A stretch of DNA of 64,000 nucleotides, from the NCBI GenBank assembly GCA_052035095.1, contig JBPOHW010000001.1:44857-108856 (forward strand), written 5' to 3'. The first letter of the stretch is position 1; each line of letters opens with the position of its first letter. Made by a program: the position numbers and the translations under genes. The DNA comes from Candidatus Moraniibacteriota bacterium. GTDB taxonomy: Bacteria > Patescibacteriota > Minisyncoccia > Moranbacterales > UBA1568. Below are positions 1 to 64,000 of the stretch, in pieces. The notes beneath the pieces were generated by a model. The model made no database searches, was not told the origin of the DNA, and saw only the letters and a program-made list of their open reading frames with translations.

Positions 1-1350
1 GAGGATTGAGCTTGATGGAAGAAGTGTCGCGCTTGCAAAGAGAAGTGCGCCGGCAAGGAGCGTTTTCAATATGCCGGAAAAAGAAAAGGGGAGTGTGACG
101 AAACGCCGAGTGAAAATGAGGAGCGCGAGTGTTACGATGGTCGTGGTCGCGGTCGTCGCCCACGCGGCTCCGAGCGTGCCCATCAAGGGAATGAGGAATG
201 TGACGAGGAGGGCATTCCCGAGTGTTCCGAGGCCGGCGAGTGTCGCGACGAGTTTGGCGTATCCCAAGCCGATCATTCCCATCGCAACAGTATAAAAGAC
301 GGTGAGGAAAGAGAGTCCCAAGACGAGAATGCGGAAAATCGGCACGGCTTCTTGGTAAGCGCCTCCGAAGAAGAGCGTCATAACCGGTTCCGCGTAGGAA
401 AAGAGAATGATGAAAAGCGGCAAGAGAATAATCCCCGCGTATCGAAGGGCGCTCCCCAAGAGGCGAGACACCTTCTCCGGATCGCCGTCCTTTTTCAACT
501 TGGCGAGCGCGGGGAGGAGGACGATGGAGAGGGCGTAGAAGAGGTACGAAGGGAGACGCGCGAGGGTGGTTGCCGCGTTGTAGTAGCCGGTTTGCGCGTC
601 GTCGGCTATCAGGGCTTTGACGAGGTAAAGGTCGATTGAGATGAAAATTTCATAAAACAAAAGAAAGAGTGTGATGGGCCAGGCGGAAGAGAGGAGAATT
701 TTCCAGGGGAAGGTACGCGTTTCTTGATTGTGCTCGGCATTCTTGAAGGGGGTGGAAGTTTTCCGATCGAAGACTATGCCGAGAAGGAAGGTGATGAAAG
801 GTACGAGGATATAGCCGGCGATCGCGCCGTATATTTTGAAGAGAAATACGAATGGCACAATGAGCGCGACGCGGAGGATGGCGCGCGCCATTTTGAGGAT
901 CGCCTGATAGTGGAAGAGGTGGATGCCGGTAAAGTAGTAGAAATAGAACGACGAGGCGGCAAAGGCGGGAATGATGAGGGAAGAGAATTGGAAGAGTGGC
1001 GTGAGCGAGGGATCGCCCAAGAGATACGCAATGAGTGGCGCCGCAAAAAAGAAGAGCGCCGTTACGCCGGCAATAAGGAAGAATTGGAGCCTGGCGCCGG
1101 TTCGTTTGATGACACCGACCATCCCCGGATCTTTCTCGAAGTATTCACTTAGGAAGCGCGACATCGCGGTTGGGATGCCGTTCCCGATAAGAATAATCAC
1201 GGTCGTGGTGAGTGTCACGACGAGTCCGTAGCGCCCATACTCCGCCGGCCCCAAAACTCGCCCCGCGACCGAATGGATCACGTAGCCGGAAATATTGAAG
1301 AGGATTTCGGCGACGGTGAGAAAGAGGAGTGGCTTGGAGAGGGTTGACAT
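1..1350 (-). CDS. Wzx-like polysaccharide/oligosaccharide flippase (polytopic membrane protein), start at 1350, 3' end runs off the window
   Basis: Minus-strand frame is open from ATG at 1350 to the window edge. Translation MSTLSKPLLFLTVAEILFNISGYVIHSVAGRVLGPAEYGRYGLVVTLTT... is hydrophobic and multi-TM, with the N-terminal pattern of MOP/Wzx flippases. All plus-strand ORFs here are short and shift frame. Confidence 0.55.
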   Translation of the reverse strand, partial: MSTLSKPLLFLTVAEILFNISGYVIHSVAGRVLGPAEYGRYGLVVTLTTTVIILIGNGIPTAMSRFLSEYFEKDPGMVGVIKRTGARLQFFLIAGVTALFFFAAPLIAYLLGDPSLTPLFQFSSLIIPAFAASSFYFYYFTGIHLFHYQAILKMARAILRVALIVPFVFLFKIYGAIAGYILVPFITFLLGIVFDRKTSTPFKNAEHNQETRTFPWKILLSSAWPITLFLLFYEIFISIDLYLVKALIADDAQTGYYNAATTLARLPSYLFYALSIVLLPALAKLKKDGDPEKVSRLLGSALRYAGIILLPLFIILFSYAEPVMTLFFGGAYQEAVPIFRILVLGLSFLTVFYTVAMGMIGLGYAKLVATLAGLGTLGNALLVTFLIPLMGTLGAAWATTATTTIVTLALLIFTRRFVTLPFSFSGILKTLLAGALLFASATLLPSSSIL

Positions 1351-1423
1351 AAGTATTTTTCCGTTGTACTGTTTGGGTAGTTGTTTTTCCAAATTCCCTC
1401 AACTCCCAATGAGGAGATATCCA

Positions 1424-1630
1424 ATGAAGACTTTCACTAAAGTAGCAGTTTTCGTGGTCCTGGTTTTGGCGCTGTCGCCATTTGCCGGGTTCTGGATTGT
1501 AGCGCTCGTAGGTGCGGGGTTGGTGTTACTCCCTGTCGGAGCGCTTCTTGTGGCTCTCTTTCCGAAGAAAACGGAGTGGCTCTTGAATACCGTCCAAGAA
1601 AATCGGCACTATCTTATTCCCGCTGGCTAA
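1424..1630 (+). CDS. small hydrophobic membrane protein (hypothetical)
   Basis: ATG at 1424 preceded by GAGGAG. 68-aa product MKTFTKVAVFVVLVLALSPFAGFWIVALVGAGLVLLPVGALLVALF... has two TM segments. Confidence 0.35.
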   Translation: MKTFTKVAVFVVLVLALSPFAGFWIVALVGAGLVLLPVGALLVALFPKKTEWLLNTVQENRHYLIPAG

Positions 1631-2328
1631 AGCCAGCGAATAATCTCTTTTGAAATGGCGTCTTTCTCTTTCGAAGCATCGATGGTTTTTAACCACGATG
1701 CTTCTTTTTTTTGCTCCAAAAGTTCAAATTTTTTTTGGAGATATTCCAATCCCTGTTCCGGCACGCGGTCGCGTTTGAGGATGTCTTCCGGGGTGACGCG
1801 GAGGTAGAAGGCGAGGTCGGGGCGGGGAATGAGGGATAGGAGTACTCCTCCTCCCTCCGCAACCACCCCTCTCCCCTCCACGGGAGGGGAATTATTACCA
1901 CCCCGCCCTTTGGGCACCCCTCCACGGGAGGGGAAAGTACCATGCCCTTTGGGCACCCCTCCACTGGAGGGGAAGGAGAGGAAGAGGATGTTGAGGAGGG
2001 TGTCGTGGAAATAACGGTCGGAGAGGAGGAAGTCGACGCCGTTTCGCTCGAGTCTTTTTTTGAACGATCGAAAACGGAGAATATCAATGAGGAGAAAAAC
2101 TTTGCGAAGGAGGAGGGAAAAGAAAGAGGCGCGAGTGATGGCTCTTTCTTTGCCGGGTTCGAAGGATTTCCGCCCCTTGAGGTATCGCGCGATTCTATTT
2201 GCCAGTGAAAATTCGATCGCGTGAAATACGGCGACTCTTTTGCCTTCCTGTTCGAGGCGCGTTTTCAAGAGATTGAGTTGAGTGGATTTTCCCGATCCAT
2301 CGAGCCCAGAGAATACGATGAGTTTCAT
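1627..2328 (-). CDS. tmk: thymidylate kinase with a repeat-derived Gly/Pro-rich in-frame insertion
   Basis: N-terminal P-loop FSGLDGSGKSTQ and the conserved DRY...D region. A roughly 45-aa low-complexity insert (SSGGVPKGHGTFPSRGGVPKGRGGNNSPPVEGRG) is encoded by the tandem repeat at 1868-1990. Confidence 0.85.
   Translation of the reverse strand: MKLIVFSGLDGSGKSTQLNLLKTRLEQEGKRVAVFHAIEFSLANRIARYLKGRKSFEPGKERAITRASFFSLLLRKVFLLIDILRFRSFKKRLERNGVDFLLSDRYFHDTLLNILFLSFPSSGGVPKGHGTFPSRGGVPKGRGGNNSPPVEGRGVVAEGGGVLLSLIPRPDLAFYLRVTPEDILKRDRVPEQGLEYLQKKFELLEQKKEASWLKTIDASKEKDAISKEIIRWL
1868..1990. repeat. about 2.5 tandem copies of a 40-bp unit (ccctttgggcacccctccacgggaggggaa) lying inside tmk, each with a cccctcc/ggagggg hairpin
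   Basis: Direct reading of the sequence. The reading frame is preserved. Confidence 0.75.
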
Positions 2329-2340
2329 GATGAAATATAA

Positions 2341-2476
2341 GCACCAAATTCAAAATTACAAGCTCCAAATAAATCTCAAATTCCAATTTTTAGAACAAAA
2401 CAATTTTTTTAGATGCCTCATTTAAATACTTGAGATTTGGCATTTATTTGGAACTTGAAATTTTGGATTTGGAATC
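2341..2476. repeat. family-1 palindromic intergenic element (about 135 bp, terminal inverted repeats gcaccaaattcaaaatt...aattttggatttgg), copy 1
   Basis: Left arm caccaaattcaaaattacaagctccaaataaatctcaaat. Right arm catttatttggaacttgaaattttggatttgg is its imperfect reverse complement. Same architecture at 7052, 42575, 53336 and 54166. Confidence 0.75.
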
Positions 2477-2488
2477 TTTTTTTGATTT

Positions 2489-2932
2489 TCACTCCCCGAT
2501 GATTTGGAGAGCGACTTCGCGCGGGCGGGCGCGGTCGAGTTCGAGGGCGAAGACTCTCTGCCAGCGACCGAATTGGAGCTTGGAGTCGACGATGTTGAGG
2601 ATTTGCGAGGGGGAAAGGAGAAGCGCTTTGCAATGCGAATGACCATTTTGACATTCGCCGTCGCACATATTGACGGTGCGGATTTCAAAGTTGTCATGAT
2701 CGTATTCGAGAGTCTCGGGGGCGACGCGTTCGAGCATTTTTTTCATATCGCCAATGAGGAGCGGCTCCGCTTCATTGACGATAATCGCCATCGTCGTGTG
2801 AAGGCTTTGGATATTTACGATGCCATTTTTGATGCCGCACGTTTTGATCGCGGAAAGAACATCATCCGTAATGTCGATAAATTCAAGCGTTGCTTTCGTC
2901 GCGAGCTTGATCACGTGATTCATGATTTTCAT
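2489..2932 (-). CDS. yjbQ: YjbQ/UPF0047 family protein (secondary thiamine-phosphate synthase-like)
   Basis: Segments ...ATKATLEFIDITDDVLSAI... and ...HSHCKALLLSPS... are typical of the YjbQ family. Start chosen at an internal Met; the ORF extends to 2956. Confidence 0.7.
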   Translation of the reverse strand: MKIMNHVIKLATKATLEFIDITDDVLSAIKTCGIKNGIVNIQSLHTTMAIIVNEAEPLLIGDMKKMLERVAPETLEYDHDNFEIRTVNMCDGECQNGHSHCKALLLSPSQILNIVDSKLQFGRWQRVFALELDRARPREVALQIIGE

Positions 2933-3024
2933 AGTATTGTAGATAGGGACGAACAATCACTCACCCTGTATGAATAGATCAATTATTTTCTGAATGCCGA
3001 TAGCAGAAAGCGGAAAGCTGGAAC

Positions 3025-4545
3025 CTAGTACATTATGACAGCAATCGGTTGCAGGCGGGCGACGGGGGTGGCGATGGCGTTTTCTTGGACACTTGCTATA
3101 ACGTCCTCGGCGCGTTTGTAGTGGGAGGCGTCTTGTTCTATTACCTTCGAGGATTTCCCATTGTACAACCGAACACCTTTGGTTTCAAGTTTCCATTTGA
3201 GCTCGGTTTTGTTTTCGGGAATGACGGAATCGGTTTTCTCCTTGGACTTTCCGGCGCCATGGTTACAGGAATAGAATCCGGAAGTATTCTCGTCTGTCCC
3301 GACGGCGAGGTAGGCTTCGGTGGACATCGAAGTGGGGATGAAGGCGGGTTCGCCCGTCTCGCGAAAGACCGGGTGATCGCTCATACGAGAGGGTCCATAG
3401 GCGCGGCTGGTGCCATTTCGGTGTACCCACACGTTTTCTCCATAGTGCTCTTCCTTGGAGACCAAGATATGCGGCATATCGTAGAGGAGTTCGAACGCGG
3501 GATCGCGGTGGAGCGTTTTCTTGATGGTCTCACTTATGTTGTGCGCGATGACGGCGCGATTCGCGTGGGCGAAATTGGAACAGGCGTTCCGCGCTCTCAT
3601 ATAGAGCTCGCCATCCTCGCCCTCGCCGAGAAAGGTGATGAGGGGTTCTTTCTTTCCGAAGTCGGACTCGCGGATTTTTTGCGCGATAGCATTGATTGTC
3701 TTCCGATGCGGTGTGTTCCAGAAAAAACGGCCGATATTCATCATGACGGCGGTCGAAAAGTGCTCACGCTTTTTCGCTGTGTACATATACATCGTGTACT
3801 GCCCCAAGATGCCCGAGCCGCAGTGGATCATAAAGAGGTAGTCGCCGTTTTTGACACCAAGCTTCTTGGCTTTTTCTTCATCTTCAATCCCGGTTACTTT
3901 CATCAGGTCGAGGAAGTGATTGCCGGCGGCGCCCAGGATGCCGGCGCGGAATTGAGCGAAGAAAAGAAAGAGTGGCGGAATGGCACCAAAGATATCGCGG
4001 CGGGACATTTCTTTCCCGAAGAAGTTTCCGCGGTCGAGTGAATTTTCCGCTTCGAATTTTGTCGCGATGCCGAGATGATCGATGAGCGGCGCGATGCCTT
4101 TGCGGCAGATATCGACGATGACGTGAAAGGGGAGATAGGTACCGAGGTATGCTTTGGTGGGGACATTGGGGACGAGCGCCTCGAAAAGCCGGTGGATGTC
4201 TTCGGATGTCGTATTCGATTCGTTCAAGTTCGTCCGGACGAGTCGCATCCCACACGCCGGATCGGAGTCGTTTACCTGCGGCAAAATGTATCGCTCCGAA
4301 GCAATCGTCGTGCCGGTCGCGTTCTTTCGCCCGGGCTTGGAGTGCACGTCCGCCATCGCCGCGATGTGATGGAAACACGCGTCATTTGACGCGACGCTCT
4401 CGAGTTGTTCGAGGGTCGCCTCATTTGGCATGAGCGCCTCCTGCACATGAAACACCACCGGCACTTTCATGCGGTCCGTCTTCATCTCGCGGCGGTAGGG
4501 GGTAGTTTCGGTAATTACTCTTGACATATTTCTAAATTTATGCAA
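3025..4545 (-). CDS. rtcB: RtcB-family RNA 3'-phosphate ligase
   Basis: 506 aa with conserved SCNHGAGK (the NHGAG(R/K) motif). Overall pattern including the His-rich metal site matches RtcB. GGAG lies 6 nt upstream of the ATG at 4545. Confidence 0.85.
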   Translation of the reverse strand: MHKFRNMSRVITETTPYRREMKTDRMKVPVVFHVQEALMPNEATLEQLESVASNDACFHHIAAMADVHSKPGRKNATGTTIASERYILPQVNDSDPACGMRLVRTNLNESNTTSEDIHRLFEALVPNVPTKAYLGTYLPFHVIVDICRKGIAPLIDHLGIATKFEAENSLDRGNFFGKEMSRRDIFGAIPPLFLFFAQFRAGILGAAGNHFLDLMKVTGIEDEEKAKKLGVKNGDYLFMIHCGSGILGQYTMYMYTAKKREHFSTAVMMNIGRFFWNTPHRKTINAIAQKIRESDFGKKEPLITFLGEGEDGELYMRARNACSNFAHANRAVIAHNISETIKKTLHRDPAFELLYDMPHILVSKEEHYGENVWVHRNGTSRAYGPSRMSDHPVFRETGEPAFIPTSMSTEAYLAVGTDENTSGFYSCNHGAGKSKEKTDSVIPENKTELKWKLETKGVRLYNGKSSKVIEQDASHYKRAEDVIASVQENAIATPVARLQPIAVIMY

Positions 4546-4601
4546 TACTCCTTTTGGTGCCGGCAGTGATCGGCGTGTACCTTGAGAATTTGGAGATTTC
4601 C

Positions 4602-5093
4602 ATGAATGCTGTTAAGGCTGGTTATCTGAGTATGTGGCTAGAGAAGGGCAATCTTCTTGTTGTGAGATTCCCAAGGAACGGACCATATATCGAATCGATC
4701 TCGCTTTTTTCTGGTTCGCGTCGTATTACCGATTGGCGCAATTCGTGTTCGTACGGTGAGGACGAGTATATGGGGTTATCACTATGGGAAGCCTTGCATG
4801 GAGACGAAAAGGACGTGGCTATGGAGAGGGAAGTTGTGTTTGCTTTTGTTCAGCTTCCTCCCGGTCAAAAATTCTGGATACGTGTGAATTATGGCGGATA
4901 TCCGGAAAGTGATTGGGATTTCTCTGCTACAATCTCAGAATTTAGCTTTTACTGCTTAGCATTCTGCACACAGTACCTCTCTTTAAAGCTGAAGTGCAGC
5001 GTGGACATCCGCTTTTATGACCAGGATTACTGGGAATCTTCTGATAGGAAGAAACTTTCGTGCATCCCGCCCTGTTTAAGAAAGCCGCTATAA
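4602..5093 (+). CDS. hypothetical protein
   Basis: ATG at 4602 with a GGAG RBS. No recognisable motifs. Its 3' end overlaps the convergent GT4 gene by about 67 nt, so the call is doubtful. Confidence 0.3.
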   Translation: MNAVKAGYLSMWLEKGNLLVVRFPRNGPYIESISLFSGSRRITDWRNSCSYGEDEYMGLSLWEALHGDEKDVAMEREVVFAFVQLPPGQKFWIRVNYGGYPESDWDFSATISEFSFYCLAFCTQYLSLKLKCSVDIRFYDQDYWESSDRKKLSCIPPCLRKPL

Positions 5094-6226
5094 GCATCCA
5101 TATATCTCTCCGCAGTCTCTCTGAGGTTAAATGACCTTTCTACAAACGCTCTCGCATCCGTGCTGAGGGCGTTTCTTTTTGTCTCGTCATGGCGGAGGCT
5201 CTCGATCGCACGCCAGAGAGCATCCCCGTCTCCTCGGGGAATAGTAACAGAAATATTGGGGTTTGAAAACTCTCTGAAGAGCGGGAGGTCGGAGAGGATG
5301 ACGGGTTTTCCGGATGCGTAGGCTTCGAGGATGGCGAGAGGGATATCGAATTTGCCATGCATATCGGCGACCGGGAAGGTGATGATGTCGGCGACGGAGT
5401 AGAGCGCGGCGACATCGAAGACGGTGTCGCTAAAGCGGATGTGTTCGAGGATGCCGGCTTCGCGGAATTTTTGTTGAATTGCTTCTTTTTTCTTCCGGTC
5501 CGCGTCGTTTTTGACACGGAGGGCGAAGAGGAATTTGAAAGGGGAGGAAGGGGTTGAATGGAGGGAATGGGATGAAAGAGAGAAACGGCGAACCAACATA
5601 TCAACAATCATATCGGTTGCGCCCAGGCGGGCGTATTCACCGACGTAGGAGACGACGAAATCGTCGGGGGAGAGGTTGAGTTTTTTGAGGGTTTCGGGAT
5701 TCTTGGGGCGCGGCGCGAATCGTTCGAGATCGATGCCCGGATATATTCTTTCGACATTTGAGAATCCCGCTTCTTCGAGTTTTTGCCTGGAATGATCCGT
5801 GTAGGTGATGAGGCGGTCGGCGAAGAACATCTGTTTCCAGTCGTTCGCGTCCCAGCGTTCTTCGCGGAGGGTCGCAATGGTTTGGATGGTCTTCGGGCGT
5901 TTCCACGTGAAGTTTTTGAGGAGAAAGGAATTGAAAGGAGTCGGTGTGAAGAGGTAGTGGACAATATCGAAGCGGTGACTCTGAGTGAAAAGAAACATCG
6001 CGAGGCGCATTTTGGCTTTAAGGTCAAAGTGTCCGCTCCCAAAAATCGGGTGTTGGACGCAGTTTGCCCCCAGCTCCTCGAGCGTTTCATCAGTCGTCAA
6101 GAGGTGAAACTCAAGTTCGGGATCTCGAATACTCTTTGCCAAAAAATACGCGAAATTCTTCGACGCCTCATCCCATGGCGGGACGAGCGGGCGTGTCGCG
6201 AGGAGGATTTTAATCGGCATTGACAT
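5027..6226 (-). CDS. glycosyltransferase family 4 (GT-B, GT1 domain)
   Basis: C-terminal GT1 domain pattern ...EAYASGKPVILSDLPLFREF... and E-x7-E-like region. 399 aa. Confidence 0.8.
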   Translation of the reverse strand: MSMPIKILLATRPLVPPWDEASKNFAYFLAKSIRDPELEFHLLTTDETLEELGANCVQHPIFGSGHFDLKAKMRLAMFLFTQSHRFDIVHYLFTPTPFNSFLLKNFTWKRPKTIQTIATLREERWDANDWKQMFFADRLITYTDHSRQKLEEAGFSNVERIYPGIDLERFAPRPKNPETLKKLNLSPDDFVVSYVGEYARLGATDMIVDMLVRRFSLSSHSLHSTPSSPFKFLFALRVKNDADRKKKEAIQQKFREAGILEHIRFSDTVFDVAALYSVADIITFPVADMHGKFDIPLAILEAYASGKPVILSDLPLFREFSNPNISVTIPRGDGDALWRAIESLRHDETKRNALSTDARAFVERSFNLRETAERYMDAYSGFLKQGGMHESFFLSEDSQ

Positions 6227-6295
6227 ATATATAAATATATTCTATAATAGTTTTGGTTTTCTATCCTCAACTGACTGTGCTTGAGGGGGTTTTCC

Positions 6296-6589
6296 ATGAA
6301 TAGTACCGGATGGCTGGTTCTTTACTATCTTGTGTTACTTGTCCACTACCCCGGATTAGCATACCTCTTTTTTTTCGTAGTTCCTCGATTTTTAGGAATC
6401 GGATTTTTTAAGGCAGCTTGTCTGTGGTTTGTAGTGTGGCTTTGTTCAGGCCTAATTTTTAATGGCTGTATCTTCACTTATTTGGAGGAATACTGTGAGC
6501 TAAAAGCCGGGGTGAGGACTGAAATAGCCTACAACTTTAAAGAAAGCTTTGCCTATAAAGTCGTCTGGAGTTCCTTTGGTTGTCGCTAG
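6296..6589 (+). CDS. small membrane protein (hypothetical)
   Basis: ATG at 6296 preceded by GAGGGGG. Product has three hydrophobic segments. Confidence 0.4.
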   Translation: MNSTGWLVLYYLVLLVHYPGLAYLFFFVVPRFLGIGFFKAACLWFVVWLCSGLIFNGCIFTYLEEYCELKAGVRTEIAYNFKESFAYKVVWSSFGCR

Positions 6590-6600
6590 TTTTTTGAAGA

Positions 6601-6635
6601 GATCTGTTTTGCGGGTCTCTTTTTTTATCGTTTGC
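6601..6635 (+). terminator. putative rho-independent terminator (agaga...tctct stem followed by a T7 run)
   Basis: gaagagatctgttttgcgggtctcttttttt. Confidence 0.35.
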
Positions 6636-6660
6636 TTTTTCGATTGCTTTATATTTTCCT

Positions 6661-7035
6661 CTATCTCTTATAAATCTCCTTCCTCTTGGTTATATCTTTG
6701 CTGGTTTTGTTTATCTCTCCTTCCGTCCACACATTCACGCGGGCGGATTTTTTGTCGGGATTCCGGATGAGGATGGTTTGACCGTTCGCGCCGCTTATGG
6801 TGAAGGAAGTCGATTCGACGAGTGTGTCACCCACTGTGACTTCGTAGAAAAACGTTTTGGTCGTGCCGAAGTTTGAAACGGAGAAACTCGCGTCGGTCGG
6901 TTCCTGCGAGGCAAAGGAGAGCGACCACCAGTCGTGATTCGCCGGATCGGCAAGGTATGATTCGCGGAAAGCGAGCGCGACAAAGGCGATGAGGAGGGAG
7001 AGGGCAAGGATGAGGAGGATATTTTTTTCTTTCAT
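6661..7035 (-). CDS. small exported or membrane-anchored protein (hypothetical)
   Basis: N-terminal signal/TM MKEKNILLILALSLLIAFVALAF followed by a hydrophilic domain. Confidence 0.5.
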   Translation of the reverse strand: MKEKNILLILALSLLIAFVALAFRESYLADPANHDWWSLSFASQEPTDASFSVSNFGTTKTFFYEVTVGDTLVESTSFTISGANGQTILIRNPDKKSARVNVWTEGEINKTSKDITKRKEIYKR

Positions 7036-7051
7036 ACAAGGAATATTAAAA

Positions 7052-7188
7052 AAATTCCAAATTCAAAATTTCAAGTTCCAAATAAATCTCAAATCTCAAT
7101 TTTCGAAACAAAATCATTTTTTCAAGCGTCTCTTTTGAATATTTGTTATTTGGTGCTTATTTGGAACTTGAAATTTTGAATTTGGTGC
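7052..7188. repeat. family-1 palindromic element, copy 2
   Basis: attccaaattcaaaatttcaagttccaaataaatctcaaat ... gcttatttggaacttgaaattttgaatttggtgc. Confidence 0.75.
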
Positions 7189-7193
7189 TTTTC

Positions 7194-9158
7194 TTATTGA
7201 GCCATTTTGTATACCGCGATATCGTCCGAAATATAGAGGAGGGACATTTCTTTAGCCTTGTTGAATTGGGCGCCGTCTACGTGGGGATTGACGACGACGG
7301 TATCAACGCCGGTGCTGTCAAAACAGGCTTTTCCTTTGGGGGTGTTGGGGGCGGAAATCATAAGGAGCGTGCACTGTTCGCGGAGGGTCACCTCGTCAGT
7401 GTAGCGGCGCAGATATCCGCGCGAGAGCGGATAGGAATAGTCGCGCATAAAGGAAAGCTTCATCCAGGAGTCGGCGACGATATAGTTGTGATCCTTGAGT
7501 ATCCATTCGTCCGGCGCGGTTCTCGCGGCGAGCCATCGGGAGGCGACAAATGTTTGAACGGCGTTTTTCGCGTTCGACTCTTTCGGGAGCGTACTCGCAT
7601 TGTCAAAAAATCCGCCGGTAACGGTTGCTATGAGAAGAAGCATAAACGACCACTGGAGAATACTCGTGCTCCCTCCGAGCGGTGTTGATTCAACTCCTTT
7701 TTGTTTTTGCAGGAAAAGCGCGGCAAGCGCGTATGCCGAGAGGATGGCCGCCGGAAAGGTCGCGTAGGTGCCGATGCGGTTTGAAGGGATATCGAGGAAG
7801 ACGAGGTGAGGGAAGAGCGCCATAACGATAAGTCCCACGCTCCAGCCTAAAAGCACGGAGGCTCCGAGCGTTTTCCGTAGGGGCGAGAGAAGGAGGAGCG
7901 CGATACCGACCAGTTCGAGTCCGAGGCGCGCGCCGCCGACACTCTGCGCGAGCTGGTCGAAGGTGATCCCTTCGCGGGTTGATTTGGAGGGGCTCCCGAG
8001 CGCGGTGTCGATCGCTTCGATATCGAGATAGGTCGGCGTATAGACAAAGAGGATGACGATAACGAGAAAAATAATCGCAAGAATCGGCGCCGGCGAAATG
8101 AACAGCGCGAGCCAGTCTCGTATTTTTGAGAAGGCGTCTTTTCGATTGAGCGCGACAAAAACGATGAGGACAGAGAGCGTGATGTATAAAAAGATCAGCA
8201 TTGAGAGATGATGCGTGAAGGCGAGCGTGCCCGTGAGGAGAAGCGCGAGCATGAGAAACGCGGCGCTTTTTTCTCGAAACGCGCGCAGGAGCGCGAGGAT
8301 GATCGCGGGAATGAGGAGGTTTCCAAGGAGATTTCCGACGACGCCGCCCGAGACATATTTGGCTTCAGGCGAGGAAAGCGCCCAGAGAGGGCCGACACAG
8401 AGAAGTATGAGAATCATCCCTCGACGCGCGAGCGTTGCAGTCGTGAACACCTCGCTAAAGAGGTGATAGGTGAGAATCGAAAGCGTGAGAATTGTCAGGA
8501 TATTTGCCGCGAGAAGGAAGAGCGAGGGAAAAGCGGAAGCGACATCGAGACCGGAGACGAGCGAGATGGCCGCGAAGGGGAGGTGTTCGCCGACGACGAA
8601 GTCATCAATCGGCTCGGGCGCCGTGAGCGTGTTCGATTCGTCTTTGAAGGCGATATTGATCTTCTCGTATTCCGGAACGGTTCCCTCGATCGCTATTTTC
8701 TTCGCCCAGAACATATGGTGTCCCAAGTCAGTTGAGGTGGGGAGAATGCCATCCCAGAGATACACTGACTTGATACATATCGTGAGTACGATCAGTCCGA
8801 TGAAGAGGATGCTTTCTTTTTTCGAAAACGAAAGACCGTGAATCCATTCGGGAAGTGAGAGTGAAAGCTTTGGGCGTTTCACGGAGTGGACCAAGATGGA
8901 AAGGGAAATCACGGAAACGATGCCGACGAGCCCGAGGAGGGAAATACGGGAAATCGGTATGCCGACCTTTGAGAGGAAGAGCATACCGAAATCGAGTATC
9001 GAGAGACCGAGGGCGAAAGAGAAAATCGCGAATTCAAAAATGGAAAACTTCCGCAATCCGCTTCGGAAAAGCACGAGAAACAACAAACTACCCGGAACAA
9101 AAAAAAGTCCGACGAGCGCAAGGAGAAAATTCAGGATGTTTAGAGATGTATCAATCAT
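7194..9158 (-). CDS. large polytopic membrane protein, putative GT-C fold glycosyltransferase (PMT/ArnT/YfhO-like)
   Basis: More than 12 predicted TM segments followed by a roughly 150-aa soluble C-terminal domain. Start taken at internal MIDTSLNILNFLL (overlaps the upstream GT4 stop by 8 nt); the ORF extends to 9290. Confidence 0.55.
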   Translation of the reverse strand: MIDTSLNILNFLLALVGLFFVPGSLLFLVLFRSGLRKFSIFEFAIFSFALGLSILDFGMLFLSKVGIPISRISLLGLVGIVSVISLSILVHSVKRPKLSLSLPEWIHGLSFSKKESILFIGLIVLTICIKSVYLWDGILPTSTDLGHHMFWAKKIAIEGTVPEYEKINIAFKDESNTLTAPEPIDDFVVGEHLPFAAISLVSGLDVASAFPSLFLLAANILTILTLSILTYHLFSEVFTTATLARRGMILILLCVGPLWALSSPEAKYVSGGVVGNLLGNLLIPAIILALLRAFREKSAAFLMLALLLTGTLAFTHHLSMLIFLYITLSVLIVFVALNRKDAFSKIRDWLALFISPAPILAIIFLVIVILFVYTPTYLDIEAIDTALGSPSKSTREGITFDQLAQSVGGARLGLELVGIALLLLSPLRKTLGASVLLGWSVGLIVMALFPHLVFLDIPSNRIGTYATFPAAILSAYALAALFLQKQKGVESTPLGGSTSILQWSFMLLLIATVTGGFFDNASTLPKESNAKNAVQTFVASRWLAARTAPDEWILKDHNYIVADSWMKLSFMRDYSYPLSRGYLRRYTDEVTLREQCTLLMISAPNTPKGKACFDSTGVDTVVVNPHVDGAQFNKAKEMSLLYISDDIAVYKMAQ

Positions 9159-10272
9159 GTTCTTTTTGTTTCTTGAGATCCCGTTCGCCGGTCGTGCGGG
9201 AGACAGTGTCTTGTATGATGCCGGCGTAGCAGGCGGAGATGGTCGCCCAATCGAAATGTCGCGCCGTGTAGACCCGCGCCCGTTCGCCAAAAGCTTTTCG
9301 TTCTTCGGGATTCGAGAGGAGGTGCTCTATTTTTTTGCGCCAGTCTTCGACATTTTCCGGCTCGGCAAAAATCCCGTTTTTCCCGTCGGCAAAGGCGTCT
9401 TTGAGACCCTCGAGGCGCGAGACGATGACGGGGATGCCGCAGGATGATGCCTCGATCGGAGTTATGCCGAATCCTTCGACATCGCCCGGAATATGGATAT
9501 TGGGCTGGACGAAAATATCGCAGGTGTTCATCAGAATATCGCGCGCGCGGTCGCTCACATAGCCCAAGAGTTTCACGCGCTCAAAGTTCCGGGTTTCTTC
9601 GATGGCGGAGCGGATATTGTCGCGATCGGGACCGTCTCCTGCAACCACATAGAGCACGGCGTTTGGAAGCGTCGGGAGGACGTTTCGGATAAACCACGCG
9701 ACCCCTTTGCGTCGCGCGAGCCGTCCCGATGTAAGGAGAACTGTAACATCTTTCTTGAGGTCTCCGAGGATGCCTTCGAGATCTTTTCGACTGAAATTGG
9801 GATTGTGGTGTGCCGAGGGGTCAATGCCGTTGGGGACGAATTCGAAATTTTCCTTGGGGATGCCGTGCGCGACGCCGAGCGAGATCGTTTCATTGCCGAC
9901 CGCGATGAGGCGGTCGAGTTTGGGGAGGAAAACGCGTACCCAGAGAAATTGGTAGAGAAAAAACGGATACGTGATGTCGAGTCCGTGAACAACCGAGAGA
10001 ACTGCCTTTTTGGGATAACAAATTTTTGCCGCCCAGCCGATCACCGAGAGGACGCCGTCGCCCAAGAGGATAGCGTCGAATCGTCGGGCGCAGAGGAGTG
10101 TCCGAATGAGCGCGTACGGCAAAAAAAATGGCAGGAATTTCTTCCCGAAACGATTAACGATCGTTGTGACTGCGCCGTGCTTTTTGAGCCACGCCGAAAG
10201 CGCGTAGTTTTGATTCTCGATCCCGCCCACGACCGGCGGATAGGCGCGAGAAATGAAGAGGATGCGGAGCAT
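9151..10272 (-). CDS. glycosyltransferase family 4
   Basis: GT1 domain pattern ...GFGITPIEASSCGIPVIVSRLEGLKD... 373 aa. Confidence 0.8.
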   Translation of the reverse strand: MLRILFISRAYPPVVGGIENQNYALSAWLKKHGAVTTIVNRFGKKFLPFFLPYALIRTLLCARRFDAILLGDGVLSVIGWAAKICYPKKAVLSVVHGLDITYPFFLYQFLWVRVFLPKLDRLIAVGNETISLGVAHGIPKENFEFVPNGIDPSAHHNPNFSRKDLEGILGDLKKDVTVLLTSGRLARRKGVAWFIRNVLPTLPNAVLYVVAGDGPDRDNIRSAIEETRNFERVKLLGYVSDRARDILMNTCDIFVQPNIHIPGDVEGFGITPIEASSCGIPVIVSRLEGLKDAFADGKNGIFAEPENVEDWRKKIEHLLSNPEERKAFGERARVYTARHFDWATISACYAGIIQDTVSRTTGERDLKKQKEHD

Positions 10273-10400
10273 AGCAGTGAGTAGTCAGTAGCGAGTAGTG
10301 AGTAGCGAGTAATTCCGCTTGCATCGCTACGCGAAGCGTTGCGGGCAGGGAGTAAGGAGCGGGTTTGTCCGATTGTTTCCCGATGTATCGGGTTGTTGTC
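10270..10400. repeat. composite simple-repeat module (GAGTAGT/GTAGCGA)n ... (TTGTCAG)n in an intergenic spacer
   Basis: agcagtgagtagtcagtagcgagtagtgagtagcgagta ... gttgttgtcagttgtcagttgtttg. The same modules recur at 25050-25145 inside miaA and at 11700-11730; the complement recurs at 28890-28925. Confidence 0.6.
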
Positions 10401-10405
10401 AGTTG

Positions 10406-11365
10406 TCAGTTGTTTGTTTTTTCGTAGCGCATTTTCTTGGCGAGGTACATTTGTTCTTCAATGAGGCGGCGGTTGGATTTGACCATATCGGCGAGGAGCG
10501 CGAAGACGACGAATTGGAGACCGATCACGAAGGAAAGGGCGGAGAAGAAGAGGTAGTTGCGGTAGGGAGAAATTTTGAAATCCTGGAAATAGAGACCGAG
10601 GAAAACGAGGAAGAGGGCGAGGGCGACGCCGATCAGGGTAAAGCCCGGAATGCCGAAAAATTTCATCGGGCGCACATCGCGGATAGCGCGAACGATAATG
10701 CGCGAACTTTGCCGGATATACCGCGAGATGCTTTTGGTCATTTTTGATTTTCGCTCGGCAAAATACGTGACCGTGACCGGAACCCAGACAATCTTCATTC
10801 CTTTGCCGATCGCGTCGATGATGACTTCCTGGGTATAGGTGAAGTTTTCGAGGAGATTGAGTCGGAGGAGCGCCTCGCGGTTGTAGGCGCGGAAACCGCA
10901 GGTCAAATCCTGTATCGGCGTTTTGAGGAAACCGGAAATGAGGCGCGCGGCGAGGCGATTGAGACTGTCCTTGACGAGGGGTATGTTTTTTGCCTCGTGC
11001 TCTCCAAATCGGTCGGCGCTCACGATGTCGGCCGTGTTTGAGAGAAGGGGAGTAAGGAGCTTCCCGATGTCATGGGGATCAAACTGTCCGTCGGCGTCGA
11101 TGTTCACCATGATGTCGGCGTTCGCTTCAAGCGCCGCCTCGACCGAGGTGCGAAACGCTTTGCCGAGTCCCATATTGCGCGGGTGTGTCACGACGCGATC
11201 AGCGCCAGCTTCTTGCGCGACTCGCCCGGTATGATCGCTTGATCCGTCGTCCACGACATGAACGACAACCTCGCCAACTCCTTCGAACGAACGCGGAATG
11301 CGTCGTATTGTTTCGCCTATTTTCTCCGCCTCATTAAAGGCAGGAATATTGATGACTAATTTCAT
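10406..11365 (-). CDS. GT2 polyprenol-phosphate glycosyltransferase (DPM1/GtrB/ArnC-like) with C-terminal TM anchor
   Basis: INIPAFNEAEKI ... VVDDGSSDHT ... DADGQ motifs and two C-terminal TM helices. Confidence 0.8.
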   Translation of the reverse strand: MKLVINIPAFNEAEKIGETIRRIPRSFEGVGEVVVHVVDDGSSDHTGRVAQEAGADRVVTHPRNMGLGKAFRTSVEAALEANADIMVNIDADGQFDPHDIGKLLTPLLSNTADIVSADRFGEHEAKNIPLVKDSLNRLAARLISGFLKTPIQDLTCGFRAYNREALLRLNLLENFTYTQEVIIDAIGKGMKIVWVPVTVTYFAERKSKMTKSISRYIRQSSRIIVRAIRDVRPMKFFGIPGFTLIGVALALFLVFLGLYFQDFKISPYRNYLFFSALSFVIGLQFVVFALLADMVKSNRRLIEEQMYLAKKMRYEKTNN

Positions 11366-11457
11366 AAAGATGCACATTATCTTATGGCTACAGGTTTTTG
11401 TTGTCTCTTATTCCATCTAAAAGAGACGTAAAATCTTGCGTCTCTACAGGTTACACG

Positions 11458-11688
11458 TTATTTCTTTTTTATGAGTTTCATAAATTCGAAACAGGCGACG
11501 GGGCATTTGGCATTTTCGGCGCCTTCTTTTTGGATGGTTTTTTGGCATTCGATCGCGACGCCGAAACAGCGACTCTGGCTTTTCTTTACATAGTCCCAGT
11601 CTATTTGATAGTCAAAGAAATTCAAAAGGAAACTCCCGATAACCGTGAGCCCGACAATCCAGATGGCGAGACGAATAAGGTGAAACAT
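11458..11688 (-). CDS. small membrane protein with Cys pairs (hypothetical)
   Basis: 76 aa with N-terminal TM, then C...C and CPVAC. Sits between two minus-strand genes. Confidence 0.35.
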   Translation of the reverse strand: MFHLIRLAIWIVGLTVIGSFLLNFFDYQIDWDYVKKSQSRCFGVAIECQKTIQKEGAENAKCPVACFEFMKLIKKK

Positions 11689-11755
11689 ACGAGAGAAGTG
11701 GGTAGTTCGTAGTTTGTAGTGAGTATGCTCGATACTTTCTGCTTGATGCTTACTT

Positions 11756-13048
11756 CTATCTCCCGATTCCTTTGTAGATTATTCCCGATTTTCGAAACAG
11801 GTTTTTGTCAAAGGCGTTTTTGCCGTCGATGAAAACTCGCACCTTGTGTTTTTTGAGCAGGGCGGGGGTAATGGTGTCTTTGAACTCTCGGTGATCGGTC
11901 GCGAGGATAAGGGCGGTGGACTTCTTGAGAAGGGCATCGAGGGATTTCGCGCTTGATCGATCGAGAATATGCGGATCGTACACCTCAACCTTGGCGGAGT
12001 GTTTCTTGAGGTGTTCGATAATCCGGACGGAGGGCGATTCGCGCACATCGTCGATGTTTGCCTTGTAGGCGAGTCCCAAGACGCCGACGGTCGTGCCATT
12101 CATCGGAAGCTTCACCTGATTGAGCGCGTCTTGGAGGAGCTCTACGGTATAGTCCGGCATACCGTTATTGATTTCACGGGCGAGGCGCAGGAACTTGTGG
12201 TCGAAGCCGGCTTTTTTCGCGCGCTCTATCAAATAGTACGGATCGACAGGGATGCAGTGACCGCCCACGCCGCAGGAAGGGAAGTGTGCGAGGAAGGAGA
12301 AGGGTTTGGTCGCGGCGCCACGGATCACGTCTTTCACATCGATACCGAGCGCGTCAAACGAACGCGCAAGCTCGTTTACAAACGCGATATTGATATCGCG
12401 GAAGGAATTTTCAACCACCTTGACCGCCTCCGCCTCGCGGATGGATTTCATCGGGCGGATTTCGCCGTCGACAATGGAGCGGTAAAATGCGAGCGCGCGC
12501 CGGAGTCCGGTCGCGTCGAGGGCGCCGACGACACGGGGGATATTGGTGACGTTCCACACGTCGTCCCCGGGATTGATGCGTTCGGGGCAGTGGGCGAGGA
12601 AGACGTCTTTCCCGATTCTCTGACCCGCGCGTTCAAGAATAGGCACGACGACTTCTTCGGAAACGCCGGGATTGACGGTTGATTCGAGGACAACGAGCGC
12701 GCCTTTTTTGAGGTTGGCGGCGACGGTTTCCATCGCGCCGATAACCGGCGAAAGATCGGGAGCGTACACCTCATCAACCGGTGTCGGAACGCAGACGAGG
12801 ACGATGTCGGCCTTCTTGAGCGACTTCGGATCGGATGATGCGAGAACGGGGTGTTTCGGAAGATTTTCCTCGAGAAAGCGATCTTCAATGGGGCTTTTCC
12901 CTGTGTTGATGCATGCGTTTTTCTTTTCATCCAGATCAAATCCGAATACGTCATATCCGCGTTCTTTGGCACGAACGGCAAGCGGCAGTCCCACGTATCC
13001 CAAACCGACGATGCAGACCGTTTCTTTTTGAAGGGGAGTTTCTTTCAT
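11756..13048 (-). CDS. nucleotide-sugar dehydrogenase (UDP-glucose/GDP-mannose dehydrogenase family)
   Basis: N-terminal Rossmann motif CIVGLGYVGLPLA, catalytic-Cys region, 430 aa. Confidence 0.85.
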   Translation of the reverse strand: MKETPLQKETVCIVGLGYVGLPLAVRAKERGYDVFGFDLDEKKNACINTGKSPIEDRFLEENLPKHPVLASSDPKSLKKADIVLVCVPTPVDEVYAPDLSPVIGAMETVAANLKKGALVVLESTVNPGVSEEVVVPILERAGQRIGKDVFLAHCPERINPGDDVWNVTNIPRVVGALDATGLRRALAFYRSIVDGEIRPMKSIREAEAVKVVENSFRDINIAFVNELARSFDALGIDVKDVIRGAATKPFSFLAHFPSCGVGGHCIPVDPYYLIERAKKAGFDHKFLRLAREINNGMPDYTVELLQDALNQVKLPMNGTTVGVLGLAYKANIDDVRESPSVRIIEHLKKHSAKVEVYDPHILDRSSAKSLDALLKKSTALILATDHREFKDTITPALLKKHKVRVFIDGKNAFDKNLFRKSGIIYKGIGR

Positions 13049-13269
13049 AGGAACAGAGAATTATGAGTAATGATCTATGCCTCCTTATCTTGCATTGTAC
13101 GAAAAAAAGCCGCAAAAGTCGAGGACGAACAAAAGGGAAGTGTTTGGGATAAAAATATCACGTCCGGAATCCTCAAAAGCCGCCGTTGATTCCAGTCTTG
13201 ACAAAATAATGGATTATGCGCTACTATGCGTAGACTCAATTTTATTAACAGGCGTTTCGCCCTCCACTA

Positions 13270-14390
13270 TGAATCAGTCAAAAACAATGACCGCGACGCT
13301 CGTTGCGGGAAAGCGCGCGAAGAATGTCGTGTCTCTGCGAAAAAATCCCGGTTCTCTCGGGGGCTTTTATACGACGGCGTTTCGAAAGTTTCTTCACTCG
13401 GTTTCGCCGCGAGCGCTTGCTATCGCCTCGGCGCGGTATGGCGCGGGTGGTAAAAAACCGATGACGCTTGAGGAAATCGGTCAGACCTATGGCATTACGC
13501 GTGAGCGTGTTCGACAGATCATTTCAGTACTTCTTGAGAATGTTCGCGCAAAGCGGTATCCGGCGGCGCTCGAAGAAGTTTCAAAAAAAATAGAATGGAC
13601 GCTCAAAAAGAGGAGTGGTATACTCGAAAAGGAGGCGTTCTTTTCCGCGATCGCAAAAGATGATGCGAAAGAGCAGGGAGCGGTTCGTTTTTTCTTGGCG
13701 GTGCTGCCCGAGCGTTTTCGAAAGTTTGAAAGTGACGTTCTGGTTCCATCAATCGCGCTCGCGTCGTTTTCGTATGAGGCGTGGCGAACGGTCAATGAGA
13801 ACGCCAAGCACCTCTTTGTCGAAAACGGCGCCTCGCTTGCCGAAGCGGAGCTTCTCAAACGACTCGGAAAAATTCCGGCGCTCAAAGCCTATAGCCAAGA
13901 AACGCTCCTTGATTTTCTTGCCGTGTCTCGAGAGTGCCGAAGGAACCCTTTTGGGCAATGGGGACTTCCCGAATGGAGCGATATTTGCCCGCGGGGAACA
14001 CGAGAACGGGCGTATTTGATTGTCCGAAATGAGAAAAAACCGCTTCACTTCCGGGATATCGCGGTCAAAATCGACCGTTCGGGATTGCAGAAGCCGGGAA
14101 AGACGACCCACCCGCAAACGGTGCACAACGAGCTTATCAAAGACAAGCGCTTCGTGTTGGTGGGGCGAGGAACTTACGCGCTCGTTGAGTGGGGATATCG
14201 GCGCGGAACCGTTCGGGAGGTGATCGAAGAAATTCTTCGCGAACAAAAAAAGCCGATTGATCGCGAAACCTTGATTGCCGAGGTTCTCAAGATTCGAGAT
14301 GTGAAAGAAGCGACGGTTGTGATCAATTTGAACGCGTTTTTTACGCGAGGGAAAGACGGGGCATATACGCTCCCGGAAACAAAAAAATAA
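13270..14390 (+). CDS. DNA-binding protein with sigma-70 region-4-like HTH and C-terminal HARE-HTH-like repeats
   Basis: LEEIGQTYGITRERVRQI is a classic sigma region 4.2 HTH. FVLVGRGTYALVEWGY resembles the HARE-HTH signature of the RNAP delta subunit. Start uncertain; alternatives are 13215 and 13288. A possible TTGACA(13198)/TACTAT(13223) promoter lies upstream. Confidence 0.55.
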
Positions 14391-14444
14391 CAGTATCGTA
14401 TTTGGCGGGATAGCGGTCGGGGGATTTTCAACGAATGATCTCTC

Positions 14445-15743
14445 ATGGGCACCCTTTTTTTCAAAAGTTTGACTGACATGGCGGAGGCGCTCTCCAATAT
14501 CTGGGGCGTTATGGGAGAGGCGTGGTTTGTTGTCCTTCCGCCGACCCTGTATTTTATTTTCAAACTGCTCTGGATGGATCACATCCAGAACCAATATATC
14601 GGAAGCGTCAAAACCGTGCTCCTCGAAATTATCCCGCCGCGCGATATCGAGAAGAGTCCCAAGGTGATGGAGACGATTTTTGACGGTATCGCCGGTGTCG
14701 ACAAAACGCCGACAACGGTAGAAGCCTTTGTTCAGGGGTACCTCCCTCCACTTATCAGTCTCGAGTTGGCGGGTGACGGGGTGACGGGGGGACACATATA
14801 CGTGCGGACACCGGTCGCGTTTCGAAACCTTATCGAGGCGTATTTTTACGCGCAGTATTCGAATGTGGAAATTGTCGAGGTGCCGGATTACGTGGATGAC
14901 ATCCCAAAGGGCGCGCCCAACAAGGAATGGGATCTTTTTGGTGCTGATGTCGAGTTTACCAAGCCGGACCCTTATCCGATCAAGACCTACCACTACTATG
15001 AAGAGGACGTGACCGGTAAAATGATCGATCCTCTGGCGGGACTCCTCGAGACATTCGGGAAACTGCCGCCCGGGCAAAAATTGTGGTTTCAAATGATTAT
15101 CACGCCGCTCAAGCCGACTTTTTACAATACCGGAAAGGAGCTCCTCAATGAAATCATCGGTCGCGCCGTGAAGGCAAAGCCAACCTCGGTTCTTGGGGAC
15201 ATCACTTCCGGTGTCGGGGAAATCGTAACCAATATACCGAAGGCGTTTTTCGGACCGGTTGAATTCGCCACCGCCAAAGAAGAAGAAAAAAAGAAAGACT
15301 TCCTCGAATATCAATTGACGCCGATTGAAAAAGAAGTGGTAAAAGCGCTCGAGGCGAATATCGGACGCAATGTGTTTAGCTGTCGTTTGCGTGTGATCTA
15401 TCTCGGAAAGAAGAAAGGATTTGACAAGTCTTTTGTCTCGTCGTTTTTCGGCGCGCTCAAGCAGTTCAACGATTTCAACTTAAACGGCTTTAAACCGAAT
15501 GACGCGTCGAAAACGTATGCCAATTACTTGTTTACGACTTCTCGTCTCCGGTATCGCCAGCGGAAACTCTTGCGTCGCTACAAATTTCGCGATCCCGATT
15601 CTCCGGTGCCAATGCTCGCTTTGAGTACCGCCGAACTCGCGACGCTTTTCCATATTCCGGATATGAATGTCATTGCGCCGTCACTCACCCGCGTCACATC
15701 CAAACAAGCCTCCGCCCCCGCCAACTTGCCCATACGACCGTAA
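14445..15743 (+). CDS. membrane-anchored protein of unknown function, putative partner of the downstream ATPase
   Basis: One N-terminal TM (AWFVVLPPTLYFIFKLLW) and a roughly 380-aa soluble domain ending ...AELATLFHIPDMNV... Same strand as the ATPase gene, 104 nt upstream of it. Confidence 0.6.
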   Translation: MGTLFFKSLTDMAEALSNIWGVMGEAWFVVLPPTLYFIFKLLWMDHIQNQYIGSVKTVLLEIIPPRDIEKSPKVMETIFDGIAGVDKTPTTVEAFVQGYLPPLISLELAGDGVTGGHIYVRTPVAFRNLIEAYFYAQYSNVEIVEVPDYVDDIPKGAPNKEWDLFGADVEFTKPDPYPIKTYHYYEEDVTGKMIDPLAGLLETFGKLPPGQKLWFQMIITPLKPTFYNTGKELLNEIIGRAVKAKPTSVLGDITSGVGEIVTNIPKAFFGPVEFATAKEEEKKKDFLEYQLTPIEKEVVKALEANIGRNVFSCRLRVIYLGKKKGFDKSFVSSFFGALKQFNDFNLNGFKPNDASKTYANYLFTTSRLRYRQRKLLRRYKFRDPDSPVPMLALSTAELATLFHIPDMNVIAPSLTRVTSKQASAPANLPIRP

Positions 15744-15847
15744 AAATGCAAAAACAATGCAAAAAAGAAAATATGCGGATACGGAAATTTTTGATGTTTA
15801 GTGTTTCATTTTTCATTTTACTTTTTTCATTTTGAATTTCTCCCCCT

Positions 15848-17896
15848 ATGTCCGACGTGACCTATTTTGCAAAAACGAATTTTCGAAACGAGAACCGGGT
15901 GTTCGGCATCAAGGCGGATGATCGCCGCCGGCATATGTATATCATCGGGAAGACGGGTATGGGGAAGACGAACCTCCTCGAGAACCTCGTCATTCAGGAT
16001 ATTCAGCACGGTTACGGCATCGCCTATATCGATCCTCACGGTGACACCGCCGAGAAACTCATCCGCGCCATTCCGCCCTCGCGCGCGAACGATGTCATTT
16101 ATTTCAATCCCTCGGATCAGGATTTCCCCGTCGCCTTCAATGTGATGGAGCACGTCGGACCCGAGTATCGGCATTTGGTCGCGTCGGGTTTGGTCGGCGT
16201 GTTCAAAAAAATATGGGCTGACTCCTGGGGACCGCGACTCGAGTATATTCTGCGAAATGCAATCTTGGCGCTCCTTGAATATCCCGGATCGACGCTTTTG
16301 GGCGTGATGAGAATTTTGGTCGACAAGGAATACCGGAAGCGCGTGCTTGAAAAAGTGACCGATCCGGTGGTACGGTCGTTTTGGGTTGACGAATACACCA
16401 AATGGAACGATCGCGTACTCCAAGAAGTGATCGCGCCGATTCAAAACAAAGTCGGGCAGTTTCTTTCGAGTTCGCTTATTCGCAACATTGTCGGACAGAC
16501 GATTTCTTCGTTTGACGTGCGCGATGTTATGGATAGCGGGAAGATTCTCATTATGAATCTCTCCAAGGGTCGTATCGGCGAAGACAACAGCGCCCTCATC
16601 GGCGCGATGATGATTACCAAGATTCAGCTCGCCGCGATGGGGCGCGTGGATATGCCCGAAGAGGAGCGCAAAGACTTCTATCTCTACGTGGACGAGTTTC
16701 AAAATTTCGCGACGGAGTCGTTTGGAAATATTCTTTCCGAAGCGCGCAAGTATCGATTAAATCTTACGCTTGCCAATCAATATATCTTGCAAATCGAAGA
16801 ACCGGTGCGCGATGCTATCTTCGGCAATACGGGTACGATCATTAGTTTTCGCGTGGGCGCGACAGACGCGGAATTTCTCGAAAAAGAATTCGAACCGATT
16901 TTCTTGGCAACCGATATCGTGAATCTTGAAAAGTACCACATCTATTTGAAACTCATGATTGACGGTATTGCGGGAGACGCCTTCAGCGCGACGACGCTTC
17001 CGCCGATTGAGCTTCCGGAAAGTATGGAGAATGCCGACAAGATCATCCGACTTTCTCGCGAGCGATACGCCGCCAACAAGCAGGACGTCGAAGACAAAAT
17101 TCGTCGGTGGACCGGAATTCTGACCGAGGAAGAACGACAGAGTTTTGAGGAGCGGATGCGTGCGCGCGCCGAAGAGTCGGCTCGCGAAGGTGCCGCCTCA
17201 CCCCCCACTTCAGCCGTACCGATTCCAGCGTCGCCCCAACAATCGCCCCTGCCTTATTCCGTGGCGACGCAAAGATCGGTGCAGAAGCCGCTTGAGCAAC
17301 ATATATGGCATGAAAATAATCGCTCACCCCAGTCATTTCAAAGGCGGGATTCGCAACCATTGGCACCGACCATGGTAGAGAGAATACCGAACGCTCCCAC
17401 TCGTCCAAACGAATTCGTTGTTTCCGGGAAACCGCTTGCTCCGCTTCGCGAGGAAGCGTCGGCGGCGGTGCCAACGGAGGAGCGGGTTTTGTTTCGGTCC
17501 AGGTGCGCCGTTTGTAATATTGAAATCGAAGTTCCGTTTCGTCCGGATGGGAAACGCCCAACCTTCTGTAAAGAACACTTCAGGAGTTTTCAAAAAACGA
17601 TTGCGAAAACACGAACAGATCCCTTTCCCGCGCACACAGCACCTATTTCGTCTCCGCAATTTCGCGCTCCCCGTTTTGATCCGTTGTCGGAGAACCCGGT
17701 ACTGGAGAAGGGTATCGCAACATCCGCACCGCATACGTTTACCCCCAAGGCGTACGCGCCGAAAGACGCGCCGCTTTCTCTCGGGCAAATTCAGCATATC
17801 GCTCCGAAACCTTTCCGACACATTAAGGACGCTATCGATCTCGGCGAAGTGCGAAAGATACTCTCAACAGAGAGAACGGAAAAGAATCACGGGTAA
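15848..17896 (+). CDS. soluble VirD4/TraG/TraD-like (FtsK-HerA superfamily) P-loop ATPase with Pro-rich linker and C-terminal CxxC...CxxH zinc-ribbon-like tail
   Basis: Walker A IIGKTGMGKTN and Walker B YLYVDEFQNF. No TM segments. C-terminal CAVCNIEIEVPFRPDGKRPTFCKEHF. Confidence 0.8.
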   Translation: MSDVTYFAKTNFRNENRVFGIKADDRRRHMYIIGKTGMGKTNLLENLVIQDIQHGYGIAYIDPHGDTAEKLIRAIPPSRANDVIYFNPSDQDFPVAFNVMEHVGPEYRHLVASGLVGVFKKIWADSWGPRLEYILRNAILALLEYPGSTLLGVMRILVDKEYRKRVLEKVTDPVVRSFWVDEYTKWNDRVLQEVIAPIQNKVGQFLSSSLIRNIVGQTISSFDVRDVMDSGKILIMNLSKGRIGEDNSALIGAMMITKIQLAAMGRVDMPEEERKDFYLYVDEFQNFATESFGNILSEARKYRLNLTLANQYILQIEEPVRDAIFGNTGTIISFRVGATDAEFLEKEFEPIFLATDIVNLEKYHIYLKLMIDGIAGDAFSATTLPPIELPESMENADKIIRLSRERYAANKQDVEDKIRRWTGILTEEERQSFEERMRARAEESAREGAASPPTSAVPIPASPQQSPLPYSVATQRSVQKPLEQHIWHENNRSPQSFQRRDSQPLAPTMVERIPNAPTRPNEFVVSGKPLAPLREEASAAVPTEERVLFRSRCAVCNIEIEVPFRPDGKRPTFCKEHFRSFQKTIAKTRTDPFPAHTAPISSPQFRAPRFDPLSENPVLEKGIATSAPHTFTPKAYAPKDAPLSLGQIQHIAPKPFRHIKDAIDLGEVRKILSTERTEKNHG

Positions 17897-17939
17897 AAAG
17901 TGGATTTCGTATCAAACTTTAATTTTTTCAACTCGTTCT

Positions 17940-18059
17940 ATGACGCAATTCAAAAAACGATATCGACGAATGTATGCCGCATGGGTGGTGATTTCCATTC
18001 TCGCAGTGATCTCTATGATTTTCTTTCTTATCGCGCCGATTTTTACCTATCGTCGTTAG
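17940..18059 (+). CDS. possible 39-aa membrane peptide
   Basis: MTQFKKRYRRMYAAWVVISILAVISMIFFLIAPIFTYRR, ending 2 nt before the ftsB-like gene. No RBS. Confidence 0.25.
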   Translation: MTQFKKRYRRMYAAWVVISILAVISMIFFLIAPIFTYRR

Positions 18060-18060
18060 T

Positions 18061-18486
18061 ATGAAAAAAGTATTCGTATTTTTTTTCTCGGGAGGAATTC
18101 TTTTCCTCGGTATTGTTGGGAGTCTTTTTGTCGGATACCGCGCGTACGAGGAGTCCAAACGAAACAAAAGTATACTGGTGGAGATTCAAGCCCTTGAAAG
18201 GGAAGCAAACCAAGTGGATCAAGAAAACAGAAAGCTCCGCGACCGTATCGAGTATCTCCAATCGGACAGTTTCCGAGAACAGGAAGCCAAACGTCTTCTC
18301 GAATACCAAAAGTCCGGAGAGAAGGTTGTTTTTATTCGGGGGCGAACGAAAACTGCCGCCAAGAAGAGCGAGTCGGGCGATTTTCGAGCATCTGTTCCGA
18401 CGGTTCTCGGCGCTACTTCTCCCGAAATGCCGAATCCGATACAATGGTGGTACGAATTTTTCGGTTCAAAAAACAATAATCGCTGA
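18061..18486 (+). CDS. ftsB: septum formation initiator family protein (FtsB/DivIC-like)
   Basis: N-terminal TM, coiled coil, and ...EQEAKRLLEYQKSGEKVV... typical of FtsB/DivIC. Confidence 0.6.
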   Translation: MKKVFVFFFSGGILFLGIVGSLFVGYRAYEESKRNKSILVEIQALEREANQVDQENRKLRDRIEYLQSDSFREQEAKRLLEYQKSGEKVVFIRGRTKTAAKKSESGDFRASVPTVLGATSPEMPNPIQWWYEFFGSKNNNR

Positions 18487-18492
18487 AACGCT

Positions 18493-19572
18493 ATGGAAAA
18501 CAACGAAACCGAAAAAAAAGAGGGAATGGAAAAAAAACACGCGCGTTTTCGTTTGGGGACGATGCTTTTTGGCGTGATTCTCGTTGTCGGAATCAGTTTT
18601 GTTTCCAGCGCGTTTCTTGTTGTCTTTCATCCGGATACTTTGGTTGCCACCTTGCTTCGTCGCGTTCTTCCGTTTCCGGTCGCTGTCGTGGATGGCGCTT
18701 TTATATCCTATCGAGAACTTGATCGCGATCGGGAATCGGTGCGCAGGTTTTACGAATCGCAAGCAGAGGCGCTTTCAGAGCGGGGGTTTCGGGTGGATTT
18801 TGATACGCCGGAAGGGAAAAGCCGACTTCTGATCCGAGAGAAAGATATTTTGAACAAACTCGTGGAAGATGAGATTATCCGCTCGCTTGCCCGAGAAAAG
18901 AGCATTCGTTTTTCCGATGATGAGATAGAGAGGCAATTTCAAGCGGCCATTCAAAAAGAAGGAGGAAGTCAGGAAAATCTCGAAGATCGACTCAAAACTT
19001 TGTATGGATGGGATATCGAAACATTTCAAGAAAAAATCATCATCCCATCCCTCTATCGGGAGAATCTTGAAAAATCTTTCGAAGAAGCTCGAGATATAAC
19101 GGTGGCAAAATCCGCCATAGAGAAAGCGTCCTCCGCACTCAAAGACGGGGAATCGTTCGAAAAAGTGGCCGAAACATTTTCGGAAGGAGACTCGGGAAAG
19201 TCCGGGGGAGATTTAGGCTGGGTAGATATTGGAACGCTTGTTCCGGAACTGCAAAACGCCGCAAAGACTCAGGTGGTAAACAGGGTTGGTCCGATTATAG
19301 AAAGTTCGATCGGATTTCATATTGTGTCTGTGTTGGAGCGAAAAACGGAAGGTGAGAAAGAGCTGGCGCACCTGCGACAGGTATTTACTCGGAAACCGAT
19401 GTTTTCGGATTGGTTAAACGAGAAAAAACGGGAGAAGCTTGTCTTCATTTTTCCGCGCCGGTATATTTGGGATGCGGGAGTTGGTGCCGTTCTCTTCCGC
19501 GATGGAGAGCTGCGGTCATTTGAGAAACGCGCCCTCGAAAAATCCGAAGGCGATCCATCACTTATTTTCTAA
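18493..19572 (+). CDS. membrane-anchored parvulin-type peptidyl-prolyl isomerase (PrsA/SurA-like)
   Basis: TM anchor plus the PpiC domain motif GGDLGWV...GFHIV. Confidence 0.75.
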   Translation: MENNETEKKEGMEKKHARFRLGTMLFGVILVVGISFVSSAFLVVFHPDTLVATLLRRVLPFPVAVVDGAFISYRELDRDRESVRRFYESQAEALSERGFRVDFDTPEGKSRLLIREKDILNKLVEDEIIRSLAREKSIRFSDDEIERQFQAAIQKEGGSQENLEDRLKTLYGWDIETFQEKIIIPSLYRENLEKSFEEARDITVAKSAIEKASSALKDGESFEKVAETFSEGDSGKSGGDLGWVDIGTLVPELQNAAKTQVVNRVGPIIESSIGFHIVSVLERKTEGEKELAHLRQVFTRKPMFSDWLNEKKREKLVFIFPRRYIWDAGVGAVLFRDGELRSFEKRALEKSEGDPSLIF

Positions 19573-19599
19573 AAATAATTAACTTTTTACTCAACCCCT

Positions 19600-20886
19600 A
19601 TGGAAACCATAAACGTGTCTCAATCGGAAGAGATGAAAAAGGGAGAGGGGAGTCCGCAAAAATGCCGACGTGGCGGATCAATCGTCCTTCTGGTAAGTTT
19701 TCTGTTCGGCTTGTTTGGCGGCATTCTGGGATGGTGGGTCGGGCCGCGCCTTGCGAGCGATCTTAGCCTCCCACTCCCGCCCATCTTCCGAGATATTGCG
19801 AATCAAAAGGAAAAAAATACGTCGATGACGCTCCCTTCGGCGGTTTCTTCGGAAGAGGCGCTCCTTGTCGATTTGGTTGAAAAAAGCACGAAGGCTGTCG
19901 TGAGCGTCGTGATAACCAAAGATGTCCCCAAGTACCGAAGCCTTTTCGATAATCCGGGATTTCCGTTTTTCTTCGGAAACCCGTTTTATGAACGCGAGTA
20001 CGATACCGGAGAAACCGAACGACAAACGGTTGGCGAGGGATCCGGATTTTTCGTTTCTTCCAACGGAACTATCGTTACCAATAGGCATGTCGTAGATGAA
20101 ATGCAGGCAGATTATACGGTCATTATGAGTGACAAAAAAGAATACTCGGCGCGCGTCTTGGCGCGCGATCCGGTACAAGATATCGCGATTCTGAAAATCG
20201 AGGGCGATAATTTTCCGGCGCTCGACCTCGGCGATTCCGATGCCGTTAAAGTAGGTCAGACCGCGGTTGCGATCGGGAATTCGCTCGGCGAGTTTTCCAA
20301 TACCGTGAGCCGAGGCATCGTATCGGGTCTCAAGCGAAACCTTGTCGCGGGATCCGGTTTCGGCGCGTCGGAGCGACTTTCGGGCATTATCCAAACGGAT
20401 GCCGCCATCAATCCCGGTAATTCCGGCGGACCCCTTCTTGACCTTTCGGGAAAGGTGATTGGAGTGAATGTAGCAATGGCACAGGGCGCGCAAAATATCG
20501 GATTTGCGATACCGGTTAACAGTATCAAAAACGCTCTCAAGGAAGTGAAAGAAACCGGGAGGATTTCCTCTCCCTTTCTCGGGGTTCGCTATGCGCTTAT
20601 TACGCCGGAGATTCAAAAAGAAAACAACCTTCCGTTCGAGTATGGCGCGTTGGTGGTTCGGGGTCAAAAAATGACCGACCTCGCGGTCGTACCGGGATCT
20701 CCCGCGGATAAAGCCGGTATTGTCGAAAATGATATCATCCTCGAAATCGACGGGATTAGGATGGATGAAGAAAACCAGCTGGGCGATATCATCGGGACAA
20801 AACGCTCCGGCGATACCATAACGCTCAAACTCTGGCGTAAGGGTGATACCAAAGAAGTCAAGGTGACGCTCGAGGAGCGGAAGTAA
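19600..20886 (+). CDS. htrA: HtrA/DegP-family serine protease with PDZ domain (catalytically intact)
   Basis: Catalytic triad context TNRHVV / DIAILKI / GNSGGPLLD, followed by a PDZ domain. Confidence 0.85.
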   Translation: METINVSQSEEMKKGEGSPQKCRRGGSIVLLVSFLFGLFGGILGWWVGPRLASDLSLPLPPIFRDIANQKEKNTSMTLPSAVSSEEALLVDLVEKSTKAVVSVVITKDVPKYRSLFDNPGFPFFFGNPFYEREYDTGETERQTVGEGSGFFVSSNGTIVTNRHVVDEMQADYTVIMSDKKEYSARVLARDPVQDIAILKIEGDNFPALDLGDSDAVKVGQTAVAIGNSLGEFSNTVSRGIVSGLKRNLVAGSGFGASERLSGIIQTDAAINPGNSGGPLLDLSGKVIGVNVAMAQGAQNIGFAIPVNSIKNALKEVKETGRISSPFLGVRYALITPEIQKENNLPFEYGALVVRGQKMTDLAVVPGSPADKAGIVENDIILEIDGIRMDEENQLGDIIGTKRSGDTITLKLWRKGDTKEVKVTLEERK

Positions 20887-20906
20887 AGTAATCAGGGTCT
20901 AATGGA

Positions 20907-21749
20907 TTGTTCGGTCAAAAAGTAAAAAGTCGGCGCCGCTTGAAGCGAGGAGAGGAAGGGAGTACGATACGAAAAGAACAGCTCCCGTCTCTGATCGTAT
21001 CGATTATGTTTTTCCACATCGCCGTTTTTTTTGCTACGCTTCTTTTTTTTGGTTTTTTGGAGGCATTCATCGCTCTTCCCGCGCGATTTTCGCCGATAGC
21101 CGCTTTCTTTTTGACGGTACTCTTTCGAATGTCATGGCGCTTTGGCGGGTCAATCGGATCGGCGCTTATACCGACTCTGTTTTCACTTTCCGCTTACATC
21201 CTCCTTTTTTTTGTCAGTGCGCCGAAAGAAAAGCACACTTTCATTTTTTTGAGCTCGATGGTATTTTATGTGGCGATGCTTGGAAACTATCGCCTTAAGC
21301 AGTACAAGGGAGATGTGACGGCGCAGAGTATGTTGTCCTTGGTTGCCATCACCGCGCTTTTCTTTCTTTTTAGCGCTTTCTACGGAGTATTTCTCAACTT
21401 CCAGCGTTTTGATGAGGCGACACTGATGATTTCATACGGGATATCGGCTTTTTTGATCGGATTCTCTGCGTTTGCTCGATTGTTTCGGAATGAGACGCGG
21501 AAGGCGTGGTTGTCGTCTCTCCTCCTTGGAATTTTTGCGGCTCAAATAGGCTGGATTGGAAGCTTTTGGCCGTTTGGATACTTGACGTCGGGGGTGCTCG
21601 CGCTTATGATGATCTCTCCTCTCTGGGATACGATTCAGAGTGAAGCATTGGGAACGTTCTCAAAAAAACGCCTTGTCGTGCACACGCTTCTTATCCTCAG
21701 CTTGGTTGGCATGGTTCTCGTGAGTTCCCCCTGGCTTCCGGTGGTATAA
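20907..21749 (+). CDS. polytopic membrane protein (hypothetical)
   Basis: About 8 TM segments. TTG start at 20907; alternative ATG at 21003. Confidence 0.5.
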   Translation: MFGQKVKSRRRLKRGEEGSTIRKEQLPSLIVSIMFFHIAVFFATLLFFGFLEAFIALPARFSPIAAFFLTVLFRMSWRFGGSIGSALIPTLFSLSAYILLFFVSAPKEKHTFIFLSSMVFYVAMLGNYRLKQYKGDVTAQSMLSLVAITALFFLFSAFYGVFLNFQRFDEATLMISYGISAFLIGFSAFARLFRNETRKAWLSSLLLGIFAAQIGWIGSFWPFGYLTSGVLALMMISPLWDTIQSEALGTFSKKRLVVHTLLILSLVGMVLVSSPWLPVV

Positions 21750-21752
21750 TTA

Positions 21753-21915
21753 GGACTTACGCATTTGGCGCATTCCTGCCTGCCGGTAGGCTGGTCTTCG
21801 TCAAATGCTCCCCCGCCTCGGCGGGGACACTGTATGGCGCATACAATGAATTGTTTCCCAAACAATTCATTCCGTTCCTCGCATTTTCCTCGAACTGCAC
21901 TCAAACGCGTAAGTC
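21753..21915 (+). ncRNA. candidate structured RNA (unknown class) closed by a 10-bp helix ggacttacgc/gcgtaagtcc
   Basis: 163-nt intergenic segment with a perfect 10-bp terminal inverted repeat and at least four internal hairpins: gcatttg...caaatgc, ccccgcctcggcgggg, tgtatggcgcataca, gaatgaattgtttcccaaacaattcattc. Confidence 0.3.
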
Positions 21916-21939
21916 CTATATAGTAACGGATATTCATCT

Positions 21940-23112
21940 ATGAGAGCTGGTATAAAAAAATTTTTCTGGTACGGACTTTTCGTGGGAGGAGTCGCGATTA
22001 TCGGTGGCATAGCGGGTATCGTGGCGGATCGGACAATACTTCCGAAAATCGCGGCAGATAGTTTTCTCTCCCGATGGGATATTTTCAAGAAAGTTTCGGA
22101 GAATACCGTGATCATCAATAAGACAGAGCAAGTGGTGATTCGTGAAGATGACTCAGTTGAGACTATCGCGCTTTCCGCTTCTCCATCGGTGGTCAATATT
22201 CTTTCCGTCAGAAATGTTGGAACCGAAATCGGAAAAGCAGGGGAGGAAACTTCCAAAAATGTCGGAATGCTTCAGGGGAGTGGCGTCCTCGTCACCAATG
22301 ACGGACGTATCGCAACCTTCAAAACTGCCATTCTGGAAAACGCGAGTTACACCGTCTTTCTCTATAATGGGACCAGCTATCCGGCAAAACTTGAGGCGAC
22401 GGATTCGCTCACTGGCCTTGTGTATCTCTCGGTTTCTGCCGGTAATCTTCCCTCTATTTCCTTTGCCGATTCCGATGAAATTCGCGCCGGGAAAAAATTG
22501 ATCCTTATCGCCAATACGTCGGAGGAATATCGAAACCGTTATTCAACTGCTCTCCTCGGCAATACCGACAAAACCTACAATATCGCGGGTGGCGCTGTTG
22601 CCTCATCCGAGCGGTGGGAGGGAGTGTATGCTGTGGATGCGGCAAATATCGCGCCCTATCTCGGCGGTCCCGCCATCAACTACTCGGGCGATCTTATCGG
22701 TATTGTCGGGAACGCTCCCAAGGACGGCGGCTTCGAATCGTTTCTGCTTCCTTCGAACGCCGTCAAAGAATCGCTCGAGCGATATGTGCGGGGAACACTT
22801 GATCGTCGCCCGTTTCTCGGTGTTTCATACCTCTCGATCACCAAGGCCTACGCGGTCGCTCACTCAATCGAACGCGATCGCGGCGCGCTTATCACGACGC
22901 CCTCCGGTAAGCAGGGGCTCGCGGTACTCTTCGGATCGCCCGCCGAACGAGCGGGAATTCGCATCGGCGATATCATCCTCGCGGTGAACGGAGAAGAAAT
23001 CAATCTCGATACGCCGCTCTCAGTCGCAATCGGAAGGTTAGAGAAGGGGAAAGACGCTACGCTGCGTATCCTCCGCGCAAGAGAGGAACAGGATATTGTA
23101 GTAGGACTCTAA
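21940..23112 (+). CDS. HtrA-like trypsin-fold plus PDZ protein with all three catalytic residues replaced (pseudo-protease)
   Basis: Same architecture as htrA, but His context reads VTNDGRIAT, the Asp context is lost, and GNSGGP is replaced by YLGGPAIN. Confidence 0.7.
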   Translation: MRAGIKKFFWYGLFVGGVAIIGGIAGIVADRTILPKIAADSFLSRWDIFKKVSENTVIINKTEQVVIREDDSVETIALSASPSVVNILSVRNVGTEIGKAGEETSKNVGMLQGSGVLVTNDGRIATFKTAILENASYTVFLYNGTSYPAKLEATDSLTGLVYLSVSAGNLPSISFADSDEIRAGKKLILIANTSEEYRNRYSTALLGNTDKTYNIAGGAVASSERWEGVYAVDAANIAPYLGGPAINYSGDLIGIVGNAPKDGGFESFLLPSNAVKESLERYVRGTLDRRPFLGVSYLSITKAYAVAHSIERDRGALITTPSGKQGLAVLFGSPAERAGIRIGDIILAVNGEEINLDTPLSVAIGRLEKGKDATLRILRAREEQDIVVGL

Positions 23113-23122
23113 AACAATGAAT

Positions 23123-23149
23123 TTGGCACTCTCTCTTGACGAGTGCTAA
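23123..23149 (+). promoter_or_regulatory. CIRCE operator (HrcA site) upstream of groES
   Basis: TTGGCACTC-N9-GAGTGCTAA against the consensus TTAGCACTC-N9-GAGTGCTAA. Confidence 0.75.
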
Positions 23150-23204
23150 TTTTTTCTTTAGACTGGTTGGGAAGACGCGCGTAATTTGATTAACGGTTAC
23201 CCGT

Positions 23205-23486
23205 ATGAAAAAAGTGAATGTGGCTCCGCTTGGAGAAAATGTGCTCGTGTCATCCGAAAAGCCCGAGAAAAGAACCGAATCCGGTATTTTCCTTCCGGAA
23301 AACGCCTCCGAGGATCGCTCGTCGAAACAGGGGAAAGTGGTAGCGATTGGGGAGAGCGACAAGATCAAGGTAAAGCCCGGTCAGCATATCATCTACACTC
23401 GCTATGGCGGCACGGACGTAAAAATTTCCGGCGTCGAATATGCCATTGTCAAGAACGAAGACATTCTCGCTGTCGTGACCGAGTAG
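23205..23486 (+). CDS. groS: co-chaperonin GroES
   Basis: 93 aa. ...NVLVSSEKPEKRTESGIFLP...GKVVAIGE...YGGTDVKI... is the canonical GroES pattern. No groEL follows. Confidence 0.9.
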   Translation: MKKVNVAPLGENVLVSSEKPEKRTESGIFLPENASEDRSSKQGKVVAIGESDKIKVKPGQHIIYTRYGGTDVKISGVEYAIVKNEDILAVVTE

Positions 23487-23589
23487 AAGGAAATTTGTAG
23501 AAATTTGACAAGGTTTGTATTGAGCGTACAATACATGTCAATGAATCCGAAAAAGAAAGCAATTCGGAATTTTTTTCTCGAAGCGTGAA

Positions 23590-23616
23590 AATCGCCCCAC
23601 TGGGGCGATTTTTTTG
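23590..23616 (+). terminator. rho-independent terminator of groES
   Basis: aatcgccccactggggcgatttttttg. Confidence 0.75.
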
Positions 23617-23648
23617 TGCCTTAACAATTTTTTGTGCGGAGGTTTTTA

Positions 23649-24058
23649 TGAAGCCTGAAAATTTCTCTGAACTTGGCGTTGACTCTTCGATGAAAGCGCG
23701 TCATATTTTATCCCGTGAAGAAGTCGACAAAAATCGTGGTCGTGATGTTGGATTTCGTCTGTGTCCATGCAAAGTAAGAAGTCCGCATTTTCACACCGCG
23801 ACAGGTCCGTGGTGTGATATTCCGGAGTATTTTTTTAGGTGTCTTCCGGAAGGCGTAGGGTGTCACGATGTCGGGCTTTGCCGATTCAAAACGGAAGTAC
23901 CCGGAATTCTTCAGAGGCTCGTTTCGGAAAAAGAGGTGCGATTCTCACTGAGGCGAGCCGTACTTGTACAAAGGGCATCTCATTGCATGGGGAAGTTACA
24001 CAAAAACCTTCAGAGGGAATGTTCCGAGCATGCATTTCCAAGGGGAATCATACTATGA
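23649..24058 (+). CDS. hypothetical Cys/His-rich protein (very uncertain; the unit may be non-coding)
   Basis: ATG at 23649 with GGAGG 5 nt upstream. 136 aa with CPC...C...C...C. The unit is bounded by terminators at 23590 and 24271. Confidence 0.2.
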
Positions 24059-24266
24059 ATACACCCGTAGGGGAGACCGCCTTGGAACGCAAATGCATAG
24101 AATGCGGAAGAGCAATTTTCGAGTCTATGGGATGTGTCGATGCCGGCTCCTTCAACCGCTTAACTCCGCGATAGCGGAAGGAAAGTTACCGGAAGGTATT
24201 CGGGAGCGATGCGCGCAGTGTGTCGAAGCGACGCTACTTGCGCAAGAAGATTTTTCGTGAAGTATC

Positions 24267-25313
24267 TCAACTGCCCGACAGCGTTTTCGGGCAGTCTTCT
24301 TTTTTGAGAAATTCTTCGGCAAGCGTCATGGCTTCTTCGGGTGTTTCGATGATATGAATCGGCGCACCGAGCTTTTGCCAGCGTCTGATCCAGGTCATTT
24401 GTCGCTTGGCGTAGTGAATGCTATCGAAAAAAAGTTTTTCTTTCATTTCTTGCTCGGAAATCGTTTTTCTCAAGAATCGCGAGATCCACCGGTATTCGAG
24501 CCCGAAAGCATCGAGGCGTTCCCACGTGACGCCTCCTTCGTGAAGCCGCGTGACTTCCTCGATCATACCTTCTTCAAAACGCACTTCAAGGCGAGTTTTT
24601 ATTTTTGCGTCGAGAAGAGGTTTCGGAGGACAGAGGGCGAGAATAAGAGAATGTCGAATGTCGAATGTCGAATGTTGAGTTCCTGGTGCTTCATTCTTTA
24701 TTCCTAATTCTTTATTCTGGTTCTCCGCTATTTCTATCGCCCTCACGAGTCGTCGTGGATTTTGTCGGTCTATTGTTTTCGCTCGCGTGGGATCAAGTTG
24801 CTGAAGCATTTCAAACAGTTCCTCGGGAGTTTTCTTCGAGAGCACTTCGCGAAGCTCAAGATTTGGCGGGACATCGGGAATGTTTTGATTGTCGATGAGC
24901 GCCTGAATCCAAAATCCCGTGCCGCCACAGAGAACGGGAAGCTTCTTTTGACTCATAATGTCTTCGATTGCCGCGCGCGCGTCTTTTGCAAAGTGCGAAA
25001 CGTTATAGTCGTCATTCGGATCGGCAACATCGAGCAGGTGGTGGGGAATGCCTTCAGAAAGGTAGCGAGTAGTGGGTAGTGAGTTGTCAGGAAATTCAAA
25101 GGGAAAATTTTGAATTTTGAATTTTGAATTTTTCATTTCTTGATCCCTCTTCACCTTGCCGGTCCCCACATCCATCCCGCGATAGACTTGCCGGCTGTCA
25201 GCGGAAATGATTTCGCCATTCCACCGTTTCGCGATTTCAATCGCGAGCGAAGACTTCCCCGACGACGTGGGACCCATAATGACGATGAGTTTTTGCGGAG
25301 ATGCATTTTCCAT
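24267..25313 (-). CDS. miaA: tRNA dimethylallyltransferase with two repeat-derived in-frame insertions
   Basis: P-loop GPTSSGKS. DSRQVYRGMDVGTGK... then an insertion (KNSKFKIQNFPFEFPD from the aaattcaaaatt repeat). A second insertion (NKELGIKNEAPGTQHSTFDIRHS) is encoded by gaatgtc and gaattag mini-repeats. Confidence 0.85.
   Translation of the reverse strand: MENASPQKLIVIMGPTSSGKSSLAIEIAKRWNGEIISADSRQVYRGMDVGTGKVKRDQEMKNSKFKIQNFPFEFPDNSLPTTRYLSEGIPHHLLDVADPNDDYNVSHFAKDARAAIEDIMSQKKLPVLCGGTGFWIQALIDNQNIPDVPPNLELREVLSKKTPEELFEMLQQLDPTRAKTIDRQNPRRLVRAIEIAENQNKELGIKNEAPGTQHSTFDIRHSLILALCPPKPLLDAKIKTRLEVRFEEGMIEEVTRLHEGGVTWERLDAFGLEYRWISRFLRKTISEQEMKEKLFFDSIHYAKRQMTWIRRWQKLGAPIHIIETPEEAMTLAEEFLKKEDCPKTLSGS
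24271..24306 (+). terminator. rho-independent terminator
   Basis: ctgcccgacagcgttttcgggcag followed by tcttcttttttg. Confidence 0.65.
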
Positions 25314-25317
25314 TGCT

Positions 25318-28300
25318 TTATCGTGTTTCGATTTGGAAATTATTCTTCAACATCTCGATTGATTCCGGTTTTGGTTCGATGGAAAAAGACGTCTCTATCG
25401 TTTTCCCGCGGAGGCGGATGAATATTCTCGACGTTCCTTGGGGAAAGCTCTTCAAAATTTCAGCAAGGCGTTCTATGGTTTTTTCGGTCGCGGTATCGTC
25501 GAGCGTGATGGTGATCTGGTTTGCTGGTTTGCTGGTTTGTTGGTTGTCTGTACTTCGTAATTCTACTCTGCCTAATTCTTCATTCTTCATTCCTAATTCT
25601 TTCTCTCCTTCAAATTTCTGTCTCGTAAGGAGCGCCCTCTGCCACGTTTCTACTTCTTTCTCCGAGAGACGTTCGACGCGCTCGACGATGATTTTGGGTG
25701 TGCCGTCTTTGAGGGAGATTTTGCCACCAACCACGACGAGATGTTCGGCAACCCAAAGATGTTCGGTTTGCTCCGCGACGCGCGGGAAAACGACCGCCTC
25801 GATACGACCGGTCGTGTCTTCAATCGTCGCGAAATACATGGTTTTCTGATCTTTGGTATACGCTTTGCGGAGCGCAGAGATGACGCCGCCTATTTGCGTC
25901 GAGGCGCCTTCGGGCCGCTTCTCGACTTCGTGAATGGGAACGGCAACCTGCTCCAAGTATTCTCGGTAGTCGCTTGTCGGGTGATCGCTCACATAGAGTC
26001 CGAGGAGTTCCTTTTCCCACATCAACTTTTCGTGCTTTGTGGCGGGCGAGGTTTCGGTAAGACGAATGGCGCTTTTCTCGATGGGCATATCGCGGAAAAG
26101 GCTCATCGCGTGTGTCTCTTTTGTTCTCTCGCTGTTTTTGGCGAAGAGGAGAATGGTATCGATACTTTCGAGAAAACTTTTTCGCTCACCGAAGGCATCA
26201 AACGCGCCCACCTTGGCGAGCGCTTCGATGGATTTCTTATTGAGGTCCTTGGTGCGGACGCGCTCGATGAAGTCGGTCAGATCTTTGAATTTCCCGCCCA
26301 ACTTTCGCTCCCTTACGATAGTCTCAGTCACCGTCGTCCCGACATTTTTGACGGCGTTCAAACCGAATCGGATGCGCTCAACTCCATCATCACCCACGAT
26401 AACGGCAAATTCTTCAAAGCTCTCATTGACGGAGGGAGGCAAAACTTCGATGCCCATATCGCGCGCTTCGGCAACTTCGATTGAAACGCGATCGGAGTTG
26501 CTCTGATCGCTCGTGAGAAGCGCCGCCATAAAGGCGGTTGGGAAATGCGCCTTGAGGAAGGCGGTCTGATAGCCGATGAGTCCGTAACAGGCAGCATGGG
26601 AACGATTGAATCCGTAGCCGGCAAACGGTTCGATAAAGGCGAAGACTTTTTCGGCGACGGTTTTTGAAATATCGTGACGGACGCACCCTTCGACAAATTT
26701 CTTTTTCTGCTCCTTGATCATCTCAAGAATCTTTTTCCCCATCGCTTTTCGAAGCACGTCCGCTTCGCCGAGCGTGAAGCCGGCGAGGTCCTGCGCGATC
26801 CGCATCACTTGCTCCTGGTAGACGGCGACGCCATAGGTGGTCGCGAGAATCGGCTCGAGTTTCGGATGGAGATACTCGACGCGCTTCCGGCCGTGTTTTC
26901 CATCAATGAAGTCCGGAATCCATTCCATAGGTCCGGGACGGTAGAGCGCGACCATGGCGATGATATCTTCGAGCACCGTCGGCTTCAAGTTCTTGAGGTG
27001 TTTCTTCATCCCGCTCGACTCCAACTGGAAGACGCCGGTCGTGTGCGCCGCTTGGAGAAGCTGAAACGTTTTTTCATCTTCAAGCGGAAGCCGGTCAATG
27101 ATATCGGCGGTCGAGGCGTTTTCGGGATCGAGACCAAGGGAAGCGGCAAATGGAGCGAGGCGTTTGGTCGCGCGGAGAATACGCAGGGTATCCTGGATGA
27201 TGGTGAGGTTTTTGAGGCCGAGGAAGTCCATTTTGAGGAGGCCGATTTTTTCGATGTAGCTCGACTTGGTGGAAGAGGAGTATTGCGTTACGATGCCTTC
27301 TTTGGACCCGGAAATGTTTTGAATGGGGGTGTATTCCGTGACGGGATCTTTGGTAATGACGACGCCGCAGGCATGCATAGAGGCGTGGCGCGCGAGCCCC
27401 TCTATCTTTTGCGCGACGTCGATGAGTCTCTTGGCGTCGGCGTCTTTTTCGTACAGCGCTTTGAAATCGGGCGCTTCGGCGAGCGCTTTTTTGATCGAGT
27501 GGAATTGCGGGATGAGCTTCGCGACCGTATCGCAGAGTCCGTAGGAAAATCCGAGTGCGCGCCCCGCGTCGCGGATCGCCGCGCGCGCCGCCATAGTTCC
27601 AAACGTGATAATTTGCGCCACGTGATCGGCGCCGTACGTTTCGCGGACGTAATTCAAAACGTCGTCCCGGCGATCGTCGGCGAAGTCCATATCGACATCG
27701 GGCATGGAAATGCGTTCCGGATTGAGGAATCGTTCAAAGAGAAGGTGATAGCGAATGGGGTCGATATTAGTGATGCCGGTCAAATAGGCGACGAAACTGC
27801 CGGCGGCACTGCCTCTTCCGGGTCCTACGACGATGCCTTGCTGTTTCGCCCAATTGACGAAGTCCTGGACAATCAAGAAGTAAGATGCGAAACCGGTTTT
27901 CTCGATAACGCCAAGCTCGTATTCCATGCGGGTTCGGTGTTCTTCCGTTATCGAGGTGCCAAATCGCCCCGCAAGTCCCGCCTCGCAGAGTTCTCGGAGA
28001 TAATTTTCCGGCGTTTTTCCCTCGGGCACGTCAAAATGCGGGAGTTGTGTTTCGCCGAGTTTGATATGCACATCGCATCGATCGGCGATTTTCCCCGCGT
28101 TTTCGATCGCCTCGGGAACGTCGGCAAAAAACGACTTCACTTCTTCAGGTGTCCGAAGCGAGAGATCGAGATGGCGAAGCGAAAGGCGATTTTCGTCGGT
28201 TACCTTCCAGTTGTTCTGGATACAAAACAAAATATCCTGTATCTCACTATCTTCGGGACGGACATAGTGCACGTCATTGGCGGCGACGAGCGGGATTCCG

Positions 28301-28887
28301 GTTTCGCGAGCAATGCGAATGAGTCCGGCATTGGCGATTATTTGATTTTCATAGTCGCCGTGCGGCTCAAGTTCCAAGAAAAAATTTCCTTTTCCGAAAA
28401 TATCCTCGTATTCAAGCGCCGCTTCAAGCGCTCGCTCGTCGCTTCCAGCGACAAGGAGCGAGGGTACTTCGCCGGTTACCGCCCCGGAAAGCGCGATGAT
28501 TCCTTCGTGATACTTTCGAAGGAGCGCCTTATCGACGCGCGCCTTGTAGTAGAACCCCTCGATATGCGCCGCCGAAATGATTTTGATGAGATTTTTGTAG
28601 CCAATTTCATTTTCCGCGAGAAGTACAAGTGTGCTTCGACGTCGGTCTTCGCTTGTGGCACGGCTATGCATATCCTTGGTGACATACATTTCCGCGCCGA
28701 TAATCGCTTTCATCCCACGCTCTTTCGCCTTGATGGAAAGCTCGATGGCACCATAGAGCGCCGTGTAATCGGTGAGGGCGAGCGCGGTCATTCCGAGTTC
28801 TTTGGCACGGTCAAGCAGCCCGTCAATCGTGGCGGGCGCCGTAAGGAGGCTATAGTGCGAATGAACATGAAGGTGCGCGAATGGCAT
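25318..28887 (-). CDS. dnaE: DNA polymerase III alpha subunit
   Basis: PHP domain start MPFAHLHVHSHYSLL, palm and fingers motifs, about 1190 aa. The C-terminal tail contains low-complexity sequence encoded by ctggtttg and gaatgaagaattagg repeats. The ORF extends to a TTG at 28893. Confidence 0.9.
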   Translation of the reverse strand: MPFAHLHVHSHYSLLTAPATIDGLLDRAKELGMTALALTDYTALYGAIELSIKAKERGMKAIIGAEMYVTKDMHSRATSEDRRRSTLVLLAENEIGYKNLIKIISAAHIEGFYYKARVDKALLRKYHEGIIALSGAVTGEVPSLLVAGSDERALEAALEYEDIFGKGNFFLELEPHGDYENQIIANAGLIRIARETGIPLVAANDVHYVRPEDSEIQDILFCIQNNWKVTDENRLSLRHLDLSLRTPEEVKSFFADVPEAIENAGKIADRCDVHIKLGETQLPHFDVPEGKTPENYLRELCEAGLAGRFGTSITEEHRTRMEYELGVIEKTGFASYFLIVQDFVNWAKQQGIVVGPGRGSAAGSFVAYLTGITNIDPIRYHLLFERFLNPERISMPDVDMDFADDRRDDVLNYVRETYGADHVAQIITFGTMAARAAIRDAGRALGFSYGLCDTVAKLIPQFHSIKKALAEAPDFKALYEKDADAKRLIDVAQKIEGLARHASMHACGVVITKDPVTEYTPIQNISGSKEGIVTQYSSSTKSSYIEKIGLLKMDFLGLKNLTIIQDTLRILRATKRLAPFAASLGLDPENASTADIIDRLPLEDEKTFQLLQAAHTTGVFQLESSGMKKHLKNLKPTVLEDIIAMVALYRPGPMEWIPDFIDGKHGRKRVEYLHPKLEPILATTYGVAVYQEQVMRIAQDLAGFTLGEADVLRKAMGKKILEMIKEQKKKFVEGCVRHDISKTVAEKVFAFIEPFAGYGFNRSHAACYGLIGYQTAFLKAHFPTAFMAALLTSDQSNSDRVSIEVAEARDMGIEVLPPSVNESFEEFAVIVGDDGVERIRFGLNAVKNVGTTVTETIVRERKLGGKFKDLTDFIERVRTKDLNKKSIEALAKVGAFDAFGERKSFLESIDTILLFAKNSERTKETHAMSLFRDMPIEKSAIRLTETSPATKHEKLMWEKELLGLYVSDHPTSDYREYLEQVAVPIHEVEKRPEGASTQIGGVISALRKAYTKDQKTMYFATIEDTTGRIEAVVFPRVAEQTEHLWVAEHLVVVGGKISLKDGTPKIIVERVERLSEKEVETWQRALLTRQKFEGEKELGMKNEELGRVELRSTDNQQTSKPANQITITLDDTATEKTIERLAEILKSFPQGTSRIFIRLRGKTIETSFSIEPKPESIEMLKNNFQIETR

Positions 28888-29078
28888 ACACAATATGAGC
28901 TACCAACTCCTCACTACTCACTACCGACTCCTCATTACTGTACCGCACTCGAAGAGGAGAGGGAAGCCTTGACAAAGTTCAGTATTTTTTCGTTTCTTGG
29001 GATAAATTTGCCAAAAGTCAAAAAAGCTGATAGAGTGGCGATAGTGTTTTGCACTCTTCCGTTTATCTCTTTACCTTT

Positions 29079-29306
29079 ATGTCGGTACCGAAACAACACC
29101 ATTCGAAGGCTCGGCAAGCGCGCGGTCGCGTTCGTTATGTCAAAACGGTGAAAAATTCCGTTGCCTGTCCCAAATGCGGCGCGAGTATCGCGGCGCATCG
29201 CGCCTGTCCAAAATGCGGTTTCTACAAAAATCGCGAGTATGTGAATACGTTGAAAAAGTCAGCGCTTCCCAAACAGTCAAAAACCGAGAAGAAGGGGGAG
29301 AAATAG
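29079..29306 (+). CDS. rpmF: 50S ribosomal protein L32
   Basis: MSVPKQHHSKARQARGRVRY...CPKCGA...CPKCG zinc-ribbon L32 pattern. Confidence 0.8.
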   Translation: MSVPKQHHSKARQARGRVRYVKTVKNSVACPKCGASIAAHRACPKCGFYKNREYVNTLKKSALPKQSKTEKKGEK

Positions 29307-29324
29307 TTTGTTCTTACCTGAATT

Positions 29325-29861
29325 ATGGCAAATCGGCACCTTCAGCGGTCCGTGGCAATGCAGTCTCTTTTTGAATGGGATTTCCGAACGGCGAGCGAAG
29401 CGGAAATGCCTGAGATTGTTCGTCGAAATCTAGGGGAGTTCGCGCCCGGGCTTGAGGATGCGTCTTTTACCCGTGTTCTCGTTGAAGGAACGCTGTTGCA
29501 TCGGTCAGTCATCGACCAATTGATCCAAAAGTGCGCGCCCGAGTGGCCACTTGACCAAGTAACCGTCATTGACCGCAATATTTTGCGGCTCGGTATTTTT
29601 GAGCTCCTCTACGGCAATTACGATGAAGTGCCGCCCAAAGTGGCGATCAACGAGTCCATTGAGCTTTCCAAAACCTTCGGAAGCGACAGCTCGCCCCGAT
29701 TCATCAATGGCGTCCTGGGAACCATCTATCGCGAGATGGGTGAGCCGATGAAGGATGATTCGAGCGAAAAACGCCGCGCCGCGTTGAAATTGAAAGAACT
29801 TGAAGAGCATCCGACGGAAGTGCAGACCGAGCCGATGAGCACGACGAATAATGATAAATGA
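29325..29861 (+). CDS. nusB: transcription antitermination factor NusB
   Basis: ...[13 protein letters not shown]... and ...[12 protein letters not shown]... are NusB signatures. Confidence 0.8.
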
Positions 29862-30022
29862 CAAATGGTAAATTTCAAAATAATTTCAGAATTTCAAAAT
29901 TCAAAAATTATTTTATCATTTGAAATTTATCATTTAAAATTTTAACTTCCTTCCCCGCATAAGCTGAGGCATTCTCTCTTCTTTTTTTTGAGTGTCTTGC
30001 TTTTTTTGGGAAGCGTTTCCGT

Positions 30023-30715
30023 ATGAAAGAATTTGACAGCGCGGAAATTTCCCGCATCCTGGGCGTTTCATTCAACAATGTCGAGTATTTTCAGTCCGCG
30101 TTTACTCACCGATCGTATCTCAATGAGCACCGAAACTATCCGCTCGAACACAATGAGCGCCTTGAGTTTTTGGGGGACGCGGTTCTCGAGCTCGTGGTAA
30201 CGGAATATTTGTATCATCACTATCCCAATCCCGAAGGGGAGCTTACAAGCTGGCGCGCAGCGCTCGTCAATGGCGAGATGCTCTCGCGCGTCGGCGCCGA
30301 ACTCGACATCGAGCCCTTTCTTCTGATGAGTCGGGGCGAAGCGAAAGACACCGGGCGATCACGACAGTATCTCGTGGCGAACGCGATGGAGGCGATTATT
30401 GGCGCGCTCTATCTCGATCAGGGGTACGAAGCGGCAAAGGCGTTCATTCTTCGCGTTGTCGTCAGGCATCTTCCCGAGGTCTTCGAGCAAAAACTCTACG
30501 CGGATCCGAAAAGTCGATTCCAGGAAGAGGCGCAGACGCGACTCAGTATCACGCCGTCTTATCGCGTCCTTTCCGAGTTTGGTCCCGATCACGACAAACG
30601 ATTTACCGCCGGCGCGTACCTTGGAGATGACCTCGTCGCCGAGGGTGAAGGCGCCTCCAAGCAGGAGGCTCAGCGCGAATCCGCGAAAAATGCTTTGGAG
30701 AAAAAGGGGTGGTAA
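30023..30715 (+). CDS. rnc: ribonuclease III
   Basis: RNase III signature ERLEFLGDAVLELVVTEYLY, plus a dsRBD at the C-terminus. Confidence 0.9.
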   Translation: MKEFDSAEISRILGVSFNNVEYFQSAFTHRSYLNEHRNYPLEHNERLEFLGDAVLELVVTEYLYHHYPNPEGELTSWRAALVNGEMLSRVGAELDIEPFLLMSRGEAKDTGRSRQYLVANAMEAIIGALYLDQGYEAAKAFILRVVVRHLPEVFEQKLYADPKSRFQEEAQTRLSITPSYRVLSEFGPDHDKRFTAGAYLGDDLVAEGEGASKQEAQRESAKNALEKKGW

Positions 30716-30775
30716 GAAAAAATGCAGAATGAAAAATTCAAAATTGAAAATGAAAAGATACGGAAAATGCACTCT

Positions 30776-32011
30776 ATGAAACACTCGCAACTTTTCACGA
30801 AAACTCGAAAGGAGAATCCGGCGGATGAGGTGAGTCGGAACGCGCAACTCCTCATTCGCGCCAGCTTCATTCACAAAGAAATGGCGGGGGTGTATACGTT
30901 TTTGCCGCTTGGACTTCGCGTGCTTCAGAAAATTGAAAATATCATTCGTGAAGAAATGAATCGAATAGGCGGGCAAGAAGTCTTTTTGACCGCACTTCAG
31001 AATCCGGAACTCTGGCAAACAACTGATCGTTGGAGCGATGATGTAGTCGATAATTGGTTTAAGACCACACTCAAAAACGGTACGGAACTTGGTCTTGGTT
31101 TCACGCACGAAGAAGCAATCACAGCGATGATGAAACAACATATCGCATCCTATCGCGACCTCCCCGTGTACGCGTACCAGATACAAACAAAATTCAGAAA
31201 TGAAGAACGCGCCAAAAGTGGCATTATGCGCGGACGAGAATTTCTCATGAAAGATCTCTATTCGTTTAATGCGACACAGGAAGAGTTGGATACGTTCTAC
31301 GAGCGGTGTGCCGAAGCATATATAAAAATATTCTCTCGAGTTGGTATTGGCGCGCGCACGTTCAAGACGTTTGCGAGCGGTGGCGTCTTTTCGAAATATA
31401 GCCACGAATTCCAAACCGTGAGCGACGCCGGCGAGGATACAATCTATCTGTCTCGTAAAAAGGGCATTGCCATAAACGAAGAAGTCTATACCGATGAAGT
31501 ACTTGCCGATCTCGGTCTCCAAAAGGAGGAACTCGAGAGGGTAACCTCGATTGAAGTTGGGAATATTTTCAAACTTGGCACGCGATTTTCGGAAGCGCTT
31601 GGATTGACTTATAAGGACGAAAACGGGACGGCGAGGCCGGTTATTATGGGAAGCTATGGCATTGGCCCCTCGCGACTTCTGGGAACGATTGTCGAAGTTC
31701 TTTCCGACGAAAAGGGAATCGTGTGGCCCGAAAGTGTCGCGCCGTTTCAGGTGCATCTCCTCTCGCTCGGGGCAGACACGGAGGCAAATGAATGGTATGA
31801 AAAATTGCAAACGGCCGGTATCGAAACACTCTTTGATGATCGCGACACGAGCGCCGGGGAAAAATTCGGCGACAGCGATCTCCTCGGCATCCCATATCGC
31901 CTCGTTATCTCCAAACGTTCTCTTGGAAAAGGCGGCGCGGAAGTGAAACGACGAACGGAAAGCGAATCGAAAATTATGTCTTTTGAAGAAGTGATGAATT
32001 TTTTGAGTTAA
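30776..32011 (+). CDS. proS: prolyl-tRNA synthetase (short form without editing domain)
   Basis: Class II motifs FRNEERAKSGIMRGREFLMKDLYSF and GSYGIGPSR, plus an anticodon-binding domain. Upstream in-frame codons 30722-30775 (MQNEKFKIENEKIRK) derive from the aaattcaaaatt repeat, so the start is placed at 30776. Confidence 0.85.
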   Translation: MKHSQLFTKTRKENPADEVSRNAQLLIRASFIHKEMAGVYTFLPLGLRVLQKIENIIREEMNRIGGQEVFLTALQNPELWQTTDRWSDDVVDNWFKTTLKNGTELGLGFTHEEAITAMMKQHIASYRDLPVYAYQIQTKFRNEERAKSGIMRGREFLMKDLYSFNATQEELDTFYERCAEAYIKIFSRVGIGARTFKTFASGGVFSKYSHEFQTVSDAGEDTIYLSRKKGIAINEEVYTDEVLADLGLQKEELERVTSIEVGNIFKLGTRFSEALGLTYKDENGTARPVIMGSYGIGPSRLLGTIVEVLSDEKGIVWPESVAPFQVHLLSLGADTEANEWYEKLQTAGIETLFDDRDTSAGEKFGDSDLLGIPYRLVISKRSLGKGGAEVKRRTESESKIMSFEEVMNFLS

Positions 32012-32016
32012 ATGCC

Positions 32017-32718
32017 GTGAAACATGACGCTTCAAAACGATTTCTCATTTCGGTCGGCGGATCGCTGGTGGTGCCAAGTGGGATTGATACCGATTTTGTG
32101 GGGCGATTTCACGACGGCATTGTCTCTCGCGTGCGGGAAGGGTATTCGTTTGTACTCGTTGTGGGCGGCGGTAAGACGGCGCGCAACTATATCGATGCGG
32201 CATCAAAAATTCATACGATCGAAAACGATGACCAAGACTGGCTCGGCATTCACGCGACGCGCATGAACGCGCATTTTCTTCGCACGATTTTTCGCGAGTG
32301 GGCGCATCCCAAGATCAATACCAATCCGCATGACCTCGATGATTTCTACCAAATAAAAGAGCCGATCATGGTAGCCAGCGGGTGGCGCCCGGGATTTTCA
32401 ACCGACTATATCGCGACCGTCCTTGCGAAATATCTTGATTTCAAAACGATCATCAACCTCTCCAATACAGACGGCGTCTATGAGGCGGATCCGAAACAGA
32501 ATCCGTCAGCGAAGCGGTATGGTCACCTCTCATGGACGGAATTTCGCGCGCTGGTCGGTGATACCTGGAGCCCGGGTATGAACGTGCCGTTTGATCCGGT
32601 TGCCTCGAAACTCGCAGAAGAAGAAAATTTTACCGTCGTCGTCATGAATGGCGCCGATACCGAAAATCTCGAACGATATTTTCTGGGAAAGGATTTTGTA
32701 GGAACGACGATTCAATGA
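32017..32718 (+). CDS. pyrH: UMP kinase, archaeal-type
   Basis: GTG start. VVGGGKTARNYI, GIHATRMNA and TNVDGVYEADPKQNP match the amino-acid-kinase-fold UMP kinase. Confidence 0.75.
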   Translation: MKHDASKRFLISVGGSLVVPSGIDTDFVGRFHDGIVSRVREGYSFVLVVGGGKTARNYIDAASKIHTIENDDQDWLGIHATRMNAHFLRTIFREWAHPKINTNPHDLDDFYQIKEPIMVASGWRPGFSTDYIATVLAKYLDFKTIINLSNTDGVYEADPKQNPSAKRYGHLSWTEFRALVGDTWSPGMNVPFDPVASKLAEEENFTVVVMNGADTENLERYFLGKDFVGTTIQ

Positions 32719-32721
32719 TAT

Positions 32722-33828
32722 ATGCGTATTGCCATTCAGGCGGCGGATCTTGACGCGGGGCGGATCGATGGGACGAGAGTGTATCTTTTGCGACTCCTCG
32801 AGCGATTTGGGACGGCATTTCCCGAACATGCGTGGCACCTCTATCATCGCCGTAGCTTCAATCCGGATCTTGCGCCGCCCACACTTCCAAACTATACGGT
32901 TCACACGGTGCCATTTCCGTTCTTCTGGACGCAGACACGGTTTTCTCTGGAGATCCTCCGACAGAAACCCGAGCGTGTTTTTATGCCCGTTCAGGCGCTT
33001 CCGTTTTTTGCGCCGCGAAAAACCGAATCCATCGTCACCATCCACGATCTCGCGTTCAAAATTTTTCCGGAGCATTTCCCGTCGCGCGACCTCCGGCGAC
33101 TCAATTGGTTTACGAATTTTGCCATCCGAAACGCGAGTCGGCTCATCGCTGTTTCGGAAGCGACCAAGCGGGATATTTTGAAATTTTATCCTACAGTGAA
33201 CGAAGAAAAAATTCGCGTGATTCATCACGGCTTCGATGTGTCGCCAATCATATCCGAACGAGAAACGGAAGAAGCTTTGAAAAAATTCAATCTTGTTTCC
33301 GGTGAATATATTTTGTATGTCGGCGCGCTTCAACCGCGAAAAAATCTCACGCGTCTTATGGAGGCGTTTGGATCACTCACTCGAAAGTATCCGTCGGCAA
33401 AACTCGTCCTCGCGGGAGAAGCGGCCTGGATGAGTGAGGAAATTGTTCACGCGCGCGCGACGCATCCATATCGAGACCGTATCGTGCTCGCGGGTCGCGT
33501 ATCATTTACTGACCGCGCGCGTCTCTACCATGGCGCGCGAATATTTGTGTTTCCGTCGCTTTATGAGGGATTCGGACTCCCGATTCTTGAAGCTTTTGCG
33601 GCGGGTGTTCCCGTCCTCTGCGCGAACAATTCCAGTCTTCCGGAAGTCGCGGGCGACGCCGCGCGATTGTTTGACGCGACGAAAACCGATGAACTCGCGC
33701 AAAACCTTCTCGAACTGTGGGAGAATGAAACGGAACGAACATCTCTCATTGGGAGAGGGAAAGAACAACTCAAAAAATTTTCATGGGATATCTGTGCTCG
33801 CAAAACCGCCGAGTGGATACTTCAGTGA
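32722..33828 (+). CDS. glycosyltransferase family 4
   Basis: ...FVFPSLYEGFGLPILEAFAAGVPVLCANNSSLPEV... GT1 domain. Confidence 0.8.
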   Translation: MRIAIQAADLDAGRIDGTRVYLLRLLERFGTAFPEHAWHLYHRRSFNPDLAPPTLPNYTVHTVPFPFFWTQTRFSLEILRQKPERVFMPVQALPFFAPRKTESIVTIHDLAFKIFPEHFPSRDLRRLNWFTNFAIRNASRLIAVSEATKRDILKFYPTVNEEKIRVIHHGFDVSPIISERETEEALKKFNLVSGEYILYVGALQPRKNLTRLMEAFGSLTRKYPSAKLVLAGEAAWMSEEIVHARATHPYRDRIVLAGRVSFTDRARLYHGARIFVFPSLYEGFGLPILEAFAAGVPVLCANNSSLPEVAGDAARLFDATKTDELAQNLLELWENETERTSLIGRGKEQLKKFSWDICARKTAEWILQ

Positions 33829-34271
33829 GAAACTTTCCCGCCATCATCTTCCCATATGAAAAATAGCCAAAGAAGCGGGAAGGTAAGAAGAATGATGCTT
33901 ATTACAATACTCGGATGAAATCCGAGGAGTGAATTGCCGAGGAGGAAGAGTATCCAGAAGGAAAAGAGTCCCAAGAAAAATCGTTTCTTCTTTGGGGAAT
34001 ACCCCGAGGAACTGTTTTTTAATTCCGGAAGTGCTCGGGAAAGAGCTCGCTCCGCCACGAGAAGGATGGCGATTCCCAAAATAAAGAAAAGAACGCCGGT
34101 ACGGAGTGAAATCGTCCCCGGAAGAATACTCTCGAGCGAGAGAAGCGCGGCAAGCGCCACAAGCGACAAAACAAGCGCCTCATACAGAAGGCGTGCAGTT
34201 ACGAATCGCGCCTCTTTTGTCTGTAAGAGAGCTCGAAGAGAAGTGCAGTATTTTAATACAGGTAATTTCAT
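33822..34271 (-). CDS. membrane protein (hypothetical)
   Basis: Four TM segments. 149 aa. Confidence 0.45.
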   Translation of the reverse strand: MKLPVLKYCTSLRALLQTKEARFVTARLLYEALVLSLVALAALLSLESILPGTISLRTGVLFFILGIAILLVAERALSRALPELKNSSSGYSPKKKRFFLGLFSFWILFLLGNSLLGFHPSIVISIILLTFPLLWLFFIWEDDGGKVSH

Positions 34272-34279
34272 AGAATATG

Positions 34280-35617
34280 TCAGGATTCGGGAATATACCT
34301 CGAAAGTATTCGTTCCTTCAGTTTGGAAAGCATTCGAAATAACGAATCTTTACTCACGGATGTTTCAAAAGAAACGTCAAGCCTTCGAATATCGGTATCG
34401 GCGGGAACGTCAATTGAAAATTCATAGGTATCACCGTGAAACTCGCGGAGCGCCGCGAGCGGGATGGAGCATTCGAGGTAATACGAAGAAAGCGGAGAAA
34501 AACCCTCTTCCAACACGCATGAAGCTCTCGTTTGAAGCGACTCCGAGGAAACAAGGATCGGATGTCGATTGCCGAGCCATGCGTGAAGAATAGTTTCTCC
34601 TCGAATCTCTCGTTTTTTTCCTTCCTCGATGAGGAAGTACCGATTTTCTCTTGTGTCAAGCAACACGGTTCCATCCGGATGCGGCACGGATACATCGACG
34701 AATTTTCCTTTCGGCACGAGGCTGATTTCTTCGTCGTTTGCCGGACGAACATCGTCCCAGGAGTATCCGAGCGAAAGAAAAATGTCAACGCCGAGTATGG
34801 GTCGCGGAGACTCACCGTCCATCAGGAAAACGCCGTCGCCCCACGAAAGGAGCGAGCCGCTCGGGTAGCCGCGCCATTCATCTGAAACCGTTCGCGCGCG
34901 GATAAATGAAACGTCTCTCGGGAGCGCCCAGTTTTCCGGAAATCGAGCAAGAAACGATTCGCGACTCACAAAAGGGATGAGTTTGCCGTTTCGCCACTCG
35001 TAAAAAATACCGTCCGAATGAATAAATGACCCACTCGGCGGTTCATCGCCGGAAAATTCGACTGATCCGCCGTCTCGATGGAGAAGTAGCTCCTCGGATG
35101 AAGCGACAAGAAACACATTCGGATCGAACCCAAGAGACCTGACCGCATCTTCGGACGGGAAACGTTTTCTTGTTCCATTTGGGGCGATTTGAAAATAGTC
35201 TCCTCCGAATCGAAGGAGTGATCCCTTTGGAAAAGGAGCAAGGCTTCCTTCGGGATAGAGAAATGCCTTTTGTGAGCGCCGAATCGAGACACTTCCGCTT
35301 TCGAGCGCGCGCACCGAATCATCTCCCGAAACACCTATGATCGCGTTTGAGAAGTCCCCGAATATCGAGGCGTCAACAATAAGCATTTCGCTTTCGGCAA
35401 GTCGCCCGTTCCCGCGCGGGTCACCCGTATCGGTTCTCGGACTTTGGAGCGTGTTTCGTTCCGCTTTTGAGTTTTCAAAGTCGAAGACAAAATCGAATGA
35501 GGGAAAGAAGAGAGAAAAGGCAAACGTGAACATTCCAAAAAAGAAAATGGACCAAAGGATGACACGTCCCGTAATAAAAACAATATTCCAAAGTTTTGGT
35601 AGGGAGGAAGAGCTCAT
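34280..35617 (-). CDS. membrane-anchored extracytoplasmic protein (hypothetical)
   Basis: N-terminal TM then a 400-aa domain with no recognisable motifs. Its stop abuts the next gene's start. Confidence 0.5.
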   Translation of the reverse strand: MSSSSLPKLWNIVFITGRVILWSIFFFGMFTFAFSLFFPSFDFVFDFENSKAERNTLQSPRTDTGDPRGNGRLAESEMLIVDASIFGDFSNAIIGVSGDDSVRALESGSVSIRRSQKAFLYPEGSLAPFPKGSLLRFGGDYFQIAPNGTRKRFPSEDAVRSLGFDPNVFLVASSEELLLHRDGGSVEFSGDEPPSGSFIHSDGIFYEWRNGKLIPFVSRESFLARFPENWALPRDVSFIRARTVSDEWRGYPSGSLLSWGDGVFLMDGESPRPILGVDIFLSLGYSWDDVRPANDEEISLVPKGKFVDVSVPHPDGTVLLDTRENRYFLIEEGKKREIRGETILHAWLGNRHPILVSSESLQTRASCVLEEGFSPLSSYYLECSIPLAALREFHGDTYEFSIDVPADTDIRRLDVSFETSVSKDSLFRMLSKLKERILSRYIPES

Positions 35618-35641
35618 GGGGAGAGAATGAGGAATGAAGAA

Positions 35642-37531
35642 TTAAGAATGAGGAATGGAGGAGGAGAGAGGGAGGATGCGAAAGATAGCTCCGTGAACAG
35701 TTTCGGCTTTTTGGGTGGGGAGGCGAGAGGGATCGGTTTCGCGAGAAAGGATAGAAGTGCGGAGCGTATAAGAAGATGCTGCTTCGAGAAGATATCGATC
35801 CTTGAACGTATCACGATAGCGTGCCTCATCGCCGTTTCGCGCGATGAGGTAGATATTCTCAAAGCGAGATTGATCGATTCGGTCGAGGTCGTCGGGATTG
35901 AAAAAGTATACCGCGTTTTTGCCGAAAAGCGTACTCATGGAGTCGGCGATCATAGAATAGGGATCGCCAGACGCCATCCGGTCAACGAGGACGAGATCGC
36001 GATCGGAAAATATCTCGGAAAGTTTCTCGACATCTTCAAGGAGATTTGGATTTTCGGAAAAGGAAAGCGTGGGAAGAGTGGCCGGGAAAGAGGGAAGAAT
36101 GAGGAGTGATGAAAAAACCAGTGAAAATATCGTTGGGCGAAACAGTATTTTTCCGGGGTATTTCTCGGAAAAAACTTTCTGGAGATGCGCCACTGCAAAT
36201 ATCGCGAGAATGATGACGGTCGGCCAGAGGGAGAAAATGAAACGACGCAAAAGCCATGGGTGATCGCTGGAAATATGAGTATTTACCAGATAGATGAATG
36301 TCGGGAACGCAAGAAAAAACGGGGTAAGAGAAAGAGAATGTCGCTTTCGAAAAAGGGTAACTCCTCCTAGCAGAGCGAGCGCGAAAACCGAGATCATCCC
36401 GTAAGTCCACAATATTTCAATGTTTCTGAAAAGTGTGGAAAAAATGGATACGCTCGCTGATATGTTCCCGGAAGGAGAGAGGGAATTGACGAGTGCCTTC
36501 CCAACCGTTCGATAGAAAGGGAGACTGACCCAAAGGCTGACGGCAAAGAATATTCCGGAAAGAGTAACGGCGGGAAGCGTCGCGGAGAGAAACTTGGTTT
36601 TGAGAAACGCTCGAGAATCCGTTCGAAAAATCGCCAAGAGAAAAAAGACAGCGAGAACAAAAAATCCCTCAATGCGCGTCAGAAACAAGAAAATTCCGCT
36701 GAATACGGTCAAGAACCATGAAAGGCGCAACGGGCGCTGAAGAAAGGATATCGCGTGATATGAAACCAAGAGAAAAAGAAACACCGCGAGGTTTTCACTC
36801 AAAACATTGCGTGAGAGCCAAAGAATCGGAAAGGAGAGCGCGGCGATTGAAACGCCGCTTCCGGCAAAGGGAAGGGGAAGGAAGCGGCGAAGCAAGAGAA
36901 AAAGCGCGAGCAGAGTGAGAAAAAAAGTCACGGCATTGGCGATGGAGATACCGGCGATCTCAAAGAGAGAAATATGCGCTCCAAGCCATGTGATATATCC
37001 CAAGGGAAATTGCGTCACCAGTTGCCCGGTTTTTGTGTAGAAAAATCCGGGAATGTTAAGCGATCGCCCCTCACCGTATATATCGAAGAATTCTTCCGAC
37101 GCGGAGGGAATGCTTGAAACAATCGAATGATCCTGTGCGAGACGCAGTGCCGCTCCCGCGTAGGATCCCTGATCGCGTCCCGAAAAAATCGAGGGCGACG
37201 ATGAAAATAAAAGAATTGCGGCAAACGCAAAAAGAACCGCGCCAACGCGAATAAGCTCTCGTGATGGGCGAAGCTTCCAGAGGAGTGCTATCGTACCAAG
37301 CACGCTTCCGGCAAAAAGGATCCCAATGAATAGCGGCGTAAAGAAACCGGTGATCGCCACAATATACGACCCAAAAAGAAAAGAAATAAACGCAATCGAA
37401 AAGCGATCAAAAATCGTCCGATCACGATCCTCTAACTCGGAATTCTCGGATTTTTCCATATCGATCGAGCCCATACTCGCATTATATCCCGAGACCCCGT
37501 CAGAGGGAAGAAGGGGAGTGGGGCTAGACAA
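35642..37531 (-). CDS. GT-C fold membrane glycosyltransferase (ArnT/PMT, GT39/GT83-like)
   Basis: About 12 TM segments. First periplasmic loop ...SGRDQGSYAGAALRLAQ... resembles the DE/DQ loop of ArnT/PMT. The C-terminal tail is encoded by the gaatgaagaattaag repeat. Confidence 0.6.
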   Translation of the reverse strand: MSSPTPLLPSDGVSGYNASMGSIDMEKSENSELEDRDRTIFDRFSIAFISFLFGSYIVAITGFFTPLFIGILFAGSVLGTIALLWKLRPSRELIRVGAVLFAFAAILLFSSSPSIFSGRDQGSYAGAALRLAQDHSIVSSIPSASEEFFDIYGEGRSLNIPGFFYTKTGQLVTQFPLGYITWLGAHISLFEIAGISIANAVTFFLTLLALFLLLRRFLPLPFAGSGVSIAALSFPILWLSRNVLSENLAVFLFLLVSYHAISFLQRPLRLSWFLTVFSGIFLFLTRIEGFFVLAVFFLLAIFRTDSRAFLKTKFLSATLPAVTLSGIFFAVSLWVSLPFYRTVGKALVNSLSPSGNISASVSIFSTLFRNIEILWTYGMISVFALALLGGVTLFRKRHSLSLTPFFLAFPTFIYLVNTHISSDHPWLLRRFIFSLWPTVIILAIFAVAHLQKVFSEKYPGKILFRPTIFSLVFSSLLILPSFPATLPTLSFSENPNLLEDVEKLSEIFSDRDLVLVDRMASGDPYSMIADSMSTLFGKNAVYFFNPDDLDRIDQSRFENIYLIARNGDEARYRDTFKDRYLLEAASSYTLRTSILSRETDPSRLPTQKAETVHGAIFRILPLSSSIPHS

Positions 37532-37614
37532 ATATGGTTTCTTGTGATAAGTTTTTAGGGCTGTAACTTACCAATTCATTCGTTTTCATTTACTGAAAAC
37601 CCGAGGTACTCGAT

Positions 37615-37881
37615 ATGAAAAAGATCGATAATGCCACGAAGTCAGTGTTGGTAGAGTTGTGGGAAGAGGTGGAAATCCCCTTCTTTTCCATACTCTTGTC
37701 CTCCGTTTCTGCGTGCAGTGGCTATTTTATAGGCGGAAAGATTTTTGGATTCGGATGGACGGGAATGTTCGCTATCGGCATTGCCTCCCTTGCCATTTTT
37801 CTTTTTCTCCTCATTGTCATAATGACAAGGATGACAAACTTTGAAAAATCACATCCTTTGAGGCAGGAGAACTTCCAATGA
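37615..37881 (+). CDS. small membrane protein (hypothetical)
   Basis: 88 aa, two TM segments. Its stop overlaps the next start (atga). Confidence 0.4.
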   Translation: MKKIDNATKSVLVELWEEVEIPFFSILLSSVSACSGYFIGGKIFGFGWTGMFAIGIASLAIFLFLLIVIMTRMTNFEKSHPLRQENFQ

Positions 37882-38426
37882 CAACGCTTGCTCGTGAAGA
37901 CCTTGATAAAGAAAAAACCAGCAGTAGTGGCGATGATGTCGAGAGCTTCCGTACACAAGGGTACGAGGATATTGATCCCTACTGCTACTATAGAGTGCGG
38001 GATAGAACCATGCTTGTTGGAAATGCACTCTTTGAAGATCTGTTTGAGGATCTGAGAGATATGGAGTTTCTCTCAATAGAGGACTACTTCTTGTCTTTGG
38101 ATGAAAATTCTCCGGAAGATAAGAAAAAAAATTCGGAGATCCTACTGGTCCAATGTGCTTTCCACATAGTCCGCGGCGGAAATGTTGCCTGTAAGGTTAC
38201 CCAAGTTCAAGGAGGATACACATTCCACGTCCCAAGCAGGGAAGTTGCACGAGAAATTTCTCGAGTGCTCCCTAGACTCATTGAGGAGGTTAAAAATGGG
38301 TATAGTAGAGAGAGGGATAGCGTGTGGAAGCCGAAGAAATGGGAGATGCTTAAAGAGTTGCTTTTCTATGCGATTTGCTTCATCTCCCTTGTCCTTTTGG
38401 GATATATAACTAACCTAAATATTTAG
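37878..38426 (+). CDS. hypothetical protein with C-terminal TM anchor
   Basis: 182 aa: acidic N-terminus, C-terminal LLFYAICFISLVLLGYI TM. Translationally coupled to the upstream gene. Confidence 0.45.
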   Translation: MTTLAREDLDKEKTSSSGDDVESFRTQGYEDIDPYCYYRVRDRTMLVGNALFEDLFEDLRDMEFLSIEDYFLSLDENSPEDKKKNSEILLVQCAFHIVRGGNVACKVTQVQGGYTFHVPSREVAREISRVLPRLIEEVKNGYSRERDSVWKPKKWEMLKELLFYAICFISLVLLGYITNLNI

Positions 38427-38443
38427 TAGCTAATGATTTGATG

Positions 38444-38495
38444 GACGCCACTCCCCTTTCCGAAACGACGGAAAAGAGGGGGGTGGCGTTTTTTC
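38444..38495 (+). terminator. strong rho-independent terminator
   Basis: gacgccactcccctttccgaaacgacggaaaagaggggggtggcgtttttt. Confidence 0.75.
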
Positions 38496-38499
38496 TAAT

Positions 38500-38750
38500 C
38501 GGTTTCCGTGATAAAGTAGAATCCGTGATAAAGTAGAAATAGAGAGAGCGGAAGAATTTCTTGAAAAATTACGAGAAAGCGGGTGGTTCCAGTCTCGTCT
38601 CGACGAGAAAGGTAAACGTGTCTATTCATTGAGAAGCACCTTGTTTAAAGTGAAAAAAGATCTCCTGGAGAAGAAGTTTTTGGAACATGTTTCCGAATTT
38701 CTCTCCACACAGTATTATTCTTTGCTTCTTTCTATTTATGTCGCATAACT
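38500..38750 (+). pseudogene. possible gene remnant (winged-helix-like C-terminal fragment) preceded by an 18-bp tandem duplication
   Basis: tccgtgataaagtagaa occurs twice in tandem. An open frame with no start reads EEFLEKLRESGWFQSRLDEKGKRVYSLRSTLFKVKKDLLEKKF... Confidence 0.25.
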
Positions 38751-38826
38751 TACATTATGCGACAGTGTAGATATTCGAAAACACTCAAGCGCAAGCATTC
38801 CATTTTCCATTATTCCCCCTTCCCTC

Positions 38827-39177
38827 CTATCCCTGTTTCTTGAACCGGACAGCGAAGACGGGTTCGTATTTGTTGCCGTATTCGTCTACCGCCTCGACCG
38901 TTTTGCCATCCATCAAGGTCGTCATAGCCATATCGGTGAGCATTTCTTGATTTGCCTTGATTTCATCAGAGAGTTCTTCGTAGCGTTCATAGCGTTTGCC
39001 GAGCGAGTCCTTGGCTTTTTGTTCAAAGAGGGTCTTTTTTTCGCGCGCCTTCTCGAGTTCCTCGACCGCCTTCTCATAGTCGAGGTTTTGCACCAAGACA
39101 TCGCGGTATTCTTTCTTTATTTCCTTCTGTTCCTTTTTCATCTCCTGGATATGTTTGAAGAGTTCCTGCAATTCCAT
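38827..39177 (-). CDS. coiled-coil protein (hypothetical)
   Basis: MELQELFKHIQEMKKEQKEIKKEYRDVL..., 116 aa. The ORF extends to a GTG at 39267 that lies inside the repeated upstream element. Confidence 0.4.
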   Translation of the reverse strand: MELQELFKHIQEMKKEQKEIKKEYRDVLVQNLDYEKAVEELEKAREKKTLFEQKAKDSLGKRYERYEELSDEIKANQEMLTDMAMTTLMDGKTVEAVDEYGNKYEPVFAVRFKKQG

Positions 39178-39234
39178 AGTTTTTTCTGAAAAATTATGTT
39201 TTATGCCAATTTGTCTTGATTCTGCTACCTTGAA

Positions 39235-39327
39235 AGTTGCCTCGACCAAGAAAAGACTTTTTCTCACATGCTCCTCTCTATCGGAGCAAACTTTCGAAAA
39301 ATTCTTTTCTTGGTCTCGGCGTGCATG
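39235..39327 (-). promoter_or_regulatory. conserved roughly 95-bp upstream element, copy 1 (18-bp inverted repeat around a core with GAGGAG-cATGTGA)
   Basis: agttgcctcgaccaagaaaagactttttctcacatgctcctctctatcggagcaaactttcgaaaaattcttttcttggtctcggcgtgcatg. Near-identical copy at 40101-40195. Confidence 0.5.
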
Positions 39328-39468
39328 TAGAGAAGATTTTGTCCTAATTTTTCTTCAAACAAAAAAGCGCCCGCGCACTTTTTTGTTTTTGTTTGATCAC
39401 CTACGGAACAAGTATACCGTCTTTTCCCGTTTCCAACAAGAAAACAAACAGGGATTGAAAATTGAGCG

Positions 39469-40056
39469 CTACTTTTTCTCCGACTCCCCTTCTTTCTTCG
39501 CTTCTTCTTGTTTTTCTTCCATTTTCTTCCAGTGCGTAGCGTCTTTCATAAGGAGTTCACGGAGCGTTCCGGTTACGGAATAGGTATTCTTAATCCCGTC
39601 TTTGCGGAAAGAAAACTCTTGCGGGATGGCGCCCGGATTTCCGGCATAGAAGATTTGCTCCTTGCCGTTTTTTTCACGGATGGCGAGACGGATGCCTTCA
39701 TCTTTCGTCACGCCGAATTTTTTGAAGTTTTCCTCGTTTTTCGAGACCATTTCGCGAATTTCGAGCGTGGCAAATGCTTGGAAAAGCGCCGCTATCTTTT
39801 CCTTGTCAACGAGATCGGCGCCAATCTTCCAATCCTCTCCGAATTTCTCGAGCACGATTTCCTCCGCGTCCTTCTGTTTCATCGCGATACGATCGACGGA
39901 ATTCTCCGTGAAAACGTCGAGATTCACGCTGGTATTTGTCGATGGAGTCGTCTCACTCCCCTTCCCTGCGAAAAGATCGCCAATCCATGGGATGATGGCA
40001 AGTACCACGAGAATCAAGAAAATTCCCGACGCGACTTTGAGAAATGTATTATTCAT
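39469..40056 (-). CDS. membrane-anchored protein, probably the DUF4340-type partner of the GldG-like ABC system
   Basis: N-terminal TM then a soluble domain. Lies immediately downstream of the gldFG-like gene. Confidence 0.5.
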   Translation of the reverse strand: MNNTFLKVASGIFLILVVLAIIPWIGDLFAGKGSETTPSTNTSVNLDVFTENSVDRIAMKQKDAEEIVLEKFGEDWKIGADLVDKEKIAALFQAFATLEIREMVSKNEENFKKFGVTKDEGIRLAIREKNGKEQIFYAGNPGAIPQEFSFRKDGIKNTYSVTGTLRELLMKDATHWKKMEEKQEEAKKEGESEKK

Positions 40057-40100
40057 AGGGGGTGTGTTATATCAGATTACTTCACCTCTACTCCCTTGTG

Positions 40101-40195
40101 AGTTGCCTCGACTGCAAAAAATAATTTTTTTCACATGTTCCTCTCTATCGGAGCAAACTTGAAAAAAATTATTTTTTGCAGTCTCGGCGTGCATG
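40101..40195 (-). promoter_or_regulatory. conserved roughly 95-bp upstream element, copy 2
   Basis: agttgcctcgactgcaaaaaataatttttttcacatgttcctctctatcggagcaaacttgaaaaaaattattttttgcagtctcggcgtgcatg. Confidence 0.5.
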
Positions 40196-40221
40196 GCGGG
40201 AGTCTTCAAAGTAATTTGATA

Positions 40222-42522
40222 CTATTCTTCTTCACCATAGGCGAGGCGCTTCTTGCGACTCCTTCGGTACAGGCGGAAGACTCCGTATCCGGCGGGAACA
40301 AGGAGTGCAAACGCCATATTGCCAAATTTGAGGAGATTGGGTTCCGAGGGATTCCTAAAAGAGAATTTTCGCCCCGAAGCGTTCTTCGCGGTAATCGACC
40401 CCAGTGAAGACTCCTGTCCAAGCCAGGCGAGAGCTTCCAGTCCGAAAGAGAGATTGGCGGAATTATTCCCGACAAACTGATCGGTCAAAAAGTCCGAGTC
40501 TCCAACAATAACGCTCCGCCACGGTTTCCCTTCTTTGCTTGACGTAAGCGCGATAGCGAGGGTGCGCTTGCTGAGATCGGTTTGCGAGAATTTCTGATCC
40601 GGTTCGATCGAGAAATCGGCATCCTTCCTCCCTGCAAACGGAGTGGTTTCAAAGAGGCTTGTTTTTTCGTATCCCTTTTCCTTCAAAACCGAATCATTCG
40701 TCTCCACGCTACTCGGCCACGGAAGAGAAAGCTCATTCAAAGAGGCGGTAATCGGGGAGGCGCTTTCTATTTTTTGAGCACGCACCCAGAGCGGATAGGG
40801 CAATATATACTGCATTTGCCCGCCACCAAAGCTCACCGATTCATTGGCGCGAAGATCATAGACCATATCCTTTCCAATCGTGATGCCGGTTTCGGTTGCG
40901 AGAAAGTCGGCAAAGTCACTCGCGTTTTTCGAAGCGGTCATAACGCTCGGCGAAACCGTGACACCGTCAACAAGAAAGAGCGCGTTTCCTCCCTTCCCGA
41001 TGAAGTCGGTTATGGATTTCTTTTCTTCATCGGAGTAATTTTGATCCGGACCGGCAACAATAATCACCTTCACATCATCCGGTATGGTGAGGCGTTTTTT
41101 GGGTGGCATTTCCGGTTCCCCTTCTTTCTTTTTCTCTGAGGATTTCGCGGAGTCATCTTTCGCGATATCTTCCGCCGCGATTTCTTTTACCTCGAATTGC
41201 TTCCGCCATTCCTCGGAAATGCGACGATAATCCTGGAAGAGACTCTTTTCGCCGTGCCCGGAAATGAAACCGACTACCGGCTTGTTGTCGGTCGTGAGTT
41301 TTTTGAGGAAACTTGAGAGTTGATACTCGAGATCACGCGTGTTTTGTACAAAAGGAATGGTTTCGTGCTCGCCGCCATAGGAAACGACGATGCCGAGATA
41401 CCCTTCCTGGACCTGAAATTGTTCCTCTGAAACCGTGTTAAACCGGACCGCCTGCACGCCAAGCGATCGCGCTTCGCTCGCTATCTTTTCGTCCCCGAGC
41501 GGATTTTTTATGGCAAGCTGAACTTTTCCCTCGGCGAGCGTTCGATAATCGGCAAGCATATCTTTGACCTCTCGCATTGTCGGCTGGAACTCGGACGGCA
41601 AACGATCCGAGACGTAGAGCGTGATGTTTATAATATCGTCCGGAAGCCCCGAGAGAAGCGATTCGGTCGCCGGAGAGAGCGTGTAGAGTTTCTCTTCGGT
41701 CAAATCAAGACGCCCGGGAATACGCGATCCGACCACATTTGACACGACCGCAATGCCAAAAAGAAGGAAAATCGCCAGTCGGTACTGCTGATAGGTCTTC
41801 CGTTTATTGCCATACTTAATGCGGATGACATTGAGGAGCGCGACACCGAGAAAGACACCGGTAAACGATACAAAATACCACAGATCTCGTAGATCAACGA
41901 CACCTCGCGCAAGTGAGTTGAAGTGATTGTACGCCGAGAGTTGTTCGAGGAACGGCGCCAAAAAGAGCGGGAGGCGGGCGGTCGCGATTTCCATTCCCGA
42001 AATGATGAGAAAGAAACTGATTACGGCGGAAACGATAAAAGCGGTCACCTGACTCGCGACGAAGCTCGACACCGCGATGCCGAGACTGGAGAGCACCGAA
42101 GCGAGCAAAACGCCCCCGATATACTGCGCGATCATACGTCCCCAGTCCATATCTCCAAAAAAGCCGAAGCTCCACGCGATCGGAAACGCAAAAGCCGTGG
42201 CGATGGAGAAGAAAAACAGAATGCCAAGGAACTTCCCGAGAATGAGATCGGCCGGCCGTATCGGGCGTGTCAAGAGAAACTCGACGGTTCCCTCGCTCTT
42301 CTCCTCGGCGAGCGTCCCCATAGCGAGCGCCGGAATAACGAGGAGCGAGAGCCATGGCAAGAGTTCGAAAAGATTACGGACGGAGACTTCCCCGATCAAA
42401 AACACCTGCCGGAAAAACAAAAACTCCCACAAGAGAAGAAATGCCGCGATGATGATATAAGCGGTCGGATTGTTGAAATACGACTGTAACTCTTTTCGAA
42501 CAATAGTCAGTATGTTTTTCAT
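40222..42522 (-). CDS. fused ABC-2 permease (GldF-like) plus GldG-like extracytoplasmic domain protein
   Basis: N-terminal six-TM ABC-2 permease domain, then a roughly 500-aa GldG-type domain with a C-terminal TM. 766 aa. Confidence 0.8.
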   Translation of the reverse strand: MKNILTIVRKELQSYFNNPTAYIIIAAFLLLWEFLFFRQVFLIGEVSVRNLFELLPWLSLLVIPALAMGTLAEEKSEGTVEFLLTRPIRPADLILGKFLGILFFFSIATAFAFPIAWSFGFFGDMDWGRMIAQYIGGVLLASVLSSLGIAVSSFVASQVTAFIVSAVISFFLIISGMEIATARLPLFLAPFLEQLSAYNHFNSLARGVVDLRDLWYFVSFTGVFLGVALLNVIRIKYGNKRKTYQQYRLAIFLLFGIAVVSNVVGSRIPGRLDLTEEKLYTLSPATESLLSGLPDDIINITLYVSDRLPSEFQPTMREVKDMLADYRTLAEGKVQLAIKNPLGDEKIASEARSLGVQAVRFNTVSEEQFQVQEGYLGIVVSYGGEHETIPFVQNTRDLEYQLSSFLKKLTTDNKPVVGFISGHGEKSLFQDYRRISEEWRKQFEVKEIAAEDIAKDDSAKSSEKKKEGEPEMPPKKRLTIPDDVKVIIVAGPDQNYSDEEKKSITDFIGKGGNALFLVDGVTVSPSVMTASKNASDFADFLATETGITIGKDMVYDLRANESVSFGGGQMQYILPYPLWVRAQKIESASPITASLNELSLPWPSSVETNDSVLKEKGYEKTSLFETTPFAGRKDADFSIEPDQKFSQTDLSKRTLAIALTSSKEGKPWRSVIVGDSDFLTDQFVGNNSANLSFGLEALAWLGQESSLGSITAKNASGRKFSFRNPSEPNLLKFGNMAFALLVPAGYGVFRLYRRSRKKRLAYGEEE

Positions 42523-42574
42523 AGAGAGACTTCAATGTTCAGCAACAGAGGAAAGGTGTATACAGGTATCGTTT

Positions 42575-42628
42575 TGAATATTGTTATTTGAGATTTATTT
42601 GGAGCTTGGAATTTGATATTTGGAACTT
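42575..42628. repeat. family-1 palindromic element, short copy 3
   Basis: ttgttatttgagatttatttggagcttggaatttgatatttggaacttcc, lying between the ABC ATPase and permease genes. Confidence 0.55.
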
Positions 42629-42633
42629 CCCAC

Positions 42634-43557
42634 TTATTCTTTTGTCAAAGCCTGGAAAATATCTTCGAGCTTGCGTTCTTCTTCGTGCATATCCCAGAGC
42701 ACCCAGTGTTTTTGCCAGGCGAGTTTTGAGATATCCGGGCGGATTTCCCGATCATGATCGAGTGAGAGTGTGCCGGAAACGCGATTCCCCGATTTCTTTT
42801 TGAGTGTGAGAGACTTTTCCCCCGCAAGGCGTTTCAATTCCGATTCAATTCCCTCCCCTTCAATATCAATCGAAATAATTTTTTCGCCAAGCGCTCGCGC
42901 GGAAAGCTCGCTCGCCGTCCCATCGGCCGCGAGCTTCCCTTTGTTGAGAATGAGCATCCGACCACACACGGCGGACGCTTCTTGCATAACATGGGTACTC
43001 ATAATAACCGTGTGTTTCTTGGCGAGATCTTTGATGAGTTCCCGGATCTCCCCTCGCTGAATGGGGTCGAGCCCCTCGGTCGGCTCATCCATAATGATGA
43101 TATCCGGATTGTGAATGAGCGCCGCGGCGATGCCCGTTCGCTGACGAAATCCCTTGGAGAGTTCGCCGATCGGGCGATAGTACATCTTCTCGATACCGAC
43201 CGCGCGCACGACGAAATCCGTCGCGGAGGCGCGTTTCGCGGGCGAAATCCGGTGGAGGCGCGCCGCGAGATCGAGAAACTCCGAAACCTGCATCGTCTTG
43301 TAGAGCGGATTGTTCTCGGGAAGATAACCGATTTTTTTCTGAACGGATACCGGATCTTTCTCGATATCGAGACCATCGATCGTAATCGTACCCCTATCCG
43401 GCGCGAGAAACCCGGTAATCATACGAAGCGTCGTCGTTTTGCCGGCGCCATTGGGTCCCAAGAAGCCGATCACTTCGCCCGAGTCGACCGAAAACGAAAG
43501 ATCATTCACCGCCTTCACTCGTCCAAAATATTTCGTCACGTTTTTGAGCGTAATCAT
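42634..43557 (-). CDS. ABC transporter ATP-binding protein (GldA-like)
   Basis: Walker A GPNGAGKTT, signature LSKGFRQR, Walker B IIIMDEPTEGLD. Confidence 0.85.
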   Translation of the reverse strand: MITLKNVTKYFGRVKAVNDLSFSVDSGEVIGFLGPNGAGKTTTLRMITGFLAPDRGTITIDGLDIEKDPVSVQKKIGYLPENNPLYKTMQVSEFLDLAARLHRISPAKRASATDFVVRAVGIEKMYYRPIGELSKGFRQRTGIAAALIHNPDIIIMDEPTEGLDPIQRGEIRELIKDLAKKHTVIMSTHVMQEASAVCGRMLILNKGKLAADGTASELSARALGEKIISIDIEGEGIESELKRLAGEKSLTLKKKSGNRVSGTLSLDHDREIRPDISKLAWQKHWVLWDMHEEERKLEDIFQALTKE

Positions 43558-43741
43558 ATCGGTAGTATGTGTATTCGAAACAAAAAAGAACGTTCACGTT
43601 TCCCTATTGTAAAGGAGAACTTTTCTCACTGTCAATTCTTGACAGAACGACGTAATTTTTTCCAAATGAAAAATACATCGCCTTCCGACAATTTTTTGTA
43701 GTTGCTCTAATTTGCACCAATTAAAGCTGACACACCGTCAC

Positions 43742-44254
43742 CTACTGTATTTGCCCAACAATAACAACAGGGTTCTTGCCATATTTCTTGGCGCACTTGG
43801 GGCATGTGGTATACCACATATACATTTTTTTAATTGAAATGCCCTTACTCTTAACGTAGCTTTCGAAATCCTTCATCCATTTTCCGGTATCTTTGAAGTT
43901 TCCTTCGTATACTTTACTGAGGAATGTCCCGCTCAACGTAACATTATTTGCACCGGCAACTTCTGTATCGACCGCCACATACAAATCCATATTCCACTTA
44001 GAAGTATGATCGGACAAACAAATATAGTCCGGTGTTTGCGCACCCGCTTTCTCAATCTTACTCATTATTCCCTTCATCACTTGACCGAAATTAATCGGCA
44101 CATAAAACAGCGTGCAAACGTTATCCTTGATGAATTTTTTATTGTTCCAGTTAAATTCTTTGTTCTCCCAAGGAATGGGATCAAATTTAAGGCAGCATAC
44201 CTCGCTTTGGCTATTTACATACTTATCTATAAGAATGTTGCTCATATTTCTCAT
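43742..44254 (-). CDS. hypothetical protein (AT-rich gene)
   Basis: 170 aa, no recognised motif except C-terminal TTCPKCAKKYG. Low GC compared with its neighbours. Confidence 0.4.
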   Translation of the reverse strand: MRNMSNILIDKYVNSQSEVCCLKFDPIPWENKEFNWNNKKFIKDNVCTLFYVPINFGQVMKGIMSKIEKAGAQTPDYICLSDHTSKWNMDLYVAVDTEVAGANNVTLSGTFLSKVYEGNFKDTGKWMKDFESYVKSKGISIKKMYMWYTTCPKCAKKYGKNPVVIVGQIQ

Positions 44255-44270
44255 TAAAAAATTATAAAAA

Positions 44271-44696
44271 TCACTTCCAAAATTGCAAAAGCAATCCAAA
44301 GACTATAAATATGACCAATTGATACCCGCCTTGGATGAGAAACCGCGCCCATTTTTGTTTCCCTGGTTCATTGGTCCACATCACCGCGCCGGCGAGAGTT
44401 GGGATGACAAACGCCGCCCATACCCAAAGCGCCCTCTCCACTCCGCTCACCCGCGCAGTATCGGCAATCAAATGTGAAAGGACCAATACCTGAAAAAGCG
44501 TCAACATAAATTGCACGCCATACAAAGGACCGGCGCCTTTTTGCATATTCTTTCGCGCCTCCACATCATCCGGAGTAACCCCGACAATTTCCATCCATTT
44601 CTTGCCGAAAAGCGGTCCATACCAGAGCGCGCCGATTGCCATAGACAAGACTGCCCCCACAAATATCGCCATATAATTCACCGAAAGTGTTTCCAT
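44271..44696 (-). CDS. DUF1761-family membrane protein
   Basis: N-terminus YMAIFVGAVLSMAIGALWYGPLFGKKWM matches the DUF1761 signature. Four TM segments. Confidence 0.6.
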   Translation of the reverse strand: METLSVNYMAIFVGAVLSMAIGALWYGPLFGKKWMEIVGVTPDDVEARKNMQKGAGPLYGVQFMLTLFQVLVLSHLIADTARVSGVERALWVWAAFVIPTLAGAVMWTNEPGKQKWARFLIQGGYQLVIFIVFGLLLQFWK

Positions 44697-44705
44697 AGGT
44701 TTGTA

Positions 44706-45002
44706 TCAAAAATTACAATTACTTTCGCATTCAAATAGTTTGCTGTTGTCGTCGTTGTTGGCATCGATACACTTCTGGACACAGGACGCGCACGCTGTAA
44801 ACTGCGGATTTTCTCCCTGCTGACATATGCCGTTTTGAACGCCGCATTTTGCGTATTGCAGACACCGGTCGCCAACCATATACATCTCCGTGCACATCTC
44901 CGCCGGATGAGCTCCGCACACAATATCCAAGCCATGACACGTTTCCAATCCGCACGATGAGTCGCTGGGCACCTCTCCGCAGGACTCCTCCCAAATCCGC
45001 AA
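44706..45002 (-). CDS. cysteine-rich small protein (16 Cys in 98 aa), hypothetical
   Basis: TTG start with GAGGAG 12 nt upstream. No signal peptide. ...CGLETCHGLDIVCGAHPAEMCTEMY...CQQGENPQFTACASCVQKC... Confidence 0.3.
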   Translation of the reverse strand: MRIWEESCGEVPSDSSCGLETCHGLDIVCGAHPAEMCTEMYMVGDRCLQYAKCGVQNGICQQGENPQFTACASCVQKCIDANNDDNSKLFECESNCNF

Positions 45003-45192
45003 ACATTTTTACTTCTCCTCGCACCATGAATAGCCGGCGGAACCGATACACCCGTGTTCATCTCTGTCTCCACCCACAATATGTTCAACCACGCGGCATT
45101 CTTTGGCGGAAAATTCACCGACAATCGCGTCTCCTTGATCAATATATTTCCTCTTTTGTGGAGAGGGGGTTATAGATACCTTTTTCCATTTT

Positions 45193-45261
45193 ATAAGCTG
45201 ACACTCTGGGACGAAGTTGGAACGTATTTATTCGGGCTTCCTTACTGAAATTATCGCATAG
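45193..45261. repeat. repeat A (ataagctgacactctgggacgaagttggaacgtatttattcgggcttccttactgaaattatcgcatag)
   Basis: About 90% identical over 60 nt to repeat C at 47819-47884. Partial copy B at 47193-47231. Confidence 0.65.
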
Positions 45262-45446
45262 AATTAAGCTTTCGGCCAACCGCGAACTGTTGGTAGCTTT
45301 TCCATCCGCAGAAGGAAGGTTTCAACTCAATACGTACAAAATACATTCATAAAGCCATAAACGGTGAATTCTAGAATTTAATGCCCGCTGGACGCTCTAC
45401 TTTGATTGCTCTACAATAAAAGTTCACTTTTACCTTACATTTTCCT

Positions 45447-46370
45447 ATGCCACTTATTTCCATTCGTGACGTATCAAAAACCTACAAGGGCGGATCAACC
45501 GCGCTCAAGCATATTTCGCTTGATATTGAGAAAGGCGAAATTTTCGCGCTCCTGGGACCAAACGGCGCCGGAAAAACGACGCTCATCGGTATCGTGACCG
45601 GACTCGTCACCCTCACTTCCGGCACGGTCACCGTCGCGGGAAAAGACATCATCAAGGACTATCGCGCCACGCGGAGTATGATCGGCTTTGTACCGCAAGA
45701 AATCGCTCTCGATATCTTCCTCTCCGTCGAACAGGTTTTGAAAAATCAACGCGGTTTCTACGGCAAACCCGCGCACCCCAAACTGCTCGAGCGCATTCTG
45801 AAGGACTTGTCGCTCTGGGAGAAGCGGCACGAGGAAATTCGCTTTCTCTCGGGCGGTATGAAACGCCGCGTTCTCATCGCAAAAGCGCTCACCAATGAAC
45901 CGAGCATTCTCTTTCTCGATGAACCGACGGCCGGTGTCGATGTTGAGCTTCGCAAAGATATGTGGGATCACATACGCCGGCTTCGCGATCGCGGCACAAC
46001 GATCATTCTCACAACGCACTATATCGAGGAAGCCGAGCTCCTCGCCGATCGCATCGGCATCATCAATCGCGGACAGCTCATCCTCGTCGAGGACAAAAAG
46101 ACACTGATGCGAAAAATGGGCGAGAAAACCATCACCATACATCTCTCGGAGCCGATTCCGTCTCTCCCGAAATCGCTTCACGATAAGCGTCTCATCCTTT
46201 CGCAAAACGGTCGGGAAATTTCCCTCCAATATTCGTCCGACGAGACCTGCGTTTTTCCGCTCCTCAACAAACTGGCAGAACATCGCCTCCCCGTATGCGA
46301 CGTGACCACCACGGAAACAAGCCTCGAAGAAATCTTTGTAAATCTGATCGGTGATAAAAAAACACTATGA
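45447..46370 (+). CDS. ABC transporter ATP-binding protein
   Basis: Walker A GPNGAGKTT, signature LSGGMKRR, Walker B LFLDEPTAGVD. Confidence 0.85.
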   Translation: MPLISIRDVSKTYKGGSTALKHISLDIEKGEIFALLGPNGAGKTTLIGIVTGLVTLTSGTVTVAGKDIIKDYRATRSMIGFVPQEIALDIFLSVEQVLKNQRGFYGKPAHPKLLERILKDLSLWEKRHEEIRFLSGGMKRRVLIAKALTNEPSILFLDEPTAGVDVELRKDMWDHIRRLRDRGTTIILTTHYIEEAELLADRIGIINRGQLILVEDKKTLMRKMGEKTITIHLSEPIPSLPKSLHDKRLILSQNGREISLQYSSDETCVFPLLNKLAEHRLPVCDVTTTETSLEEIFVNLIGDKKTL

Positions 46371-47134
46371 ACCTGAACCTCATCGCCTTCAAAACGCTCT
46401 TTATGAAAGAGGTCGGGCGCTCCAAAGACGTCCTCATACAGGCGTTTCTTTCGCCGGTGATCACCACCTTTCTCTATTTCCTCGTCTTCGGAAGCGCGGT
46501 CGGCGGAAACATCCCGCCGATACAAGGCGTCCCCTATAGCCAATTCATCGTGCCCGGCCTCATTATGATGGCGCTCCTTATGAATTCGCTTATGGCATCG
46601 TCGAGCGGCATCTATTTCCCGCGATTCATCGGCACGATGAGCGACCTCCTCACGTCGCCCCTGTCGTACCTCGAAATCGTTATGGGATTCGCCCTTTCCG
46701 CAACCGCGCGCGCCCTCGCGATCGGTACGACCATTTTCGTCATCGCGTGGCTCTTGACCGGCATCACCATCCTGCATATTTTCTTCGTGATCGTTTTTTC
46801 ACTCATAACGACACTCACCTTTTCCCTTCTCGGACTCATCCTCGGCATCTGGGCGAAGGACTTCGAACAATTGAGCGTTGTTCCGACACTCGTCCTCACC
46901 CCGCTTACATTCCTGGGTGGCGTCTTTTACTCCGTCGAGATGCTCCCTCCCGCCTGGCAAAAGGTGACGCTCATCAACCCCATCTTCTATATGATCGACG
47001 GTCTTCGTTGGGGATTCTTCGGCACTTCGGATGTTTCCCCGTGGACAAGCGTCGCCATCATCGGCGCGCTCCTCATCGCCTCGATCGCCATCCTCCGGCA
47101 TATGTTCAAAACCGGATATCAATTGAAGATCTAA
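46367..47134 (+). CDS. ABC-2 family transporter permease
   Basis: Six TM segments. Start overlaps the ATPase stop (atga). Confidence 0.8.
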   Translation: MNLNLIAFKTLFMKEVGRSKDVLIQAFLSPVITTFLYFLVFGSAVGGNIPPIQGVPYSQFIVPGLIMMALLMNSLMASSSGIYFPRFIGTMSDLLTSPLSYLEIVMGFALSATARALAIGTTIFVIAWLLTGITILHIFFVIVFSLITTLTFSLLGLILGIWAKDFEQLSVVPTLVLTPLTFLGGVFYSVEMLPPAWQKVTLINPIFYMIDGLRWGFFGTSDVSPWTSVAIIGALLIASIAILRHMFKTGYQLKI

Positions 47135-47192
47135 CATCCCAATAAAAAACCCTCTCAACCATGAGAGGGAACGAGAGAACAAAGGAAAATTC

Positions 47193-47231
47193 ATAAGCTG
47201 GGGCTGTGGGATAAAGTTGGAATATATTTGG
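47193..47231. repeat. repeat B (partial copy of A/C)
   Basis: ataagctggggctgtgggataaagttggaatatatttgg. Confidence 0.5.
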
Positions 47232-47355
47232 ATCGGTGTCCAACATTCATTGATTTGTTTGATTGTACGGTAAATTTTTGAAAAATAAAAACGACCTCTT
47301 GAGGCGGGTCGTAGTAGCGCTTGCGGATTGTAAGCGCAGCCTGTATGGAGAACAT

Positions 47356-47688
47356 CTATTTTATCGGCAATCGTTTATAGATATCATGAGGAAGAAACTC
47401 AAGTGCTATCGATTCCGGAACCCCTGCCTCAATGAGGTTTCTTACGATTCCGAGTGCGAGAGAGACAAGGTGCTGCACAGCGAATTTCCCGGGACCGATG
47501 CTGGAGAATGCACTGGCTCCATTGTCAGGTTGCATAATGGAAACATCAGCATTTTGAGAAAGCCACTCCGCATATTTGGGCGGTATTGTGACAGAAACCT
47601 CTTCATAAAAAGGATCCATGAGTCCAACATCTCTGACGCCGGTAACTTCGACGAGCGTATCTTCTATAATTTTCTCATAATCAAACAT
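47356..47688 (-). CDS. hypothetical protein
   Basis: 110-aa ORF; no motif recognised. Confidence 0.45.
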   Translation of the reverse strand: MFDYEKIIEDTLVEVTGVRDVGLMDPFYEEVSVTIPPKYAEWLSQNADVSIMQPDNGASAFSSIGPGKFAVQHLVSLALGIVRNLIEAGVPESIALEFLPHDIYKRLPIK

Positions 47689-47818
47689 GGCGCTTCTCCT
47701 TTTGGGTTGTTGAGGGACTTGTCCAAGTTGGACTCAACATGATAACAAATGGAATGCTTGGATGTCAATCCCGCGCTATGAAGGTTTCAAAGTAGCGCTT
47801 GTTTTTTTGCAGACACCG

Positions 47819-47884
47819 TAGCTGGGGCTGTGGGACGAAGTTGGAATGTATTTATTCGGGCTTCCTGCTGAAATTATCGCATAG
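47819..47884. repeat. repeat C
   Basis: tagctggggctgtgggacgaagttggaatgtatttattcgggcttcctgctgaaattatcgcatag. Confidence 0.65.
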
Positions 47885-48114
47885 GCTTGAGTTTTTTGCT
47901 ATCCATGATGGATTGCTTGCTAGTAAAGAGAAAGTTTCGACCCATTTTGTACAGAAATGCCTCTACAAAGCCACAAATGTTAATGGTCATTGACAGAAAT
48001 ATGATGATATGCTATATTTCTCAGTCATGGCGCGTCTATACCTAGACTCAAATCCATGACCCTCCCCGCAGGGTTTTGCGGCAATAGCACATTCCAAATT
48101 TGGGAGATAGAAAC

Positions 48115-48792
48115 ATGAGTATCTACGTCTACGAACCCTCTTGCGGTGAAAACATTGGTGAAACCGCGAAGAGGATGGCCATCTATGCCGTTACTGGTAG
48201 GGAGACGGTGACGGCGATGTTCAACGACATTCAACTCACTGCAAATCCCGGCGACAATGCTGACACAATCGTGCAGTATTATAACGCCGAGTGCGAACGC
48301 CGTCACGAGGAGTATGTCAACTCTTCGGAGTACAAGGAGAAACAACAGCAAGCCGAAGAAGCACGGCATCTTCACGAACTCATGCTTGAAGGCGCTTTAG
48401 CAGCGGCTCCCGAAAAAATGACGCTTCGAGACGAAGAGGGCTGGAAGAAAACAGTTGAGACGAACACCGACGGCTACGGTAGCGGAGTCATCCGTTTTGC
48501 TGAACGTTGGGCGCGTCTCATGGAGAGTCGTATCTCTAATGGCGACACCGTTGAAGGATGTGCCAAGGAAGCGTCCCATCTTGCCGATAATGAAGGCATC
48601 ACCGGCTTTATGTACGGGTGCGCCGTCTCTATCCTTTCGCAGGTGTGGGAATATGGTGAACAGCTTCGCCGTTGGCACAACCTCTCGACTCAACTCGGAA
48701 ACGAGGGCGAGAAAGCCAATGAAAATGGCAGTACGCTTAACCCAGCTCTCTTGTGCATTGGTCAATCTGATAACAACGACAGTGCGCAATAA
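48115..48792 (+). CDS. hypothetical protein (element cargo)
   Basis: ATG at 48115 with GGGAGA 7 nt upstream. 225 aa. Followed by a terminator hairpin. Confidence 0.5.
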   Translation: MSIYVYEPSCGENIGETAKRMAIYAVTGRETVTAMFNDIQLTANPGDNADTIVQYYNAECERRHEEYVNSSEYKEKQQQAEEARHLHELMLEGALAAAPEKMTLRDEEGWKKTVETNTDGYGSGVIRFAERWARLMESRISNGDTVEGCAKEASHLADNEGITGFMYGCAVSILSQVWEYGEQLRRWHNLSTQLGNEGEKANENGSTLNPALLCIGQSDNNDSAQ

Positions 48793-48823
48793 GTAACGCG
48801 GACTTCGTGAATCAGTGAATCAC

Positions 48824-48865
48824 GAGACTCCTTGCAGATAACAATTCTGCTTGGAGTCTTTTTCT
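48824..48865 (+). terminator. terminator hairpin
   Basis: gagactccttgcagataacaattctgcttggagtctttttct. Confidence 0.5.
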
Positions 48866-49147
48866 ATATCAATGTCCAGAATTTGACAAATGTCAATTTC
48901 TGATATAGCGTGTCCTTGGAAACTTAAAAACCGAATCCATTCCCTCGTCGCTATACTGTGCCAGCGACCTTCTATAAATTACACTACACACATTACACGT
49001 CTTTACCTATACACATTTTTTTTCAATAACATTCACAAAAACATTCAAAACATTACCAAGGGCACTTCAATCATTACATTTGGGAAAACCTTGTCCAGAT
49101 TGAAGCCTACGCAGTGTTTTTGAGTATTTTTGATACTAATCACCAGA

Positions 49148-49180
49148 AAACCGACTTCAATCTGAAGGTCGGTTTTTTTG
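49148..49180 (+). terminator. rho-independent terminator
   Basis: aaaaccgacttcaatctgaaggtcggttttttt. Confidence 0.6.
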
Positions 49181-49208
49181 TTTCCCGAAATTATTGAGTT
49201 TCGGGAAC

Positions 49209-49502
49209 ATGACACAGGTATTTAGCCAAACACTTCGAAACCAAATCAAAGCGTACTTTGAAAAACGCCACTCTTTAACAATTTCCGACAACAAAGCCGA
49301 CGAATATTTGCATTCATTGGATGGTTTGTGTTCGGCACTCGGTACCCGTTCTCCTGTGGCTTCCGGTGAAACAAGGTTTCCGAAGGAAACCTACAGGGGC
49401 ACCCGCATTTCCCGAGTGCGGGTCAAGGTGGAGGCGCCGAAGGCGCACGACCTTGACGCGCCAGCGAGGGAAATGCAAGCACCCGGTGTTCCTCTCTCTT
49501 AA
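49209..49502 (+). CDS. small hypothetical protein upstream of rep (possible regulator or RDF)
   Basis: MTQVFSQTLRNQIKAYFEKRHSLTISDNKADEYLHSLDGL... The C-terminal half is Arg-rich and doubtful. Confidence 0.3.
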   Translation: MTQVFSQTLRNQIKAYFEKRHSLTISDNKADEYLHSLDGLCSALGTRSPVASGETRFPKETYRGTRISRVRVKVEAPKAHDLDAPAREMQAPGVPLS

Positions 49503-49535
49503 CTTGATTCTAAACACACATCTACAGAATTTCGT

Positions 49536-50270
49536 ATGGTATTTTATTCTCGAAAACTCATTATCTCCGGCGAATATTTCGAGGTGTACGCGTACGAAAT
49601 AACCCAGAGGCGCGATTTCACGCGAAAAAAGAAACCGCTTCTGAAAAAAATGGACGACGATATCGAAGTGGGAGAAAAAGGAAAATTGGAAGTAGCCAAG
49701 CGCAAAGACTCCATTCATCGGACACGCACCGAAATACGGCGTCTCGTAAACAGCAATATGGACTTTTCAAAATTCTACACGCTGACCTTCAAAGAAAATA
49801 TCAAAGAAGTAAACATCGCCAACAAGCATTTCAACAAATTCATCATGCGCATGGAGTACCGCTATGGAAAATTCATCTACCTTGCCGTCATCGAGTTTCA
49901 AAAGCGAGGCGCGGTGCATTATCATTTTCTCTGCAATCTTCCGTATATCGTATCCAAGGAGATTGAGAAAATATGGGGGCACGGATTTATCAAAATACGA
50001 AGAATCAAACACGTTACGAATTTGGGCGCATACTTCTGCAAGTACCTGCACAAAGACATGACTGACAAGCGGTTGTTTCGTAAAAAGAAATACTTCTGTT
50101 CAGAGAATATCGAGAGACCGACGGAAGTGTATGACAAAGAAGTCATTGAAAAACTTCTCATGCAGTATGACCTGCACGACAGGAAACCTGACTACGAAAC
50201 AAGTTTTGTGAACGAGTACACGGGAAAAGTCGAGTATAAACAATTCAAAGTAAAAGGTATCGTTGCTTGA
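49536..50270 (+). CDS. rep: rolling-circle replication initiator, HUH endonuclease superfamily
   Basis: Motif 1 FYTLTF, motif 2 HYHFL (HUH), motif 3 YFCKYLHKD with catalytic Tyr. 244 aa. Confidence 0.65.
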   Translation: MVFYSRKLIISGEYFEVYAYEITQRRDFTRKKKPLLKKMDDDIEVGEKGKLEVAKRKDSIHRTRTEIRRLVNSNMDFSKFYTLTFKENIKEVNIANKHFNKFIMRMEYRYGKFIYLAVIEFQKRGAVHYHFLCNLPYIVSKEIEKIWGHGFIKIRRIKHVTNLGAYFCKYLHKDMTDKRLFRKKKYFCSENIERPTEVYDKEVIEKLLMQYDLHDRKPDYETSFVNEYTGKVEYKQFKVKGIVA

Positions 50271-50322
50271 TATTTTCTTTTTCTTTCGTTACGGTATGAA
50301 TACCGTGAACGCTATAAACACT

Positions 50323-51792
50323 ATGAAATACATCCTCTACGCCCGAAAGTCCACAGAACAGGAAGAACGCCAAGCGATGTCCATCGAGTCGCAGGAAAAC
50401 GAAATGGTGCGTCTCGCGGAAAAGTCGGGGATTCGCATTGAGAAAACCTACAAAGAAAGCATGTCGGCGAAACAAACAGGACGACCCATTTTCAATGAAA
50501 TGCTGGACTCTCTCGGAAAGAACAAAGACTGCGTTGTATTCGCATGGAAACCCGACCGTCTTTCACGAAACATCATTGACGGCGGAAAACTGGTCGAACT
50601 TCTTGAAAGAGGAAATATCAAAGAAATTCGGACGATTGATAAAGTCATCACCGACAACCCGACGGACAAGTTTATGCTTCTCCTTGACTTCGGCGTGGGC
50701 AAGAAATATTCCGACGACCTTTCCGTGAATGTGAAACGAGGCAATCGCGCCAAACTTGAAAAAGGAGGATGGCCGGGGATTGCCCCTCTCGGGTATCTCA
50801 ATGACAAACTCAACAAAACCATCGTCGTTGACGAAGAACGCGCGCTGTATATTAAAAAAGCATTCGAACTCTACGCTATGGGAGGAAAAAGCGTCATGGA
50901 GGTGGCGAATGTTCTCTATGAGAGAGGCTTCCGTTCGCGGACGGGTCAGAAAATACACAAAAGCAAAATTCACACGATACTCTCCGACCCGTTTTACTCC
51001 GGCATGATGAAACGGAACGACGTAGTGTACCAAGGAAAACATGAACCGATAGTCTCTCACGAACTTTTCGAGAAAGTCCAAGACGTACTCTTTCGGAGAA
51101 TACACACCAAAATGCAAACGCTGTTCTTTCCGCTTCGGGGATATATCAAGTGCGGAAGCTGTGGTTGCGCGTTTACCGCAAGCCGCAAAAAAGGACACGA
51201 TTATTACTACTGCACCAACGGCAAGGGACAGTGCGAGGAACACAAGCGGTATATGCGTTCCGAGAAGATGGAAACACTTATTTCAACCGTCTTTGATGAA
51301 ATATCTTTTGACGAAGAACTCATCGAACTTGCCTACCTCGCACAAAAGGAAAGAGGAAAACACGACGAGACCTACAAAGAAGCCTCGCGCGAGACCATCG
51401 TCAAGAAGCTAGAATTTGTCTCACGGAAGGAGTCGAGGCTTCTCGAGAGTTATCTGTCCGAACTCATTCCGCAAGACGTGTACGAGGCAAAAACGAAGGA
51501 ATTGCACAACGAAAAAGAAACCTTGAACGCGCAACTTCAAAAAAGCGACCAAATGTTTGGGAACGGACTCTGTACTTTGGAACATTTGAAAAACGTGTTT
51601 TTGACCGCTAATAGAACCAAAAGTGAATTTCTCAATGCGCCGAATGAGAAAAAAGCGAAGGTGCTGGAAACAGTACTTTGGAACCTTGAAATACGAAACG
51701 GAGAAATGGCTTCGGTACGCTACAAAATGCCGTATGAGATACTCAAAAAGTCGCCCAAAAACGGCGACTTTTCTACAATGCTGGGGTGCTAG
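50323..51792 (+). CDS. large serine recombinase (integrase)
   Basis: N-terminal resolvase domain YARKSTEQEERQAMSIESQ (catalytic Ser), a recombinase domain, and a zinc ribbon CGSCGC...YYYCTNG. The last four codons (MLGC-stop) overlap the 3' end of tRNA-Gln. Alternative start at 50296. Confidence 0.8.
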   Translation: MKYILYARKSTEQEERQAMSIESQENEMVRLAEKSGIRIEKTYKESMSAKQTGRPIFNEMLDSLGKNKDCVVFAWKPDRLSRNIIDGGKLVELLERGNIKEIRTIDKVITDNPTDKFMLLLDFGVGKKYSDDLSVNVKRGNRAKLEKGGWPGIAPLGYLNDKLNKTIVVDEERALYIKKAFELYAMGGKSVMEVANVLYERGFRSRTGQKIHKSKIHTILSDPFYSGMMKRNDVVYQGKHEPIVSHELFEKVQDVLFRRIHTKMQTLFFPLRGYIKCGSCGCAFTASRKKGHDYYYCTNGKGQCEEHKRYMRSEKMETLISTVFDEISFDEELIELAYLAQKERGKHDETYKEASRETIVKKLEFVSRKESRLLESYLSELIPQDVYEAKTKELHNEKETLNAQLQKSDQMFGNGLCTLEHLKNVFLTANRTKSEFLNAPNEKKAKVLETVLWNLEIRNGEMASVRYKMPYEILKKSPKNGDFSTMLGC

Positions 51793-51851
51793 GATTCGAA
51801 CCTAGGATCATGGGACCAGAACCCATTGCCTTACCGCTTGGCTACACCCCA
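51781..51851 (-). tRNA. tRNA-Gln (anticodon CUG)
   Basis: Reverse complement UGGGGUGUAGCCAAGCGGUAAGGCAAUGGGUUCUGGUCCCAUGAUCCUAGGUUCGAAUCCUAGCACCCCAG folds as a cloverleaf. Anticodon loop is UUCUGGU and the T-loop is GGUUCGAAUCC. Closely resembles bacterial tRNA-Gln. Confidence 0.8.
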
Positions 51852-52111
51852 ATAATCTCTAACTCTTCCAAGATATCACGTAATTGTTGCTTTAAGAATC
51901 GCTTCCCTTCAGTTGTCTTCAAATAACGTTCCCGCCTTTCGGCATCACTTTTCTTGAGATACGCTTCGTAATGAATAAGCTTCACTGGCAATCTCGTGCT
52001 CGTAAAATCAGCATTTCCCTCATGATGCTCTGCAATTCTTCTTTTCAAATCGCTTGTATAGCCAGTATAAAGTTGTTTGTTGTTGAGAAGAAGAATGTAT
52101 ACGTAGAACAT
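51842..52111 (-). CDS. GIY-YIG nuclease superfamily protein (small, about 90 aa)
   Basis: MFYVYILLLNNKQLYTGYTSDLKRRIAEHHEG is the GIY-YIG motif. The stop overlaps the tRNA 5' end by about 10 nt. Confidence 0.6.
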   Translation of the reverse strand: MFYVYILLLNNKQLYTGYTSDLKRRIAEHHEGNADFTSTRLPVKLIHYEAYLKKSDAERRERYLKTTEGKRFLKQQLRDILEELEIIGV

Positions 52112-52178
52112 ACAGAAAAATACAGCAAAGGAAGGATTCGCCATGTCATTCGACATGGCGCCCCGTCGGATGACGGGG

Positions 52179-52233
52179 CGAACCTAGGATCATGGGACCA
52201 GAACCCATTGCCTTACCGCTTGGCTACACCCCA
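52179..52233 (-). repeat. 55-nt duplicate of the 5' part (nt 1-55) of tRNA-Gln
   Basis: cgaacctaggatcatgggaccagaacccattgccttaccgcttggctacacccca is identical to 51797-51851. Confidence 0.75.
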
Positions 52234-52295
52234 AGAATATTTTAATTGCCTTACCCGCCTCGACTCGTTGAAGCTCATCTTCGGCGAGGCGGGCC

Positions 52296-52312
52296 ACTTG
52301 GCTACACCCCAA
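52296..52312 (-). repeat. third short copy of the tRNA-Gln 5' end plus flank
   Basis: cttggctacaccccaagaat, compared with 52218-52238. Confidence 0.5.
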
Positions 52313-52394
52313 GAATTTTTCAAAAGAAAAGGGAGGACGCGATGCCCTTCCCGGATAATAGCCAAAAATTGAGGAAAAATCAAGGTGATTCGCG

Positions 52395-53324
52395 CTATAT
52401 CTTCATATAGCGACGGACGGCGAGGAAGCCGCTCAAGGAGCCGATGAAAATACCAAGGGTAAACAGAATAAGGAAAATCCAAAAAAGATTGGCAGTGAAT
52501 GATCCCATAAGGCCGGTTCCCTCGATCATACTTCGCGTAAAGGGATTGAAACGCTGGAAGGAAATGTAGGCGTAGAGAAACACTACCGATACGAGAGAGG
52601 CGATACTTCCGTAGAGAATGCCTTCGACGACGGAGGGGGTGCGCACGTAGAGATTTGACGCGCCGACCAAGCGCATAATCTCAAAGTCTTCGCGTCTGGA
52701 AAACATCGTGAGGCGAATGGTATTGAACGTGACGAGAAACGCGATAAGGAGGAAGATAACACCGAGAATCGCTCCCTGCCGGATCACTTCGCGATTTATG
52801 GCGGTGAGCTGATTTATGATAGACTCATTCTCTCGATAGTTGAGACGGAAAATATCGTTTCTAAATGAGGACTGTTCGATGGCGTCGTTGATGACACGAT
52901 ATTCTTCCGGCGTCCGTGCCTTGATCGAGAGCGAGGCGTAGAGCGGATTCTCACCGATTTCTTCGAGCGCCTGTTCGATCACGTCTTTATTTCCCGCCGC
53001 TTCGCTCTGCGCGCGGAACTTTTCGAGTGCCGTTTCGCGAGAGGTATAGGAAATATCTCGAATTTCGCGATATTTCTTCAACTCGGACTGAATGGCGAGG
53101 ATACGTTCTTCGCTCACGTCCGCATCAAACGACACAGTGATATCCATTTTTTCCTCGAGATTTTTCAGAATGGACCGCGTCGCCAACGCTTCGACACCCG
53201 CGAGCCCGATTACAAAAAGCGCGAGCGCGATTGTCAGAATGGCGGACACCGAGAGCCAGCCGCTCCGCACAAAACTTCGCCCTCCCTCTCGAATCGCCCT
53301 GATAAGTTTTATTCCTTTTGGCAT
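52395..53324 (-). CDS. ftsX: cell division ABC permease-like protein FtsX
   Basis: N-terminal TM, large periplasmic loop, three C-terminal TM segments. Confidence 0.85.
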   Translation of the reverse strand: MPKGIKLIRAIREGGRSFVRSGWLSVSAILTIALALFVIGLAGVEALATRSILKNLEEKMDITVSFDADVSEERILAIQSELKKYREIRDISYTSRETALEKFRAQSEAAGNKDVIEQALEEIGENPLYASLSIKARTPEEYRVINDAIEQSSFRNDIFRLNYRENESIINQLTAINREVIRQGAILGVIFLLIAFLVTFNTIRLTMFSRREDFEIMRLVGASNLYVRTPSVVEGILYGSIASLVSVVFLYAYISFQRFNPFTRSMIEGTGLMGSFTANLFWIFLILFTLGIFIGSLSGFLAVRRYMKI

Positions 53325-53335
53325 AAAAGTAAACC

Positions 53336-53469
53336 AAGCACCAAATTCAAAATTCCAAGCTCCAAATAAATATCAACTCTCAATACTCAAAAACGTACAA
53401 AAAATGTTTCTGCTTGATATTTGTATTTTGATGCTTATTTGGAACTTGTGATTTGATTCTTGAAATTTT
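53336..53469. repeat. family-1 palindromic element, copy 4 (between ftsE and ftsX)
   Basis: aagcaccaaattcaaaattccaagctccaaataaatatcaa ... gcttatttggaacttgtgatttgattcttgaaatttt. Confidence 0.7.
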
Positions 53470-53474
53470 ATTCT

Positions 53475-54155
53475 TCACACTATATATTTTCCCTCCTTTT
53501 CGTCGCGCGCGATAGTACCGCCGGCAAGGGTGACGACGCGCTTCTCGAGACTGTCCACGATGGGTTTGTTGTGGGTCGCGAGGAGCACGGTCGTTCCCAT
53601 GCTGTTGATTTCAAGGAGGAGGCGGATAATGTCTTGGGCGGAAGCGGGATCGAGATTTCCGGTCGGCTCGTCGGCAATGAGGACGGAAGGGCGATGGATG
53701 AGCGCGCGCGCCAGAGAGACTCGTTGTTGCTCGCCGCCGGAGAGTTGCTTAGGATAGTTATTCGCCTTGTCGAGGAGGCGCACGATTTCCAAAATTTGCG
53801 GCACTTCCTCGGCGATTTCCGCCGTCGTTTTCCCGTCGATTTCGAGCGCGTAGGCGATATTTTCAAACACGGTCCGTTGCGAGAGGAGTTTGAAATCTTG
53901 AAACACGGTACCGAAATTGCGCCGATAGTACGGAAGAAGTCGCCGCTTGATGGTTCCGATCGATCGGTCACCAAAAAATATCTCGCCCGCCGTCGGCTCT
54001 TCTTCGGCATAGATGAGCTTGAGGAGCGTCGACTTCCCCGCCCCGCTCTGCCCCACAAACGACACAAACTCCCCCGGCTCGATCATCAGATTGAGATCTT
54101 TCAACACCAGCACATCACCCGGATAAATTTTGGTCACATTTTCAAAACGAATCAT
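53475..54155 (-). CDS. ftsE: cell division ATP-binding protein FtsE
   Basis: Walker A GQSGAGKST, signature LSGGEQQR, Walker B LIADEPTGNLD. Confidence 0.9.
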   Translation of the reverse strand: MIRFENVTKIYPGDVLVLKDLNLMIEPGEFVSFVGQSGAGKSTLLKLIYAEEEPTAGEIFFGDRSIGTIKRRLLPYYRRNFGTVFQDFKLLSQRTVFENIAYALEIDGKTTAEIAEEVPQILEIVRLLDKANNYPKQLSGGEQQRVSLARALIHRPSVLIADEPTGNLDPASAQDIIRLLLEINSMGTTVLLATHNKPIVDSLEKRVVTLAGGTIARDEKEGKYIV

Positions 54156-54165
54156 AAAGGAGAAG

Positions 54166-54289
54166 AAAATTTCAAATTCAAAATTACAAGTTCCAAATAA
54201 GCACCAAATAACAAACAGGGATTCTTTAAGACGTTTTTAACATTGAGATTTTGAAATTTATTTGGAACTTGTCATTTTGAATTTGGTGC
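54166..54289. repeat. family-1 palindromic element, copy 5 (between prfB and ftsE)
   Basis: aaaatttcaaattcaaaattacaagttccaaataagcacc ... gaaatttatttggaacttgtcattttgaatttggtgc. Confidence 0.7.
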
Positions 54290-54302
54290 TTACACTTCCA
54301 CA

Positions 54303-55380
54303 TTACATTCTCAAAAAGGCTTCCATGAATTCATCGAGTTTACCATCCAGCACTTCATAGACCTGTGGGGTTTCATATTTTGTCCGGTGATCTTTGACAA
54401 GCGTATAGGGGTGGAGGACATAGGAGCGAATCTGGCTTCCGAAATCCGCGCTTTTTTGTTCACCGCGGAGCGCACGTTTCTCGTCTTCTTCCGACTGGAG
54501 TCGCTGTTGCTCGAGCTTGGCGCGGAGCATCGTCATCGCGGTTTCCTTGTTCTGGAGCTGGGAACGTTCAGTTTGACACGAAACGACAATGCCGGTCGGA
54601 ATATGCTTGATACGGACGGCAGTCTCGGTCTTGTTGACATTTTGTCCACCCGCGCCCGAGGATCGATAGGTTCCCACTTCCAAATCTTCTGATCGCACTT
54701 CAACACCCTCTTTGGCGGACAGCACCGGCAGAACCTCCACCGACGCAAACGAGGTCTGTCGCAAATGATCCGCATTGAAGGGCGAGAGCCGGACTAGGCG
54801 GTGCGTCCCCATTTCACTGCGGAGATATCCGTAGGCATAGTCACCATCAATCTCGATCGCGACACTCTTGATACCCGCCTCATTCCCTCTCGATTCTTCA
54901 AGAACCTGCGCCCGAAACCCGCGCCGCTCGGCCCACCGAAGATACATCCGGAGAATCATCTCCGCCCAGTCCTGCGCGTCCACTCCCCCAGCGCCACTCT
55001 TTATTGCGAGGATCGCGCTGTGGCGGTCGTAGGTCCCGCCAAGGCGAGTCTTGAACTCAAGCGCCGCAATCTCCCCTTGAACGCGCGCGTACTGCCTCTC
55101 GACATCGCTCGCTTCCTGCCCCTCGAGTCCCATCTCGGAGAGCTCTCGAATATCATCCAGTTCTTTCGCGAGCCGCTCAAACAAATTCCTCTCCGAGCGA
55201 AGCGCCTCAAGCTCCTTCATCACCTGCCCGGCTTCTTGGGTATCGTTCCAAAAATTCTCCGCCCGCGAAAGCGCCTCGAGCTCGGCAACTTTCTGCCCCT
55301 TCCCGGCAACGTCAAAGAGAGTCCCGCAAATGCAGGAGTTTACTGGCAAGCGTCTCAACCGAATTTCGAATGTCATTCAT
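54303..55380 (-). CDS. prfB: peptide chain release factor 2 with programmed +1 frameshift, join(55380..55315, 55313..54303)
   Basis: SPF and GGQ ([16 protein letters not shown]) motifs. Frame 0 reads [22 protein letters not shown] then CTT TGA C, the canonical RF2 autoregulatory shift site. The +1 frame continues [15 protein letters not shown]... Confidence 0.85.
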
Positions 55381-55484
55381 AGCGCAATGATATCATAGAA
55401 TTTCTTTTCTTGAAAATATCGCCCGCGCGTCTTGATTTTTCTGCTCACCTCGCCTACACTACGCTCTGTAACAAGAGAAGAAAA

Positions 55485-55557
55485 GCCACCTTAGCTCAGT
55501 TGGTAGAGCGGCACACTCGTAACGTGCAGGTCTGCGGTTCGATCCCGCAAGGTGGCT
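55485..55557 (+). tRNA. tRNA-Thr (anticodon CGU)
   Basis: GCCACCUUAGCUCAGUUGGUAGAGCGGCACACUCGUAACGUGCAGGUCUGCGGUUCGAUCCCGCAAGGUGGCU is a cloverleaf with anticodon loop CUCGUAA. Confidence 0.85.
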
Positions 55558-56078
55558 CATCGATTTAGAATCAAATCACTGTATGAGGCGGCTACAAGGT
55601 CGTCTTTTTGTATATCGAAGAGTTTCATATATCGGTCGCACTGTTCCGAAAGCTGTTCTTTACTGATCGAGCCATCACTATCGATCGCCTCTATTTCGGC
55701 AAACGTACCCAATCCCTCCACGCGATCGAGATGAAATTTCACGTTGCCGATAAAATAAATTTCGCGATGCTTGTCCACCACGGCAAGGACGCCAAGCGAT
55801 CTTGAAAGTATTTCTTTGAGAGCCGAACCAGGTCTTGAATCATAGAGCAATATCGAAGACTCTTTCAACCCTTTCGTTTCTTTTCGATCATAAAAAATCA
55901 AGTGATTTTCAATAGTTCCCTCCCGAAGCTTGAGTCGACCATTTGAGACGTTAAAATAGGTATCAATCTGATGATCGGTTCCTCTGAAATCGGCACCTTC
56001 TTTTTTCAAAATATCCCGGATCGCGTCCTGATTGAGACACCGCGCCTTGATTTCAATGTTGGTGATGTTTTGGTTCAT
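55557..56078 (-). CDS. CYTH-domain protein (class IV adenylyl cyclase / triphosphatase-like)
   Basis: N-terminal EIKARCLNQ (the ExExK motif) and ...FHLDRVEGLGTFAEIEA... Confidence 0.65.
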   Translation of the reverse strand: MNQNITNIEIKARCLNQDAIRDILKKEGADFRGTDHQIDTYFNVSNGRLKLREGTIENHLIFYDRKETKGLKESSILLYDSRPGSALKEILSRSLGVLAVVDKHREIYFIGNVKFHLDRVEGLGTFAEIEAIDSDGSISKEQLSEQCDRYMKLFDIQKDDLVAASYSDLILNR

Positions 56079-56094
56079 AGTGTTTCCCTATTCT

Positions 56095-56156
56095 CCCTCA
56101 TCAGAGTCTTTTCCTCTCATCAGAGTCTCTCGAAGAGGACTCTGATGAGGGAAAGG
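56095..56156. repeat. family-2 hairpin element, copy 1 (12-bp stem ctcatcagagtc / gactctgatgag)
   Basis: ccctcatcagagtcttttcctctcatcagagtctctcgaagaggactctgatgagggaaagg. Other copies at 57654 and 60789. Confidence 0.65.
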
Positions 56157-56700
56157 TTTCACCTCCTATTGTCTCCGTCAACTTCTCAAGAAGATCTTCG
56201 CGCGCAAGACAAATGGGGACGGGAAATAAAATAATCTTTTCCTCCTCCTCTTTTTTTGTATAAAAATGTCCGAGTTTTTCAAAACTTCGAAGCGTATCTC
56301 CTTTTTGCGCCGGGACAATATGCCAGTGGAGATGCTCAACACTCTGCTCAGAACCCGCTCCAAACTGGAGGAATATCTCAAAACCACACCCCGGGTAAAC
56401 TTTTTCGAGTTGCTTCATGGCAAACAGTCCGAGAGTGTGTCGGGAGACAAGTTCGTCACGCGTTTCTTCTTCCGGATGTTTGAGGTGTCGCTTGGGAACC
56501 AGCATCGTGTGCCCTTCAAATTTCGGAAAAAAATTCACTATCCAAAAATAATGCTCGTTTTCCATCAATGTTCCCGAGACATTTCGAACGCCTTGTTTCT
56601 TAATGTTCTCTTCGGAACAAAAAGGGCATTCTTTTTTCCCTTCTATCTTTTTCTTATCTCCGCTGTACGAATTCCGAAATGGACTAAAATAATATGCCAT
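56101..56700 (-). CDS. HIT-family hydrolase
   Basis: Histidine triad HLHWHIVP. The C-terminal tail is encoded by the family-2 hairpin repeat. Confidence 0.65.
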   Translation of the reverse strand: MAYYFSPFRNSYSGDKKKIEGKKECPFCSEENIKKQGVRNVSGTLMENEHYFWIVNFFPKFEGHTMLVPKRHLKHPEEETRDELVSRHTLGLFAMKQLEKVYPGCGFEIFLQFGAGSEQSVEHLHWHIVPAQKGDTLRSFEKLGHFYTKKEEEEKIILFPVPICLAREDLLEKLTETIGGETFPSSESSSRDSDERKRL

Positions 56701-56786
56701 AAAAGAAATGAAAGAAATTATCCCCCGTCAAAATTTCCGAAGAGGCTTTGACAGAGCCGTCTGTTCCGGTTTCGGTTGGAATGAGT

Positions 56787-56978
56787 TCATACTTCAAAAA
56801 CTTCTTTTTTTACTTTTTCGATTTCTTCCTTCTTCTCAAGCAAAACGCTTTTGTGAAGTTTATAAAGAAGCGGGATCACACCGCACACTTCGCATTCGCC
56901 CCAATTACACTTCCCGCCGTTTTCTCGCGAGAGTCTTCGGCACATGTTTATTTCACGATCAAAGATTTCTTGGTTCAT
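56787..56978 (-). CDS. small Cys-rich protein (hypothetical)
   Basis: 63 aa with C...C-x5-C-x2-C. Start overlaps the HAD gene stop. Confidence 0.35.
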   Translation of the reverse strand: MNQEIFDREINMCRRLSRENGGKCNWGECEVCGVIPLLYKLHKSVLLEKKEEIEKVKKEVFEV

Positions 56979-56980
56979 AT

Positions 56981-57640
56981 TTACCTTATCAGAGAATACA
57001 TTTCCTTAAAGGAGGAAACGACAAAATCCGCACCTTTTTCAAGAAGAGCTTTCTTCGGAAAAGACGTAGTGATGCCGATCACCTGACAACCCGCAGCTTT
57101 GGCAGAGAGTATACCATTACCAGAGTCTTCTACCACAAATGTAGTTTCGGGATTAACACCAAGCTTACTCAACGTGAGAAGATACGGCTCGGGATGCGGC
57201 TTCCCGTTAACTACCTCGTCACCCGTCGTTATTTCATCAAAATAGTGATACAAATTGAACTTGTCAAAGACAAACTGTTGAATCATTCGACTACTCGAAG
57301 TAGTGAGCGCTATCCTGGAAATCTTCTTCCTTGTATGCGCGACAAACGCTTCCGAACCAGGAACAAGCAGGAGTCTCTCGCGAGAAATTTCCATATATCG
57401 CTTTCGCTTCTGATCAACGAGATCGGAGACAGACAACGATCCGTCTGTGAACGTATGCACAATATGAGCAAACGTATCACGATTCGGTTTCCCTTTAAAT
57501 CCAGCCCATTCCGTTTCCGGAACGGAAATTCCATGCATAGCGCACACCCAACGATCTGCTTCCAGTCCAAGTGGTTCAGAATCGGTAATCACCCCATCCA
57601 TATCGAAAATGATCGCTTCGATATTTCTGATTTTTTTCAT
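56981..57640 (-). CDS. HAD-superfamily hydrolase (beta-phosphoglucomutase-like)
   Basis: Motif I IFDMDGVITDSE, motif III GKPHPEPY, motif IV VEDSGNG. Confidence 0.8.
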   Translation of the reverse strand: MKKIRNIEAIIFDMDGVITDSEPLGLEADRWVCAMHGISVPETEWAGFKGKPNRDTFAHIVHTFTDGSLSVSDLVDQKRKRYMEISRERLLLVPGSEAFVAHTRKKISRIALTTSSSRMIQQFVFDKFNLYHYFDEITTGDEVVNGKPHPEPYLLTLSKLGVNPETTFVVEDSGNGILSAKAAGCQVIGITTSFPKKALLEKGADFVVSSFKEMYSLIR

Positions 57641-57653
57641 AAAGCTCTATTTT

Positions 57654-57698
57654 CTCCTCGTCAGAGTCTCTCGCAGAGGACTCTGACGAGGAAAGGAG
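57654..57698. repeat. family-2 hairpin element, copy 2
   Basis: ctcctcgtcagagtctctcgcagaggactctgacgaggaaaggag. Confidence 0.6.
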
Positions 57699-57705
57699 AA
57701 GCGTA

Positions 57706-58023
57706 TCATACCTCCAAAATGATACGTTTTTTAAATGCGCCGCGTTCCTCTACTTTTTTTTCTTTGATTTTTTCTATCTCTGTTCCACTGAATCCCTTAT
57801 ATTCAACAATTGCCTCAAGCACTTCCAAAATATCAGCAAGTTCTTCTCTGTTTTCATCTTTCTTGAATTCTTCAACCTCTTCCAATAACTTTTCTTTTAG
57901 CTTTTGCCAGTATTCCGCATCGTCTGCCGTATGTACCATTGGAGCCCTACCCTCCCCTTCAATTATTTCAGGAATTTTATCTCGTACTAGCTTACTCTTT
58001 TTCATTTTCATCTTGTTTTCCAT
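57706..58023 (-). CDS. MazG-like nucleotide pyrophosphohydrolase family small protein
   Basis: KLVRDKIPEII ... EELADILEVLEAI ... ERGAF pattern. Confidence 0.55.
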   Translation of the reverse strand: MENKMKMKKSKLVRDKIPEIIEGEGRAPMVHTADDAEYWQKLKEKLLEEVEEFKKDENREELADILEVLEAIVEYKGFSGTEIEKIKEKKVEERGAFKKRIILEV

Positions 58024-58032
58024 ATTATTTTT

Positions 58033-60654
58033 CTATTTTCCACAACACTTCTTATACTTCTTCCCACTGCCACACGGGCAGGGGTCGTTGCGGCCCACTT
58101 TGGGGCCGGCGGACAGGGGTTTTTGTACGACGGATTTTTCTTTTTGGGAAGAGGCGAATGACGGGGACTCTTCGGCGCCGCGATACTCGGCATTCTGCGG
58201 AAGCGTCTCGGTCGGCGCGTTGGGGACGGCCACCATTTTGAAAATCGTCGTGAGATACGTCGTGCGGATACTCTCCAGAAGCACGACGAACATATTGAAC
58301 GCCTCGCGCTTGTACTCGACAAGCGGATCGCGCTGGCCATAGCCCCGCAGCCCTATTCCCTGCCGGAGATAGTCGATCTCGTCGAGATGGTTCATCCACA
58401 AACCGTCGAGCGTCCGCAAGAAAAGTGTCTTCTGCACGTATCCCCACGCGTCTTTTCCGAGCTCCGTTTCCTTTTTCCCATACGCCACCTTCGCCTCTCC
58501 GAGCAATTCATCGAGTGAGGTGGAAATTTTCTCGGGTTGTTCTTTCGAAGCGTCGCGAAGAATCATCTCAAGCCGATCGCGCGTTTTCTTTTCATCGATC
58601 GGAAAGATGTTTTTGGCGTCATTGAGAATCGCCTCCATATCCCACTCGCCTCTTTCGGAAACGGCGTGCGCCGAAAGGGTTTTCTCCAACTCTTCGCCAA
58701 GGAGTCGCAGAGTTTCGTTCTTCATATCGGTCGTCCCGAGAATGGCGCGACGACGGCGGTAGACCACCTCGCGTTGTTTGTTCATCACATCGTCGTATTC
58801 CAAGACATGCTTCCGGATATCAAAATTGAAGCCCTCGATTTTTGTCTGCGCGCTCTCAATCGTCCGTGAAATAAGACCGTTCTGAATCGGTTCGTCTTCC
58901 GGGAGTCGGAGCGTCGTCATCATATTTTTCAGCTTGTCACCGCCAAATCGCCGCATCAGTTCATCTTCGAGCGACACGTAGAACTGCGACATGCCGGGAT
59001 CGCCCTGGCGCCCCGCGCGCCCGCGGAGCTGATTGTCGATGCGCCGCGCCTCGTGGCGTTCGGTGCCGATAATAGAGAGTCCGCCCACCTCGCGCACACC
59101 GGGACCAAGCTTGATGTCTGTGCCGCGCCCTGCCATATTGGTCGCGATCGTGACCGATCCGAGTTGCCCCGCGCGCGCTACGATTGCCGCTTCGCGCTCG
59201 TGATTCTTCGCGTTCAAGACTTCGTGAGGCACGCCCTCGCGCGTCAAAAGCGCGCTCAAATATTCCGATTTCTCAATCGCGATCGTCCCGACCAAAGCGG
59301 GCTGTCCTTTCTCGCGAAGACTCTTGAGTTTTTGTGCGATCGCGCGAAATTTTTCTTCTTCGGTTTTGTAAATGATGTCCGGGAAATCCTTTCGGATCAT
59401 TTTTTTGTTGGTTGGAATTTCAATCGAATCGATTTCATACACCTTGCGAAATTCCTCGGCGGAAGTCATCGCCGTTCCCGTCATACCGGCGAGTTTTTTG
59501 TAGAGACGGAAGTAATTTTGAAACGTGATCGTCGCGAGCGTGCGCGATTCTTTCTGGACGGCGACACTCTCTTTCGCCTCGATCGCTTGATGGAGTCCGT
59601 CACTGTAGCGGCGCCCGATCATGAGACGCCCCGTGAAATCATCAACGATAATGACTTCGCCGTCTTTCACGACATAGTCTCGATCGCGTTTGAAGATCAC
59701 TTCCGCTTTGAGCGACTGCTCCAAGTGATGCACGTACTGCACGCGTCCGGATTCGTAGATATTGCCAATGCCGAGCGACTGTTCCACTTTGGCAATGCCC
59801 GCTTCGGTGATGGACACCGACTTCATTTTTTCGTCCACCGTGTAGTCTTCTCCCACCTTGAGACGAGGGACGATGTGCGCGAATTGTTGATACAGCTTGG
59901 TCGATTCGATGTCCGGCGCCGAAATAATAAGCGGCGTCCGCGCTTCGTCGATCAGTATCGAGTCCACCTCATCCACGATCGCGTAGAACAAGTCGCGCTG
60001 AACCATCTGCTCGGCCGTTTGCACCATATTGTCGCGGAGGTAGTCGAAGCCGAATTCGTTGTTGGTCCCATACGTAATGTCCGCCGTGTACGCTTCACGG
60101 CGAGAAATCGGAATGAGATTCTCGGGCTCGACACTTACTTCGTTCCGATCGATCACGGACGGCGTGTACCGATAGGAAATCCCTTGTTGCAAAATGCACG
60201 CCGTCGTGAGACCGAGCGCGTGATACACCGATCCCATCCAATTGGCATCGCGTTTCGCGAGGTAATCATTCACCGTCACGACGTGGACACCCTTCCCCGC
60301 AAGCGCGTTCAAATAGATCGCCAAGGTCGAGGTAAGCGTCTTCCCTTCCCCCGTTTTCATTTCGGCGATTTTCCCTTGGTGAAGTACGATCCCGCCCATC
60401 ACCTGCACATCGTAGTGTCGCTCGCCGATAACACGCTTCGCCGCTTCCCGCACCACGGCAAACGCTTCCGGCAACAGTTTATCGAGCGAAGCGCCCTTCG
60501 CAATCCGCGCGCGAAACTCGTCCGTTTTCCCTCGAAGCGCCTCATCCGAAAGCGCCTGAATCTTGGACTCAAAGGCATTCACGTTCTCGACGATCGGCTT
60601 CAGTTTCGCGATCACCCGCTCATTCGACCCGAAAATTTTGGCAAAGAGTCCCAT
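58033..60654 (-). CDS. secA: preprotein translocase ATPase SecA
   Basis: MGLFAKIFG start, DEAD-like motor motifs, and the C-terminal zinc finger CPCGSGKKYKKCCG. The ORF extends to 60669. Confidence 0.9.
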   Translation of the reverse strand: MGLFAKIFGSNERVIAKLKPIVENVNAFESKIQALSDEALRGKTDEFRARIAKGASLDKLLPEAFAVVREAAKRVIGERHYDVQVMGGIVLHQGKIAEMKTGEGKTLTSTLAIYLNALAGKGVHVVTVNDYLAKRDANWMGSVYHALGLTTACILQQGISYRYTPSVIDRNEVSVEPENLIPISRREAYTADITYGTNNEFGFDYLRDNMVQTAEQMVQRDLFYAIVDEVDSILIDEARTPLIISAPDIESTKLYQQFAHIVPRLKVGEDYTVDEKMKSVSITEAGIAKVEQSLGIGNIYESGRVQYVHHLEQSLKAEVIFKRDRDYVVKDGEVIIVDDFTGRLMIGRRYSDGLHQAIEAKESVAVQKESRTLATITFQNYFRLYKKLAGMTGTAMTSAEEFRKVYEIDSIEIPTNKKMIRKDFPDIIYKTEEEKFRAIAQKLKSLREKGQPALVGTIAIEKSEYLSALLTREGVPHEVLNAKNHEREAAIVARAGQLGSVTIATNMAGRGTDIKLGPGVREVGGLSIIGTERHEARRIDNQLRGRAGRQGDPGMSQFYVSLEDELMRRFGGDKLKNMMTTLRLPEDEPIQNGLISRTIESAQTKIEGFNFDIRKHVLEYDDVMNKQREVVYRRRRAILGTTDMKNETLRLLGEELEKTLSAHAVSERGEWDMEAILNDAKNIFPIDEKKTRDRLEMILRDASKEQPEKISTSLDELLGEAKVAYGKKETELGKDAWGYVQKTLFLRTLDGLWMNHLDEIDYLRQGIGLRGYGQRDPLVEYKREAFNMFVVLLESIRTTYLTTIFKMVAVPNAPTETLPQNAEYRGAEESPSFASSQKEKSVVQKPLSAGPKVGRNDPCPCGSGKKYKKCCGK

Positions 60655-60716
60655 AAAAATAGTGTGCACAAAAACAAGAAAAGCCCCTGTATTCTAGGGG
60701 GAATCGCCGTCGAAGT

Positions 60717-60784
60717 CAAAAAACATACCATATAGCAGACGACCGTTACAGGATGGTATGTTTTTTTGATAAGGGAAAATCTCA
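60717..60784. repeat. family-3 element, copy 1 (hairpin acatacca...tggtatgt with flanking A and T runs)
   Basis: aaaaaacataccatatagcagacgaccgttacaggatggtatgtttttttgataagggaaaatctc. Confidence 0.7.
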
Positions 60785-60788
60785 TCTC

Positions 60789-60882
60789 ACCCCCGTCAGA
60801 GTATCTCGAAGAGGACTCTGGCGATTGAAGGCGAACATCCTCCAATTTCCATCAGACTCCCTACGGAGACTCCGACGAGAAA
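60789..60882. repeat. family-2 hairpin element, copy 3 (degenerate, duplicated)
   Basis: cccccgtcagagtatctcgaagaggactctggcgattgaagg ... catcagactccctacggagactccgacgag. Confidence 0.5.
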
Positions 60883-61233
60883 GAATTTCTCCCAGAGAAA
60901 AAACTGGAAACAACCGCATCAAAGGTCACCAGAAAAAATTATCATATTCCCACTTTCTGAAGCTATTTTTTTGAACGACCCATCGCCTAAAAGGCGAAGG
61001 AATCCAGTCAGGACTGAAGTCCGTGAGTCTTCCAAGTAACAATAAAATATATAGCGCTTCCTTTTGTGCAATTTTCAGATTTTTTCATACAGATATTTTC
61101 ATGTTTATTTCTCCAAGTTTGTCTTCAGGGTACGGGATCCTTGCTGAAGCCTTCGCCTGAAGGCGAGGGGATTAGATCCCCGAGAGAGACTCTAAACTTG
61201 TGCAAATTTGCACGCGCAAAGTCACGGCATGAT

Positions 61234-63018
61234 TCAATTTTTGAGGTTAACTGTAAAAACTTTATCTGGTATTGGTTCAATAACGTCTGAACTATTACCC
61301 ATATCCTGTCTGAGAGTAAAGATTATATATTTTTTATCCCTGACATACTCGCAATCAAAATTATTATATTGATCAGATCCTCTTTGGTCAGAAACATCAA
61401 AAACTTTTTTGCCGTCCGGTAAAGAAAAGACGACCCCCGTTCCATCACCCATGCCCGGAGACATGCAGCCATACACATGCGTATCTCCTTCGGTAAAGCC
61501 AAAATTTTCCATACCACCCATATTTGCCACTTGTCTCTTTTTTATTACATCATAGATGAATACCCCCGACCACTCCCAGCCACCGGCAACATATTTCAGA
61601 TACCTCCCACCTGGAGAGAACTCGGGGTTATGGAATATTTTTACTTGACCTATGTCTTGTTTCTCGAAATCGTTCCCTGCTTTATCAATAATAATCTCAC
61701 TTCCATTTTCAGTGAGAACCATATAATTCTGATCGCCAATACTTTTCACAAAAGCCGTGTATGGTCCAGAAGATACAATTTCACTGGTTATCTCTTCTGA
61801 TGAGAGGGTTTTTAGTTGACCATTAGCTACTTGCATTTTCACATGATAAATAGTGGCCACATTGTTATGTTCTTGATAATCGACATAAAATTCGTAACTA
61901 TTACCGCCTATTTTTTTAAAATCGCGCGGATTCGCTTTCAACGCGTCTTCGTACCATTCCCGGTATTTGGTAAAATCAGCCGGCTTTTGGGAATGCATGG
62001 CATAAGCCTGATCGAGTTGACCGCTCGCAATCAGCCAATAATATTTGCGAATAGTCGTAACACTGGAATCTTCCCCGGAAATCTGACTAAAAATCGGCTG
62101 TGTTAATGTTGCCGGTTTGAATACTTTAATTCCGCTCACAAAATTCTGAAATTCAACACGTTTCTGATTCAATTGCTCTCGTGTTTTGGATTGAATTATA
62201 TCTTTAGTTATTTTCGTCTTGCTTTCTGTAAAAAATTCATCGATATTTGAAAAATTTTCACGAACTAGACCCACGCGATCAAACTCCGCCGAAACAATAA
62301 CGTTATCAAAATACCCATTGATAAGCTTTTTGAAAGAAAGGAATCTAAGATCATACGTGTAAAGCCTGCCGATATTATCCCACTCAAAAAATTGATTTTC
62401 TTTTGTAAGAAGAGTTTTTACTCCGTTACTACAACTAGAATGAATAGTATTCAATAAATCAGGCGTCATCTCTGGATTATAGCGATAGCTATAATTGACA
62501 TTGTAATCGCATATGTTGCCAGTATTTCTCAAGTTCACAACATCGCTCGTCATACCCGATTCATAGTATACGCTTGGTTCATCAATGCCACGCCCGCTTT
62601 TCCCAGAATTCTGGTCATTAAAAATTCGTATGTTGATGTCTTCGTTGTTTTCGAATTTTAGGTCAACAGAATTGTTGTAATATACATTCAGTTTTTCAGC
62701 GTCTTCCTTAAGAGTGGAAAGGCGCGTTATATTTGTCATATATTCCGTAGAGGCTTTACCCCACGAAGAGGGGTAACAAAATTCGATACCAAACGCGTCT
62801 TGTCGATATTCCTTCCAATCTTTTTGACAATTGAGTTGGGAAGCAGATGTCTCAATGTTATCCATTGTTTCATTTATCGAGTTACGGCTTGACTGATTTC
62901 CCGGTAAACTGTTTCCTGATTCTTTATTCTGATCCCAAATCAACGTAAAAAAATAAACAAACACTCCGCCAAGAAGTATGGCGACCATCGCTATCAAAAA
63001 AATTCTTGTTTTTTGCAT
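61234..63018 (-). CDS. membrane-anchored large extracytoplasmic protein, AT-rich (hypothetical surface protein)
   Basis: N-terminal TM MQKTRIFLIAMVAILLGGVFVYFFTLIW, then about 560 aa rich in Asn, Tyr and Ser. Codon composition is much more AT-rich than the flanking genes. Confidence 0.55.
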   Translation of the reverse strand: MQKTRIFLIAMVAILLGGVFVYFFTLIWDQNKESGNSLPGNQSSRNSINETMDNIETSASQLNCQKDWKEYRQDAFGIEFCYPSSWGKASTEYMTNITRLSTLKEDAEKLNVYYNNSVDLKFENNEDINIRIFNDQNSGKSGRGIDEPSVYYESGMTSDVVNLRNTGNICDYNVNYSYRYNPEMTPDLLNTIHSSCSNGVKTLLTKENQFFEWDNIGRLYTYDLRFLSFKKLINGYFDNVIVSAEFDRVGLVRENFSNIDEFFTESKTKITKDIIQSKTREQLNQKRVEFQNFVSGIKVFKPATLTQPIFSQISGEDSSVTTIRKYYWLIASGQLDQAYAMHSQKPADFTKYREWYEDALKANPRDFKKIGGNSYEFYVDYQEHNNVATIYHVKMQVANGQLKTLSSEEITSEIVSSGPYTAFVKSIGDQNYMVLTENGSEIIIDKAGNDFEKQDIGQVKIFHNPEFSPGGRYLKYVAGGWEWSGVFIYDVIKKRQVANMGGMENFGFTEGDTHVYGCMSPGMGDGTGVVFSLPDGKKVFDVSDQRGSDQYNNFDCEYVRDKKYIIFTLRQDMGNSSDVIEPIPDKVFTVNLKN

Positions 63019-63110
63019 AGGTTTATTTTTCTTTTGCTATAAATTTTTCATTTTTATTTTCCCCTGCCTATGCGAACATTATACCAAACACGAAAAGAAA
63101 AGAAAGACAA

Positions 63111-63180
63111 GTAAAACATACCATATAGCAGACGACCGTTACAGGATGGTATGTTTTTTTTTGGGAAGAGAAAATCTCGT
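63111..63180. repeat. family-3 element, copy 2
   Basis: gtaaaacataccatatagcagacgaccgttacaggatggtatgtttttttttgggaagagaaaatctcg. Confidence 0.7.
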
Positions 63181-63234
63181 TAAAAGCATCCTCGCTCGAT
63201 TGCTCCTTCGGAGAAAATCTGTTAGAGTGCTCGC

Positions 63235-64000
63235 ATGAACAGGCTTTCATGGGGGACTTTTTCGGGGTGGCTCAGATCGAAAGACGCGTTTCACGCGGGC
63301 GTCGTTCTCGTGGTCATGCTCCTCAATATGGGCTTTGGGCTTCCGCGGATCGAACCGTATTCGGCTGTAGATGAGCCGTATTGGACGTTTGAACGGACGC
63401 CGGATTTTTGGCGAGCGGTAAGAGGACAAAAGTGGAAGAATACCGACATCAATGACAAGCCGGGCGTCACGGTGGCGGCGCTCTCCGGGTTCGGACTCCT
63501 CACGATCGACCCCATGCCCTACAAGCCCCTCCGCGAAGAACCGAAAACTCCCGAGCAACTCGAAGCGATAAACACGATCAATATCGCCTTCCGCCTTCCG
63601 ATCTTTCTCTCTGCCCTCCTTTCACTCCCCCTCTTCTACTTCCTCATACGGAAAGCGATCAATCGTTCCGTCGCGCTCATCGCCACTCTTTGTATCGGGC
63701 TCTCTCCCATTCTCCTCGGCATTTCCCTCATCATCAATCCCGACTCACTCCTCTGGATATTCCTCCCGCTCGCCATTCTCGCGCGCCTTGCCTATGGCAA
63801 GACGGCGCGCTCACACTACCTGGCGCTTGCCGGTGTTTTGACCGGACTCTCCCTCCTCACCAAATACGTCGCCAATATCCTCTTCGTATTCTTCTTCATC
63901 CTTCCTTTCCTTGAATACATTTTCACCGCGGAAAAGAAGCACGACATTCCCTCTTTTCTCAAACGCGCCCTGCGCGACCTCGCCATCCTCATTGCCCTCT
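63235..64000 (+). CDS. polytopic membrane protein, putative GT-C glycosyltransferase (PMT/ArnT-like); 3' end truncated by the window
   Basis: Open frame from ATG 63235 to the window end. MNRLSWGTFSGWLRSKDAFHAGVVLVVMLLNMGFGLPRIEPYSAVDEPYWTFERT... carries a DE-x-Y loop motif after TM1, then several TM segments. Confidence 0.5.
   Translation, partial: MNRLSWGTFSGWLRSKDAFHAGVVLVVMLLNMGFGLPRIEPYSAVDEPYWTFERTPDFWRAVRGQKWKNTDINDKPGVTVAALSGFGLLTIDPMPYKPLREEPKTPEQLEAINTINIAFRLPIFLSALLSLPLFYFLIRKAINRSVALIATLCIGLSPILLGISLIINPDSLLWIFLPLAILARLAYGKTARSHYLALAGVLTGLSLLTKYVANILFVFFFILPFLEYIFTAEKKHDIPSFLKRALRDLAILIAL

Follow-up and report, generated by a model that had tools for sequence, protein, structure and literature searches.

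The window, a stretch of 64,000 nucleotides from a Candidatus Moraniibacteriota genome, contains an accessory gene for a 594-aa protein between secA and the 5' part of a gene encoding a PMT/PMT_2 (GT-C fold) glycosyltransferase, with one copy of a 48-nt hairpin repeat on either side of it. The features of this region are the following:

58033..60654, minus strand: secA, native flank, with 95.9% nucleotide and 99% protein identity to the relative L014
60691..60719, minus strand: secA promoter, TTGACT-17-TAGAAT, ancestral and conserved in L042 (98%), L017 and L043
60720..60767, no strand assigned: hairpin repeat copy 1, 48 nt, exact direct repeat
60768..60783, no strand assigned: diverged continuation of repeat unit 1, reading GAGATTTTCCCTTATC in gene sense
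60785..60829, no strand assigned: D5-type long hairpin with a stem of ~18 bp, between the 594-aa gene and repeat copy 1
60830..61233, minus strand: non-coding 3' region of the islet, ~400 nt, GC 0.43, with several small hairpins
61234..63018, minus strand: 594-aa accessory gene, from the ORF list with translations
63078..63086, minus strand: putative extended −10 promoter of the 594-aa gene (TGGTATAAT), proposed by inspection of the sequence
63113..63160, no strand assigned: hairpin repeat copy 2, 48 nt, exact direct repeat
63161..63188, no strand assigned: diverged continuation of repeat unit 2, reading GAGATTTTCTCTTCCC with additional A/T in gene sense
63200..63228, plus strand: candidate PMT_2 promoter, TTGCTC-17-TAGAGT, proposed from the alignment with L014
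63235..64000, plus strand: PMT/PMT_2 glycosyltransferase gene, 5' part, native flank, 97.7% identical to L014

We confirmed that the minus-strand frame at 61234-63018 encodes 594 aa, as the preliminary description had reported. It is the only convincing ORF between the two repeats, and no integrase or recombinase is encoded in this interval. The 3' region of the islet includes a D5-like variant hairpin at 60853-60874, and neither an Rfam family nor a convincing ORF was detected in it. The D5-type hairpin at 60785..60829 is orthologous to a hairpin located upstream of secA in L042, which indicates that it is native sequence. At the position matching the candidate PMT_2 promoter, L014, which represents the empty site, has TTGCCT-17-TAGCAT. 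An independent Logan unitig (SRR18853683, L006) matches window positions 60738-63142 with 1 mismatch in 2405 nt, and its ends lie 30 nt within the two repeats, the position predicted for k = 31. Exact-protein look-ups for the window SecA and for P0036 returned no record.

The AT-rich codon composition that had been noted for this gene in comparison with secA and the GT-C gene was borne out by the quantitative analysis. Its GC content is 0.379, compared with 0.548 for secA, 0.552 for the GT-C fragment, and 0.491 for the window; its GC3 of 0.358 lies 2.3 sd under the window mean of 0.558 (sd 0.088) and is the second lowest among the 54 ORFs of the window. The candidate extended −10 of the gene was not called by the −35/−10 scan of this region, and the same motif occurs upstream of the homolog present in L044.

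In the AF2 model of the protein (pLDDT 86), a TM helix spans residues 2-32, in agreement with the N-terminal TM segment described earlier, and a disordered linker covers residues 29-53. An alpha/beta ectodomain with no assigned family extends over residues ~56-312, residues ~315-410 probably form an NTF2-like domain, and residues ~415-594 correspond to TolB/DPP-IV-like beta-propeller blades according to Foldseek. The PDB matches (TolB, DPP-IV, POP and a trilobed protease) showed E values of 6e-7 to 1e-4 and a probability of ~1.0 with partial coverage, and the BFVD structure matches were similar. The resemblance to TolB/DPP-IV/prolyl-oligopeptidase-type propellers resides in the C-terminal ~180 residues, which align with the blades (E 1e-5 to 6e-7); however, TMq is only ~0.2, the identity is 8-15%, the protein has no peptidase domain, and no relatives were recognised for its N-terminal two thirds. 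The protein could be assigned to no Pfam, NCBIfam, PADLOC or PHROG family; at E ≤ 1, the only Pfam match was PsbP_2, under its cutoff, and PD40/WD40 were absent. It belongs to an unnamed family with 929 representative clusters and roughly 90 full-length members, and MecA_N (Pfam PF05223) was matched in 3/35 family members (best E = 1.8e-4), the window protein itself giving no match. Asn, Lys, Ile and Tyr are abundant in the protein, which also contains six Cys; the Asn/Tyr/Ser enrichment reported previously is present but only moderate (Ser 8.2%, Asn 8.1%, Tyr 5.6%). Given the predicted TM anchor, the six Cys and the globular ectodomain of the model, it is reasonable to regard the product as a membrane-anchored extracytoplasmic protein, as had been proposed, and the predicted fold suggests a ligand- or partner-binding envelope protein more than an enzyme. 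A role in host-cell attachment had been put forward in case the organism is an episymbiont; the episymbiosis of Moranbacteria is only tentative (PMC10811913).

Homologs of the 594-aa gene were found in five unrelated neighbourhoods with differing housekeeping contexts. The L001 homolog (76%) is a lone AT-rich gene (GC 0.387 vs 0.49-0.55), whereas those of the low-GC genomes L004, L044 and L045 match the composition of their neighbours; that is, the homologs are AT-rich outliers only in higher-GC genomes. The nucleotide identity between L004 and L044 (89%) is confined to the gene itself, and in both genomes a terminator-type hairpin followed by an extended −10 lies upstream of it. The L004 homolog (62%) is also flanked by a different pair of direct hairpins (47-50 nt, ~85% identity, E = 2e-9), and no flanking repeats were observed around the homologs in L001 or L045. 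No tblastn matches for the gene were obtained among phage and plasmid sequences, and a phage or plasmid origin was rejected on this basis.

To our knowledge, little has been established about how CPR/Patescibacteria gain and lose envelope genes. Three samples yielded assemblies of one closely related strain (L014, L015 and L016) in which SecA is 99% identical and the flanking DNA 96-98% identical; in all three, PMT_2 and secA are 111 nt apart, with neither the 594-aa gene nor the hairpin. The gene is also missing from the secA locus in L042, L043 and L017, and no relative of any degree among those compared carries it at the PMT_2/secA locus. The hairpin is likewise absent upstream of secA in L042, L017 and L043, despite the same conserved secA promoter. 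Its absence from these genomes and from the empty site of L014 gives no sign of a pre-existing target. The absence from the closest strain, the five contexts and the outlier composition restricted to higher-GC hosts indicate that the 594-aa gene moves horizontally as an accessory unit of one gene. Thus, of the horizontally acquired cassette that had been proposed, the acquisition is well supported, and we found neither uniform composition nor conserved presence in the relatives. The repeats, on the other hand, are not clean cassette borders, because the segment that differs from L014, from 60648 to 63274, contains native sequence, including the secA promoter and the upstream D5 hairpin, both common to more distant relatives. 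Nor do they delimit one foreign block, since the native D5 sequence separates the gene from copy 1. The intergenic region of L014 no longer has the conserved secA 5' region and is thus itself derived. A loss in L014 instead of a gain in the lineage of the window is therefore possible; from the sequences compared, gain and loss at the PMT_2/secA locus cannot be polarised. We considered whether this L014 region is a decayed hairpin, but the ~49% identity of a forced alignment was not convincing.

The genes flanking secA differ in every secA relative, and two further strain-specific segments lie near the islet in the window; the surroundings of secA thus appear, from gene order, to be a recombination hotspot. 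In a neighbouring islet, two D5 hairpins bracket an HAD-HIT block, and a breakpoint falls inside a hairpin, leaving a complete hairpin and an orphan arm orthologous to the single hairpin of L014. The window has four D5 hairpins, all of them grouped in the variable region. Of the ten strain-specific ORFs scanned, just one, at 50296-51792 and ~9 kb from the islet, encodes a recombinase, which is of the large serine type.

The two copies of the repeat are identical at 48/48 positions and lie in direct orientation. The identical copies had been recognised in the preliminary description, but the exact repeat measures 48 nt (60720-60767 and 63113-63160) and not at least 50 bp from 60717 and 63111; the 44-mer quoted there was found at 60723 and 63116 with 0 mismatches, compared with 0 matches in 100 shuffles. 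The repeat consists of an A-run, a stem, a 21-nt loop, the second arm of the stem and a T-run (T9 in copy 2). The core arms ACATACCAT/ATGGTATGT form 9 bp with 3 G-C pairs, and the stem, which is perfect and without bulges, can be lengthened to 12-14 bp if the A/T runs are included. Either strand can form the fold (−15 to −18 kcal/mol, z = −3.5 to −4.8), with extra inner pairs and a shorter loop on the minus strand, and the T-run after the stem is longer on the plus strand (T7-T9) than on the minus strand (T4-T6). With indels, the similarity between the copies covers 66 nt at 92% and reaches, in gene sense, GAGATTTTCYCTT upstream and a TTG(A/T)CT hexamer downstream. The core, including the loop, shows 0/48 differences, compared with ~20% plus indels in the immediate flanks, and the whole duplication measures ~75-80 nt.

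Copy 1, located 467 nt downstream of the stop codon of the 594-aa gene, is directly adjacent to the −35 hexamer of the secA promoter, while copy 2 is located in the divergent intergenic region between this gene and the PMT_2 gene, 26 nt upstream of the TG-extended −10 of the 594-aa gene and 29 nt upstream of its TATAAT; the equivalent distance from the repeat end to the −10 hexamer is 23 nt for copy 1. A co-oriented upstream gene exists for copy 1 on the minus strand only, and for copy 2 on neither strand. The same A-run/stem/T-run layout is found at other gene ends of the window (23588, 49147 and 57702), and the terminator scan did not detect the 48-nt hairpin. Both repeats are indeed overlapped by short Cys-containing ORFs (60612-60845 and 63068-63250, minus strand), which, as had been pointed out, are merely repeat read-throughs. 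By eye, nothing palindromic resembling an SOS box or another operator motif was seen in the loop, and a plus-strand sRNA ending at copy 2 was dismissed, as the scan shows no plus-strand promoter in 62950-63112. A match of the hairpin to the Rfam family Phe_leader was sub-threshold (25 bits vs a gathering score of 55), driven by the hairpin and T-run, and was discarded.

With as many as 3 mismatches allowed, the 44-mer has no third copy in the 64-kb window. When the stems were required to be exact and the loop was left free, 7 matches were obtained in the GTDB genomes and 23 in the JGI metagenomes, in all of which the loops were unrelated or part of a CATACACATACCATA tandem repeat. The search for additional copies, which had been suggested earlier, therefore revealed no true copy in 596 Gb of genomes or in the JGI metagenomes, from both of which the source contig is apparently absent; with the 64-kb window as the part of the source genome covered, the repeats do not appear to form a genome-wide family. 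A MITE- or IS-derived element was discarded, given the two copies in 64 kb, the chance nature of all scan matches and the lack of an evident TSD; a REP/REPIN associated with a RAYT, given the two copies only and the absence of an HUH motif in the six frames of the window (an HUH fragment is present only in L014); and an Xer/dif (pdif) module, given arms of 9-14 bp that are 21 bp apart, compared with the 11-6-11 XerC/XerD architecture.

Among known systems, the locus resembles strain-specific genomic islets in its deviant GC and GC3, its presence or absence between strains at 96-98% nucleotide identity, its varied locations and its flanking direct repeats; it differs from them in having one gene, no integrase, no adjacent tRNA here and a repeat-free empty site. 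A single gene between elements of the imperfect-palindrome type, next to accessory units that also end in hairpins, recalls integron cassettes and CALINs. In contrast with attC, however, the element has no R''/R' sites (RYYYAAC/GTTRRRY) at the base of the stem and no extrahelical bases, and its stem is perfect; by inspection, GTTACAG and CTGTAAC sit in the loop and violate the consensus, and only two copies of the element exist. Moreover, the 594-aa gene has a candidate promoter of its own here, and no IntI was found among the ten strain-specific ORFs scanned, so that the attC interpretation was abandoned. CIMEs, known from the Streptococcus ICE literature, are cis-mobilisable elements flanked by attL/attR and devoid of an integrase. 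The direct repeats around DNA that encodes no recombinase fit this description, but no related integrative element with the same att exists, the empty site has no single-copy att, and the repeat lies outside any tRNA or conserved gene.

On balance, we lean with modest confidence towards a strain-specific, acquired 594-aa gene at the secA hotspot, with the repeats being a duplicated terminator/insulator module left by the rearrangement. The gene would be a horizontally acquired, self-contained transcription unit, placed in the region that in the closest strain is the 111-nt divergent promoter region of PMT_2 and secA, and its family is apparently native to lower-GC relatives (GC ~0.35-0.43). 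It probably moved as a single gene through DNA uptake and homologous or illegitimate recombination, without a recombinase of its own. The repeats would be copies of one A-run/hairpin/T-run module, built like the bidirectional intrinsic terminators of this genome, and their 48-nt core would belong to a duplication of ~75-80 nt of promoter-upstream sequence, which would have arisen in the rearrangement that brought the gene to this site. From its position, copy 1 would halt read-through out of the islet immediately ahead of the native secA promoter; copy 2 may insulate the islet promoter from the divergent glycosyltransferase promoter, or may simply have been carried along by the duplication. 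That the core shows no divergence, compared with ~20% in the flanks, implies selection on the hairpin or gene conversion between the copies. As in bidirectional Rho-independent terminators, an A-run, an inverted repeat and a T-run fold on both strands, and copy 1 sits between a gene and the next promoter. However, the 21-nt loop (usually 3-8 nt) and the AT-rich stem are atypical of efficient intrinsic terminators, a terminator would not need a loop that is invariant between copies, and copy 2 has nothing to terminate. The preliminary description had left the repeats as either bidirectional terminators or recombination footprints, which is still a fair pair of options. Since a gene to terminate exists only for copy 1 on the minus strand, and copy 2 is located between divergent promoters, a rearrangement footprint is the better reading of the duplication itself.

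The identical direct repeats around the islet could also be functional att-like recombination sites, between which a 2,393-bp unit composed of the gene and one hairpin would be cut out and inserted in circular form, with a recombinase acting in trans or through a RecA-dependent crossover; hairpin-flanked cassettes would then be a general route of accessory-gene movement in these genomes. The hairpin pair around the L004 homolog, the D5 pair of the HAD-HIT block with its internal breakpoint, and the confinement of the D5 hairpins to the variable region are in line with this explanation, the invariant loop suggests sequence-specific recognition, and the serine recombinase is encoded nearby. We nevertheless consider it unlikely. 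The unit has no recombinase, the L001 and L045 homologs lack flanking repeats, neither more copies nor an excised form appeared in the collections scanned, and the empty site (L014-L016) as well as L042, L017 and L043 are without a copy, which argues against a classical att site and led us to reject pre-existing attL/attR sequences. An att site of a large serine recombinase was rejected because attL and attR would be hybrids and not identical repeats. Improbable, too, is that a regulatory protein binds the element (inverted half-sites of 9 bp with 21 bp between them) and co-regulates secA and the membrane protein that SecA would export. The similar placement of both copies relative to their −10 hexamers, the invariance of all 48 nt with diverged flanks, and a copy 2 with no gene to terminate would agree with such a site; against it, secA relatives with the same promoter lack the element, the 21-bp spacer is unusual, no regulator gene lies nearby, the flanking A and T runs are a terminator hallmark, and only two copies are known.

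We assign an equally small chance to an ancestral gene lost in the relatives, with an AT-richness due to amino-acid composition or expression level and with repeats derived from an old local duplication. The derived state of the L014 intergenic region makes a deletion there plausible, and the protein is rich in residues such as Asn, Lys, Ile and Tyr; however, GC3, which is largely independent of amino-acid content, is as low as described above, the gene is found at this locus in no relative examined, and its homologs occupy five unrelated contexts with host-like GC only in low-GC genomes. An assembly artefact, in which a 2.4-kb unitig with 48-nt repeat ends was mis-threaded and the true arrangement is perhaps a single-hairpin chromosome plus a circle, is highly improbable. 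At k = 31 the islet is indeed a separate unitig that breaks inside both repeats, a topology that fits either arrangement, but the flanks of the two copies differ and each runs into unique sequence, the contig is part of a 175-kb assembly, and the single-hairpin form was present in none of the collections searched; besides, if the same 48-mer were present in two replicons, this alone would imply that they had recombined.

In CPR/Patescibacteria, whose genomes are tiny, the envelope proteins are likely to interface with hosts and phages. The locus provides a clean natural example of strains ~96-98% identical in DNA that differ by one membrane-anchored protein, and the position of the gene in a glycosylation/secretion neighbourhood by secA makes it a concrete candidate for strain-specific surface variation. 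As a whole, it is a rather unremarkable accessory-gene islet whose duplicated hairpin is a curiosity, and it offers a testable case of hairpin-associated rearrangement junctions. It is conceivable, although quite unlikely, that hairpin-bracketed units represent an undescribed single-gene exchange in CPR genomes, in which long terminator-type hairpins serve as recombination substrates and each insertion leaves a duplicated hairpin; the idea is based on three instances, namely the 48-nt pair, the D5 pair at the HAD-HIT block and the pair around the L004 homolog. These hairpins would be functionally analogous to integron attC, but without its sequence features or a linked integrase. If the hairpins are terminators only, the locus is an ordinary accessory islet; if they are recombination substrates, it would suggest a cassette-exchange mechanism not described for these bacteria.

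To place the islet carrying the 594-aa gene in its genomic context, we used homologs of SecA, which assigned the organism to Candidatus Moraniibacteriota (CPR) and provided a graded series of relatives. In three assemblies of the closest strain (L014, L015 and L016, from three different samples), SecA is 99% identical and the flanking DNA 96-98% identical to the window. These assemblies carry a PMT/PMT_2 gene divergent from secA and separated from it by just 111 nt, and both the 594-aa gene and the 48-nt hairpin element analyzed below are missing from this site; this answers the comparison with related genomes proposed in the preliminary description. Three segments of the window are additional with respect to L014:

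60648-63274, islet with the 594-aa gene (61234-63018, minus strand)
56110-58045, islet with four small genes
47828-52178, segment adjoining a tRNA-Gln gene

The 594-aa gene had been described as more AT-rich than both of its neighbours, and its GC is indeed 0.379, versus 0.548 for secA and 0.552 for the glycosyltransferase fragment. Its GC3 (0.358) is the second lowest among 54 ORFs (mean 0.558, sd 0.088), with only an ORF of another strain-specific islet below it. An independent Logan unitig from SRR18853683 matches 60738-63142 with one mismatch and ends 30 nt within each repeat, which is explained by the behaviour of a k=31 graph at a 48-nt repeat.

A word-indexed search for homologs of the 594-aa protein returned 35 clusters, and the gene was found in five unrelated housekeeping contexts, including that of the window:

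Gene contexts of the 594-aa gene and its homologs
Window: PMT_2 / secA
L001: tRNA-synt_2 (AspRS/AsnRS-type) synthetase gene / SerRS
L004: dnaX / Na-H exchanger
L044: tRNA-Gln / RluA
L045: Glyoxalase / IMPDH

The L001 homolog (76%) is a lone AT-rich gene (GC 0.387) in a genome at ~0.52 GC, whereas L004, L044 and L045 are low-GC genomes in which the homologs have the same GC as neighbouring genes. This distribution suggests that the family was transferred from low-GC into higher-GC lineages. The L004 and L044 homologs share 89% nucleotide identity, and the homology runs from ~30 nt before the start codon up to the stop, with unrelated flanks. No homologs were found in the search of phages or plasmids. 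We conclude that the gene is horizontally mobile and that the islet carrying it is real, well documented and strain-specific, with this one gene only; the horizontal acquisition proposed at the outset is borne out by its absence from the close strain, the five unrelated contexts and its AT-rich composition in a higher-GC host. In more distant relatives both flanks of secA hold different genes in each genome, with a DDE transposase upstream of secA in L042 (SecA 91%), and LPG synthase and DUF4012 beside it in L043 (90%) and L017 (88%), respectively. These gene orders mark the surroundings of secA as a recombination hotspot in which genes for envelope glycosylation abound.

An AlphaFold2 model of the protein, built on a 35-sequence alignment, was confident (pLDDT 86, pTM 0.73) and predicted the following architecture:

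Residues 2-32, TM helix
Residues 29-53, disordered linker
To about residue 310, alpha/beta domain
Residues ~315-410, helical/beta domain, with an NTF2-like MecA_N model match in three family members
Residues ~415-594, beta-rich C-terminus

With Foldseek, the C-terminus matched propeller blades of TolB, DPP-IV, prolyl oligopeptidases and oligogalacturonate lyase (E 6e-7 to 1e-4, TMq ~0.2), and a viral library gave generic propellers only. Three of the six cysteines show no variation (C170, C196, C518) and a fourth, C556, shows almost none, which fits a predicted extracytoplasmic location. The earlier suggestion of a membrane-anchored surface protein is therefore reasonable, given the TM helix, the conserved cysteines and the predicted ectodomain; from the fold, we infer a possible binding or scaffolding role. 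The proposed homology search retrieved 929 representative clusters at E <= 1e-3 (188 at E <= 1e-30) in the full profile search, and ~90 of the 150 matches listed are about full length; many shorter proteins have the C-terminal module alone. No family was assigned by NCBIfam or PADLOC (no matches), Pfam (sub-threshold PsbP_2 only) or PHROGs (one non-significant match, E = 0.061), and the PDB sequence search gave no significant match. The protein belongs to a sizeable, unnamed CPR envelope-protein family. Host-cell attachment, suggested before in case the organism is an episymbiont, is a hypothetical role, and the published evidence for episymbiosis in Moranbacteria is explicitly tentative (PMC10811913).

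On both sides of the gene lies an exact 48-nt direct repeat, AAAACATACCATATAGCAGACGACCGTTACAGGATGGTATGTTTTTTT, with a spacing of 2,393 nt:

60720-60767, copy 1
63113-63160, copy 2

The duplication had been noticed before, as identical elements of at least 50 bp at 60717 and 63111, so that only length and starts required correction. A search for further copies at <=3 mismatches yielded these two only in the 64-kb window, and none in shuffled sequence. In each copy, an A-run and a T-run frame a 9-bp inverted repeat (ACATACCAT/ATGGTATGT), whose arms can be extended to 12-14 bp through the A/T runs and enclose 21 nt. The RNA of either strand is predicted to fold at -15 to -18 kcal/mol (z -3.5 to -4.8), the minus-strand form having extra inner pairs that shorten the loop. 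When indels were allowed, the likeness of the two sites spanned 66 nt at 92%, and in the gene sense the extended repeat reads GAGATTTTCYCTT-N3-A7-9-[hairpin]-TTTT-(AC)-TTG(A/T)CT. The flanks show ~20% divergence and two indels, versus 0/48 differences in the core, for which P is ~2e-5 under uniform 20% divergence.

The position of copy 1 was informative about the islet borders. The secA promoter region (60677-60724), in which the promoter scan called TTGACT-17-TAGAAT, is 98% identical to L042, and L017/L018 and L043 share it too, indicating that it is native and that the derived state is the one in the L014 intergenic region. A long hairpin of the type we call D5, at 60785-60829, is orthologous to the hairpin upstream of secA in L042, and copy 1 is placed exactly between this native hairpin and the native secA -35, a position taken in L042 by a 97-nt spacer of unrelated sequence. 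Copy 2 lies where the 594-aa and PMT_2 genes diverge, at a distance of 26 nt upstream from the candidate extended -10 TGGTATAAT and of 29 nt from its TATAAT hexamer, as read from the sequence. The same copy precedes a candidate promoter of PMT_2 that is positionally conserved with L014. Each copy is therefore just upstream of a minus-strand promoter, and in no relative examined was the element found at either position. With native sequence between them, the copies do not form clean cassette borders, and the history of the locus may be either gene gain in the window lineage or loss in L014. Between the gene stop and the native D5 hairpin, ~400 nt of non-coding sequence (60830-61233) hold repeated small hairpins (CGCCTTCAGGCG, CGCCTTTTAGGCG, GGGGATCTAATCCCC); this stretch has neither an Rfam match nor a credible ORF.

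Several known kinds of repeat were ruled out. An attC site is contradicted by the absence of R''/R' core sites, of bulges and, among the ten strain-specific ORFs scanned, of IntI, and by the cassette having its own promoter; att sites, by an empty site without a copy and the lack of an internal integrase; a MITE or REP, by the finding of two copies only, the lack of TIR/TSD and the absence of an HUH transposase from the window; and a dif-like site, by the wrong arm spacing. The layout of A-run, stem and T-run is that of this genome's bidirectional terminators at gene ends (for example, at 23588, 49147 and 57702), and upstream of the L044 and L004 homologs a terminator-type hairpin is followed by an extended -10, as at copy 2. 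Intrinsic terminators do not, however, typically have a 21-nt loop or an AT-rich stem, the loop is invariant although a terminator does not need this, and copy 1 read on the minus strand is the sole case with a gene to terminate. We lean slightly towards a terminator/insulator module that was duplicated, within ~75-80 nt of sequence, by the rearrangement that brought the gene in. On this reading, copy 1 would shield the native secA promoter from read-through, and the identical core would have been kept by selection or gene conversion; such perfect conservation of a duplicated terminator-like hairpin is mildly puzzling. The earlier alternative of bidirectional terminators or recombination footprints is still reasonable; the duplication itself is more likely a footprint of rearrangement.

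That the 48-nt repeats are functional recombination sites seems unlikely to us, since no single-copy target was present in the relatives examined and the L001 and L045 homologs lack flanking repeats. Even so, this rival deserves to be kept, as hairpins recur at junctions: direct repeats of another kind, each a hairpin plus T-run (47-50 nt, ~85% identity, E = 2e-9), flank the L004 homolog, a pair of D5 hairpins (-34 kcal/mol) encloses the HAD-HIT block of the neighbouring islet, the CYTH junction combines one complete hairpin with an orphan arm orthologous to the single hairpin of L014, and the window's D5-type hairpins, four in number, all fall within 56.1-60.9 kb. These observations are compatible with hairpins serving as recombination substrates, through short identical segments or some enzyme. 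The broader idea that hairpin-bracketed gene units are exchanged between genomes is quite improbable, and the chance that the link with hairpins points to a new mechanism is modest. The L004 pair, at 7216-7262 and 9300-9347 (AAAAGTCATC..GATGGCTTTTTT), surrounds a 62%-identical homolog and is unrelated in sequence to the 48-nt repeat; L044 has the same hairpin type after tRNA-Gln, upstream of its homolog.

The remaining strain-specific segments and repeats include the following features:

47828-52178, 4.3-kb segment missing from L014, adjoining tRNA-Gln(ctg) at 51780-51851
48115-48792, homolog of Tad4, a type I Thoeris inhibitor (E = 4e-33)
49536-50270, Rep_ORF2/G2P replication protein
50296-51792, large serine recombinase
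52179-52238 and 52294-52323, partial copies of the tRNA 3' end
56110-58045, second AT-rich islet, between secA and the CYTH gene, encoding a 105-aa ORF (lowest GC3 in the window; weak Csm2-like PADLOC matches, E ~1e-3), a HAD hydrolase, a 63-aa ORF and a HIT-family protein
56121 and 57662, D5 hairpins bracketing the HAD-HIT block

The 4.3-kb segment looks like a small integrative element with an anti-defence gene in a CPR genome. A ~100-nt repeat (45196-45298 and 47820-47921, 70-89% identity; weaker copy at 47196-47242) has one copy right at its edge, 47828, and this copy may be part of the element boundary. In L014 (12650-12800), a 234-nt spacer replaces the 1.9-kb islet (56110-58045) and contains coding sequence for part of an HUH-type (IS200/RAYT-like) transposase (..HGFVIMPNHIHVFL..), a motif absent from the window. 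AT-rich intergenic repeats of ~130 nt, present in L014 too, occur at 2344-2480, 7057-7193, 53341-53468 and 54172-54294, with a partial copy at 42571-42631; their halves are reverse complementary (CCAAATTCAAAATTTCAAGTTCCAAATAAAT ... ATTTATTTGGAACTTGAAATTTTGAATTTGG), and they would thus form long palindromic hairpins. A G+C-rich hairpin motif (..CCCCTCCACGGGAGGGGAA) is found at 1856-1974 in three tandem copies spaced 39-44 nt.
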